A stretch of DNA of 64,000 bases from assembly GCA_963693365.1 (NCBI GenBank), contig CAVNZM010000009.1, positions 9,501,616-9,565,615 of the forward strand, given 5' to 3'. Below, one piece after another: positions 1 through 64,000 of this stretch. The notes beneath the pieces were generated by a model. That model was not told the DNA's origin and searched no databases. It was given only the letters and a program-made list of their open reading frames with translations. The position numbers and the translations under genes were made by a program. This DNA is from Amoebidium appalachense. Taxonomy: Eukaryota > Protista > Ichthyosporea. Each line of letters starts with the position of its first letter. The stretch's first letter is position 1.

Positions 1-546
1 TCTACTAATATATGTTAGGTAGATTTGTGTTACTTAATACGTGTTCATTGGACGGTAACACACTTAGGCTACACTTAGAATAGCATGTGTGTTTAGACTT
101 CATTAATTCACTTTAGTTTTCATGTGTTGCCGGGCTTTAACCAATCATCAAGGTTAAGTGTGATATGTCTGAGTCTTTGCAGTATGTCATAGGTTAGAAC
201 TTCCTTGATGATGACACGAGTTGATCTTAACTAGTGTCTGTGTCCTATCGTGTACGCCTCCGCGTACCGGATCTCTCTGAAAGCAATTGGTTCTTAGTGA
301 TTGGTTTCTATTAGAGATGGATCTGATTTCCGACTGGTCGGAAATCATGTATGGATTGGACTTAGAGGAATTTCAGGTATTTATTCGAAGATCAGAATAA
401 ATTCAGTTCAGTCGTGTCTAAACATTGATGTCTGTTGTGTACACTGCTCCGATCGTTCCGTGTTTTGTTGTTGTGTGTGTCTGTGGTGTTTTCACACTGC
501 ACCACTGTGTCTCTGCTTACATCCTAAATACTTATACAATTTAACA
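1..546 (+). mobile_element. 3' part of a Copia family A LTR, inserted into the YR gene of a YR element
   Basis: Matches the 925-bp LTRs at 12034-12958, 14394-15318 and 21338-22262 and ends ...AATTTAACA. It is followed directly by YR coding sequence (CTAAGACGGATG, cf. 23452). Confidence 0.93.
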
Positions 547-1618
547 CTAAGACGGATGTACAGGCCCGAGGTGTCAACGTCACTCTAGCTGCCCTGCCCC
601 TCACCCACTTCTCCCCAGCCCATCTCCTCCGGCAGTTCCTGGATACAACGTCCGGTCAACCCGACGACCCCCTCTTCAGTCTCGGTGGCATCCCCTACAC
701 CAAGAGTGCTTTCTCTGCCGACTTCCGTGCCCTCCTCTCCCGGGCAGGCCTCTCACCCTCCCGGTTTGCCGGACACAGCCTCCGCATCGGGGGGGCCACA
801 GCACTGGCTGAGGCCGGGGTCGACGACTCCCGGATCAAACAACTCGGCAGGTGGTCCTCCGACTGTTTCCTGATCTATACCCGACTTCGTCCGGCCTCCA
901 TTGCTGCCACTACCACACGTGTATTCGCCTCTATTCTTAAGTGAAACCTTTGGAGCAAGCATACTGCTCTCGTGCCGTGGTTTACAACCATTGCAGGTTC
1001 ACTTTCGTCCAAGGGGATGTCCCCCTAGAGGCAACACACGTCCCGGAATAGTTTTCATAGAGGTTTTATTTGTGGAAATTATTGACATAAATATTTTTCT
1101 GGGTAAATACGTAGGATGGGTGTCCGATATCTACAGGCTTCGTTTCATGTTTTAGCAGTTCGCGTTCGGCTGCCCGCATACGGGCACCTATTAGCCGATC
1201 AAGACATCAGATTCCACAGATCACTAGACCGAGTTTGATTGGCTCAGGATAAGATTTCACATAACACTAGATCGGTTTTGATTGGCTCAGTTCGGTAGCC
1301 GTAGGTATATAAGCACGACAGTTTTTAGCAGATCAGCAAGCAACAACACATCTTCTGTGTTTAGCACCTACAGCTTTACAGCTATATTTTCTTTTTCACC
1401 CACCCACCTACACCCTACACTCAACCCCCATTGATCCCCACATACGTGCTGTTTTTTCACGGGGCGAAGACTTCCCCCGTTTTTTGGGCACAAGGACCTC
1501 ACGGATCAATAAATTGATGACTGGGGGCCTGCCGTGGTTTACAACCATTGCAGGTTCACTTTCGTCCAAGGGGATGTCCCCCTAGAGGCAACACACGTCC
1601 CGGAGTAGTTTTCATAGA
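547..1618 (+). mobile_element. YR element copy 1, 3' half: YR C-terminus plus split direct repeats B1-A2-B2
   Basis: YR frame to TGA at 942-944 (GHSLRIGGAT, GRWSS). B1 ~973-1061, A2 ~1061-1397, B2 ~1530-1618. Near-identical to 4834-5905 (rc) and 23452-24523. Confidence 0.92.
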
Positions 1619-2265
1619 CCACACCGTTTATGGGGGGGATGGGGAATGTGCCCCTGGAGTACGAGGGTCACACGAAAAAAACACAACGTTGTAGCTCGAA
1701 TAGAACCCCCCTTGTAGCATAGTATATGTACTTGCGTTGCTTACACATTATTGGTTTTTTCAATAACTACCCACAGAACAGCTTCTAGCACGAGAAATTT
1801 ACCACACAGTGTATGGGGGGGATGGGGAATGTGCCCCTGGAGTGCGAGGGTCACACGAAAAAAACACAACGTTGTAGCTCGTATAGAACCCCCCTTGTAG
1901 CATAGTATATGTACATATGTTACTTGCACATTATTGGTTTTTTCAATAACTACCCACAGAACAGCTTCTGGCACGAGAAATTTACCACAAGGTTTATGGG
2001 GGGGATGGTGAGTGTGCCTCTGTAGTACGAGGGTCACCCGAAAAAAACACAACATTGTAGCCCGGATTGAAGCCACCTTTGTACCATATACATCATATAT
2101 CATGCAGCATGTGTTACTTTCGCGTTATTGGTTTCCTAGCACGAGATATTCAGCACACAGTTGGGGTTGTGGGGCAAGTGTACACCTACAATATCAGGGG
2201 TACCGCGTGGCAAAAACACCCCCCCAGGGGGGGGGGGGGGGGGTCACGCGTGCGATGGTGCACTA
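1619..2265 (+). repeat. Tandem ~183-bp repeats (3 units, last degenerate) ending in a GC stem and CTAGT; possible Helitron-like 3' end
   Basis: Units start at ~1619, 1801 and 1984 (ACCACA..TATGGGGGGGATGG..GTCAC(A/C)CGAAAAAAACACAAC). The region ends ...GGTGCACTAGT. Confidence 0.6.
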
Positions 2266-2769
2266 GTTATTACGTCAACTAGGCAGGGTATAGCATCAAC
2301 GTTATTATATGTGCTGCTGAGTTTCTTTGGTTGTACACCCGTCACCAGTCAATTTATTGGTGTTGGCGCACACCTATGACACCACCTCGGAAGACTGGGG
2401 TCACGTGGAGGACACGTAACTATAGTGGACCTGTGTGATCAGCCCGCTGCCCGGGCCAGATGTCGATGGGCCCGGCTGCGCCTCCGCCCAGCCTGTCGGC
2501 AGGACAGATGCGTGAGCCACGGGCCGTTCAAGCTCGGCGACCCAGCCGGGCCTGTCACATTTTCGGGAACGTTTTTTCTATTTTCAGCTTTTCTTTTGTC
2601 TCAGTTTTTTCAGTTTTTTTCTCAGCATCTTTCGAAGTGGGCGAGAAATTAGTAGAAAATGTAGCCACCCTCAGAAGAAGAGCTTGTAAAGCTGTACATG
2701 CTGTTTATAACATCAGCTGCTCAATCATGTTTGCTGTTGTTGGAAGGGTTTGTTACGGCTCTGGTAAAT

Positions 2770-3249
2770 TGTAAACAGTTGGACTAGTTAGGATAAGGCA
2801 GAGTACAACTGAATCAAAATAAAGACAGAGAACGGGTAGAAAGGCACACGCGGCCAGGTTGCTTTTACTATGGGCCGACTCAGTCTGTCTCAGACTTCAC
2901 TGATGTGATCCCCGTACTGGGACGGCTTTGTTATATAGCCCCCAGGTTTCGGATCAAGGCCCAGGATTGGTTCATCCGCGGCCAGCGCGGGTGGCAACAT
3001 GCCATTCGTGATTCTGGTGCGGTCCGAGCCAGTCAGACCTTCGTCCTATTTATGCAAACCTCTTATTGGTTCACTTCGTTTATGTGGTATGCAGCGGAAG
3101 AACCATATATGGTTCAATTCTTAGGTCAGAGTGAGTCCTATTGGTGCGGACATGATATTTATGTGATATTCATGACAAAGCACGAATCGTGTGCTAGTAG
3201 ATCACATTCTTTAGTAAACATGTACAGTTCATGTGTACAGTTGTTTACA
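2770..3249 (-). repeat. 3' LTR of the Gypsy-derived element
   Basis: Direct repeat of 9838-10317, TG...CA ends, adjacent PPT. Confidence 0.93.
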
Positions 3250-3907
3250 CTCCCCCCCTTGTCGGGAGCCTGGTGGTGTCGTTAGACAAGCAAACCACCA
3301 GGCTGAGAGGCGATAAACAACCTTCAGCGAGAATTCTTGTGTGTGCCGAGCTGCTGGACAGAACAGAGCAAGGACCGTGGAATAGAGTTGTGCACGTCTA
3401 TGAGCACTTCTTCATTTGCCAAAACACAAATTCATGCAGCATTCTTCTGTGTTTTCATTTTCGTGGCGAAGATTGTTGCAGAGTGTGCGTGCGAATTGTT
3501 CGCTTCGTCTCTGTGCTTGGCTTTTTCTGTAGAAGTAATATTTTCCTTTTTTAGGTGTTTTTCTTTTTTTAGGAAACTCCCGCAGATTCGTTTTCAATTG
3601 CGAGTAATTTGGTTGTGTGGATGAATGATCATACCAAACATTCGATAATGAATATAACTCAAGCCTTAGGTCACTTCGTAGCTCAGGTAGTGGTGGATAG
3701 CTTCAAGGCTTAGCCACTGCTCCTTATCCCGGTTCTACCTTAAGACTGTAAGGCGAGTCACCATGGCCGGAAAAGCCACTTCTTTCATGAACAAAGAGCA
3801 CTTCTTTCCTTTCAGCTTTAACCCTGCATCATCGGAGCCGGGAATAACATGAATAAGAATGCCCTAAATGTTCTTCGTTGGGCGACATAAAGAAATATAT
3901 CAGCCCG

Positions 3908-4147
3908 TCAGAACCAGTAAAAACCCGGTTCATAATTCATAAGAAGAGGGTAGGCAAAGCAAGCCTTCTTCAGAAAACACATGCTTCCATTCGTGAGCAG
4001 TTTTCGTATCCCATTTGCCAGCCATTTTCGTTGAGCAGGGGATTCCAGGCATAATACATTCTTCTGGAGGCTTGGCCTAAAAAGAAAAGTCGTCACAGTC
4101 GCCCTTTCTTTTGTAAGCAACTTCGTGAGCGCGCTTCGTGTTTTCAT
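3908..4147 (-). pseudogene. Degenerate Gypsy RT-RNase H connection remnant
   Basis: SALTKLLTKE...LKKACFAYPLLMNYEPG resembles the Gypsy consensus PLTxLLKK...LKxALTSAPVLxxYDP. Confidence 0.5.
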
Positions 4148-5507
4148 ATCCTCCAGTGCAGGTCTGGATGGTGCCCCATCCTCTGCTTCATTTGTAGGTG
4201 GCCCTACTGTTGGTTCTGTTCGTTGTGTGGAAAACCAAAACCATTCGTGTTCGTGGAACTGCTTTGTGCTGTGCTTTCTTTCGTGTTGGTGTTCATGAAG
4301 TTACCCCGTTCACACACCCTTCTTCTTACATACATTAGATGTAAGTAGCTGCCTGGTGAGTGTGTGGTTCGTGTTCGTGGCATTCTTCTGTTCCTTCGTG
4401 AGAAGAATATTCGTTTTAGCAGAGGTGCCCAATAAGGCAGCTTGTGGGGTTGTCTCCCGCATGTGCCCATTGGTGGGGTATGCACGTGCTAAATTGTTAC
4501 AGTGTCATCATATTGCAAGGGAATAACATGGTCACCTCCGTACCAGGGCCTAGTAGGTACACATGATGGTCCGATGTGTTAGTCAACAACACCTTGCATT
4601 CGTATTCGTATTCGTCTTCCACGTCACTTTCTTCAGTAGTGAAGGAGGGTATTCGTAATTCGAAACTGAAAGGCTTCCAGCCAAAATACTGACACTGTAT
4701 GCTGGGGTTGTGAGGGAACGGTGCCCATACCACATTCTTTTGTTTTCTTTATACTGGTGGGGGTGTGCCGGCAGCAATTTTAATTTGCATGCAGGTATTC
4801 CAGGCTTTACAGCATAGTTCGTATGTTATAGTATCTATGAAAACTACTCCGGGACGTGTGTTGCCTCTAGGGGGACATCCCCTTGGACGAAAGTGAACCT
4901 GCAATGGTTGTAAACCACGGCAAGCCCCCAGTCATCAATTTATTGATCCGTGAGGTCCTTGTGCCCAAAAAATGGGGGAAGTCTTCGCCCCGTGAAAAAA
5001 CAGCACGTATGTGGGGATCAATGGGGGTTGAGTGTAGGGTGTAGGTGGGTGGGTGAAAAAGAAAATATAGCTGTAAAGCTGTAGGTGCTAAACACAGAGG
5101 ATGTGTTGTTGCTTGCTGATCTGCTAAAGACTGTCGTGCTTATATACCTAAGGCTGCCGAACTGAGCCAATCAAAACCGATCTAGTGTTATGTGAAATCT
5201 TATCCTGAGCCAATCAAACTCGGTCTAGTGATCTGTGGAATCTGATGTTTTGATCGGCTAATAGGTGCCCGTATGCGGGCAGCCGAACGCGAACTGCTAA
5301 AACATGAAACGAAGCCTGTTGATATCGGACACCCATCCTACGTGTTTACCCAGAAAAATATTTATGTCAATAATTTCCACAAATAAAACCTCTATGAAAA
5401 CTACTCCGGGACGTGTGTTGCCTCTAGGGGGACATCCCCTTGGACGAAAGTGAACCTGCAATGGTTGTAAACCACGGCACGAGAGCAGTATGCTTGCTCC
5501 AAAGGTT

Positions 5508-6538
5508 TCACTTAAGAATAGAGGCGAATACACGTGTGGTAGTGGCAGCAATGGAGGCCGGACGAAGTCGGGTATAGAGCAGGAAACAGTCGGAGGACCA
5601 CCTGCCGAGTTGTTTGATCCGGGAGTCGTCGACCCCGGCCTCAGCCAGTGCTGTGGCCCCCCCGATGCGGAGGCTGTGTCCGGCAAACCGGGAGGGTGAG
5701 AGGCCTGCCCGGGAGAGGAGGGCACGGAAGTCGGCAGAGAAAGCACTCTTGGTGTAGGGGATGCCACCGAGACTGAAGAGGGGGTCGTGGGGTTGACCGG
5801 ACGTTGTATCCAGGAACTGCCGGAGGAGATGGGCTGGGGAGAAGTGGGTGAGGGGCAGGGCAGCTAGAGTGACGTTGACACCTCGGGCCTGTACATCCGT
5901 CTTAGAGGTTGGCAGGTGGAGGGTGGTATGGGACAAAGTACCGGTGGGGGTGTAGGTGAAGGTCACGTCTTTCCGTTTAACGTGACGGGACGGGTCAAAG
6001 GAAGTCAGGGTTTTGGAGGTAAATTCCCCCGAACGGAGGAGACCACAGAAACCGACGATGAGGGCCGTCCATAGCCGGAGATTGGCCGAGGAGGCCTTGG
6101 TGGGGCACTGGCCATGGAGTAGGCTAAGGTGGGAGGGCAGGAGGGGCTCCCTGGTGGATGATCGGGGTCGGATGTTGTGAGAAAGCTGCCATCTGCCCAC
6201 CCCTCGGAAGAACCAGGCCAGAGACTTGTCGTGGGGGTAGGGAGCAGGGAGGCCCATGTCGAGGTGGAGTCTGGTGATGGCTGAATTGTAGCCGGCCAAG
6301 GAAGAGGCCTGTACCCCTCGTTGGGCACACCAGGCGAGAAAAAGCTGCACGGTGTGGGGGGAGGCCGGGAGGGAGGACCCGGCGGAGGATTGCAGCCGAG
6401 ATGCCACACAAAATCGATGAACACTTTTTGTACCCTGGAGTAAAAGGCCCGAGAGTCGAGGTTGAGACTCAGGGCCTGGCATTCCTGCAGGGTAGTGGTG
6501 GCACGAAGCAGCTCGGCCGGAGCAAAGTGGGGGGCCAA
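5508..6538 (-). CDS. Tyrosine recombinase (DIRS/Ngaro type), with a probable 1-nt frameshift near 6411
   Basis: Catalytic R (LLRSGEF), K (SKTD), HxxR (GHSLRIGGAT), GRW and Y (LLYTR). The N-terminal DSRAFYSRVQKVFIDF lies in the 6005..6538 frame and joins FCVASRL.. if one T is added to the run at 6410-6413. Confidence 0.92.
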
Positions 6539-6570
6539 TCGGCCAGCGTTGCTCCGGAAGGGGGAGATCT

Positions 6571-6601
<31 letters not shown>

Positions 6602-7275
6602 GAGCCCAGGGGAAGGGATAGGAACTTGTGGACCCAGAAGGGGAAGGGGCAGGGCTCCGGTTGCAGGTAAGGTCGGAGTCGTCGGGTCCGGGGAAGTTGG
6701 TTACGGAGGAGCTGCGCGGCGAATGATTGGGCTGGGTAGGGGGGCCAGCAGCTCCCGGAGGCGGGAGGTGTCAACGTGGTGCTGGGGCAGCGGGCGGGCC
6801 ACCGGGGCTGAGCCTCGGGGGAAGGGGTGGTTAGCAAGGGTGGGGCACCCTCGGTTAGATCCCGGCATCGGGGGGGGGGGGGGGGGGGGGGGGCAGGGCC
6901 CCGGGGGGTTAGAGTAGGGCAGCTGGGCCCGAGGGAGGGTTTGCAGGGAGGGCAGCGGGGCCCTGTGCAGGGGATGCCCGAGCACGCGCGGGTGTGGGCG
7001 TACACAGAGTTAGAAGAAGGGAGGGAGCGCTAGGTGAGTGTAAGGGGGGGGGGGGCTCGTGGGATGGGGGGGGAGTAAATTTATGTGCAGTGGCCAGAAT
7101 AACGTCTTTGTGTAGGGACATTTATTCTTGGCGCGCGCGGGCGCCGTAGTTGGCCTGCGAAAAAATGTTACTCAGCCCTAGTGCCCCGTTTTTTCCCGAG
7201 CTCCGTGTCCTTGGACCCGTGTAACCTAGCTCCTAGCCCCTATGTTCTATCTGTGGGTGTGGGTGTGCGCGTAGA

Positions 7276-8436
7276 CTAGGCATTGTGCTTGCAGTCTTTG
7301 CGGGGGTGTGTGCCAGAGCAGAGCGGGCACACGTGGGAGAAGGGGCAGGGCTGCTTAGCGCAGGACCGACCGTTGTGAAAATTCCTGCAGTGTGTTGCGG
7401 GTAGATCCACGGGTCGGGCCGGTAGTGCCGGGCAGGGTTGCGGGTCGGGTCGGTTGGGGGTTTGTCCCCCGCCGGGCTTGTGGGGGGGCTCGAAACCATC
7501 AAGACCACAGCCGGGCTTGGGGTACATGGGGCAGGCCGCGCTGGGGTGGTCGGGGAAGCCGCAACGCTGACATGCGTCCGGGATGAGCAGAGTGGGTGGC
7601 AGGAGGAGATCCTGGTGGAGTTGGGCGAGCAGGTTGGGACACTCGATCGGAGCCCGACCCTGTTGGTGGGCAACGGTTCGGGCGTATACGTCATAGTTGT
7701 GGATCTGGGCCCACGGGTATCGGGTGCTGAGGCGAGTGATGTGCTGAGTCCAAAGTACTTCTTTGTCCGTGGGGAGGCCGAGGTGGTGCTTGGCGGCCAT
7801 GTAATGGGTCCAAGCTTGGATCCAAATGACGAGTGAACGCAAGGGAACGGGTTTGTCTTGGCGAAAAGTCTCGATGCTGCCGTCGTCGGCCATGCGCAGA
7901 TGCTGACCTTTCTTGGATGGGGCCAGGAGGGCGGCGGGGGTGAACTTATACAGATCGATGAAACGATTGGCACGCAAATCTGCCAGCACATCCGCGGGGG
8001 GAAGCGGGAGTGTGCCCGGCTGAATGTCGCCAGTGTTCTCACCTGTAATGGGGGGCACGGGCAGGGCAGGTAGATCCAGGTCAGGGCCGAGATGCAGCCC
8101 CAGGGAAACCTCCCCGGGTGCGGAGGGCGCGGCGGGGGGCGCGGGAGGGTCGCGGTTGGTGAGAGCGGCCAGGACGCCAGCCATCTGGGTGCTGAGGGCG
8201 GTGAGGGCGGCAAGGACGGCGTCCTGAGAAGTCATCGGCGGGGACGGTGGGGCCTGAGGAGGGACTTCAGGAGTAGAGGGGAGAGTAGCCGGAGGGTCCG
8301 TGGTGGTATGGGCCGCTGGAGGCGCGTCAGTGCCCGCGGGAGCGTTGGTCAGCCTGTGGCGGAGGTCGCTGCGGGTCAGGCGCTTAGGTGCCGCGGTAGG
8401 GGCGGCGGCTGAGGCCTGGCGCTTTTTCGGCGGCAT
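7276..8436 (-). CDS. Gag-like ORF1 of the YR element (386 aa)
   Basis: First ORF after repeat A. Contains WIQAWTHY, YPWAQIHNYD, a CQRCGFPDHPSAAC knuckle and a C-terminal CRNFH..C...C..HVC..C..H...C zinc finger typical of Ngaro ORF1. Confidence 0.85.
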   Translation of the reverse strand: MPPKKRQASAAAPTAAPKRLTRSDLRHRLTNAPAGTDAPPAAHTTTDPPATLPSTPEVPPQAPPSPPMTSQDAVLAALTALSTQMAGVLAALTNRDPPAPPAAPSAPGEVSLGLHLGPDLDLPALPVPPITGENTGDIQPGTLPLPPADVLADLRANRFIDLYKFTPAALLAPSKKGQHLRMADDGSIETFRQDKPVPLRSLVIWIQAWTHYMAAKHHLGLPTDKEVLWTQHITRLSTRYPWAQIHNYDVYARTVAHQQGRAPIECPNLLAQLHQDLLLPPTLLIPDACQRCGFPDHPSAACPMYPKPGCGLDGFEPPHKPGGGQTPNRPDPQPCPALPARPVDLPATHCRNFHNGRSCAKQPCPFSHVCPLCSGTHPRKDCKHNA

Positions 8437-9837
8437 GCTGACCGGCGTAGGGAAAGATAGGGAGAAGAAAAGAAAAAGAAAATATAGCTGTAAAGCTGTA
8501 GGTGCTAAACACAGAGGATGTGTTGTTGCTTGCTGATCTGCTAAAGACTGTCGTGCTTATATATCTAAGGCTGCCGAACTGAGCCAATCAAAACCGATCT
8601 AGTGTTATGTGAAATCTTATCCTGAGCCAATCAAACTCGGTCTAGTGATCTGTGGAATCTGATGTTTTGATCGGCTAATAGGTGCCCGTATGCGGGCAGC
8701 CGAACGCGAACTGCTAAAACATGAAACGAAGCCTGTTGATATCGGACACCCATCCTACGTGTTTACCCAGAAAAATATTTATGTCAATAATTTCCACAAA
8801 TAAAACCTTTGTACAGTATTGCCACACACTGGCAGTTACCTGTAAATTCGTACCCCACAGCTTCGTTTGTTTCGCATGCACGAACAAAAGTTCTGCATCG
8901 ACTTTATTACATGCCTTCTGTGCACCAAGAGTGCAAATTCGTTGTTGCATGGCACCAGGAAGGGCCATACATGAGCCATATGTTCGTAATGTGTTTAGGC
9001 ATGCCAGCATACATTCATGCGCATGTTGTGCATCCTGTGCGCTAAACTATGGGGCATGCTGTATTCGACAACAGCAAGAAATTCGAAGCATGCATGCAAA
9101 ACTACTTTCACAGCACCTTATGTCCTACATGCTATAGGAACAGCGACTATCTTCTTCCTTAAATGCATTCGTGCTGAAAGTGGCCGTGCATCTGGGTTGC
9201 GAGTGTGGACGTGCACGTGGTGGCATGGACACGATGACAGTGTGCAATAGCGCAATGCACGCAAGGGCAACGGTTTTCTTTTCTTCGTAACATAGAGGGG
9301 GCCGTGTGCATTGCAACCTAAGCAGTGTTGTGCATTCGTTCTTTTCATTTTCGTGTTTCCATTTCATTTTGCTTTCGTTTTTCGTTTTTCGTCGTTTCAT
9401 AACTTTGTTAAGGCTTCGTTTTATTTTCGTGTTGCGTTTATTTCGTATTTCCTCTAGGCATTCGTTGGTCGTTAATTCGTTATTTCGTTGTGTATTCGTG
9501 ATGGTTCGTTTTTCGTTGGTTCATTGCTTCGTTAGTAATTCTTTAATCGTTTGTTCGTGTATTCGTTTTTCTTCGCGTTTTTTATGTGTCGTAGTATAAG
9601 GTGGTTTTCATGCTTTCAATTCTTTCCGTGTTCTTAGAGGTGGGCTGGCCACTTCAAACTTGTCGATGTGTATGTATTCTAAGCCTGACAAAGAAAGATG
9701 TGCCTATCATCGTGGTAAAAAGGATTGAGATCGGCCATGGCAGATTCTTGGGGTAATTGAAAGATGTGAGATTCTTGAACTGATTGAAAGATGTGAGATT
9801 CGAAGGATGCGAGATTCTTGAACTGCGCTGTCGCCAA

Positions 9838-10317
9838 TGTAAACAGTTGGACTAGTTAGGATAAGGCAGAGTACAACTGAATCAAAATAAAGACAGAGAA
9901 CGGGTAGAAAGGCACACGCGGCCAGGTTGCTTTTACTATGGGCCGACTCAGTCTGTCTCAGACTTCACTGATGTGATCCCCGTACTGGGACGGCTTTGTT
10001 ATATAGCCCCCGGGTTTCGGATCAAGGCCCAGGATTGGTTCATCCGCGGCCAGCGCGGGTGGCAACATGCCATTCGTGATTCTGGTGCGGTCCGAGCCAG
10101 TCAGACCTTTGTCCTATTTATGCAAACCTCTTATTGGTTCACTTCGTTTATGTGGTATGCAGCGGAAGAACCATATATGGTTCAATTCTTAGGTCAGAGT
10201 GAGTCCTATTGGTGCGGACATAATATTTATGTGATATTCATGACAAAGCACGAATCGTGTGCTAGTAGATCACATTCTTTAGTAAACATGTACAGTTCAT
10301 GTGTACAGTTGTTTACA
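9838..10317 (-). repeat. 5' LTR of the Gypsy-derived element
   Basis: Direct repeat of 2770-3249, adjacent PBS. Confidence 0.93.
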
Positions 10318-10435
10318 TAAATGCCGGCTATAACATGGCTTTACAGAACTCTCAGGCCTTGGTTTCCATAGCTAGGGCCGCTTGGGTGTCTGAAGAGTTT
10401 GGTGGGACTGTGGTTTTTGACGGGTTTGAGGTTCC

Positions 10436-10577
10436 CACATCACTCGCCTCAGCACCCGATACCCGTGGGCCCAGATCCACAACTATGACGTATACGCCCG
10501 AACCGTTGCCCACCAGCAGGGTCGGGCTCCGATCGAGTGTCCCAACCTGCTCGCCCAACTCCACCAGGATCTCCTCC
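10436..10577 (+). mobile_element. Isolated ~142-bp fragment of the YR-element gag
   Basis: Reverse-complement match to ~7602-7743 with one visible substitution. Confidence 0.9.
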
Positions 10578-11018
10578 ATGCCCACCAACACAGATGTTCC
10601 AGGTTGCCCCTGTCAATGCCGCCGACCCCGACAAGTTGGCAGACCAGGTTAGGTACCGCAAGAAGACGTGGGAGGGGTGGTTGGTGGAGGTTCAAGTTGA
10701 GTGCAACAACCATCCCTGTGGCCGCATGTACAGCCTCGATCCGGTGAGGGGCAACCCATGGGGCAACCCCGCCCTTCACCGCATCATGTGCATGTCCCCC
10801 ATCAACGGCTCCTACATCAAGAACCGCCTCAGCAGCTTCAAGACACTAAACGTTTGTGCCCATCCCTCCCCCCCCCCCCCCCCACACACACACACACACA
10901 CACACCACACCCCAATCAAAGACGAAATCTTCTCATGCTGCTTTTTTTAACATGCTTATTCATGTTTAATGTTGTTGTTCTTCCTTATTGGTTCATTCTT
11001 AATGCACTGTGACCCCCC

Positions 11019-11049
<31 letters not shown>

Positions 11050-11540
11050 ACTCACTCCCACTCCCTCCCTCCCACCTCCCCCTGTTTTCCCACGTACGAA
11101 TCACCAACACATAACCACACAAGACATCAAATCCTTATCACTCAGAGAAACGGTACATGCATGGTTATCCAGTATCCATTCAGCTTCCCACTTCAGTTCC
11201 TCAAGTCATTTCAGATTTTTCATTGTCGAATTCGGTTTTATTTGCTGCCAATGGAGAATACCCCTTTTCCTCATCACCACATACACACATGCTTACGTGT
11301 ACATACACGCAACACACACACAAACACCCACACAGGAGTTTCAAAAGGCGTTGCCCGAGCTCTTCAGCTTCATGCTCCACACATTTGAGTGCGGACGCGG
11401 GATCCAATGGCCCACAAGTCTGCCACTCAGATTTCGTGGTCAGCTGTGAAGTATGGAGCTGACATGCCTGACTACGAGGGTGGTGCTCGGCCATCAGAGA
11501 TCAGCAAGGTAAACAACTACCCCCCCCCCCCCCCCCTGCG

Positions 11541-11685
11541 TCCTCCCTGAGGATGGGCTCTGCTTATGACGCATACTGTGCACATGGCTGATGTTGCGTG
11601 CTTGAATGTTTGCCTTTGCATGTGTCCTGCACCATGCTTCTCATCGTGTATGCGTATTTCGTACCGTGTTCTGCATTCAAACCCC
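11541..11685 (-). repeat. Dispersed ~170-bp repeat copy
   Basis: Reverse complement of 49205-49335 and 27330-27480. Confidence 0.75.
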
Positions 11686-12033
11686 CCCCCCCCCCCCATC
11701 ATTGTGTTTTAGCTCCCGTCCGAAAGACAACGTATGGATATCGAAATGATGATCTTGATAAGTCTTATGTATGGGTTACGTATCATCGTAGTGTTTTAGG
11801 ATATCTCCTAAGCATGGGCAAGTATCATCCTATCATGTCATCTTTAGGTTTGGTATGGTAACATTGTGATAGCATTTTTCCCAGGTACATACATGCTCAG
11901 GCTAGCCAGAAAAGTTAAAAACACTCACACAATCTCCTTCTGTCCCAACCCAGTATGCAAAGACCTGGGAAAAGATCTGCAAGGTCCGGGAGAAGGCAGT
12001 CCTCAGCCTGTCAGCTGATGAGCAAGACGAGAA

Positions 12034-15000
12034 TGTTAAATTGTATAAGTATTTAGGATGTAAGCAGAGACACAGTGGTGCAGTGTGAAAACACCACAGA
12101 CACACACAACAACAAAACACGGAACGATCGGAGCAGTGTACACAACAGACATCAATGTTTAGACACGACTGAACTGAATTTATTCTGATCTTCGAATAAA
12201 TACCTGAAATTCCTCTAAGTCCAATCCATACATGATTTCCGACCAGTCGGAAATCAGATCTATCTCTAATAGAAACCAATCACTAAGAACCAATTGCTTT
12301 CAGAGAGATCCGGTACGCGGAGGCGTACACGATAGGACACAGACACTAGTTAAGATCAACTCGTGTCATCATCAAGGAAGTTCTAACCTATGACATACTG
12401 CAAAGACTCAGACATATCACACTTAACCTTGATGATTGGTTAAAGCCCGGCAACACATGAAAACTAAAGTGAATTAATGAAGTCTAAACACACATGCTAT
12501 TCTAAGTGTAGCCTAAGTGTGTTACCGTCCAATGAACACGTATTAAGTAACACAAATCTACCTAACATATATTAGTAGAAAAGAAATACGATTATACACA
12601 TGAAGACAAGGAGAGAAAGAAAAGAAAATAAGGAAGGAGAAAGAGGAAGGAAAAGAGAGCACAGATCAACAAACAAGATAGTAATAGCATAACTATAACC
12701 AGAGATATTTATGTACACACGAACATGTACACGTCTCTCCCTGAGTGGGTGGATCCGTGTACACACATATAAATATTCTAATCGATATTACAATACACGA
12801 TTAAAGCCGATACAACACGATTACAAGTATACAAGCATATCGGAGATCGATGCTACACTTTACATAATAGGAGTGTGGCATTTACACTAAGCATATGAAC
12901 TGAAACATAACACAAACTGAGAAGATCTTACCATATGTAAATACTACGTATTACAACATCCCCACTTAAGACTTTGAAGTTTGTGTTATCATATCCCCAC
13001 TGAACTAGTGAAATCTCCCCACTTGAGAACAGAAACGAAAAAAAAAATAAAAGTGTGTACTTTTCCGGGGGGGGGGGGGGGGGGGGGGGGGGGAAGGGGG
13101 GGGGGGAGAAGGGGATGGGGGGTATCGAGGACGCAAACGGTAGACAGGACAACGGGGGTCACGGCATTTGGATGCAGTGTGTCGAGGGTAGCCACACGTG
13201 GTAGGGCGACCGGTGGAGGGATTGATGACCAAGGAGGAGTAGACTTGTCGTAGTTTGGAATTCGCTGAGGGGGGCGTCGAGGGTGCTTGCTGCTCGGGGT
13301 GACTGGGAAAGGCCGAACAGGGAGGGGGGTAGGTCTTCACGGAATTTGGGTTGGGATGAGGCACGACGGAGGCAGGGTCAAGTGCAGGTAATTCCGGACG
13401 GAGGAGGTTAACTGGGGCGGATGCAGGGGCTTTGGAAACGGGGGAAGGCAGCACAGCAAGCTGGCTGGAAACGTGGATGGGAACGACTGGACCTGGCAGC
13501 ATGTCTTGCTGGCCGGGGTCGGGTGGTAATGGGGGGGAAACAGCTGCAGGGGTAACTGTTGCCCGTGCAGAGCTGGTGGTAGCTGGGATCTCGACGAGGT
13601 TGGCCACGTGATGGGGGGAAACTGCTGCCGGAATGCAGGGCAGATCAATGGAATGTGAGGGGGCCATTGACAGTGACGGCACGGTAAGGGGAGACATGGC
13701 CGAAAACAGGGTTGGAAATCCTGGAAGGAAGCAGGTTGGACACGGTAAACGGTTCTGGAGGGACTCAGGGTCGGGACTCCTAGGGAGGAGGGAAGCACAA
13801 AGGGCTTGGACGGGGTGGAACACGGTAGACTGGAAAGAAGTACCGAATTTGGATACTTCAGATGGACTTGATGGATGATGGTCAAGTCGGATCGAGACGG
13901 GGTGTCAAATTATCGTCGATTGGAACGCAGACGGGGTGTGAAATTATATTCGAATGCGGGTCGACGGGGTTCGAAATCGGATGGAATGGGATTTCGATGC
14001 AGGATCCTCAGGCCTGGGTAGACAGGGCGGCGCGGTTGAGACCACGTCGGTGAAGTGTCAAGGAACTTGGAGCGCGATTGCAGAACCAAGGGTGGAGGAC
14101 GGTTTGGCGTGACGGAGAGAAACCAGGACGGAGCTGGAAGGAGTGCAAGCTGGAATTTGAACTTGCGAGGATGTCACGGGTGTCAAGGCGTGGCAAAAGC
14201 TCTTGTCAAGATGAGTCAGATCTTGTCAAGAGGAGTCACGTGGGACCGGTTACGGACGGACGCCGGGGATGGATGTACACAGCCTCAGCACCAAGATGCA
14301 TGAGGAGCTGACCACAGCTATGATGTGTACCAGAAATTTAACGATCGCTAGGTCTAGGTGTGTGTAGGGAGCGTGCAAAAGGGCTGCATAACCTGTTAAA
14401 TTGTATAAGTATTTAGGATGTAAGCAGAGACACAGTGGTGCAGTGTGAAAACACCACAGACACACACAACAACAAAACACGGAACGATCGGAGCAGTGTA
14501 CACAACAGACATCAATGTTTAGACACGACTGAACTGAATTTATTCTGATCTTCGAATAAATACCTGAAATTCCTCTAAGTCCAATCCATACATGATTTCC
14601 GACCAGTCGGAAATCAGATCCATCTCTAATAGAAACCAATCACTAAGAACCAATTGCTTTCAGAGAGATCCGGTACGCGGAGGCGTACACGATAGGACAC
14701 AGACACTAGTTAAGATCAACTCGTGTCATCATCAAGGAAGTTCTAACCTATGACATACTGCAAAGACTCAGACATATCACACTTAACCTTGATGATTGGT
14801 TAAAGCCCGGCAACACATGAAAACTAAAGTGAATTAATGAAGTCTAAACACACATGCTATTCTAAGTGTAGCCTAAGTGTGTTACCGTCCAATGAACACG
14901 TATTAAGTAACACAAATCTACCTAACATATATTAGTAGAAAAGAAATACGATTATACACATGAAGACAAGGAGAGAAAGAAAAGAAAATAAGGAAGGAGA

Positions 15001-15318
15001 AAGAGGAAGGAAAAGAGAGCACAGATCAACAAACAAGATAGTAATAGCATAACTATAACCAGAGATATTTATGTACACACGAACATGTACACGTCTCTCC
15101 CTGAGTGGGTGGATCCGTGTACACACATATAAATATTCTAATCGATATTACAATACACGATTAAAGCCGATACAACACGATTACAAGTATACAAGCATAT
15201 CGGAGATCGATGCTACACTTTACATAATAGGAGTGTGGCATTTACACTAAGCATATGAACTGAAACATAACACAAACTGAGAAGATCTTACCATATGTAA
15301 ATACTACGTATTACAACA
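12034..15318 (-). mobile_element. Non-autonomous Copia A derivative (large TRIM-like)
   Basis: 925-bp LTRs at 12034-12958 and 14394-15318 (1 mismatch seen), TSD GAGAA, PBS GGTTATGCAGCCC at 14381-14393 (rc), PPT AAGTGGGGA. The 1435-bp interior has no gag/pol motifs. Confidence 0.94.
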
Positions 15319-16491
15319 GAGAAGGGGGACGACAAGCCCTCCACGAAGCAGTCCACGGCAAAAGACGACACCGGCGAGGTTTCTGATGACACTGGCATGG
15401 CGGCTGACGAGATGGAGAATTCTGGCTCCAAAAAGCGGCCCAAGTCAGACGACGACTTGTCGGATGCCAGTGCCGGGCGCCCCATGAAGAAGGGTAAAAA
15501 GGCCCAGGGCGTGGCGTCTAGCGTGGTGGGTGGTGATGTGCATGGGTCACCTGTGCCTCGTGATAGAGCGGGTGGTTCTGATGAGCAGGAGGGTGTTGCG
15601 CAAGCGGGGGGAGATGACAAGTATTGGGAGGAGTTGGCCAAGATTAGTGGAGGTAAAGAGGTGGCGGATGGCGATGTTAGTAGTGGCGGGGGGAAACGTG
15701 CGAGGGAAGTGAGTGATGAGAGTGGGGATGAGAAGGGTGGGGTTAAAAAGCAGAAAGGCGATGTGGGTGGGAGGGTTGAGGATGATTAGAATGAGGAGGA
15801 ATAGGGAAAGACCCCCCCCCCCCCCCTTGTTGTAATACGTAGTATTTACATATGGTAAGATCTTCTCAGTTTGTGTTATGTTTCAGTTCATATGCTTAGT
15901 GTATATGCCACACTCCTATTATGTAAAGTGTAGCATCGATCTCCGATATGCTTGTATACTTGTAATCGTGTTGTATCGGCTTTAATCGTGTGTTGTAATA
16001 TCGATTAGAATATTTATATGTGTGTACACGGATCCACCCACTCAGGGAGAGACGTGTACATGTTCGTGTGTACATAAATATCTCTGGTTATAGTTATGCT
16101 ATTACTATCTTGTTTGTTGATCTGTGCTCTCTTTTCCTTCCTCTTTCTCCTTCCTTATTTTCTTTTCTTTATCTCCTTGTCTTCATGTGTATAATCGTAT
16201 TTCTTTTCTACTAATATATGTTAGGTAGATTTGTGTTACTTAATACGTGTTCATTGGACGGTAACACAATTAGGCCGGGCTTTAACCAATCATCAAGGTT
16301 AAGTGTGATATGTCTGAGTCTTTGCAGTATGTCATAGGTTAGAACTTCCTTGATGATGACACGAGTTGATCTTAACTAGTGTCTGTGTCCTATCGTGTAC
16401 GTCTCCGCGTACCGGATCTCTCTGAAAGCAATTGGTTCTTAGTGATTGGTTTCTATTAGAGATAGATCTGATTTCCGACTGTTTTTCAATC

Positions 16492-17442
16492 ATGGATCCA
16501 AACAAAACTGGTGTAAACAACCTGAAAATAACCATGTGGAAAGGTGAAGGGAAGACTGGTCCCGATAGCAAAACCACCTATTATCAATGGGAAATCATTT
16601 TTCTCGGCATGATGACCGGCACTAAAGGTGTCCGACTCGTGGATGTTGTACTTGCTGACAACTACGTCCCCCCTACCACCGTCGCGGTTGACGGTGAACC
16701 GCCCTTCTACGGCTACGGCACTACCGCGGAACTCAAGGAGGCCCGCAACTGCCTCCTGCTCCATATGATTCAGAACATCGACCCTTCCGTACTCACCACC
16801 GTTGCCCAGTACCGTATTGGCATGGACCCTGAACGGGCCATGTGGAAATTCCGTCAACACTACCTCCAAGGCAAACCCGATCAGATCCGCATCCTTCACC
16901 GTCAGTGGGATGCCTGTGCCCTTCAGCCCGGTGAATCATTCACCACCTACCTGAGTCGTCTGCAGACCATCGTGAACCAGCTCCAGTCCCTCCAAGATGA
17001 GTCCATTCACTTCACTCGTCTAGCTGAGAAGTTCTTCAACGAACTCACCACCAGAGACGACCTCACCCCTGAGTTCAACCGTCTTATCGAAGACTATCAC
17101 TTCGGTGATAAGCTATTCCCCGACTTCGAGTCCCTCCATAACCACGTCAAGGGCATCGAGCTACATCAAGACCTCAAGATGCAACTCCGGAGCAACCGTG
17201 CCAACCGTGCCTCCAAGTCCAGCATGGCATTAAATGCCAGTGCTCCCCCCCGTGATCTTCCTCGCCGTGACTTACGCAACCGACTTGACCGTACTCCTGG
17301 CCCGGACCTCCGAACTCGTCTCTCCCGTCAGCACACCCGATCCCGTTCCCCCCACCGGCCTGCCTTCCGGTCCACGTCTCGTTCCCCCAGTCGTTCCCGT
17401 TTCTCGGGTTCCCGTCGTTCTGATTCCCCCGGCTCATTCTAA
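16492..17442 (+). CDS. Copia gag, frameshifted at the C-run near 17425-17430
   Basis: UBN2-like LQPGESFTTYLSRLQTIVNQL. The CSYCHEPDHKIIDC knuckle follows in the next frame. Confidence 0.85.
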   Translation: MDPNKTGVNNLKITMWKGEGKTGPDSKTTYYQWEIIFLGMMTGTKGVRLVDVVLADNYVPPTTVAVDGEPPFYGYGTTAELKEARNCLLLHMIQNIDPSVLTTVAQYRIGMDPERAMWKFRQHYLQGKPDQIRILHRQWDACALQPGESFTTYLSRLQTIVNQLQSLQDESIHFTRLAEKFFNELTTRDDLTPEFNRLIEDYHFGDKLFPDFESLHNHVKGIELHQDLKMQLRSNRANRASKSSMALNASAPPRDLPRRDLRNRLDRTPGPDLRTRLSRQHTRSRSPHRPAFRSTSRSPSRSRFSGSRRSDSPGSF

Positions 17443-19237
17443 CAACCCGTCCGTGAATGCATGCTCCTACTGCCACGAGCCTGATCACAAGATCATCGAT
17501 TGCCCCGAGCCGAAATGCCGTATGTCCAGACACAACCGTTCCCGTCAACTTGAAGGCAGTGAGAAATCTGTCTCCTTTGCTTTCTCGGCATACAATGCTA
17601 GCTCCGTCCCCGTGTCCTCCGACCCTGCCTGGGGTTCCGGGTGCAACATGACTGTCTGCCCCACCAGTGAGTTCTTCCATGACCTCACTCCCCTTCCGAC
17701 ACCGACTCCCGTTGCTGCCTTCAATGGCACCCCCGTCTTGGGCACCCACACCGGCCATATCGTCATCAACACCACCACCGACCATGGCACTGCCACCCTT
17801 ACCATTGAAGCCTACTACACCCCGTCTGGCCAAGCCTTCCTCATTTCAACATCCCAAGCTGCTGCCGAATACATCAAGGGTGATTTGAATGATGTCTCCA
17901 CTCCGTCATTCCTCTTCGACCGACTCACCGGCCGTCATCTCGTCAACCTCCGTCTACACAACGGTCTGTATTACTTCAAGGACTACACCATTCAACCACC
18001 CACTCGTCCTGTGGCTCTGGCTGCCACTACCAGTGTTAACCCATCCATCTGGCACCATCGTCTGGGGCACCGTGCTATGACCAGCATCAAGGACATGGTG
18101 AAACACGACCTTGTTATTGGTCTCCCCTCGTCTGTCCTCGACTGTGATGTTCCTGATTGTCATGGCTGCATTATGGGTAAAACCACCAAGGCTCCATTCA
18201 AGGGTGACCGTCCTCACTCCAACATCCCCGGTCATGAATGGCATTGGGATTTTTTTGAGCCTACCACAACATCGTACGGAGGTTCCAAGGTTGCTCTCGT
18301 CACTGTCTGCCGTGCCTCTGGACTCGTCAAGATCTACCCGATGGCCGACCGTACAACCACCCTGGACATTCTCACAGCTCACACCAACCTCGTTGCTACC
18401 CATGCCCCCTCCAAAGTTGGTGTCTACCACTTCGACTCCGGCTCTGAGTTCACCTCCAAGGCTACCCGTGCTTTTTGCCTCTCCCAGGGCATCAAGGCCA
18501 GCTATGCTCCGGTGGACTGCCCTCAACTGAACGGCTATGTTGAACGTCGTATGCGGTTCCTCCTAGAGATTGTTCGTTGCCTCCTCCATCAAGTCCAAGA
18601 TCAGTCTCTGTCCCCCAAACTGTGGGCTGAGGCCCTCCAACATGCCGCCTACATCATCAACGTCACCCCGTCCACGACTGCCAATGGTCGTACACCATTC
18701 GAGGTTTTCTACGGTGTCAAGCCCGACATCTCCGAGCTCAAAGTGTTCGGTTGCCCTGCCTACACTCATGTGCCAGCCTCTAAACGGACCAAGCTGGCCC
18801 CCACCGTCAAACTCGGCATGTATATCGGCTATGATCTTCAATCACACTGCCACCGGATCTTCAACCCCATCACCCATCGTGTCGGCCTCTTCCGTGATGT
18901 GATTTTCGACGAATCAGCTTATCTCCCGTCCGACATTCCATCAACACTTCCGACCCCCGACACCACTGCCACCTCGACCACCCCACCCCCCACAGTTGAC
19001 ACTGTAGATGATGTTTGTCTGGTGTACTCTGGCCCCCCCCTGCCATCGTCGTTCCCCAGACACCCCCCCCCCACCGGCCCCCCTGCCCCCGTGCCCGTCC
19101 AGCCTGCCGACCTTCATCCTGCCCCTGGCAACGTCACCCCCATCCGACCCGGCTCCCCCGACAACTTCCACTCGGCTCCGTCCAGCCCGGAGGTTACCCC
19201 CCCTGTAATTCCGAACTTCCAAGTTCCCCCCCCCCCC
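17426..19237 (+). CDS. Copia pol segment: zinc knuckle, degenerate protease, integrase
   Basis: WHHRLGH..CHGC; DDE motifs WHWDFF, HFDSGSEF, NGYVERR; SH3-like KVFGCPAY. The protease site reads AWGSG rather than WxxDSG. Confidence 0.93.
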
Positions 19238-20918
19238 GTCTCCACCTCCCCCGGTTCCTGCACCCCGTCGTTCTGCCCGTCTACAGGGCAAGGTTGGACT
19301 TCAAGCCACTACCACCCTGCCAGTCCCCCCCGGTCCCCCCATCAACATCGACCAACTACCCAAAATTGTCCGTCAACTGTGTTCCGGACCCAATGGTGAC
19401 CAGGTCATGATCAAGTCAGCCCTCACTGCTGAGTATCAAGCCTTCGTCGACAAAGACATCTTTGATTTTGTTGACCCTCCCCCTGGTGCTAACATCGTCG
19501 GCTTCAAGTGGATTGTCTCCGAGAAAACTCTCAACTCGGCTGGTGACACCAAGATCAAGGCCCGTGGTGTTGCTCAAGGCTTCAGTCAGCAATACGGTGT
19601 TGACTATGAGTTGATTGAGAGCCCTGTCATCCGTCCGGCTGCTCTCCGTGCTATCCTAGCTCTGGCCGTTGTTGAAGGTCATGACATCCATCAACTCGAC
19701 GTGTCTACGGCCTTTCTCAACAGCCCACTCACCGAGACCATCTACATGAAACAACCCCCGGGATTCATCACCATGGCCACACTTGGCAAGGTCTGGAGAC
19801 TCAAGAAAGCCCTGTACGGCCTCAAGCAAGCCTCCAAGGCTTGGTACGACTTCCTCGACGGCATTCTTCTTGCTCATGGCCTGACCCATACTAAGTCAGG
19901 CCCGTGCATCTACCTCCGGTTCTTCCCCAACAACGATGTCGTTCGGGCTGGTAACTACGTCGACGACTCCACCATCACCAACACCCGGGGTTCTACTGCT
20001 GCCAGTGACCTGGCTGCCCACATCAGCAAGATGGCCAGCTGTCGTATGAGTCCATTTGACCGTATGCTCGGTGTTGATTTTAATCACTCTGATCCCCATC
20101 ACCTCCACATGCACCAGAGGTCTTACATCATGGATATCATCCACGACTTCAACCTCACCGATGCCAAGTCCAAGTCTACCCCCATCCCTGCAGGCACCAC
20201 CGTCTCCCTGGCTGACTGCCCCCCCCAACCGTTCACCGTGCCCTACCGTGAGTTACTCGGCCGTCTCCTCTGGGTGGCCCGATGCACACGTCCCGACATT
20301 GCCTATGCCATCGGCTTCCTTGGTCGGTTCAGCACCAACCCCGGCAAGACTCACTGGGACCTTCTCCGTCGTGTGGCCCGGTACCTGCTCGGCACCATTG
20401 ACCTTGGCATTGACTACAAGTACTCGGCCAACCAGCCCCCCATACTCGAATGCTACACGGATGCTGACTTTGCTGGTTGTGCCGACAGCAAGAAGTCTAC
20501 CACCGGCTACATCATCGAGTTTGCTGGTATGCCCATCATCTGGTACTCCAAGCTCCAGCCCATCATGGCCACCAGCACCACTGAAGCTGAGCTGATTGCT
20601 CTCAATGCTGGCACCCAAGAAGTTGCTTGGGTCCGTGACCTCTTCAAGGAACTCGGCTGCCCCATGCTTGCTCCGACTCCGGTGTACTGTGACAACCAGT
20701 CGACCATTGCCATCGTCAACTCCACCGGCATCAAGCACCGTACCAAACACATTGCCGTCCGGTATCACAACACCATGGACTACATTGCAAGTGGGGATGT
20801 GGTTGTCCACTACGTTGAGTCAGCCCACAACTTAGCTGACATCCTCACCAAACCCCTCCCCGGCCCGAGTCATGTCACCCATCGTGCCCGACTTTGTTTG
20901 CCAGATATTGTGGATTGA
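19238..20918 (+). CDS. Copia reverse transcriptase and RNase H (frame resumes after the C-run at 19225-19237)
   Basis: PRRSARL, QLDVSTAFLN, LKKALYGLKQA, YVDD, YTDADFAG, STTEAE, CDNQS, KHI, NLADILTK. Confidence 0.96.
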
Positions 20919-21337
20919 CCCGTCCTACTTCAAGAGTGATTTTCTAATGTTTACTCCTTACTTTATCATAATCATTATTTCATATGTATATTGCCTTTGT
21001 GGGTATGCCCACTTAGGGTTTTTATATAAGGTTTGACCTGTACCATGACTCTACTCTATCTTTCACTGGTTTAAAACCCAGTTAATCAAACCCCGACTAT
21101 ACACGTTATACATATTCGTTGTTTTTGCCCCGGTTCCTTCCCCCCCCCCCCCCTCCCCCCTCCCCCCCCTCCCCCTCCCCCCTTCTCCCCCCCCCTCCCC
21201 CCCCCCCCCCCCCCCCCCCCGGGAAACGTACACACTTTAAAATTTTTTTTTTCTTTTTCGTTTCTGTTCTCAAGTGGGGAGATTTCACTAGTTCAGTGGG
21301 GATATGATAACACAAACTTCAAAGTCTTAAGTGGGGA

Positions 21338-22262
21338 TGTTGTAATACGTAGTATTTACATATGGTAAGATCTTCTCAGTTTGTGTTATGTTTCAGTTCA
21401 TATGCTTAGTGTATATGCCACACTCCTATTATGTAAAGTGTAGCATCGATCTCCGATATGCTTGTATACTTGTAATCGTGTTGTATCGGCTTTAATCGTG
21501 TGTTGTAATATCGATTAGAATATTTATATGTGTGTACACGGATCCACCCACTCAGGGAGAGACGTGTACATGTTCGTGTGTACATAAATATCTCTGGTTA
21601 TAGTTGTGCTATTACTATCTTGTTTGTTGATCTGTGCTCTCTTTTCCTTCCTCTTTCTCCTTCCTTATTTTCTTTTCTTTCTCTCCTTGTCTTCATGTGT
21701 ATAATCGTATTTCTTTTCTACTAATATATGTTAGGTAGATTTGTGTTACTTAATACGTGTTCATTGGACGGTAACACACTTAGGCTACACTTAGAATAGC
21801 ATGTGTGTTTAGACTTCATTAATTCACTTTAGTTTTCATGTGTTGCCGGGCCTTAACCAATCATCAAGGTTAAGTGTGATATGTCTGAGTCTTTGCAGTA
21901 TGTCATAGGTTAGAACTTCCTTGATGATGACACGAGTTGATCTTAACTAGTGTCTGTGTCCTATCGTGTACGTCTCCGCGTACCGGATCTCTCTGAAAGC
22001 AATTGGTCCTTAGTGATTGGTTTCTATTAGAGATAGATCTGATTTCCGACTGGTCGGAAATCATGTATGGATTGGACTTAGAGGAATTTCAGGTATTTAT
22101 TTGAAGATCAGAATAAATTCAGTTCAGTCGTGTCTAAACATTGATGTCTGTTGTGTACACTGCTCCGATCGTTCCGTGTTTTGTTGTTGTGTGTGTCTGT
22201 GGTGTTTTCACACTGCACCACTGTGTCTCTGCTTACATCCCAAATACTTATATAATTTAACA
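21338..22262 (+). repeat. 3' LTR of Copia A
   Basis: TGTTG...TAACA, 925 bp, preceded by the PPT. Confidence 0.95.
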
Positions 22263-22599
22263 AGACCAGCCATATTTATATCATATGTATATGGTTGGTA
22301 ATTCGTAAAATACATCCATGTATATCATATGTCATGGGTTACGATGGTATTAAGCCGCTCCTAAACATATACTTAAGATATCCAACGGGATGGGTTTGGA
22401 TACTCGGATGGTGAAGATTACGATGGGTTTCCGCTGCGCGTAATGGCATACATAGTATATCCATTAGGTAGGTTTCTGACTTTGAAATGGGGGGGTTTGT
22501 GTCCGTATTATGGCGGTATTCAGACCCCTCGTAATGCTCTCGTATGTATGTTCTATGTATAGTCGTATGTATATACATAGGTTATACATTGTATATCCA

Positions 22600-22825
22600 T
22601 ATGAATATACATAGGTTATACATTGGATATACATAGAATATCCTATGTATAGTGCAATGTATATACATTGGATATCCTATGTATAGTGCAATGTATATAC
22701 ATTGGATATCCTATGTATAGTGCAATGTATATACATCGGATATACATAGGATATACATATGACATACGCTCTACGACATCCATAAACCCTATGGATGTCG
22801 TAAAGAGGGTTTATGGATGTCGTAA
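22600..22825. repeat. 34-bp tandem repeat (x3) plus a 19-bp inverted repeat
   Basis: ATATCCTATGTATAGTGCAATGTATATACAT(T/C)GG x3; TACGACATCCATAAACCCT (22772) pairs with AGGGTTTATGGATGTCGTA (ends 22824). Confidence 0.7.
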
Positions 22826-22863
22826 AGCGTATATCCAATGTATATACATAAGACGCTCCGTTA

Positions 22864-24523
22864 AGGTTTTATTTGTGGAAATTATTGACATAAATATTTT
22901 TCTGGGTAAACACGTAGGATGGGTGTCCGATATCAACAGGCTTCGTTTCATGTTTTAGCAGTTCGCGTTCGGCTGCCCGCATACGGGCACCTATTAGCCG
23001 ATCAAAACATCAGATTCCACAGATCACTAGACCGAGTTTGATTGGCTCAGGATAAGATTTCACATAACACTAGATCGGTTTTGATTGGCTCAGTTCGGCA
23101 GCCTTAGGTATATAAGCACGACAGTCTTTAGCAGATCAGCAAGCAACAACACATCCTCTGTGTTTAGCACCTACAGCTTTACAGCTATATTTTCTTTTTC
23201 GACCAGGGAGCCCCTCCTGCCCTCCCACCTTAGCCTACTCCATGGCCAGTGCCCCACCAAGGCCTCCTCGGCCAATCTCCGGCTATGGACGGCCCTCATC
23301 GTCGGTTTCTGTGGTCTCCTCCGTTCGGGGGAATTTACCTCCAAAACCCTGACTTCCTTTGACCCGTCCCGTCACGTTAAACGGAAAGACGTGACCTTCA
23401 CCTACACCCCCACCGGTACTTTGTCCCATGCCACCCTCCACCTGCCAACCTCTAAGACGGATGTACAGGCCCGAGGTGTCAACGTCACTCTAGCTGCCCT
23501 GCCCCTCACCCACTTCTCCCCAGCCCATCTCCTCCGGCAGTTCCTGGATACAACGTCCGGTCAACCCCACGACCCCCTCTTCAGTCTCGGTGGCATCCCC
23601 TACACCAAGAGTGCTTTCTCTGCCGACTTCCGTGCCCTCCTCTCCCGGGCAGGCCTCTCACCCTCCCGGTTTGCCGGACACAGCCTCCGCATCGGGGGGG
23701 CCACAGCACTGGCTGAGGCCGGGGTCGACGACTCCCGGATCAAACAACTCGGCAGGTGGTCCTCCGACTGTTTCCTGCTCTATACCCGACTTCGTCCGGC
23801 CTCCATTGCTGCCACTACCACACGTGTATTCGCCTCTATTCTTAAGTGAAACCTTTGGAGCAAGCATACTGCTCTCGTGCCGTGGTTTACAACCATTGCA
23901 GGTTCACTTTCGTCCAAGGGGATGTCCCCCTAGAGGCAACACACGTCCCGGAGTAGTTTTCATAGAGGTTTTATTTGTGGAAATTATTGACATAAATATT
24001 TTTCTGGGTAAACACGTAGGATGGGTGTCCGATATCAACAGGCTTTGTTTCATGTTTTAGCAGTTCGCGTTCGGCTGCCCGCATACGGGCACCTATTAGC
24101 CGATCAAAACATCAGATTCCACAGATCACTAGACCGAGTTTGATTGGCTCAGGATAAGATTTCACATAACACTAGATCGGTTTTGATTGGCTCAGTTCGG
24201 CAGCCTTAGGTATATAAGCACGACAGTCTTTAGCAGATCAGCAAGCAACAACACATCCTCTGTGTTTAGCACCTACAGCTTTACAGCTATATTTTCTTTT
24301 TCACCCACCCACCTACACCCTACACTCAACCCCCATTGATCCCCACATACGTGCTGTTTTTTCACGGGGCGAAGACTTCCCCCGTTTTTTGGGCACAAGG
24401 ACCTCACGGATCAATAAATTGATGACTGGGGGCTTGCCGTGGTTTACAACCATTGCAGGTTCACTTTCGTCCAAGGGGATGTCCCCCTAGAGGCAACACA
24501 CGTCCCGGAGTAGTTTTCATAGA
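22864..24523 (+). mobile_element. YR element copy 3, a 1.66-kb deletion derivative (A1-truncated YR-B1-A2-B2)
   Basis: A1 22864-23200 is fused directly to YR at TREPLLP. B1 ~23878-23966, A2 ~23966-24302, B2 ~24435-24523. Confidence 0.93.
23202..23849 (+). pseudogene. YR catalytic domain, 5'-truncated
   Basis: Nearly identical to 5508-6154 (rc); R-K-H-R-W-Y motifs intact; N-terminus missing. Confidence 0.88.
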
Positions 24524-25192
24524 CCCCATGGAACTCTTTACACTATCGTAAAGAGGTCGTGCAACCACTCCATATGAACTCGCGGTGTGCTTTACGATGG
24601 GTGACAGGTTTACGCCATCGGAGATGGCATTACGAGGGGTAACGATCCCCGGTGGAGATTGCTGATGTCCGTCGTTTATTTATATTCATATCCCACCATA
24701 TATATTGGTTTTCTTCTATATTCGACTTTATATATATGTCGAACTGGGATGGCGACCCAGTATAAATAATTATCTATAGCCTTGCGAGCTGGTTGACTGC
24801 CAGTCTAAACCTAGTCCACGGGATGCACCTTCCCCGTGTCTTAACTGGTTGACAACCAGTCTATAAATCAGTCCACAAGATGTTCATGCCTTGTGTTTAC
24901 CTGGGTGGTCCCCAGTATAAAACATTAGCCACCAACACGTCACACATACACTAGTGTGTCCTCTATATATATATCTCGACGATAACCACCATGATTTATT
25001 GTTCCGAGTCTTCCGAGGCAACCGTCGTTGTGTGCCTCTTCAGTTTTGATTCTCTCCTTCCCACCTCAAGGATCTTCGGTTTGCATCCTCGAGTGGGGAA
25101 ACTTGAATGTGACGGCCCCTCCTGTGTTTGGACCTCATCTACCGTCACATCAACAGACACGAGAACACAAACTTCAACCCCTTGAGTGGGGA

Positions 25193-25309
25193 TGTTGGAA
25201 TACGTCACCATGTATGACAGCAAGAGCCTTGAAGTATGTATGTGTCTTAGCTTGTTTGTATTCGTGTCTGCTTTCCTTCTTTTCTCTCTCTCTCTCTCTC
25301 TCTTTCTCT

Positions 25310-25340
<31 letters not shown>

Positions 25341-25341
25341 T

Positions 25342-25390
<49 letters not shown>

Positions 25391-26166
25391 TTCTCTTTCT
25401 CTCTCTCTCTCCCTCCCCCCCCCCCCCCCCCCCCCCGTATCTCTCTCTCCCTTTGTTTCTGTGGGCACAGATATCTGTAGATCTGTGCACACCTGGCTCT
25501 CTTGCCTGATAAGAACTTATTGTATTTTATTTCTGTTTGCTCTCCTCTGTTTATCTGAGAGGTAGCGTGATTGGCTAGCCTCACTCGTTGTCTTTCCTTT
25601 ATTTCAAAATGGCTTAGTTTTGTTCTCAATAGGATAGCTCGCCAATAGTCGCGAGCGAGTACATCTGTAGATCATGTTGTGCATTCCTGTCTATTAATAT
25701 ATGTGTGTTGTGATTGGACAATAGATATATATGGAATTCGGTTTATTGCAAAGTGTCTTCACTTTGAGAGTGTCGACTATTAGGGAATATATGTATTTAA
25801 ATACGTTTCTTTATAGAGACGAACATAAATATATATGTGAGTTAATAGTAACTAGATGTATAATTACTTAATTTATTTAAGTAAGAGTTTCTAAACTTTA
25901 GTTTAATCGGAAGTTGGAATGCGTATGCTCTGTCGGAATGTGTTTTTCTATCATCTGATAGAACCGATTGGTTCTCCCTCTTTAGTTGTGATAAGGTGAT
26001 AAGTCACAAGTACAAAAGGAACCGAGAGCACAATAAAGAATCAGTTGTTGTTTGAAATCTTTCAATGTCTCGTGAACAACTCCGATTGCCCTCTCATTAA
26101 TGTGTTAGTCGTGTTTTACATGACACCTCTGTGCACTCTGCTCCCTTAGACCCGTACAAAACAACA
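25193..26166 (+). mobile_element. 3' LTR of a second Copia family (B) with upstream 3'UTR remnant
   Basis: TGTTG...CAACA ends. Preceded by ACACAAACTTCAACCCCTTGAGTGGGGA, which parallels Copia A ACACAAACTTCAAAGTCTTAAGTGGGGA. Contains an expanded (CT)n tract. Confidence 0.75.
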
Positions 26167-26356
26167 CCCCCCCCCCCCCCGCCTCCCCCTCCCCCCCGCT
26201 GTGTGGAAATTCAATGGGAAGAGCGTACAAAACACACACAGAGTCTGAACGTAAGCCCAACATCAGAGAGGCCCTAAAGGGTATCAGGATACGCAACACA
26301 GCCCAGAGCACGATTCACCGCACACAAGCACTATGCAGATGAATGGGGGAAGGAGG

Positions 26357-26391
<35 letters not shown>

Positions 26392-27283
26392 ATATACAAG
26401 GAGAGAGGCGGGGGACGGGGTAAATGGGTGGGTGGGGGTGGGGGTGGGGGGGGGGGGGGGGGGGGGGGGGGGGTGGAATGTGTTACTGAGTAAAAAGCAC
26501 ATCTTCACAACAATCATAGAAATCCAGATTTTGCAAGAGCGCAAAAAAGAGTATGCAACATAAGCCGAGCCCATGCGAGATGGGGTGGAGTGGGTGGGGA
26601 GGGGGAGGGGGGGGGGGGGGGGGGGTCTGAGGAGATTTGATGGATGCGCCATAAAGCACGAAGTACACATTCACAACGGACAACACAACGCAGAGTGCAA
26701 ACCGCACGTAAAGAGTATGCATAATAAGCAGAGCCCATCCTCAGGGGTTGGGGGGGGGGGGGGGGGGGGGAGGGAGGGGGGGGGGGGGGAATGTACCATC
26801 CAGGAGAGAGGCGTCGCTCCTCTTCCTGCCCACCGGCCCAGCCGTGCCCGTGCCATCCTCCACACAGGCTGCACGTACAACATTGTATGGGGCGCTCCCC
26901 TCCCTCCTCTCAATATCACTCACACCACTAACCACACCACCAACACCATCCCCATCTGCTAACGTATTCGCATGCAAATGATTCTCGTTTCCAACTAGAT
27001 CGTTTTTCGTGCGCACAGGGGTGGCCCTGCGAAGCTCGTTCGTGCACGCTGTTTGGTTTGTCCAGCGGGGAAACATCTGGTGCTGTGCTGGTGACGTTTT
27101 CGACATGGTGGGAACTCGTGGTGCTGATCGAGACATCTGTTATTCCTGTGGAGGAAAAAGGATGGAGAGAGATGGTGAGCATTGCGGGATTGGGTGAAAA
27201 AGACGAGGACCGGTAGGTAAGAAGGAGAGGGGGGAGGGTAGGAATGAGGCACGCGAATGAAGGGAGGCGCGACGGTGTTGGTT

Positions 27284-27315
<32 letters not shown>

Positions 27316-27329
27316 TTTTTTTGGGGGGG

Positions 27330-27514
27330 GGGGGGTTGAATGCGGAACACGGTCCGAAGTACGCATACACGAAGGACACATGCAAAGGCAAACATTCAAG
27401 TGCAAAGGCAAACATTCAAGTATGCAACATCAGCCATGCGCACAGTATGCGTCATAAGCAGAGCCCATCCTCAGGGAGGGCCCAAATCATCAAAAGCGTC
27501 TGAGTTTCGACCCC
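27330..27514 (+). repeat. Dispersed ~170-bp repeat copy
   Basis: Matches 49205-49370. Confidence 0.75.
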
Positions 27515-27844
27515 GGGGGGGGGGGGGGGGGGGGGGGGTGTGTCCTTGTAGGTGTGCCTACCTCTCGCTTCATCTTACAGCCTCCTGAGTTTAAAATGGC
27601 CCCAGTTAACCAACCGAACCGTGCACAACTGTAAGGGACCGCAGCTGAACCAGAACTAGTTCGTCACAAACATGCAAAAAAACCAACTCACAATTCCCCT
27701 GTAAGTAGACTTTTTTTCACCACGGAAACAAAAATTCGGTTTCTGTCTCAGGAAAACGTGAGCGCAATTCGCACACGTGGCAGGGTCTGTGTGAGTTTGT
27801 GCAAAGGATGAGGGACACACGTTCACCTGTCCAAAAAAGGTAAC

Positions 27845-28143
27845 TGGTTGAAGCCCATTCGCACCTATTACCACTGCTTAGGTTGATTCTCGACAACAGC
27901 AAGAGGTATGTGCGATATGTTTTTTTTAGTTGTACATGTACGGCATGTTTTTTTTTTATAGTTAACGTTGTACACGTACGGCATGTGGGTTGGATATGCT
28001 GGCATCGGATACACTTTCTTGCTTGTGAAATGCAGTAAACATGAATGTGTAACTGGTCAAGATACTTGCATGCTTGTGGGGCTGGATACAGTTTTATAAA
28101 CCTTAACAGTGGATATGCTTGTATTCGGTGGGGGTAGGGGAGG

Positions 28144-28181
<38 letters not shown>

Positions 28182-30252
28182 AGGGGGTGATGAAGTGGTG
28201 GACTGCGCAGTGGGACTCTTGATTAGAACACAGAATGAGAAGAAAATCAAGTTTGGGTGATGTTGGTGCCTACCCGTGGATTGGCAGTGGTGATGGTGGT
28301 GGCAGGACACAGCGGGTGGGTCGGGGGGGGGGGGGGGGGGGGGGGGAGGGGGGGGGGGGAGGGGGGAGGGCAGAGGGGAAGGGGAGACCCTAAAGGCTTG
28401 GGGGGCAGATGACCTCTTACCTGTGTGTGTGTGTGTTTTGCCACATGTGCAAGTGAATATTTGTGTTTGTATATGTGCATGGATGGATGTTTGCGCGCAT
28501 GTGTTATGTCTTGGGGTCTGTGTTCCAATTATGCAAGGAACGTGCACATGTGTTGTGCACATGCGCATGTGCATGTGTGTGGGTATACAAGTTTGCCTGT
28601 GCGTGTCCCTGTGTGCATGTGTGCAGGGGCCCTCTCGCAAAGGTGTGGACAGGGTGAAGGCAGCGTGGGAAGGGGGGGGGGGGGGGAAGGAGGGAGAGAG
28701 GGGAGCTGGCGGGGGGAGGGGGGGTGGGTGAGGGGAAAGGAGGGGAGAGGGGGGAGGGGAGGGGGGGGGGGGGGCAGGGGGATAGCGGGGGGGGGGGGGG
28801 GGGGGGGGGGGGGGTATATGGGAGAGATGAGGTCGGATAGGGACAGGGGATTAGGGAAGAGAGAGAGAGAATGAGAAGGAGAAAGGTAGGGATGAGGTGG
28901 GGAAGGGGGGGGGGGGGGGGGGGGAACGAGACAGAGAGAGAAAGGCAAAGAGAGAAGGGCAATTAGGCGGGAGACACGAAGCAGAAAAAGTTTTTGGAGA
29001 AAGGGTGCATCTGGTGTCATTTCATTGCGTCTATATTATGGATTCTTAATAAATAGTAACTGTATCAGTGTTTGCTTCAAGAAAAAGGACAACTGTCAAA
29101 TATGCTCACAATCTAGGCATGCACATTTTCTTACCTGTCTGTTGTATATTTAACCATTTCAACACCTCAAGAAACACTCACAATCGATGTATAAGCTCAC
29201 ACGCAAGGCACACCACACACTCATTTTCAAAACGTTGTTTTGACACCCACACGTGTGTTCTTTTCCCACAAAATTCTACTTTACAGGGAAACGTCTTGCA
29301 AAAGCGCTGGAAAAATACGAAACCAATGCAACTTATACGGTGCCCATCATACATAAGATGGCTGCCAAAGAGGTTGGTCTGACGACCTAGAAAGCATGCT
29401 GGAAGGTGGGTGGTTCATGTTGTGTTCAATTATTGATTTGTCCTGTTTGTGTGCCCCCCTCCTCCCCCCCCCCCCCCCCCTCCCCCTTCCTCCCCCTGCC
29501 CCCCCCCCCCCCCCCCCCCCCCCCACAAAAAAAAAAAAGAAAAACATACACACACCTCCCTCCCATCCTTCTCTCTCTGCTTCTTCTTTCTTTTGCTTCT
29601 CTCTACCCCCCCCCCCCCCCCCCCCCACCCCCAAATTCCTCCCCTTACCTGGGAGATGAGGGAGGTGTGAGTATGTGGTGTGGATCGATGGGGGATGGGG
29701 TGTGTGTGTGCGGGTGGGTGGGTTTTTTTGGGAGGGGGGTGGGACAGGGGGAGGGAAAGGGGAGGGGGAGGGGGGAGGAGGAGGGATGGGTTAGTAGATA
29801 GGCGTGAAAAGATTTAGGGACCCTGGCATTCCGTTCTCTTTTGCAGTTGCTTCCCACCCACCCACACATACCCCCTCACCCCTCTCTCTTCCTTCTTAGT
29901 CCCAACCACTCACCCATTCTTCGTCAAACTAAAAAAAAGCCATTCTTTCATGTGAAGGTGTAAGGGGAACAGACTACATTCATAGGCACCATGTACGTGT
30001 CTGTTACAAATGTTTTAAATCTATGCATCAGTTTTAATTTCTTACTTGCTCTCCCAGCCATCCCCCCCTCTCTCCCCCCCCCCCCCTTCCCCCGCCCTCT
30101 CCCCTTTAACAGGCATACACACACACCATGGCAATAGTTGACACGCTCACGTGCACACACTCTAACATGCGCACACACGCGCGCGCGCGCACACACACAC
30201 ACAGGGGGGGGGGGGGGGGGGGGGGAGGGAGGGGGGAGACGGTGGGGCGGGG

Positions 30253-30302
<50 letters not shown>

Positions 30303-30760
30303 CGGGGCCAGCCGCTGTTCCTGTCTGGGCGGCGGCTGGGGCAGCTGGTGCAGATGTGGCTGCGGCACGAGGTGCTGCCCACCATCGTGCTGTGCTTCGA
30401 AAAGGCCCCAAACCTGCACGACTGGCGCCACTACTGAGCAATGTAGATTTATTTATCTTCCTTACCTCCATAATGGCTGACGAAAGGGGTTGTGCTCAAG
30501 GGCCAGTGTATTGGTGTGAATATGCGCACGGGGCGCCTTTGCATTGGTTGTATCGACTTCATGGATTTGGGGACCTAAAGTATTATGTAGGTGGTCTCGG
30601 GCAGTATGTTGCATAATGGTATGCCTAATCGATTCGGTGCAGGCAAAGTTAGACTTGCCTGTTTGTGTGGCGTTGGAGCTCGAGGGAGCCGGGTGATGCT
30701 GGAATGATATCTATTGATACGTAGCAGCCCTCGGAAAGGGGGTTTACAACAGCAACACTT
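27845..30760 (+). repeat. ~2.9-kb direct repeat, copy 1, containing decayed exons
   Basis: Collinear with 52664-55681 from TGGTTGAAGCCCATTC to CAGCAACACTT. Confidence 0.92.
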
Positions 30761-30833
30761 ACGGTATATTTCCTGGAGTTGTGTCATCTGATCAGGCAGG
30801 ATTAGGGGTTAGGGGTTGCCAATAGACGCTCGC

Positions 30834-31540
30834 TGCTGTTTTGTACGGGTATTACGGGAAGCAGAGTGCACAGAGGGGTCATGCAAAACACGACAAACAC
30901 AATAAAGAGAGTGCAGTCGGAGTTGTTCACGACAGCCTGAGAAGAAAGATCGAAACAACAGATAACGTTTATTGCACTCTCGGGCCTTTTTGTTCTGGCC
31001 CATTCATTATCTCATCTAACCTAAATGAAGGGAACCAATCGGGCTCCTTCAACTACAGGGCAAATACATTCCAACGAGAAAACGCTTTCTAACTTCCAAT
31101 ACTATAGAAGCTTAAAACTCTTCTTAAACTTTGAAATTAAGTAACTCAACCAACTTGTCAATATTAATTCACATATGTGTTTACATTCGTCTCTATAAAT
31201 TCCTAACAGTCGACACTCTCAGAGTGAAGACACATCATGTGAAAAGGATTCAAACAGATCTAATGTGTCCAATCAAAACACGCCTATTAATAGACAGGAG
31301 TGCAACGCCACGGTCTATAGATCGGCTCACTTGCGTCCTCCTATTTCGACCTAAACACAAAGACAACAAAGCCAGCTATATAGCCACTCACTCCACACAC
31401 AGTAAAGCGGAGGAGATGATAGTGAGAACCAGATTATAGTGTTTCCCTGTGACGTGTATGTGTTCACGTGCACTTGGCATTGTGTGAGAGAGCACCCACA
31501 TCTTTGTGATAGTGCTAAGACACAAAAAAAACTTGAAGAA
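30834..31540 (-). mobile_element. Diverged LTR related to Copia family B
   Basis: Reverse-complement similarity to 25240-26166 (CGTACAAAACA(A/G)CA end, GTGTCGACT block). Confidence 0.65.
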
Positions 31541-33587
31541 AGAGCCGGGTATTGGGAATGGGAGTCTCCGTGCGACTATGTGTAACAAAAAATTAAAAGT
31601 GTGCAAGAAAGCAACGTGCACGGTGAATCACGCTGTGTGCATAAATTGTGTGTCATGCAGAAACTCGTGCCTACTTTTATATGCTCGAGGCATGAGCATC
31701 CTATACTGCGTGCTGCATCTTTTTTCTCTTCGTGCAACTGCCATGGGGAACATGCAGGGGAAGCGAGGCGTCAAAACAAATGCTCACCAGCTAATGCCTT
31801 CGCAACGACAGCCTCGGGGATGAGAAGTGCCAGAGCCCTGCGTACACCGTCCACAAATTGTGGGATTAGGAGCTTGACACATTGACGTGCGCTCTTCGAC
31901 CTCCTGTGGCTACGAACTATTAATAGCCAGCATATTAAGTTCAACAAAAAAAAAAAAAAGACTTTCCTGAACAACTCCTTCCAAGTAAGACCAGCACACG
32001 ATCACAGTGTGGCTAGCCAACATCAGATTACAAAGGGCTCACACACTCACCGTTATGCTGACGTGGTCTTCGTCCGACCATAGTCTGCGTCTGATGGGCT
32101 CTCCAAACATCGATCTGATGTGGTTTCCGTACATCAAGACTCTGTTTTCGTCTGTGCGTCCTGTGTAAGAGAATGCAACACAAGGAGGTCAGCGAAAAAA
32201 AAAAAGAGAAGGTACAGCACAACAACGGAACTGACGTGTCAACATTGATTGTTAGTTGGCCTGTGGCATTTATGACACATACACTCTCCAAACCCGCTAA
32301 CCCTAACAATAACTCCCCTCTCGTATTCACCTGAGCTGAACGCTGCAGCGGACATGCTACCACCGGGTTTGAGCAGCTGAGCACCCACGTACAGCCTACT
32401 GTTGCCGGGATAAACCAGGCCTGCTGCGAAGCCTGTGACGAGAGTTAGGACCTTCGACAGCCAATGATATTAAATTGACAGGTTAGGAACCTAAAAAAGC
32501 ATTTATAGAGAGAACGGAGAAAAAAACGTGCACTGCAGGAAAGCACGACGCTGAGAGAGAAAAATGTTGCATGTGCGCCAGAAAGTGGGGGGTGTATGGA
32601 TAGCTAGGCAGCGTAGTAAGGGGTAGGACATCGGGCTAAAAATCATTACGTAGAGTTGTTAATTTCTAGGGTGAATAGAAGAAACCAGATACAATAAGAC
32701 AAAGCCTTACCAAAAACGGTATCCAAGGCAGATAAAGAGAGAGAGCCAAGATGAATTCAGGTAGAGAAAATGGGAACTAACGCCTTTACGACAATCCGTT
32801 CAGTGCTGGTGCTGGTGCTCGTGGGATGGGCTAGTAATGGTGGTGATGGTGGTGGTGGTGGTGGTGGTTGGGAAAGGGGGGGGGGGGGGGGGGGGGGAGG
32901 GTTTGAAAAAGCTCACCACCGAAAACGTCCTTCGAATGTACATAAAATAACCCATGCATAGTATGCAACAAGAAAGGGAGGAGGGATGGAAGAGGGAGTA
33001 TTGGGGGGATATTGGGGGGGAAGGGGGGGCGGGGGGAGTACGTTTGACAACATCTTGGGTCCCACGAAGCAATTTTGCAGTACGAAACAGCCACAAACCA
33101 GAAAACGTCAAAAATTGCTTCCGTTCACTAGGCACGCAGCTAGAAGAAGGCGTTACACTTGGTGGTTACGGGGAGCACGGTCGAATTTGTTGCACCTTTG
33201 GCCTTGCACTCTTTCATATACTCTAAGGGTCTTGTGACAACACAATGTTGGGTACACGAGGGGTAGCCCAGCAAGTATCGTGTTGTGGGGAAAAAACACC
33301 TTTACTTTGGGTAAAAGGGAGCGCCCCAACGTTTCAAGTGTTCTAGCCACAAAATACTGGGAATTGGGTAACAAGAGCTATGTACTGACTGACACGACAC
33401 TGCCCGGCACCGGAAGTACGTTGTCAAGAGCAGAACAGTTGATGACATTGCCCGGAAAAAAAGAAAGAAAAAAAGGAAGAAAAAGACTACGCGAGCCGGC
33501 GGGGGGGCGAAAAAAAAAAAAAAAAGGAAAAGACATTGCGTAGAAACTCTTAACGGGTTGCGTTTGGGTATGTACTATGTACTATGT

Positions 33588-33977
33588 AGTCTCCGTGACA
33601 CGTATGAGGTGGTGCCTCATTTTCCTTCCTACCTCAGCAGAAATGTCTCGCTAGTAATGACAATGCTTATCTGTGTACGCGAAGTCGAAGAAGGAAGGCA
33701 GCGCAGAAAAACGGCTGCGGGCTGCGAAGAAGGAAGGAAAAATCGCCGCCGTCGACGAGGCGAATTTTCCGTGCATACTTGCATATCTTTCCGTCGAATA
33801 AATCCAGTCAAAAGAAAAAAAATTTCCTTCCTTCCTCGCGCAGCCCGCAGCCATTTTTCTTCGCTGCCTTCCTTCTTCGACTTCGCGTACACAGATAAGC
33901 ATTGTCATTACTAGCGAGACATTTCTGCTGAGGTAGGAAGGAAAATGAGGCACCACCTCATACGTGTCACGGAGACT
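33588..33977. mobile_element. Foldback/MITE with long terminal inverted repeats
   Basis: AGTCTCCGTGACACGTATGAGG... is inverted perfectly for ~115 bp and imperfectly beyond. The (T)AGTCTC..GAGACT termini are reminiscent of Academ. Confidence 0.8.
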
Positions 33978-33993
33978 CAGTCAGTTGCATGAC

Positions 33994-34065
33994 GTCAGGG
34001 CGAAGAAAAAAGATTATCGTGGATAACCCCACACTTCAAGCCCCGTAGTCGCCGGCGCTGTAAGT

Positions 34066-34107
<42 letters not shown>

Positions 34108-34357
34108 AATCCTGTTGGTCGCCACATTGAGTATTTATATGATTTTCACACAGTGAGGTATCTCAGTATGCACTTGTTACTGGATAACTCGAGAAGTTTT
34201 TATTGTCTTTCAGTATGCCGTGCATACTTGCAAATAAATCCAGTCAAAAGGAAAAAAAAAAAAAAAAAAGGTTGGGGCTATCCACGACAATTTTTTTTTG
34301 TTTATTTTTAAGAAAGTTTGGGGCTATCCACGACAATCTTTTTTTCCTCGCACTGAC
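33994..34357. repeat. Second degenerate foldback element
   Basis: GTCAGGGCGAAGAAAAAAGATTATCGTGGATAACCCC vs GGGGCTATCCACGACAATCTTTTTTTCCTCGCACTGAC; shares an internal block with the previous element. Confidence 0.55.
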
Positions 34358-34939
34358 AGCCACGGTGTGCATCAGTTCTAGCTTCCCAGGCTGACAGGAT
34401 TTACTGGATAAAACCAAGGGAAGTGCTACAATTCCGGCCCAGTGTGTGAGCGCCTGCAATGTAACGAGGGGAGTAAATGCAGCAAGAAAGACGGCCAACC
34501 TTGCGCTGGCAACATGTTCAGCACACCGGCAAAACTCTATCAGGTGTGTCTTTCCTCTTATAAAACAAGTGGGTTGTTGGGCACATCCGAAGTGGTCTTC
34601 TGAGTGTTGGATATGTGCAAGGTTACAATTGCAGGGTTGGGTTACATGAAGTGGCAAATCTTGCTGCCTGCAGTCAAAGAGCCTCCCCCCCCCCCCCCCC
34701 CCCTCCTTCTCGATGGCTCCCCGAACACACTATTCAAGCGGTTTTCTAAATTTCCACAGTTTTTTCCTGTACCTATATATATAAATGTTCGTTTTGCGAA
34801 AAGCAAGCAAACCGCGTGGAATTGATTTCCGTTCCTTGAGATGTGTTCGTCTGCTTTCATCCGAATTCAGCGCCTGAAAGTTCAAATTGATTGGTGTCTC
34901 CATTTTGTACAGTCCGTATATTCTGTGCTTCAGCCTACG

Positions 34940-34972
<33 letters not shown>

Positions 34973-35026
34973 AGGGCCCCGCGATCTTGAACACCCCCCC
35001 CCCCCCCCCTTCCCCCCCCCCGGCCC

Positions 35027-35160
35027 GGAGGATGGGCTCTGCTATGTTGCACATTGTGAGTTGCTGATGTTGCATACTTGAATGTTCGCCTTTGCATGTG
35101 CCCTGCAAACGTGTTTTCCGACGTGTAATTGTACTTCGTACCGTGTTTCTCATTTTAACC
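35027..35160 (-). repeat. Diverged copy of the dispersed ~170-bp repeat
   Basis: GAGGATGGGCTCTG...GCTGATGTTGCATACTTGAATGTT...CGTACCGTGTT. Confidence 0.65.
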
Positions 35161-37270
35161 CCACCGCTCCTTCCTATCCCTCTCTGTTTCCCACCCTCCC
35201 ACCTTCAACTCTCCCTCCTTCCCTACCAGTCTCGCCCCCTTCCCTCTGCCCCCGTCCACACCTCCCTCTCGCCCGCGAGATCCCTTCCCTCGTCCCGTTT
35301 CCTCTTCCATTCGCTCCCCCCACCCCCTCCCCCTCCCCTCCTCCCCCTTATTTCCCCTAACGAGTTTTTTAAAGTGGCTCTAACCTGTGCATGCTATCGG
35401 TTCCTTTTTTTTGGTAGGTTTTGTTTTTATATTGAATGCTCTATTTTTGTTTTCCCACTGTGGCATCTATATTATGTACAAGGCTCTCATTCCCTCACTC
35501 TTTTGCCTCCTCCCCTTCCCCTCCAACTTATCTCTCACCCCTCACCCCTCCACTTCTCGTCTTTTCCTCAACCTCCCCCCCCCCCCCCCCCCTCCCCCCA
35601 ATCAAAAATAATAAATATATAGAAATAAATATAAAATAAAAAAAAATAAAAAATGCAGGGTCTTCTCAGGGAGAACGTATACCATGCCTCTACTTTTCAA
35701 AAGATGACCAGCTTTGCATGGGGCGCAAGGCCTGCTGCTGCCACAAGAATGGTCTCCAACAACGCCTTCTGCCGGCCGAGCCCTTTGGTAAGTCGTTTGG
35801 TGATTTGCATGTATTGATGTAGCTCGATGTAGATAAGGAGGCGATCATATCGCCGCAAGTGTTTGTGTATGCACGTAAGCGGGACTATTATATGCTCCAC
35901 TCTGCGTGTGCTTTAAGCTTTTCCGCATACATTGTGACCTTGCATTTATTTCGACCGGCGTCACTGGCCATGGAAAAGCTTTTGCCAGTGTCTGGCTTTA
36001 CTTTGCGCTCATGCAATACACATAACTTTCCATGCAGGTGTGCTAACTTGGCTTTTATGCAGAGTGCGTTGGAGCACGTTTGGGATTCTATGATACACAC
36101 ATGGGGTGTGAACACGAGCAGGCGTGGGTTTGCAGCCATTGCATCGGTGTCTGCAACCGCGCACACTGGCAAAACCACACGGACTGAGATGCGGAAAGTG
36201 GGTTTCCTTTATTGCACTCATGCTACCTTAGCAGTTTCCACTAGAGTACACCCTTTCACGACCAATGCCCCCTCCCCCCCCCCCCCCCCCCCCAAAAAAA
36301 AAAAAAAAAAAAAAAAAGAAGAGGCGGGGGAGATGAGAGAAAGTAAAGAATACAAACGGGCACACAAAAACGCGCATAAATACTCACACACTGGCTTACA
36401 CACACACACACTAACCCAATCAATCACTCACTCACCGGCACCGGCACCGGCACCGGCAGCACACAACACCAAAACATGCACATACACACACACGCACATG
36501 CCCCCACACCCACACCCACACCGATACCACACACACAATCAAGCACCCCACACACCGTAGTACACAAGCATGTGTGCAGACACTCGATTGCCTTTTCAAA
36601 GTCACGCACACGCAAGCACACACTCTCCGCTAGCCTCCCACTCTCGGGCCCCTGAACAGTAGTCGGTGTTTCCTCACAGCTCAGTCCATTTGGTTTAATT
36701 TACTTCATAATCTGGCGTCTCTCGTTAATCTTTGATTATCTCTGCCCCTCATGTTCCTTGATTTGCACTTTGGCTTTATTCCCATGTGCTCATTATGCGT
36801 CCTTCTGTTGGTGAGAAGTGAGCTAGGTACACCCCTCATACTCATTATTTTTCCTCCCTTTGTTATTTGGCAAGCTCCCTCGTTGTGATTAGGAAGTTGG
36901 ATGTGGCTACCTATAGCAAGCATTTGTGTGCTTTTTGGTGACGGGCATTGTTTGGTGTGTGGTGTGTGTGTGTGTGCGTGTGCGTGTGCGTGTGCGTGTG
37001 CATGTGCGTGTGCGCGCACGCGCGTGCGTGCGTGCGTGCGTGCGTGTGCGTGCGTGCGTGTGTGTGTGCGTGTGTGTGTGCGTGTGCACGCCGTGTGTGC
37101 GTGCGTGTGTGTGTGCGTGCGTGTGCGCACGTGCGCGTGCGTGCGCGTGCGCGTGCGTGCGCATGCGTGCGCGTGTGTATGTGCGTGCATGCGTGAGTGC
37201 GTGCTGGGGGGGGGGGAGAGAGGGAGGGAGGGCATGATATTGTCAGGAAAACAGGCAGAACATGGCATTG

Positions 37271-37334
<64 letters not shown>

Positions 37335-37373
37335 GCGCGTGTGTATGTGCGTGCATGCGTGAGTGCGTGCTGT

Positions 37374-37407
<34 letters not shown>

Positions 37408-37471
37408 GGGAGGGAGGGAGGGGAGAGAGGCAGATAATGTCAGGAAAACAGGCAGAACATGGCATTGTTTG

Positions 37472-37515
<44 letters not shown>

Positions 37516-37828
37516 GTGTATGTGCGTGTGTGTGTTCGTGCAAGACAAATACCATGGCCAGCTGCTCTAAGTTTGGAACGTGACGTCATCACATTTTTTT
37601 TCGGCCGATGGAAGGACCTGACAGGGTTGTAATGAGAGCCCAATTCTTAAAAAAATACGTGACAGATCCCCCCCTATTTTAAAATCACAACCTGATTATT
37701 ATTTTCGTTTTCCATCCCGTTCTATTGCTTGCACTCATGACTGATATTCATACCAGGTGGTGCCTCAGGATTGTGTGTTCACTCGTTGCGGCTTTGCAGT
37801 TCCTGTGGTTGTCGGTGTGAAGACTGGA

Positions 37829-38416
37829 ATGGTGAGAGCTGAGAATTCGAGGTGCTACAGTACTTTGAGTGGTGAGGGAGATGAGAAGATTTATCGTGGC
37901 ATCTTTTTCGACCGACGGTCCAAGAAATGGAACGTTCAGGTTGCTAAACGCTCCTTCGGCTACTTTGACGATCCTCGTGCGGCAGCAGTGGTTTACGACC
38001 GAATGGCTACTTTTTTGAAGGAAGAGGGTGTTACCAAGCGCAAGATTATCACAAATACTTCCCTGGGCCGCCTGCAGTATGACTATAACGAGGAGGAGAG
38101 GCAAAAGGCAAAGGAACAGTGGACAGCCAAGCTGAACCATAAAGAATCAAACAAAAGCAAATACTGGGGTGTGGAATATCGCAGATTGAAAATGGAGCCA
38201 TCCTACTACTGCGTCCGTTTTTGGGACCCAAAAACAAAAAAAACGAAAATTTTTGAATCAGAAATAGCTACCATGGAGGAGGCAGTGGCATTGCGTGATA
38301 AGTGGGTGCGGGAGATGTTGGAGGATCCGGAGGTGCCGGAGGCTTGGAAGGCCAGACAACGTGGTTTCCTTTCAGAATCTACCATGGAGGGGGGGATGGT
38401 GTTTGATAGGGACTAG
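37829..38416 (+). CDS. Intronless protein with two AP2/ERF-like DNA-binding domains (frame open from 37757)
   Basis: YRGIFFDRRSKKWNVQV..FGYFDDPRAAAVVYDRMA and SKYWGVEY...TMEEAVALRD. Confidence 0.8.
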   Translation: MVRAENSRCYSTLSGEGDEKIYRGIFFDRRSKKWNVQVAKRSFGYFDDPRAAAVVYDRMATFLKEEGVTKRKIITNTSLGRLQYDYNEEERQKAKEQWTAKLNHKESNKSKYWGVEYRRLKMEPSYYCVRFWDPKTKKTKIFESEIATMEEAVALRDKWVREMLEDPEVPEAWKARQRGFLSESTMEGGMVFDRD

Positions 38417-39181
38417 AATGTTTCCCTGTATAGCTCCAGGTTTCAAAGTGCGATGTCATTTATCAGCTTCTGGCTTTCAAAACAGATTGTCCCCCATGTA
38501 TCTTTGATTGCATGCTATATATATTGATGTTATGGCAAGCATTCTGTACACATGTAGCTATTTTGTAAATGGAAGTAGAGCTCTTGCTTTATGTGGCGGA
38601 CAACCACTTCGGAGTTTCACGTGCCCACAGTGGTTCTGAGAAGAAACAGACTGCTGCCGCTTATCGTGCCACCGGGCCATTCGAAGTTGGGAATCCTTCT
38701 TTGGAGATCAGTTAGGAAAATATTGAAAAGCCTTGATGTACACATGGGTGGTCTCACCAATCACAGTGTCCACTTCTGCGTGGTGGCCGCTTTAAATGCT
38801 GTCAAGATCCTATATATGGAAAACATAAGTACTTTTCTATTGGACCATGTGGTAGACTGGATCGCTGTGAAACTATATAAATGATGGCCTCGGTCGACCA
38901 CAAACAGCTACCCAACAGAGTAGCTCATGATGCTCTTGAGATAAGCCGTGTGTGCGAGACAGAAGCCGAAAAGAGAACGAAGCAACTTTCCTTGAATCTT
39001 AGCAATCCTATCCCCTAACAGTTGTTTTTGGTTACTGGGGGGGGGGGGGGGGGGGGGGGGGGGATGAAAGCAATAGTAGTTGGGTAACATGTGTGCGAGA
39101 GAGTGTGTGCCTGCAAGCATGTGTGTGCCAGCCTTGCATGTGTGCATGCCCATGTGTATGTATGCGTTTTGTTTGGGGAGG

Positions 39182-39230
<49 letters not shown>

Positions 39231-39368
39231 TTGAGGGGGGAGCGGAGGGAGAGGGGGCGGGGGGTGGGGGGATAAAATACCGAAAGATACTGAGGACGCA
39301 ATTGGTGAGGCAGGGGACCCATATTCGATGAATAGCCTTCGGGCAGAGACGGACGGCCCAATGGCTTG

Positions 39369-39439
<71 letters not shown>

Positions 39440-41155
39440 CTGTTTGTGTGTGCGCGCGCGTGTGTGTGTGTGTGTGTGTGTGTGTTCATGTTCGGGGGGA
39501 AAGGGGAGGGGGGGGGGGGGGGTCAGTATAACTGCTGGAAGGACGCGCCTCTCCCTCCCACCATCTCCGTCCCTCCCTCACTCCCTCCCCCCTCTTCCCC
39601 CCCCCCCCCCCCCCCCCCTTCCCCTCCCCCCCACCCCCGGTATTTCTTTTAGCAGGTATCCCTCCCTCCCTCATTGCCCCACATCCCTCCTTTACATTTC
39701 TTCTCCATTCACCCTTGTTTGTTCTATGTCCCTACACCATTTTACAGTTAAGCACCAGCTGGAAAAGCAGTGGCATATAAAGACTAGTATCCTCGGGGGC
39801 GCCACCACACCATACAATATTCCTCCAATCACATCATTGGGGGATGGCAGTTCATTATGGCATATGCACTGTGGAGCTACAACGACGGAGAAACAGAAAA
39901 AAAGATGCGGATGGCAGAGAGAATTGGATGTCTCTGTGCCTGCGCACGTGCGTGTGGTGGGTGGTGGTGGTGGGGGTGGTGGACATGAAACAAGACAGCA
40001 AAGGTAAGGCACAAGCACAAGGAATCGGTATCTATGTCGTGTCTACGTGTCTGCGTGCATGAGGGGGAGAGGGAAAATGAAAGGAATGAGTGCGAGCACA
40101 TACCTTCCACAACCGGGCGGTATGGGGCATAGGCCACAGGGCGTGGCTTTGTTGAAACCATCTGGTACTGTGTGTCGTTGGGAGGAACCATGGAGGGTTG
40201 GCGACGCAGAGGCATGCCCTCACCCTCATCACCAACCGTGTCCTGTACACAGGAACCGAAAAGAAAGGTGTCAGTGCACGTGTGTGCATGGTGTGTGCAT
40301 GTGTCTGCGCCTGTCTGCGTGTAGCATATCTCTGCATCGGTTTCAGCAATATGTGGTCATTACACGGCCTTGTTGACCACCCCCACCCCCCCCCTCCCCC
40401 CCCCCCCCCCCCCCCCCCCCACACACACACACATACACATACACACCCACCCACCCACCCGCCACCCACCCACCCGCCTTTCTCTATCTCTCTCTCCCTC
40501 CCTCCCTCCCTCCCACTCTCACACACACCCCACCACCACTACCATAAACACAAACAGGTAAAAGCCAGCCACCCTGCCTCCGTTGACATCAAATTTTATG
40601 CGACCTTCTCTAATGGCTGTGTAATGGTTGTCGGCACATGTGTGCATGCATGGCTGTGCAGTGTTTGGTAACTGGATCTATTCGTGTGTGTGGGCTTCCC
40701 GTGTCTGTGTCTGTCTGTGGGTGTGGGGGGGGAGGGATGCATTCATCCCTTTTTTCTCTCTCTTCCCCTTCTACCCCTTCCCCCCTCCCTGTCTCCCCCC
40801 CCCCCCCCCCTCCCCCCATCTCTCTCTCTCTATCTCTCACTCTCACTCTCTCACTTTATCTCCTACCACTTCTTTCCCCCCCTGTGAGTGTATACATGTA
40901 TATGAGCATGTATATTACAGGTGCACATGCACTCGTAACCTACCGTCGGCAAAGCAGGCAGTGCAGGCATCCCTTGCTGCTGACTTTCATCTCTTTGCAG
41001 CCAGCCAGGGGGGGACCCAGGTGCCGTGGTGGGTGGGATGCTGGGGGGCTAGGCCCAGACACGGACATGTCCCCGGCAGCAACTTTGGACCAACGACGTA
41101 CACGGCCATCACCATCACCAGGCCCACTCTGTGTATGCAGACATACGGTGTGAGT

Positions 41156-41204
<49 letters not shown>

Positions 41205-41717
41205 GGGGGGGTGGTATATAGTTGCTGTGATTAGTTATTGTTATATGCCAAGAGGGGGAAGGGGGGGGGGGGGGGGGGGGAGGGGGGGAGGGGGGGGAGG
41301 TAATGCATTAGAGTGCTAAAGATGAGGAGACACCATTGGACAAATACAAAACGTCCCAAACTACGAAATCGAACCATTCAAACAGAAAACATATTATTAC
41401 GAGGGAGGATGGAGAGGGCGAGAGAGATGGGGGGGGGGGGGGGGGGGGGGGGGGGGAGGTTGGTTCAACATATACCTGCAAACTCCGATTCTAGCAGCTG
41501 GACAGTGAGAACTCTGTCTCTGCGCTTGTGTGTGTGTGTGTGTACACGCGTGTGAGTGTGCGTGTGCATGTGCACGCATGTGCCTGTCTGTATGCTTGTA
41601 GGTGTACATGAAAAAGTTGTGTGTCGTGTATCCATGCAACCGTCCGTGCGTGGTTGCATGCTTTTCTATGTGCGCGTACACGGGCGCCTAAATGATTGCC
41701 AAATTGCCATTTACACA

Positions 41718-41910
<193 letters not shown>

Positions 41911-42343
41911 GCGCCAGGTTGAGCATTTTGTTCCTGTAGTTTTGGAAGTAGTTCTTGATTTGGTTCTGTGTCTTTGAGCCTCAGCCAGTTTCTGCCAGTT
42001 GCGCCCACACACCCTAAAATAGCGCATAAAGTCCTGTTTTTCTTCACTGGTCCACAGAGAGATGCTGCGCTTATGCCGGCCTGTACCGTCTCCCCGCCTC
42101 CCCCCCCCCCCTCTCCCTCTTCCCCCCCCCCCCCCCCCCCACCCCTCCCCCCTACCTCGTGGCTATCCATCCTAGCCAGGCCCCTTCTAGGCAGCTCACT
42201 AGTCTCCAGCACCACATCCATGTCCCCATCCTCAACCATGGACCCCTCCAACGGACTGTCCACTGACCCCTGCACGTGATTTTTTTTGTCAGCAGACTGC
42301 TGGGCACTCTGACTAGGCAACCTTGCATGCATGCCTGCCCCCA

Positions 42344-42396
<53 letters not shown>

Positions 42397-42447
42397 CTCC
42401 TCCCCCAAAACACACGCACACACAGACACACCCCCCCCCCCCCCCCC

Positions 42448-42478
<31 letters not shown>

Positions 42479-44902
42479 CGACCATAGCCACCCACCCAAG
42501 CCACACACACACACATTTCTATCTCTTGATGCTGTAGAATACATGCCCAGCCCCCACCACCACCACCCACCCACCCACCCACCCACCCACCCACCCACCC
42601 CTTCTGCCCACGGGCCAATCACATACATGAGGCTCTTACAGCAACACCCATACCATGCAAGTAAATGTCCATACCTACTAGACAGTCCTTTCTTCCCGAT
42701 AATAAACAGGCAAAACTCACTACGGCCGAGGAAAAAACCCTCCAATCCCTAGAGTTATCGTTACCATTCTCCCTCCTACACCCACTCACACATTCTCCCC
42801 CTTCAACACAACACAGATGCACACTCCTCATCTCCTCCCTACACCGTCGTCAACCCCCCCCCCCCCCCCCCCCCCCCCCCCAGAGCCAAACACCCACTTT
42901 TTTTTTTTTTTTTCCCACCTTCGATTCTCCCATTCAGATACAAGCACAACGCCAAAGGCAAGTACAAATATCCTGCCCCCCCCTCGCGGCCCTCCCCCTT
43001 CCCCCCCACCCCCTCCCCCCACCACCACCTCACACACACACACAAACAACCCCCGACAAAATCATACCTCTTCTCTACCCATCTCCCCACCCGCCGACAC
43101 AGACACAGGAACCAACACACACACACACACACACATGCACCCACACACTCACACACGCGTACCATAGTGGATGCCGGTGCCTGGCTACCATCCCCCGCAC
43201 CTCCAATCCCCTCCAAAGGCTTAGGCCTCTCCCTACTCTTCTTCTCCCGTCCGCCCACACCCGCACCCTCACCCGCCTCTCCATTCTCCGCCTCTCCCTC
43301 CTCCCCACCCACAGCATCCGACCCGCCACCTGCCCCGCCTCTGCCTGTCTGCTCATCTGTGCCTGTAGTTCCAATCTCTTTGCTTTCTCTCTTGCTCTCT
43401 TCTCTCTCTGTAACTGCGTTCTTCTCGCCTTTTGTCTCGCTATCTCTTCCGCTTGTTTCTGTTCTGCCGTCAATTCAACCTCTCCCGACCCATCCCCTCC
43501 CTGCGTCGACCCACCCACTCCCGCCGCTGCCGCCGCCGACAGTGTAAGTGGCGCGCTCCCAGAAACCGAGCTTATTGGTGTTGGTTAGGTCTGCACGGGT
43601 GGAGGGGGAAGAATGACAACCGGTGCCATTGTTTCTAGCTGCCTGGGTGGGGGCAGAATCACCCTCCACCTTTGTAGAACTTCGTGTTCCAGTTCCTCCT
43701 CCCTCATCATGCTCTCATCACCCGCCACCCGGGACTGTGTTGTGGCGTCACTGTGGGGCTGCCATAGCCCACCTGGGCGCACGGCCGCCTCCGCGTATGG
43801 GAGCCCCCCCTCCCTTATACCCCCTATACCGGTGCCAAATAGCGACGGGGGGCCGTAATATCCGTGCGGGTGGGTGGGCGTTCGTGGGGGTTCCTCCATT
43901 GTTTGGAAGGTGTGGTCGTGCGTGGAATCGTGGGTGGAGAGGGAGGGCAGGTACCTACACCCTGCCAACGTGTGTCCCTATCCGCCGGCTGAGGTGGGGC
44001 GCCATATCCGGTATGGGCCAAACTCTCCCCATACATCCCTGCCTCTGTGCGTGGAATGGAGGCGGGGAGTACGGATGCACCTGTCTCCCCAACAGACGCT
44101 GATGTTTCTGACTGGGATTCGGTGGGTGGAAGGGGAACGTTTGCAGATGTTGTTGTTTGCGGTGCAGGGGTGGGGGTGGGGGGTGCCGTATCTGCAGGGG
44201 GTGACTCGACAGTCGATGTTTCCTGCAGTTTTGCGCGTTGTCTCCCCCTCGGTCTCTTTGCCTTTCCCTGTGCCGGTTGTTCTTCCTCTCCCTCTCCCTC
44301 CCCGCCCCCTTCCCCACCACCGTTTCCGGCAGATGACGTATCCTGCTCCTCCCCTGGTGGTTTGGGTGTCCCCGCTTCGCTTTCCGGTTCTCGTGTTCGT
44401 GCCTTTCGTTTTCTCCCCTTTTGTTCTTCCGTGGGTGTTCCATACTGTTCCACTTCCTCCCCCCTTCCCTGCCCACCCTCATCTTCCCCCTCCCCTTCTT
44501 CGTCTTCGTTCATTCGACGTCGTTTCCGTTCCTTGCCTGACCCCTTGCGGGGCGTGGAGGTAGTGGTGTCGTCGATGGATTGGGATTTCTGCGCATGTAA
44601 AATGCGTAGATGTCAGAAGCCATCACTTTGTTTCTTCCTTTCCTCCTTTTTCTTTTCCTCTCTGTGTGTCTTTTTTTGGTTCGCCCTTCACCACGGTAAG
44701 TCGTTGGGGGTACACACAAAAAGCAAACGAAAGCACACAAAAAGCAAACGAAACTACACCTGCCTGGAGTGTAACATGAAAGCTGAAATGCAAAAGAGCA
44801 CACAGCCCACCCAGCACGTACCCCACACCCAGACGATCGAATGTGCAACCCTCCACGCGCGTTGTTGATTCACATGCCACATCCTTGGCCACGTGCAGAA
44901 CC

Positions 44903-44934
<32 letters not shown>

Positions 44935-45189
44935 CCCCGGGAAGGGGGAGAGGGGGAAGAGGGGGAAGAGGGGGGGGGGGGGGGGGGAGGGGGGGGGGGG
45001 GATATAGTTCTTATCAATATCATTTGTTGTGAGGTTGATCATGGTGCTCAGCTGATGAGGAAGCAAGAGGCCTCTCCAGGGAGAGGGGGGGGGGGGTAGG
45101 AGAGGTAAATTTTGAATAATATTCCATAAATAAGCAATATGTGGTACAAAATCGAAAGCAATAAGAATACCAGATGTGAATAACAAGCT

Positions 45190-45227
<38 letters not shown>

Positions 45228-46395
45228 CGTAATGGTTCATTTCTTGGTGTTGATCTATCTTTGGGGGGGAGGGGGGGGGGGGGGGGGGGGGGAATGACAT
45301 GGCAGCCGTCGAGGGAGTGTGTGTTGAGGTTATTGAAGGTGGTGGTGGTGCGCGTGTGAGTGTATAACGAGAGCAACCGGAGACGTTAGTGTGTGTGTGC
45401 GCGCACGCGCGTGAGCTTCGACAAGCTCGGGTCAGTGGACCTGATCAAGTCCGAGACAACAAACAACTCCACAAACGTCAAGGATGAAACTCCCCCTGGC
45501 GCGTGTGTAGGGGGGGGGGGGGGGGGAGGGGGGAGGGGGCATATTAGCACGTACCCTCTTAGGTTTCCTCTCACGATCATCATCGCCATCGCCAGAGTCC
45601 TTATTCTGTGCACAGACAATACCCATCACAATACCCATCAGTATGCATCAGGGTTTCACCCACACGTCTGCTAGACTCAGAATTACTAGCCTCCGAACAC
45701 ACTTTTATGACTCACGGCCCGTGCGAACTTAAACGCACAAACAGATAGGACAGACGTACAGAGACATGCACCCACACACACATCCGCACCAACACAGCTC
45801 TGTTCGGATTCCGTGCAGTCAATGTAAACCCCCCCCCCCCCAAAAAAAAAAAAAAAAAAAAATGTGCATTCTTTTCAGGACGTCGAAGTTCAGCCCTCTC
45901 AACTCCTCCCTGCTCCCCGCTCCCTGCTCCCCCCCCCCTCCCAGCCCCCTGCAAACCCTCGAAAACTAAAGCAACCTACCCACCCACCCACCCACTTCCA
46001 TCCTTCCACCGACCTACCCATCCCCATCCCCATCCCACTCCTCCTCCCCCACCTGCCCCTCCACACCCCCCCCCCCCCCCAAACACACACACACACATAC
46101 ACACACACACACACATACCCTTTGCCCCTTTCTCCACCCACCACCCCACCCCAACCCACCTTCCCATCCTCGCTCTGGTTGTCCACACTCAACCTCCTCC
46201 TCTGCTCAAACTCATCAATAACACTCTCCAAATTCAGTCTCCTCTTGTAGTTGTGGTAGAAGTTCTTGCACTGCGATTCCGTCTTGGTTCCAATCTCCTT
46301 GAACATAAGCCCCCAGTTTCGCCCGTGCTGCAAGGTAGAAAAATGTTAATGAAAATGTTAATATCGGATTGACAATAAGGGAGCAAAAGTTCAAT

Positions 46396-46573
46396 ACAGA
46401 CTACGTACCCCGGCAAGGTACTGATATTAGCTGACTGCCGGCCGGCATTCAAACTGAAATGAGGTCCCTCTATTTACTACTAGTTGTGGAAGTAAATGAT
46501 GTGACGTCATTTTAGATTGAAAGCCAGCCGGCAGTCGGCTAATATCAGTAGCCTGCCGGGGTACGTAGTCTGT
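46396..46573. mobile_element. Intronic palindromic MITE
   Basis: ACAGACTACGTACCCCGGCA...TGCCGGGGTACGTAGTCTGT; the whole element folds back imperfectly. Confidence 0.8.
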
Positions 46574-46671
46574 TTAAACCCTAAGTCGTTCAAAAACAAT
46601 TCACACAGCCCTCCTATCCCTCTCCCTCCAAACTCTCTTTTCCCTTAACTGGCTATTTTCCCCCTCTTCCA

Positions 46672-47886
<1,215 letters not shown>

Positions 47887-47916
47887 TGCGCGCGCGCATG
47901 TGTGTGTGTGTGTGTG

Positions 47917-47962
<46 letters not shown>

Positions 47963-47986
47963 CGCGCATGTGTGTGTGTGTGTGTG

Positions 47987-48022
<36 letters not shown>

Positions 48023-48670
48023 GCCGTGTGTGCGTGCGTGTGTGTGCAAGCACGGGTGTGCGGTTATGTGACACTGCACTCCTGTGTTCATTGAGCATAG
48101 CTTGTGCCGTTGTTCAGGCACCTATGATGTGTGTGTGTGTGTGTTTGCGTTGTGTTTGCGGGTCTCTCTCTCTCTCTCCCCCCCCTTCCCCCCCCTCCCC
48201 CCCCCCCCCCCCCCCCTCCCTCCCTCCCTCCCTCTCTCTCTCTCTCTCTCTCTGCGTGTGTGTGCATGCGCACACTAGGTTTTAGAGCACGTAGATGTGT
48301 ACCCTCATGTATGTATTGCACATATGCATGCCCGTGCACGTGCACATGCCTTATACCCACCAGCCTCAGCGGCTCCTTAGCCTGCTCTATCTCCTCGTCC
48401 TGCCACGATGCCGTCTCCTTGATCCCATCACCCATGTTCTCACGTGACAGCGCCCTCTCCCGTGTCTTGGCCGGCTGCATATAAAGAAAAAAAAAAAAAA
48501 CCAGTATTGGTTAACCTATTGATATGTCCCACAATTGTTTTACTTATCACGCGCCACCTTAACAATGTGACGTAATCTTCACACTATCCCGATGTGCTGT
48601 TCCTGGTACTAACAAACTGCGAACGCATGCACGCATACCATAATGTAGCCACCTTTTCTCTTGGAACCGC

Positions 48671-48717
<47 letters not shown>

Positions 48718-48955
48718 AGCACCCCTATCTCCCCTCTTCCCTCCCTCCACTAACCTTCGTTTTTGGCCCACGTGCACTTGTTGCTGGGGTCTCCTGTCTG
48801 CTGGGCGGGGGGGTCTCTTCGTATGCCTCCACTTGGTCCTGAGGGGTAACTATTAGTTAGTTGCAGAACACATCGCCAATTAGCCATAAAGGTTACAACA
48901 GAACCACAACCGTCCTTCATGCCTGAAATTCGAAGCTTGAGACGTCTAAAAGCAA

Positions 48956-48988
<33 letters not shown>

Positions 48989-49204
48989 GTGTGTGCGTGT
49001 GCATGTGCGTGTGCGCGCGTGTGTGTGTGTGTGTGTGTGCGTGCGTGCGTGCACGCGTACGTGTGTGTGAGTGTGCATATGCGTGTGTACGTGCGTGCGT
49101 GCAAGCACATGCCTCATACAAACATAGAAACCTTTAGATAGGAACGTGCAGCACCTAAACTGCACTGATCAGCAGATTGGGGCGGAATGGGAGAACGCCG
49201 GGCG

Positions 49205-49370
49205 GGGGGGGTTTGAATGCGGAACACGGTACGAGGTACGCATACACGATGAGAAGCATGGTGCAAACATTCAAGTATGCAACATCAGCCATGCGCACAG
49301 TATGCATCATAAACAGAGCCCATCCTCAGGGAGGGCCCAAGTCATCAAGTGCGTCTGAGTTTCGACCCCT
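49205..49370 (+). repeat. Dispersed ~170-bp repeat copy (intronic)
   Basis: TTGAATGCGGAACACGG...CAGAGCCCATCCTCAGGGAGGGCCCAA...GAGTTTCGACCCC. Confidence 0.75.
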
Positions 49371-49600
49371 TAGCCCGCGTATATACGACTCTCCAACTCA
49401 GACAGCAGCATCAACTGAACTTGGGAGGGTCAACCCGTCTTGATCAAAGACGAGCAGGGTTGCTTATGCAAGCAAGGTGAGCAAAACGGTGAAGATGTGC
49501 GTGCAAACTAATGCAGTGCAGGGAAAAAATGTGTATGTGCTTACAGATGCACGCCGGGGCGGGGGGGGGGGGGGGGGGGGGGGGGGGCCAGGGAGGGAGG

Positions 49601-49663
<63 letters not shown>

Positions 49664-50446
49664 GGAGGGAGGGAGGAGGGGAGGGGGGGGGGGGGAAGGG
49701 TAAAAAAACCATGGTAGGTTTCCGTTTCTTCGTGCCCAGATTGGCAATGACCATGGCCTTGTACCCGACCTTCTTCTTGGAGGCACAGTAGTAGGCCACA
49801 CAGTCGCTGATGCTCTTGCCCGGTAGGAACACCGCTATACACCCATAGTTCTTCGGGTGCTGAAAAAACCTGGGGGGGGGGGGGGGAGGGGGGGAAGAAA
49901 AAAAAAAAAAAAGGAAGGGAGGGAGGGGGGAAATGGTTAGGGATGGTACGACAGTTTCAACAGGTCGTATAATTGGGAATGAGAGATGAGTGAAGGTCGT
50001 GCATACAGCAGAAGAATAAGGGGTGAAAAGAAGACCGGTAAAGGTACACCCGATACCACCCTCCCACCTACTGCTCTCGTCCTTACTCTATATACAGATA
50101 GATAAATTGGGCAACTGCAAACACATACAAACACAGAGACAGCCGCTTAAACAGCAGTAGCAAAACGTGAATCCACAAAAAGGCTATGAGTGGAGAGGAA
50201 AGGAGGAGAAGGTGAAACAACCGCGTGCTCTTGTGATACAAAAAACACGAACAACAGAAATACACACACACACAAACACAGTTGTGCTTGTCTGTCCATG
50301 GCGAAGCCTCCCTCACCCCCCCCCCCCCCCCCCCCCCCTCACCCCCCCTCTCACCCCCTCCCCACCCCGCCCGGCTCACACACCGCACACACACACACGT
50401 TTTTGTCGGCATCAGCCATGCCCCCGTCCCCTATCTTTATCCCCCA

Positions 50447-50486
<40 letters not shown>

Positions 50487-50641
50487 CCACACACACCCAA
50501 TCCCCACCACACTTCCTTCTTCCCTGTCACTGTGCCCCTCCCCCTCCCTCCCCCTCTTCCCCCCCCCCCCCCCCCCCCACCCCTCACCCACCCGCCCCCC
50601 TTCCCAGTCCCTGCCACCACCACCCACCCATCCCCTCCCCC

Positions 50642-50710
<69 letters not shown>

Positions 50711-52663
50711 ATACTTTTCCGTGAAGATGTGCTGCTCGTGTGGCTCCCAGCAGACCAGGGTCTTGTGGGGGGCAGCCACCTGGGGCAGGTCTGGGATCAG
50801 GCCGTTTGTGTCCACTTAGTGGTAGCGCTCACGTTCAGCACGGTCAAGAATCATACCGGAAACGGGGCTGCTGTGGTCTCGTCTCTGCAGGTAGAGGCGT
50901 CAGAAAAATGAGGTGGGCTGGGGATATGAGCTAATATGTGAGGATCAGAGGAGAGAGAAAGCAACAGGCAGTAACAACGAGGGGGGAGGGGGGGGGGGGG
51001 GGAGCGGGGCTTTGCCTAGGTGTGAGAAAAGCGATGTGAGACGGGGAGGGGGGGGGGAGGGGGGTTTGGTTTTGTTTTCCGGTTTTTTTTTTTTTTTTGT
51101 TTTGTTTGTATGACTGGACGGGCGCCATGTCGCAAATGAATGTTGCCTGAATGCACCTGTGTGCACGGGTGTGTGTGTGTGTGTGTGCATGCCAGTGTGT
51201 GCGCGCGCATGTGTGTGGGGGGGGGTGGTTGCTCGTGCGTATGCATGTGTGTGTGTAGATGTGTGGGTGGAATGTGCGTGAACTTGCATAGACGTGCACA
51301 CACCTTGCTTTCTGCGTCTTGGCCTTATTTGCCTGTGCTTCGGCCTCAAGTTTCTTGGTCCATGTCTCCTGTTTCGGGAGAGAACGTAAGACACCACCAA
51401 TTAAAACTTGTCCTCAGTGATGGCCGTAAGCTACAGAATGACGCAAAACATAAAACCAGTACTGTCCGGCTCGCCCCGGTCCATCAAGAGACACGTGGGG
51501 GAAAAAATTCGGATTCACGACATTCTATCCTGCCCCCCCCCCCCCCCCCCCCCCCACCCCATTAACAGAAAGAATGACAAGACATTCACCAACTCCCCCT
51601 TTCCCCCTCCCCCCCTTCCCCCGGGAAAACCGCCACCGTCAAGCTACACAATAAAAGAAGGGCCTACACCCTGCCACTCTTACACAGCCAGGCACGGTGG
51701 ATATGAACACTAACAGCTCATTGTCGCCCCCCCCCCCCCCCCCCCCCCCCCCCCCCACCACCACCACCACCAACCACAACACACACACACACCAATAAAC
51801 AAAAAAAAAATAAAAAAATACATAATAATAAAAAAAAAACTAAACCGATCCCCGACACTGAAACCACACAAACCTTCCGCCCATCCTTTTCCCTTCCATT
51901 TCTTTCCTGGTGCTTCATCATGCCCGTTACACACCCACACTTACATCCACAAAACAACAATATAGTGCAGTCACACGAACAAACGTAACGACACCAACAC
52001 CTGCCAGCCATGCCCAACCCATGCTTCACCCCCCCCATCAGCATGCACACCCCCACCCGCCAACATACACACGCAAGTGTGCACACACCTAACCCCCCCC
52101 TTCCCCCTCCTGCACACCATACACCCCAGCCCCCACACCGAACCATCCCCCCACCCGTGCGCACACGAACCCACACTAATCTACACACACAACCAAACCA
52201 ACACACTCCCGCGCACACCCACATATCAGACACACACACCCACACCCCCACACACCCATCCGTCCACGCACGCACCCACCCCAACCCACCAAAACACACT
52301 CACACACTCCCCCCCCCCCCCCCCCCCCCCCCCCAAACCCACCAACACACACACCCCTCCCCCCCCCCCCCCTCCCCCCCCCCCCCCCCCCCCCCCCCCC
52401 CAGTCCCACCTCCACACACGAACGCACGCACGCACGTACGCACGCACGCATGCACACACGCACGCAAGCAAGCACGCACGCACGCACGCACGCCAAACGC
52501 ACGCACGCACGCGTGCACGCACGCACGCACACACACACCCACACACCAACAAACCCTTTACCCTCCACACCCATAACCCCCCCCCCCCCCCTCCCCCTAC
52601 ACACACCCATAAACCCCCCCCCCTCCCCCCCCCCCCCAAAAAGAAAACACACACCCACCATAG

Positions 52664-55152
52664 TGGTTGAAGCCCATTCACACCTATTACCACTGCTTAG
52701 GTTGATTCTTGACAACAGCAAGAGGTATGTGCGATATGTTTTTTTTAGTTGTACACGTACAGCATGTTTTATTTTTTAGTTGTACACGTACGGCATGTGG
52801 GTTGGATATGCTGGTATCGGATACACTTTCTTGCTTGTGAGATGGAGTAAACATGAATGTGTAACTGGTCAAGATACTTGCACGCTTGTGGGGCTGGATA
52901 CAGTTTTATAAACATTAACAGTGGATATGCTTGTATTCGGTGGGGGGAGGGGAGGGTGGGGGGGGGGGGGGGGGGGGGGGGGAGGGGGTGATGAAGTGTT
53001 GGACTGTGCGGTGGGACTCTTAATTAGAACACAGAATGAGAAGAAAATCAAGTTTGGGTGATGTTGGTGCCTACCCGTGGATTGGCAGTGGTGATGGTGG
53101 TGGCAGGACAGAGCGGGTGGGGGGGGGGGGGGGGGGGGGGGGGGGGACAGGCGGGGGGAGGGGGGAAGGGGGAGACCCTAAAGGCTTGGGGGGCAGATGA
53201 CCTCTTACCTGTGTGTGTGTATGTTTTGCCACGTGTGCACGTGAATATTTGTGTTTGTATATGTGCATGGATGGATGTTTGCGCGCATGTGTTATGTCTT
53301 GGGGTCTGTGTTCCAATTATGCAAGGAACGTGCACATGTGTTGTGCACAAGCGCATGTGCATGTGTGTGCGTATACAAGTTTGCCTGTGCGTGTCCCTGT
53401 GTGCATGTGTGCAGGGGCCCTCTCGCAAAGGTGTGGACAGGGTGAAGGCAGGCGGGGGGGGGGGGGGGGGGGGGGGGGAGGGAGAGAGGGGAGCTGGCGG
53501 AGGGGAGGGGGGGAGGGGGGTGAGGGGAAAGGAGGGAGAGGGGGCAGGGGAGGGGGGGGGGGGGGGGAGGAGGGGGATAGCGCGGGGGGGGGGGGGGGGG
53601 GGGTATATATGGGAGAGATGAGGTCGGATAGGGACAGGGGATTAGGGAAGAGAGAGAGAGAAAGAGAACGAGAAAGGTAGGGAAAGGAGGGATGAGGTGG
53701 GGAAGGGGGGGGGGGGGGGGGGGAGGAGGGGGGGGGGAGGCACGCGAGAGAGAGAGAGAGAGAAAGGCAAAAAGAGAAGGGCAATTAGGCGAGAGACACG
53801 AAGCAGAAAAAGTTTTTGGAGAAAGGGTGCATCTGGTGTCATTTCATTGCGTCTATATTATAGATTCTTGATAAATAGTAACTGTATCAGTGTTTGCTTC
53901 AAGAAAAAAGGACAACTGTCAAATATGCTCACAATCTAGGCATGCACATTTTCTTACCTTTCTGTTGTATATTTAACCATTTCAACACCTCAAGAAACAC
54001 TCACAATCGATGTATATGCTCACACGCAAGGCACACCACACACTCATTTTCAAAACGTTGTTTTGACACCCACACGTGTGTTCTTTTCCCACAAGATTCT
54101 ACTTTACGGGGAAACGTCTTGCAAAAGCGCTGGAAAAATACGAAACCAATGCAACTTATACGGTGCCCATCAAACATAAGATGGCTGCCAAAGAGGTTGG
54201 TCTGAACGACCTACAAAGCATGGTGGAAGGTGGGTGGTTCATGTTGTGTTCAATTCTTGATTTGTTTTCCTGTCTGTGTGCCCCCCTCCCCCCCCCCCCC
54301 CCTCCTGCCCCTGTCCCCTCCTCCCCCCCCCCCCCCCCCAAAAAAAAAAAAAAAAAAAAAGAAAAACATACACACACCTCCCTCCCATATTCTCTCTCTA
54401 CTTCTTCTTTCTTTTGCTTCTCCCCTCTCCCCCCCCCCCCCCCCCCCCGCCCTCCTCCCCTTCCCCCCCCCCCCCCCCTGGTCCCCTTCCCTGGGAGATG
54501 AGGGAGGTGTGAGTTTGTGGTGTGGGTCGATGGGGGATGGGGTGTGTGTGTGCGGGTGGGTGGGTTTTTTTGGGAGGGGGGGTGGGAGAGGGGGAGGGGG
54601 AGGGAAGGGGGAGGGGGGAGGAGGAGGGATGGGTTAGTAGATGGGCGTGAAAAGATTTAGGGACCCTGGCATTCCGTTCTCTTTTGTAGTTGCTTCCCAC
54701 CCACCCACACATACCCCCACACCCCTCTCTCTTCCTTCCTTATTCCCAACCACTCACCCATTCGTCGTCAAACTAAAAAAAAAGCCATTCTTTCATGTGA
54801 AGGTGTAAGGGGAACAGACTACAATCATAGGCACCACGTACGTGTCTGTTACAATTGTTTTAAATCTATGCATTAGTTTTAATTTCTTACTTGCTCTCCC
54901 AGCCATCCTCTCTCTCCTCCCCCCCCCCCCCCCCCTTGACCATACCTCTCCTATCCACCCCCCCCCCCCCCCTTCCCCCGCCCCTCTCCCCTTTAACAGG
55001 CATACACACACACCATGGCAATAGTTGACACGCTCACGTGCACACACTCTAACACGCGCACACACGCGCGCGCGCACACACACACACACACAGGGAGGGG
55101 GGGGGAGGGGTGAGGAGGTGGGGCGGGGAACACACACCCACACCCACACCCA

Positions 55153-55234
<82 letters not shown>

Positions 55235-55681
55235 CTGGGCCAGCCGCTGTTCCTGTCTGGGCGGCAGCTGGGGCAGCTGGTGCAGATGTGGCTGCGGCAC
55301 GAGGTGCTGCCCACCATCGTGCTGTGCTTCCGAATCGACAAGGCCCCAAATCTGCACGACTGGCGCCACTACTGAGCAATGTAGATTTATTTATCTTCCT
55401 TACCTCCAGAATGGCTGACGAAGGGCGTTGTGCTCAAGGGCCGGTGTATTGGTGTGAATATGCGCACGGGGCGCCTTTGCATTGGTTGTATCGACTTCAT
55501 GGATTTGGGGACCTAAAGTATTATGTAGGTGGTCTCGGGATAATGGTATGCCTAATCGATTCCGTGCAGGCAAAGTTAGACTTGTCTGTTTATGTGGCGT
55601 TGGAGGGAGCCGGGTGATGCTGGAATGATATCTATTGATACGTAGCAGCCCTCGGAAAAGGGGTTTACAACAGCAACACTT
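52664..55681 (+). repeat. ~3.0-kb direct repeat, copy 2
   Basis: Collinear with 27845-30760. Confidence 0.92.
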
Positions 55682-56049
55682 CAATACTAATACTATAGAG
55701 CGCCCCCAAGTACTTAGGAAGAAGTTCGTATTTTGGATATATTTGTATATCCCAGTATTATAACTCACATGCCGTGTCATTTTCATTGTGTATCACGTAA
55801 TATAGGTGTCGCGTCGATGAAGTTTTGAAATTGTATGATCTAGGTTGTAGAAAAATGTGTATCGGTATGCATTCTCTAAGATCGTACGTGGTGCGCCTCC
55901 TCGCGCACTTTCTTCTTAAAAATATCAAGAAACCATATCTGAATTTCTTTAGTCACACTTCGAAAAGGGGTATAAGTTATCTAATTCAGAACTGTCTCCG
56001 TAGGACAAAATTAGCGGATCATGCGCCGAACGCACGCTCACGGACCCAG

Positions 56050-56325
56050 TTGGGATATTCGGGTTGGTTGTAAGGTTTTCCGGGTCGGGCCGAAGGCCCT
56101 AACGGGCCGCAGGCCCGTCGATTGGCTGCTGCTAACCCCGGGGGCCCGGGGGGCCGGGCCGGGCCGGGCCGGGGGTGGCTCGCGGGCCGGGTCGAGCCCC
56201 CGGTCCCCGGCGCCCCGGGCCCCAGGCCTAGCGGCCTAGGGCCTATGGCCCAATCGACGGGCCTGCGGCCCGTTAGGGCCTTCGGCCCGACCCGGAAAAC
56301 CTTACAACCAACCCGAATATCCCAA
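56050..56325. repeat. GC-rich foldback with 76-bp perfect arms and nested hairpins
   Basis: 56050-56125 is the reverse complement of 56250-56325. Confidence 0.92.
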
Positions 56326-56574
56326 TATTGCTTCATTCTGATTGGTTGTCACACCACGGGGTTTCCCGATTGTTCTTCGAATGACATTTGCTATCACTAT
56401 CAGACAGTTCTCCAATTTCAGAACAGAAAACGGTCTCTACCCAGATGGCCAGATAGCCAGGTCAAATTCAGTGTGTGAAAAAAGGTGGATAAAACGGGAT
56501 AAAACGGGGAGCAAAATGATCTGGCCATCTGGCCATGTGGCCATGGAATCTCTATATCTAAAAATAGCTGCCAC

Positions 56575-56862
56575 TGCGCCGGGGCGTGGTTCCGGGAGGC
56601 AGGGGAGCAGGGGAGCTGGGGGGGGCACGTGAGCACTCACTGGCCCTGCGCCGGGGCGTGGTTCCGGGAGGCAGGGGGGCAGGGGAGCAGGGGGGCTGGG
56701 GGGGCTGGGGGGGGCACTCAGTGTGTGGGTGTGCATATGGCCATGGTCACGTATACTAAGAGACTCCACTGGGGGCCTGGTTCCGGGAGGCAGGGGAGCA
56801 GGGGGGGCTGGGGGGGCTGGGGGGCTGGGGAGGCTGGGGAGCAGGGGGGCAGGGGGGGCTGG
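56575..56862 (+). repeat. G-rich repeats (3 units)
   Basis: TGGTTCCGGGAGGCAGGGG..CAGGGGG..CTGGGGGGG at ~56587, 56659 and 56778. Confidence 0.75.
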
Positions 56863-56951
56863 CATGCCACTCACAGCGTGGATAAATGTTGTGTGTGCAT
56901 AGTGTATGTTGGCACCATGCGGCTGTGTGGGTGATAAAGGCAGAAGCCACA

Positions 56952-57271
56952 ACACGTGTGGTGTCTAAACAGCCTATAGGCATGCTCCGTGTGCAGGCAC
57001 CAATTTCTACCCTCTTCTGGTTGGTGCCAAGAGGCAGCGCCCTACACGTGTGGTGTCTAAACAGCCTATAGGCATGCTCCGTGTGCAGGCACCAATTTCT
57101 ACCCTCTTCTGGTTGGTGCCAAGAGGCAGCGCCCTACACGTGTGGTGTCTAAACAGCCTATAGGCATGCTCCGTGTGCAGGCACTAATTTGTTGTGCCTT
57201 CCTTTTTTGGTTAGATCTATACCCGGCCAATGGTTAGCAGCCACGGGTTTGTTTTCATCAAGCTTAGACGT
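56952..57271 (+). repeat. Left arm of an inverted repeat built from 92-bp palindromic units
   Basis: Units start at 56952, 57044 and 57136, then a unique tail to AAGCTTAGACGT; reverse complement of 62792-63170. Confidence 0.93.
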
Positions 57272-57280
57272 GATACTTTG

Positions 57281-57388
57281 CCAATCATCAAGGCCGTTTG
57301 AGTGACAATGACCGTTGATTGGACAGATCTATCCCATTGAGCCTTGGCACCATTGCTGTAAGCTGCTTTGTACCGTGGCATATAAAAG
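57281..57388 (+). promoter_or_regulatory. Putative Pol II promoter (CCAAT boxes plus TATA)
   Basis: CCAAT 57281, ATTGG 57318, TATAAAAG 57381, about 100 bp before ATG 57484. Confidence 0.6.
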
Positions 57389-57483
57389 CAGCACACACGG
57401 TCACATTCACTCATTTAAACACTGACACTCAATAGTAAAAGGCGACACACAACAAACTTGTTTTTCAAACACTCACACGAAAC

Positions 57484-58609
57484 ATGGATTCTTTGAAAGA
57501 GGAGCTTCAACAGCTGCAGAAGCGCTTTGATTTTCTGTACACGGACAATTCGTCTCGCTTAACGGCCCTGCACACCGACCTCACCAGCCTCCGCAGTCAA
57601 GTGACCAATGAGAATGCTGCACGTACCCCCCGACCCCCCCAACCCCAGCCCTCTGATGTAGAGGCACGACTGAGGGCAGCCGAAGAGCAGATCAAGACCC
57701 TGCAGGCCGAGCTTGCCAGCCTGCAACGGGCTGCAGCACCCCACCGGGATGGCCAGGTGGCCTATGAAAACTACATTTTCAGTGGCCCTTGCAAGACTAC
57801 CCCTGTGGCCATGACCACCACTGTGACTGCCCCCCCCCCCTGCCGGCAAGACCACCACTGTGACTGCCCCCACCCCTGCCGCCAAGACCGCCCCTGTGAC
57901 TGCCCCCACCCCTGCCGCCAAGACCGCCCCTGTGACTGCCCCTACCCCTGCCGCCAAGACCACTCCTGCCAAGACCACCCCTACCACCAAGACCACTCCT
58001 GCCAAGACCACCCCTACCACCAAGACCACTCCTGCCAAGACCACCCCTACCACCAAGATCACTCCTGCCAAGACCACCCCTGCCGCTAAGCCCAGGCCCA
58101 AGCACACCAAAACACCTGAGACTTCGTTGCATGACCATACGATGGACCTCGATGCACAGCTAACTAGTGTGAGGGGGGAGCTCCAGAATGCTCGAGAGCG
58201 TGTCAAAGAGGCAAAGGTGGCTGAAGATGAAATAGCGGAGGGCCTGGCCCATGCTGCTGTGTGTGCAGCCCAAAACACCATAAAAAGCATCCGAAGGAAG
58301 ATTCTGCGACGGGAGAAGAACTTGAAGGCATACACAGGTGGTAATGAGTCTGTCTCTTCACCTGCCTCACCCGCCAAACGCGTCCATGATCAATGTGATT
58401 GGGACTCAGATGAAGCATTCAACCCCAAGCGGCTCAAACGACGGGCAAATCAGGTACTCGATGATATGACAGATGACGAATCTGCGTCTGATCGTGAGTC
58501 GGTCTTGTATGACCGCAAACCTGAACCCAAACATAAACAAACTGAAGAAATTCCCCTCATTGATCTTGACCAGGAAGAGTTTGACCAGTATGAGCATGAG
58601 ATGTACTGA
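57484..58609 (+). CDS. Coiled-coil/repeat protein (~374 aa if one extra C at 57830-57840 is removed)
   Basis: N-terminal heptads; 33-bp and 27-bp tandem repeats (TAPTPAAK, KTTPAKTTP); second coiled coil; PKRLKRR; acidic tail. The C11 run replaces the 10-nt CCCCCACCCC of neighbouring units. Confidence 0.75.
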
Positions 58610-59011
58610 TTTGATTGGTCGACTAAGTGGCATTCTCTTTTGATTTGTATTTGAATTGATCGGTCTTGATTTATTTGTTTTCTTTTCTCTTTTAGTTCGT
58701 ATTTGAATATACTCGGTCCAAGTTGATTTGTTCTTTGTAATCTGACTAGACTATCATGTACGTACTTACTCTTTTTCTATACAATCACTTGTGTTCATAT
58801 TAAAGGATTCTGTGTACGTGGACCACGGAAACATACACCATTTTTTGCAGTGCTTCATGCTATAAAATAACCATGAGAGACACAAACAAATACACTAAGT
58901 GTGTACACGTCTACCCATAGGCCCAAGTGTTGACATGTCTGCCCACAGTTCCCTAAGGCTTAAAGCACACATCTGCCTGTATGCCATAAACTTTACTTTC
59001 ACCACAAGACA

Positions 59012-60017
59012 CCCACCTAAGTACACTCTGCACCACCCTAAGTACACTGTGGTGCACAGCCCCACCCTAAGTACACGTCTGCACCACCCTAAGTACACTG
59101 TGGTGCACAGCCCCACCCTAAGTACACTCTGCACCACCCTAAGTACACTGTGGTGCACAGCCCCACCCTAAGTACACGTCTGCACCACCCTAAGTACACG
59201 TCTGCACCACCCTAAGTACACCTCTGCACCACCCTAAGTACACGTCTGCACCACCCTAAGTACACTCTGCACCACCCTAAGTACACTCTGCACCACCCTA
59301 AGTACACGTCTGCACCACCCTAAGTACACGTCTGCACCACCCTAAGTACACGTCTGCACCACCCTAAGTACACCTCTGCACCGCCCTAAGTACACCTCTG
59401 CACCGCCCTAAGTACACCTCTGCACAGCCCTAAGTACACTCTGCACAGCCCCACCCTAAGTACACTCTGCACCACCCTAAGTACACTCTGCACCACCCTA
59501 AGTACACTCTGCACCGCCCTAAGTACACTCTGCACCACCCTAAGTACACTCTGCACAGCCCCACCCTAACTTAGTACACTCTGCACCACCCTAAGTACAC
59601 CTCTGCACCACCCTAAGTACACGTCTGCACCACCCTAAGTACACGTCTGCACCACCCTAAGTACACGTCTGCACCGCACCACCCTAAGTACACGTCTGCA
59701 CCACCCTAAGTACACCTCTGCACCACCCTAAGTACACGTCTGCACCACCCTAAGTACACCTCTGCACAGCCCTAAGTACACCTCTGCACCACCCTAAGTA
59801 CACCTCTGCACAGCCCTAAGTACACTCTGCACAGCCCCACCCTAAGTACACTCTGCACCACCCTAAGTACACTCTGCACAGCCCCACCCTAAGTACACTC
59901 TGCACCACCCTAAGTACACTCTGCACCACCCTAAGTACCTCTACACCATCCTAAGTACACGTCTGCACAGCCCCACCCTTTAAGTACACGTCTGCACAGC
60001 CCCACCCTAAGTACACT
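59012..60017 (+). repeat. ~1-kb minisatellite with constant core CACCCTAAGTACAC and 21-29-bp variant units
   Basis: Core followed by TCTGCAC, GTCTGCAC, CTCTGCAC, TCTGCACAGCCC or TGTGGTGCACAGCCC. Confidence 0.95.
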
Positions 60018-60095
60018 CAATGTTAAGTACATCTGCACACAAGCACTAGAATAGCCTGAGGCTACTCTCTAATAGCTGCCCCTTTTTTCACCGTG

Positions 60096-60743
60096 TCAAG
60101 GCCAGTTGATATCTCCGTCTGAAGACTCGGAAGACGCCCCAGAGCTGCTGGCTTCACTGGCTCGTGCCCTTTTCTGCTGTCCCCGTGTCAAGGTCTTGGA
60201 CTCGGAAGACGAGTACTCCTCAGAAGACGAGTACTCCTCAGGTTCTGACTGCTGTCCCCGTAGCAAGGTCTTGGACAAGGTCTTGAACCAAGCAGGCACT
60301 GGAGGATGGTACTCCTCCTCCGACCCAGAGCTTCTGACTTCCTCTCGTGTCCTCTTCTGCTGTCTTCGTGGTTTCTCCCGTGTCTTGGACCCCTGTGTGA
60401 TGTGCAAACGTGAGCGCTGCAGGGGCTGGGGGGCCAAGTCCACGGGATAGGAGCTGCCATGCTCGCCAGCACGAAGTGCAGGTGCCGCTGCCAGGACAGG
60501 GGGTGCCACGGTCAGCGCTGGGGGTGCCACGGTTGCTGCTGGGGGTGCCACGGTTGCTGCTGGGGGTGCCACGGTTGCTGCTGTAGTGGTGCGCGAAGCC
60601 ATGCGGGTGTGCCTAGCAAGGGCGCGCGCGAAACGGGCCTGGGTGTCCCGCAGGGCCTTTGCATCCTCCTCCAAAGTCTTGAGTCTTGTCTCTATTTTTT
60701 CAGCGCGCCTTTCTAGATCTTTGATGTTATCTTTAGAACTCAT
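60096..60743 (-). CDS. Coiled-coil/repeat protein (215 aa from ATG 60743)
   Basis: MSSKDNIKDLERRAEKIETRLKTLEE heptads, (AATVAPP)n 21-bp repeats, Ser/Glu-rich tail. Upstream TATAAAAG at ~60828-60835 and CCAAT boxes at 60877, 60909 and 60938 (rc). Confidence 0.75.
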   Translation of the reverse strand: MSSKDNIKDLERRAEKIETRLKTLEEDAKALRDTQARFARALARHTRMASRTTTAATVAPPAATVAPPAATVAPPALTVAPPVLAAAPALRAGEHGSSYPVDLAPQPLQRSRLHITQGSKTREKPRRQQKRTREEVRSSGSEEEYHPPVPAWFKTLSKTLLRGQQSEPEEYSSSEEYSSSESKTLTRGQQKRARASEASSSGASSESSDGDINWP

Positions 60744-61430
60744 TTTCGTGACAGTTGGATGTACGTTGTGTGCCAAGGGAGAAGCTAGCTAACATGGAAA
60801 AGGGGTGTGGATTGAAGAGAGTATGGGCTTTTATATGCCGTGCCCGGCTTTGGCATCAGATGCTTTATTGCATTAGATTGGTTGGATATACCCCAGCCGC
60901 GACGCTTGATTGGATCTAGAGATCGCGTGAACATCTGATTGGCTAATTGTCATTTAGGCATCTTGGTGTATCCGATAAGTTGGGGCTCAACCAAATCTGC
61001 TGACTGATTGATGAATTCTGATTGGATCAACAAGAGCATGTTTTGACTTGAGAATTGTCATTTTGACAGATTGGATTGTAATCCCATCTTTGCAACTTGG
61101 CCGTCAGTGTTTGAACACAATGTATTTTGATGTAGCAACTCCTAAAAAAACACGAATATGCTTCCCAACAATTACGAGCATTATTCTGTCTATCAGGGAT
61201 ACAAAAATTGGTCAGGAAAAGTACACAATCACATGGTGCTGACAGCTTGAGCACGATGTCAACTGATAGCGAATCGGTGCACTGCCTGCTGGGAACAACA
61301 TGTCACTTTTTGAGCAGCACTTAGGAAACTCGCGCTCACGTGGATCCAATACTTATACACCAACCAGAAGTGTGCGCACAAAAAGGGGTCCGAGCTGGAT
61401 ACAAATGGCTTGGTGTGTGTGTGTGTGTGT

Positions 61431-62330
61431 TTTATTTTGCATTGTGTAAGGAGCGCTTTTTTTTGTTCACACTGCTTTACTTTGTAAATAATCAGTGGCG
61501 AGTTTTTTTAGTTCACGGTGTGTTTGCGCATCATAGGATTTTGCTTTATTTTGCATTGTGTAAGGAGCGCTTTTTTTTGTTCACACTGCTTTACTTCGTG
61601 TAAATAATCAGTGGCGAGTTTTTTTAGTTCACGGTGTGTTTGCGCATCATAGGATTTTGCTTTATTTTGCATTGTGTAAGGAGCGCTTTTTTTTGTTCAC
61701 ACTGCTTTACTTTGTGTAAATAATCAGTGGCGAGTTTTTTTAGTTCACGGTGTGTTTGCGCATCATAGGATTTTGCTTTATTTTGCATTGTGTAATTTTT
61801 TGTTCACACTGCTTTACTTCGTGTAAATAATCAGTGGCGAGTTTTTTTAGTTCACGGTGTGTTTGCGCATCACAGGATTTTGCTTTATTTTGCATTGTGT
61901 AAGGAGCGCTTTTTTTTGTTCACACTGCTTTACTTCGTGTAAATAATCAGTGGCGAGTTTTTTTAGTTCACGGTGTGTTTGCGCATCATAGGATTTTGCT
62001 TTATTTTGCATTGTGTAATTTTTTGTTCACACTGCTTTACTTCGTGTAAATAATCAGTGGCGAGTTTTTTTAGTTCACGGTGTGTTTGCGCATCATAGGA
62101 TTTTGCTTTATTTTGCATTGTGTAAGGAGCGCTTTTTTTTGTTCACACTGCTTTACTTCGTGTAAATAATCAGTGGCGAGTTTTTTTTTAGTTCACGGTG
62201 TGTTTGCGCATCGTAGGATTTTGCTTTATTTTGCACTGTGTAAGAGGAACGTTTTTTTTGGGTCACACTTTTGCTTCGTAAAAATAAGAGGGACGTTTTT
62301 TTTGGTTCACACTGCTTTGCTTCGTGGATA
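61431..62330 (+). repeat. Tandem array of ~107-117-bp T-rich units (7 plus a degenerate eighth)
   Basis: TTTATTTTGCA(T/C)TGTGTAA recurs at ~61431, 61545, 61661, 61777, 61884, 62000, 62107 and 62224. Confidence 0.95.
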
Positions 62331-62373
62331 GAAAAACTAAACACCTCCTGCCCAACCGGCTGCAAACGACACA

Positions 62374-62733
62374 ATGGACGAAACAGTCACACAGCGCCAA
62401 GATGATGCACACACCGAGCAGCTGCAAGAGACCAACAAGATGCTGAAGGAGGCCAACGAGGGGCTGCACGGGCTGATCCAGCAGCTGAGGGAGTTGAACA
62501 ACGACATGGACAAGGACAACGACGCGCTGCGCACAATGAACAAGTACCAGCGGGAGGTGATCAAGGGCCTGCAAGAGGAGCGCAACAAGGTGTGCGAAGA
62601 GAACAAGAATTTGGTGGTGGAGAACCAAGAGCTGCAGCTGGAAAACGACAAGCTGAAGAAGCAAAAGGACTTTCTACGGGCCTGTCTCATACGTCTGGGC
62701 CAGTCCGCTAAGACTCCGGATGAAACGGATTGA
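62374..62733 (+). CDS. Small all-coiled-coil protein (119 aa)
   Basis: Continuous heptads, GC3-rich codons, ATG to TGA, no intron. Confidence 0.75.
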   Translation: MDETVTQRQDDAHTEQLQETNKMLKEANEGLHGLIQQLRELNNDMDKDNDALRTMNKYQREVIKGLQEERNKVCEENKNLVVENQELQLENDKLKKQKDFLRACLIRLGQSAKTPDETD

Positions 62734-62791
62734 TACAATCATGAGGGATAACACATGCGAGTGATTTCATTCTGTTACTTAGTATGTATTA

Positions 62792-63170
62792 ACGTCTAAG
62801 CTTGATGAAAACAAACCCGTGGCTGCTAACCATTGGCCGGGTATAGATCTAACCAAAAAAGGAAGGCACAACAAATTAGTGCCCTGCACACGGAGCATGC
62901 CTATAGGCTGTTTAGACACCACACGTGTAGGGCACTGCCTCTTGGCACCAACCAGAAGAGGGTAGAAATCAGTGCCCTGCACACAGAGCATGCCTATAGG
63001 CTGTTTAGACACCACACGTGTAGGGCACTGCCTCTTGGCACCAACCATAAGAGGGTAGAAATCAGTGCCCTGCACACAGAGCATGCCTATAGGCTGTTTA
63101 GACACCACACGTGTAGGGCACTGCCTCTTGGCACCAACCAGAAGAGGTAGAAATCAGTGCCTTGCACACG
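62792..63170 (-). repeat. Right arm of the inverted repeat (93-bp units)
   Basis: Reverse complement of 56952-57271 with additional unit sequence. Confidence 0.93.
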
Positions 63171-63242
63171 GGGCAACTGGAAATACATGTTTTAGGGCTC
63201 GTAGCCCACCCAGACAAAATTATTTTCTAGTATAAGATAATA

Positions 63243-64000
63243 ATGATAAACATTGACGAGGCCGCACGTACTTCGTTTCTCAATGTTACGGATGGATTAC
63301 CGCGCTTTGCCCCATCAAGCTCCATTGGTTCCTGGTGTGATAAAGATGCCATTATTGCTTTTTTGAGGACAAAGGTAGCTCGCGTTCTAAATAGCAATGT
63401 GTATGTGGTAAAAATCAACAAGGGGAGACGTACCACTTTTGATTTCCAATCCAGGGAGGCAGTCAACGGGACTCTGTCCGCCATGAGATTCACCTATCCG
63501 AATGGGAAAAAAGACGCTGTTTACTTGGGGAAGGACTATCTATGCGAACCCACAATAACATGGTTCAACGACGCTGTTTTTGACCCGGCTGATCTCAAGT
63601 GCGAGAAGGACGAGAACTACGCCTGCTTCAATACATATGGCGGCATGGCGTTTTCACCTATTGACGGTTTCCGAGTGGACTCACATAAAGTGGGACCCTT
63701 TCTCTGGCACCTACACAACATTATGGCCAACGGTGACCCCATCATGGGCGGGTTTCTTCTTAATTGGATTGCACATATCATCCAGCATCCAGGACAAAAG
63801 CCTGATAGTTGTTGTCTTTTCAAAAGTGTCCAAGGGACGGGAAAAAACATGTTTTGGAACATATTCAGCAAGTTATTGGGTCCCGCCTTGGTTGTAACCG
63901 TGAACAGCAAACACCGATTGGTTGGGAATTTCAATGCACACCTCGCGGATAAGCTGCTTGTGTTGGTCGATGAAGTGACCTTTGGGGGGGAACACACAGT
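63243..64000 (+). CDS. D5/DUF5906-like superfamily 3 helicase, partial (absent from the ORF track because it runs off the window)
   Basis: Own translation: MINIDEAART...FNTYGG...FLWHLHNIMANGD..FLLNWIAHIIQHPGQK...Walker A SVQGTGKN...GNFNAHL..Walker B LLVLVDE; no stop in 252 codons. Confidence 0.9.
   Translation, partial: MINIDEAARTSFLNVTDGLPRFAPSSSIGSWCDKDAIIAFLRTKVARVLNSNVYVVKINKGRRTTFDFQSREAVNGTLSAMRFTYPNGKKDAVYLGKDYLCEPTITWFNDAVFDPADLKCEKDENYACFNTYGGMAFSPIDGFRVDSHKVGPFLWHLHNIMANGDPIMGGFLLNWIAHIIQHPGQKPDSCCLFKSVQGTGKNMFWNIFSKLLGPALVVTVNSKHRLVGNFNAHLADKLLVLVDEVTFGGEHT

Follow-up and report, generated by a model that had tools for sequence, protein, structure and literature searches.

Does the DNA that fills the end of our window, a 64,000-nucleotide stretch of the Amoebidium appalachense genome, belong to the host, or is it one end of a mobile element that replicates itself? 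A sequence-only reading had proposed the latter, placing the end of an undescribed integrated element with a virus-type replication helicase at about 56 kb. We addressed the question with contigs from public DNA sequencing runs, DNA folding, protein family and fold searches, and helicase phylogenies.

A GC-rich foldback begins at the insertion point

In three of four runs (X1, X3 and X13; X14 had no cover there), contigs depart from the flank at exactly 56049. Past this point, the X1 and X13 contigs have identical next 30 letters, the continuation of the empty site. Two other contigs (X3, 1326 nt; X1, 310 nt) have unlike DNA joined exactly at the outer end of the foldback arm. We therefore place the element's left boundary at 56050, the first base of a 276-nt foldback. 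The element breaks a host multi-copy repeat (Table 1); at 55681, the window departs from a paralog inside the window and from one X1 contig.

The two arms of the foldback, at 56050-56125 and 56250-56325, pair perfectly over all 76 nt and enclose an interior of 124 nt that is 85% GC. Folding of 56030-56345 as DNA gave -162.8 kcal/mol (z = -22.6), and none of 100 shuffled sequences was as stable, in agreement with the earlier proposal that a GC foldback starts the element. An exact 31-mer of the hairpin arm had 0 matches in IMG/VR. We also observed unrelated foldback repeats elsewhere in the host, at 33588-33977 and 46396-46573.

We considered whether the hairpin is a lone MITE, and rejected this because the foldback flanks differ, with no duplication around the hairpin alone, and because the DNA after 56325 differs from the empty-site continuation, which does not resume there. 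These observations indicate that the hairpin and the body arrived together. The other junction at the arm end runs into the mirror image of the right interior, in contigs too short to phase a 76-bp arm.

The sequence-only reading had also taken the loss of microsatellites past ~56 kb as a mark of the element. There are indeed only 2 tracts in 56001-64000, as compared with 9-14 per 2 kb in 46001-56000; however, the retroelement-rich 1-26 kb is also poor in them, suggesting that microsatellite loss marks mobile DNA generally. Nested retroelements are abundant in the window, and the 89 frames scanned yielded retroelement domains only. A separate scan gave one weak Myb match. The host DNA has introns of the spliceosomal type, as expected of a eukaryote.

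The body alternates repeat blocks with coiled-coil genes

The 7951 bp of the element seen are 36% coding and 38% repeats. The repeats form five blocks of four families, rather than the four distinct blocks proposed earlier, since one family accounts for both the 92-bp and the 93-bp block, in opposite orientations: over 323 bp, the left arm matches the reverse strand of 62792-63114 at 96% identity, giving an internal inverted repeat of ~320 bp. The palindromic character attributed to the blocks applies to this 92/93-bp family only, with 10- and 8-bp palindromes in the 92-bp units of the left arm; the 21/22-bp and 107/116-bp arrays have no internal palindromes of at least 8 bp. The AT-rich stretch directly upstream of the helicase is 68% AT. 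An Rfam scan of 55000-64000 gave no match.

Table 1. Features of the left end of the element and its flank (window coordinates)
Feature	Position	Strand	Remarks
Host multi-copy repeat broken by the element; left flank, outside the element	55682-56049	.	Piece covered by contigs from X1, X3 and X13
Terminal foldback, left end of the element	56050-56325	.	Perfect 76-bp arms, imperfect interior
Subterminal region	56326-56567	.	Some copies start at 56327-56335 after unlike upstream DNA
G-rich short repeats, 73% GC	56568-56870	.	8-9-nt units inside longer duplicated blocks
Internal inverted repeat, left arm	56952-57271	+	~2.6 x 92-bp units plus a 92-bp CCAAT-bearing segment
TATA box common to ORF1 and ORF2	57377-57389	+	Upstream of ORF1
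ORF1, likely one gene frameshifted in this copy	57484-58609	+	No Pfam or PHROGs family at cut-off
Array of ~43 21/22-bp units	59010-60018	.	Between converging ORF1 and ORF2
ORF2, 215 aa	60096-60743	-	N-terminal coiled coil, 7-aa repeats, basic patch, Ser/acidic tail
TATA box of ORF2	60827-60839		Upstream of ORF2, with three CCAAT boxes
Array of ~eight 107/116-bp AT-rich units, 36% GC	61428-62310	.	
ORF3, 119-aa coiled-coil protein	62374-62733	+	
Internal inverted repeat, right arm	62792-63175	-	~3.3 x 93-bp units, then AT-rich stretch before the helicase
NrS-1/DUF5906-type SF3 helicase, first 252 aa	63243-64000	+	Truncated by the window end

The ORFs at 57484 and 58142, previously read as separate, are most likely one gene broken by a frameshift at the C run 57831-57840, because the repeat tract is open in one frame only, that of the 58142 ORF. 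We discarded the Cys/His-rich tail of the 57484 ORF, since only the T/P/A/K frame of the tract stays open as far as 58609, and an antisense ORF (58290-57559) that mirrors the ORF1 repeat tract and had no match. The restored ORF1 encodes, in order, a coiled coil, a T/P/A/K-rich repeat tract (35% T, 23% P, 19% A, 15% K), a second coiled coil, a basic patch and an acidic tail (23 D/E among 74 residues). In ORF3, GC rises from 0.23 at second codon positions to 0.79 at third positions. Coiled coils are present in all three short ORFs, as had been noted, and family matches, mainly to coiled-coil families, were all below cut-off; none of the three resembled a virion protein by Pfam or PHROGs.

Promoters with CCAAT and TATA boxes had been proposed for two of the genes. 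One 13-mer TATA box occurs exactly twice in the 64-kb window, before ORF1 and before ORF2 (0.05 occurrences expected; 0 of 100 shuffles reached 2). CCAAT boxes are present upstream of both genes; however, their overall count (13 per 4 kb) is no higher than in the window's retroelements.

The helicase belongs to an unnamed, primase-less clade

The truncated gene at the window's end encodes, as proposed, a D5/DUF5906-type SF3 helicase, with a DUF5906 match above cut-off (E 9e-9) and Walker A and B motifs. There is an in-frame stop just upstream of 63231, and the protein's start aligns with those of relatives 460-503 aa long (13 of 18 relatives), leaving no room for an HUH domain in the window helicase. 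We detected no primase domain in the part of the helicase within the window, and no primase family in any of nine clade members scanned.

In trees whose rows include no curated PLV reference set, the helicase falls in a well-supported, unnamed clade of 19 rows (SH-aLRT 100), set apart from all 31 other rows of one tree and from all loci among the 115 rows of another. No virus, metagenome (IMG/VR, JGI) or prokaryote locus placed in the trees lies inside the clade, and the helicase stood apart from every viral locus that the trees included, whether PLV-like, phage or other. Two clade members lie on one 183-kb NCBI contig. Word-pattern scans, which can miss members, gave 4, 34, 0 and 9 IMG/VR protein loci (all ≤36% identical), JGI metagenome contigs of which the best 80 of 197 relatives were all ≤37% identical, and five loci in GTDB genomes (24-33% identical), so that a bacterial contaminant is not indicated. 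The ESM Atlas returned generic DUF5906 clusters only, with nothing interpretable for residues 1-150. A literature search, with most subscription papers and bioRxiv supplements outside its reach, found no description of the element or the helicase clade.

We used a relative 58% identical to the window helicase (P0001) for remote comparisons. Its best sequence match was the C-terminal region of the phage NrS-1 primase-polymerase-helicase (E 4e-16), as was its fold match (E 2e-18 over ~450 columns; PDB 6k9c/6k9e/6lrb), which scored well above D5/E5 and C962R. The available text of PMC7102993 describes this NrS-1 region as a hexameric SF3-like helicase ring.

Two of the 18 relatives (P0010 and P0181) carry an N-terminal domain for which fold alone revealed an HUH/Rep-like structure: it had no Pfam or PDB sequence match, and a word search returned only itself. 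HUH Rep/origin-binding folds occupied all top 10 VIA rows (Z 8.7-10.2), with SV40 large T and papillomavirus E1 origin-binding domains among the top matches (Z 9.5, 9.1 and 8.7), and the top Foldseek match was TYLCV Rep (E 3e-3). Two sequences made up the alignment behind the model; of the five models built, one reached pLDDT 83.8, and the rest fell at 44-64. Read from the alignment, the position expected for the catalytic Tyr appears to hold Trp, pointing to origin binding rather than nicking. The HUH fold in these two relatives ties the clade to Rep-type replication modules.

The element family is multi-copy and includes deletion derivatives

The element family is multi-copy. We rejected contig depth as a measure of copy number, and report it as depth only: in X10, 23-55 for the body, 12 for the helicase and 0-0.55 for host bins across 52001-56000; in X1, among listed contigs, 6583-12512, 1905 and 40-315 for body, helicase and host, respectively. 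Helicase contigs differ from the window at 0-4 positions in 659-855 nt, and most listed body contigs of X7 and X10 are ~1-3% divergent, plus gaps. The difference is consistent with a young subfamily that carries the helicase and is outnumbered by derivatives.

Among the best-supported contigs shown, hairpin-less copies have loose ends at 56328 (two contigs each in X10 and X14) and, in X13, at 56327 and 56335 (one contig each). Helicase-less copies depart at 63094 in X7 and X10 and at 62908 in X3, into the same unlike letters. Helicase contigs in X7 and X10 begin inside the last 93-bp unit (30 letters), and one X10 contig extends 647 letters beyond 64000. None of the contig pieces shown spans the hairpin-body junction or the array-helicase junction with 31 letters on each side. 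Copies without hairpin and copies without helicase go part of the way towards the case that would refute the sequence-only reading, in which the parts occur independently and are never linked. They look more like members derived from a single family than like unconnected parts.

Discussion

The boundary at the hairpin and the multi-copy contigs support the earlier view that an integrated element ends here and that its replication helicase is of virus type, and our best reading is an integrated, virus-derived linear replicon. The fuller form of this reading, to which we give a probability of about 0.5, is the left end of a multi-copy mobile element, inserted at 56049/56050, that likely replicates as a linear molecule: its foldback would prime synthesis, and its SF3 helicase, which has no primase, would open the template for a polymerase of the host. 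We infer that the foldback is a self-priming hairpin: a freed copy would fold its end back to provide a 3'-OH, removing the need for a primase or a protein-primed polymerase. The precedent is the hairpin-priming model for endogenous viruses with non-pPolB genes, as given in the available text of 10.64898/2026.07.28.741278. Copies that lack a helicase gene may be served by this helicase in trans. Next to the AT-rich stretch, the palindromic 92/93-bp units are putative helicase-loading or enhancer sites, and the 21/22-bp array is a putative protein-binding array. The products of ORF1-3 are predicted to be nuclear proteins that dimerise and act in regulation or in tethering DNA, with host Pol II transcribing their genes. 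No enzyme for resolving the hairpin and inserting the element lies in the window; one is predicted beyond 64000. Several observations argue against this reading: the window helicase itself has no HUH domain, and the domain of the two relatives points to origin binding; hairpin-less copies need no site-specific cut, since slippage from one TTG (56050) to another (56328) is a simple explanation; the host has unrelated foldback repeats too; and the hairpin-body and array-helicase junctions are not spanned by the contig pieces shown.

The main rival, which we consider rather doubtful, is that this is the unusually long, repeat-rich left end of an endogenous Polinton-like virus (PLV) or virophage, with capsid, packaging ATPase and integrase beyond 64000. 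PLVs are gene-dense, at odds with the coding and repeat fractions of the first 7951 bp. The 8 kb seen hold, among their ORFs, no match (Pfam, PHROGs) to the pPolB and RVE integrase of Polintons/Mavericks, to a double-jelly-roll MCP, penton or A32 packaging ATPase, or to any core NCLDV gene, as the sequence-only reading had found for capsid, pPolB and integrase; nor does the helicase have the primase part of the NCLDV D5/C962R type, an AEP primase-helicase fusion among the core genes. Polintons are also marked by TIRs with a 6-bp target duplication; the right part of our element lies beyond 64000. Related primase-fused helicases do occur in PLV-like loci, one of which (L039) has an A32 ATPase and an AEP-DUF5906 protein; another locus (L115) has a weak tyrosine recombinase match. 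The virion-protein searches of the three short ORFs, the length of the foldback and the absence from the clade of those IMG/VR and JGI loci that the trees included argue against a PLV; the terminal palindromes of the PLVs and virophages described next argue for one. As far as the available text of PMC11071308 goes, the usual non-pPolB replicase of PLVs and virophages is an S3H fused to AEP or PolA, a hallmark that the window helicase lacks; stand-alone S3H genes do occur now and then in cryptophyte PLVs, in a minority of PLVs (PMC12220804, available text), so the missing fusion is compatible with membership.

The closest likeness is to endogenous PLVs and virophages of Halocafeteria seosinensis, described in the available text of 10.64898/2026.07.28.741278. 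These too are integrated and multi-copy, and in PLV subtype 4 as well as virophage subtypes 1, 2, 5 and 6 they terminate in a palindrome; their replication genes are non-pPolB and often lie near one end, and hairpin priming has been proposed for them. They differ in having capsid modules, TIRs with target duplications, and fused primase-helicase or PolA-S3H proteins, and the only palindrome whose length is given there, that of subtype 5, is 52 nt; by contrast, our element has a 276-nt foldback, a primase-less helicase, sparse coding and no virion gene in 8 kb. Terminal palindromes with non-pPolB replication genes were thus reported before, and our element may not be undescribed in kind.

Parvovirus rolling-hairpin replicons likewise have a GC-rich terminal foldback at the first base and an SF3 helicase, and a hairpin is present at the terminus here. 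Parvoviral terminal hairpins occur as flip and flop isomers. Our element differs in its NrS-1/D5-lineage helicase, with a Pfam assignment of DUF5906 and to no parvoviral family, in lacking the HUH nickase that NS1 carries on the same chain, and in exceeding 8 kb with tandem arrays and no capsid among the ORFs seen. Papillomavirus E1, SV40 large T and CRESS Rep also join an HUH-fold domain to an SF3 helicase, and by fold the two clade relatives have the same two-part layout, but with an NrS-1-type helicase.

This layout bears on an unlikely second rival, an integrated nuclear plasmid or episome that uses host primase at an internal origin of 92/93-bp iterons and AT-rich DNA, in the manner of E1 or large T, with the hairpin serving insertion or resolution rather than priming. 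The fold matches to E1 and large T origin-binding domains, the apparent lack of a catalytic Tyr, and the palindromic units and AT-rich stretch directly upstream of the helicase are consistent with such an episome; however, the window helicase has no such N-terminal domain, and a linear end accounts better than a randomly opened circle for a foldback that coincides exactly with the insertion point here and with a second junction. Less probable still, separate repeats might have nested by chance: a foldback MITE, a non-coding/ORF repeat and a helicase fragment from a giant-virus insertion. The copies lacking hairpin or helicase, the nested retroelements and a 183-kb contig that could be a large virus-like region might suggest this. 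Against it are the single clean boundary at 56049 with no target duplication around the hairpin, the 320-bp inverted repeat tying both body ends, the TATA box common to two genes, and helicase contigs that start within the last 93-bp unit.

Helitrons carry an HUH transposase with an SF1 helicase. Replitrons and Helitrons are, like our element on the preferred reading, eukaryotic DNA transposons, copy-and-paste with Rep-type replication (PMC10288648, available text). They are defined by the HUH transposase, whereas none is visible in this part of the window, and an HUH fold appears in the two helicase relatives only.

It is possible, though we would not yet bet on it, that the family represents a new class: a capsid-less eukaryotic DNA transposon or integrating linear replicon with hairpin ends and a primase-less NrS-1-type helicase, whose clade separately gained an HUH/origin-binding domain in some members, and which maintains non-autonomous copies. 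If so, replication modules of HUH fold and SF3 helicase would have been reached by a third route, in addition to those of parvoviruses and of CRESS/papova viruses; the two relatives with a fused HUH fold suggest that the protein layout of Rep, E1 and large T arose once more. Surveys based on capsids may overlook this clade, which has no name and is absent from the virus collection that we searched. For endogenous dsDNA elements without a protein-primed polymerase, hairpin priming at the start of replication has so far only been proposed (10.64898/2026.07.28.741278, available text). This family is a test case for that proposal: its hairpin terminus is precise, its helicase has no primase, the copies that bear the helicase are nearly identical, and deletion derivatives occur naturally, all in cultured material with public sequencing runs.

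The element begins at a terminal foldback

The left boundary was read from public assembled contigs aligned to the region, which is present in 20 of 22 listed sequencing runs (three organism labels, four studies). The host gene to the left of the element diverges from its in-window paralog at 55681, and positions 55682–56049 are a separate multi-copy repeat. Contigs from runs X1, X3 and X13 track this repeat up to 56049 and then diverge, indicating that the foldback's first base is where the insertion starts, as a sequence-only reading had proposed. After 56049, the X1 and X13 contigs continue with identical letters; run X14 has zero cover at this boundary. None of the contigs listed spans the key junctions with 31 letters on both sides. 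In one X3 contig (1326 nt) and one X1 contig (310 nt), unlike DNA is joined exactly at the arm's outer end. The simplest reading is that the element inserted a second time by an identical end, another internal arrangement being possible.

Re-analysis of 56050–64000 confirmed, with small corrections, the proposed layout of hairpin, repeat blocks, ORFs and helicase. The 276-nt foldback at the element's start has perfect 76-bp arms, an 85% GC interior and a folding energy z of -22.6 relative to shuffled sequences. It is followed by G-rich repeats, a 92-bp array, ORF1, ~43 units of 21/22 bp, ORF2 (opposite strand), ~8 units of 107/116 bp, ORF3, a 93-bp array and the helicase gene, which is truncated by the window end (64000). 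Coding sequence makes up 36% of the 7951 bp, and repeats 38%. The earlier reading recognized the repeat blocks and missed that the 92-bp and 93-bp arrays, with the adjoining CCAAT segment, form a 320-bp inverted repeat (96% identity). ORF1 and ORF2 have in common a 13-mer TATA box (0.05 expected, counting the whole window) with no further copy elsewhere in the 64-kb window. ORF1 is probably a single gene, frameshifted at a C run (57831–57840) in the window copy, because the repeat tract is open solely in the frame that continues into the ORF at 58142.

All listed X1 and X3 contigs over 56255 differ there from the window, though the window's arms are complementary (mirror position 56120); this may reflect a change copied from arm to arm, or an artefact of contig assignment between arms. 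Separately, loose ends at 56266–56301 represent related foldbacks with the inner arm kept and a different outer arm, suggesting sister families.

A repeat family with incomplete copies

In run X10, contig depth, as distinct from copy number, was 23–55 for the body, 12 for the helicase and 0–0.55 for host bins, which were essentially unassembled. In run X1, the corresponding depths were 6583–12512 for listed body contigs, 1905 for the helicase and 40–315 for host contigs. These depths show that the element belongs to a repeat family whose helicase is scarcer than its body; body depth far above host depth in both runs bears out its multi-copy status. Helicase contigs have 0–4 mismatches to the window in 659–855 letters, and most of the body contigs listed for X7 and X10 deviate by ~1–3% plus gaps. 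Depth in X7 was 1488–2028 at 58052–59008, 60559–61234 and 62253–62789, 42–78 at 57292–57887 and 23 at the helicase, a contrast far steeper than in X1 or X10 that could reflect RNA or chromatin enrichment (library type is not on record) and is not counted as evidence.

Contigs of X7 and X10 diverge from the window at 63094, and X3 does so at the equivalent point of a different unit. Past this point the three runs have the same unlike letters, indicating that some copies carry something else at the helicase's place. Among the best-supported loose ends (437 and 65 more lie beyond those listed), at least six contigs (X10, X13, X14) begin at 56327–56335 with unlike upstream DNA, indicating that some copies lack the hairpin. 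Its loss could result from a site-specific cut at the hairpin foot, or from slippage between two TTG triplets.

Neighbouring features

In the window's tyrosine-recombinase unit, a gag-like ORF lies upstream and the direct repeats are split, with no reverse transcriptase match between them; we take the unit to be possibly an RT-less Ngaro/DIRS derivative. The two host foldbacks are unrelated and probably MITEs. No Pfam family was found in the scanned frames of the duplicated host segment. The 223-codon frame has no Pfam match even at E 5, and its motifs resemble those of AP2-type DNA-binding domains.

Features of the window
Feature	Position	Strand	Evidence
Tyrosine-recombinase retroelement-like unit	5511–8809	-	Phage_integrase E 3e-8
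Repeated terminal pieces of this unit	547–1623, 4834–5905, 22864–24528		
Copia LTR retrotransposon	15819–22262		gag, rve, RVT_2 matches
Solo or nested LTR pieces of Copia element	1–546, 12034–13122, 14394–15328		
Host foldback repeat	33588–33977		390 bp, 85%
Host foldback repeat	46396–46573		178 bp, 82%
Duplicated host gene segment	27845–30760 and 52664–55681		88% identical
Intronless frame, 223 codons	37745–38413	+	
Terminal foldback of element	56050–56325		
Helicase gene of element	63243 to beyond 64000	+	

The helicase belongs to an unnamed clade

The window protein matches DUF5906 (E 9e-9) and has Walker A and B motifs, substantiating the proposed SF3 helicase. Among 1.84 billion representatives searched, six proteins of 460–492 aa matched at E <=1e-30, each from its first residues. 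The predicted model of one relative, P0001 (58% identical; pLDDT 88.6), best matches the NrS-1 C-terminal region, ahead of ASFV C962R, SaPI Rep and poxvirus D5/E5. FastTree (115 rows) placed the window protein inside a 23-row group with support 1.0 and no fetched locus. The group had SH-aLRT 100 in a quick-mode IQ-TREE of 50 hand-picked rows (19 group members, 31 others). The window helicase falls outside the parvoviral NS1 and NCLDV D5 types.

Of 18 relatives, 13 are 460–503 aa long, two have an additional N-terminal domain and three are irregular. A primase family was absent from all nine clade members scanned; several rows outside the clade do carry one. Clade members derive from ENA, Logan and JGI assemblies, and two of them, P0013 and P0128, from a single NCBI contig of 183 kb that bears the label Daphnia sinensis, where they lie 34 locus numbers apart.

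Proposed replication

We favour, with a probability of about 0.5, a hairpin-primed linear replicon using a primase-less helicase and host polymerase. Such a helicase, without primase or polymerase, would require a primer and host polymerase; in a freed copy, the foldback at the element's first base would provide the 3'-OH, as terminal foldbacks do in parvoviruses. Copies without the helicase would be mobilised in trans. Judged by anatomy, the palindromic 92/93-bp units beside AT-rich DNA may be helicase-loading sites, and the coiled-coil proteins, which are of low complexity and bear basic patches, may be nuclear regulators or tethers. Hairpin priming is proposed for Halocafeteria elements in 10.64898/2026.07.28.741278.

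The element is similar to endogenous PLVs and virophages that end in palindromes, and its proposed mode of action is that of a hairpin-ended replicon; less probably, it is itself an unusual PLV or virophage end. The usual PLV replicase is S3H fused to AEP or PolA (PMC11071308); the element's helicase lacks this fusion. However, PMC12220804 describes stand-alone S3H genes in some PLVs. Several results count against hairpin priming: no nickase or integrase gene is visible within 56050–64000, no free form or flip/flop isomers were demonstrated from contigs, and the contigs listed leave the key junctions unbridged at 31 letters on both sides. An episome primed internally would leave the terminal foldback without a part in priming, and is unlikely. 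The parts are joined in the window, and the contigs include body copies lacking the hairpin and others lacking the helicase, which look like derivatives of one family; that the element is a chance nest of separate repeats is very improbable.

The element is real, precisely bounded and multi-copy, with an unnamed primase-less helicase clade; no description of either was found in the literature searched. With gene content read as far as 64000, a place for it in a new capsid-less class is possible rather than probable.

A Rep-like fold in two clade members

Two relatives, P0010 and P0181, have a common 120-aa N-terminal domain (36% identical) with no match in any sequence library searched. Its best model had pLDDT 83.8 (other four, 44–64). 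The top ten fold rows were all of Rep/large T/E1 type (Z 8.7–10.2, rmsd 2.4–3.6, 89–108 residues), matching Rep domains of geminivirus, vientovirus, circovirus, nanovirus and smacovirus, SV40 large T and papillomavirus E1; in the same comparison, unrelated ACT-type folds start at Z 8.4 and go downward. TYLCV Rep was likewise the leading Foldseek match, with an E value of just 3e-3. Judged by HUH motifs, one of the two proteins keeps the His-hydrophobic-His site while its counterpart has a changed one, and the presumed catalytic Tyr position is apparently Trp in both, suggesting that the modelled domain may bind the origin without nicking it. The window helicase lacks this domain, so the finding concerns the clade and not directly the window copy. 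No description of a fusion between an HUH/Rep-fold domain and an NrS-1-type SF3 helicase was found in the literature searched, and the one in P0010 and P0181 merits separate study.
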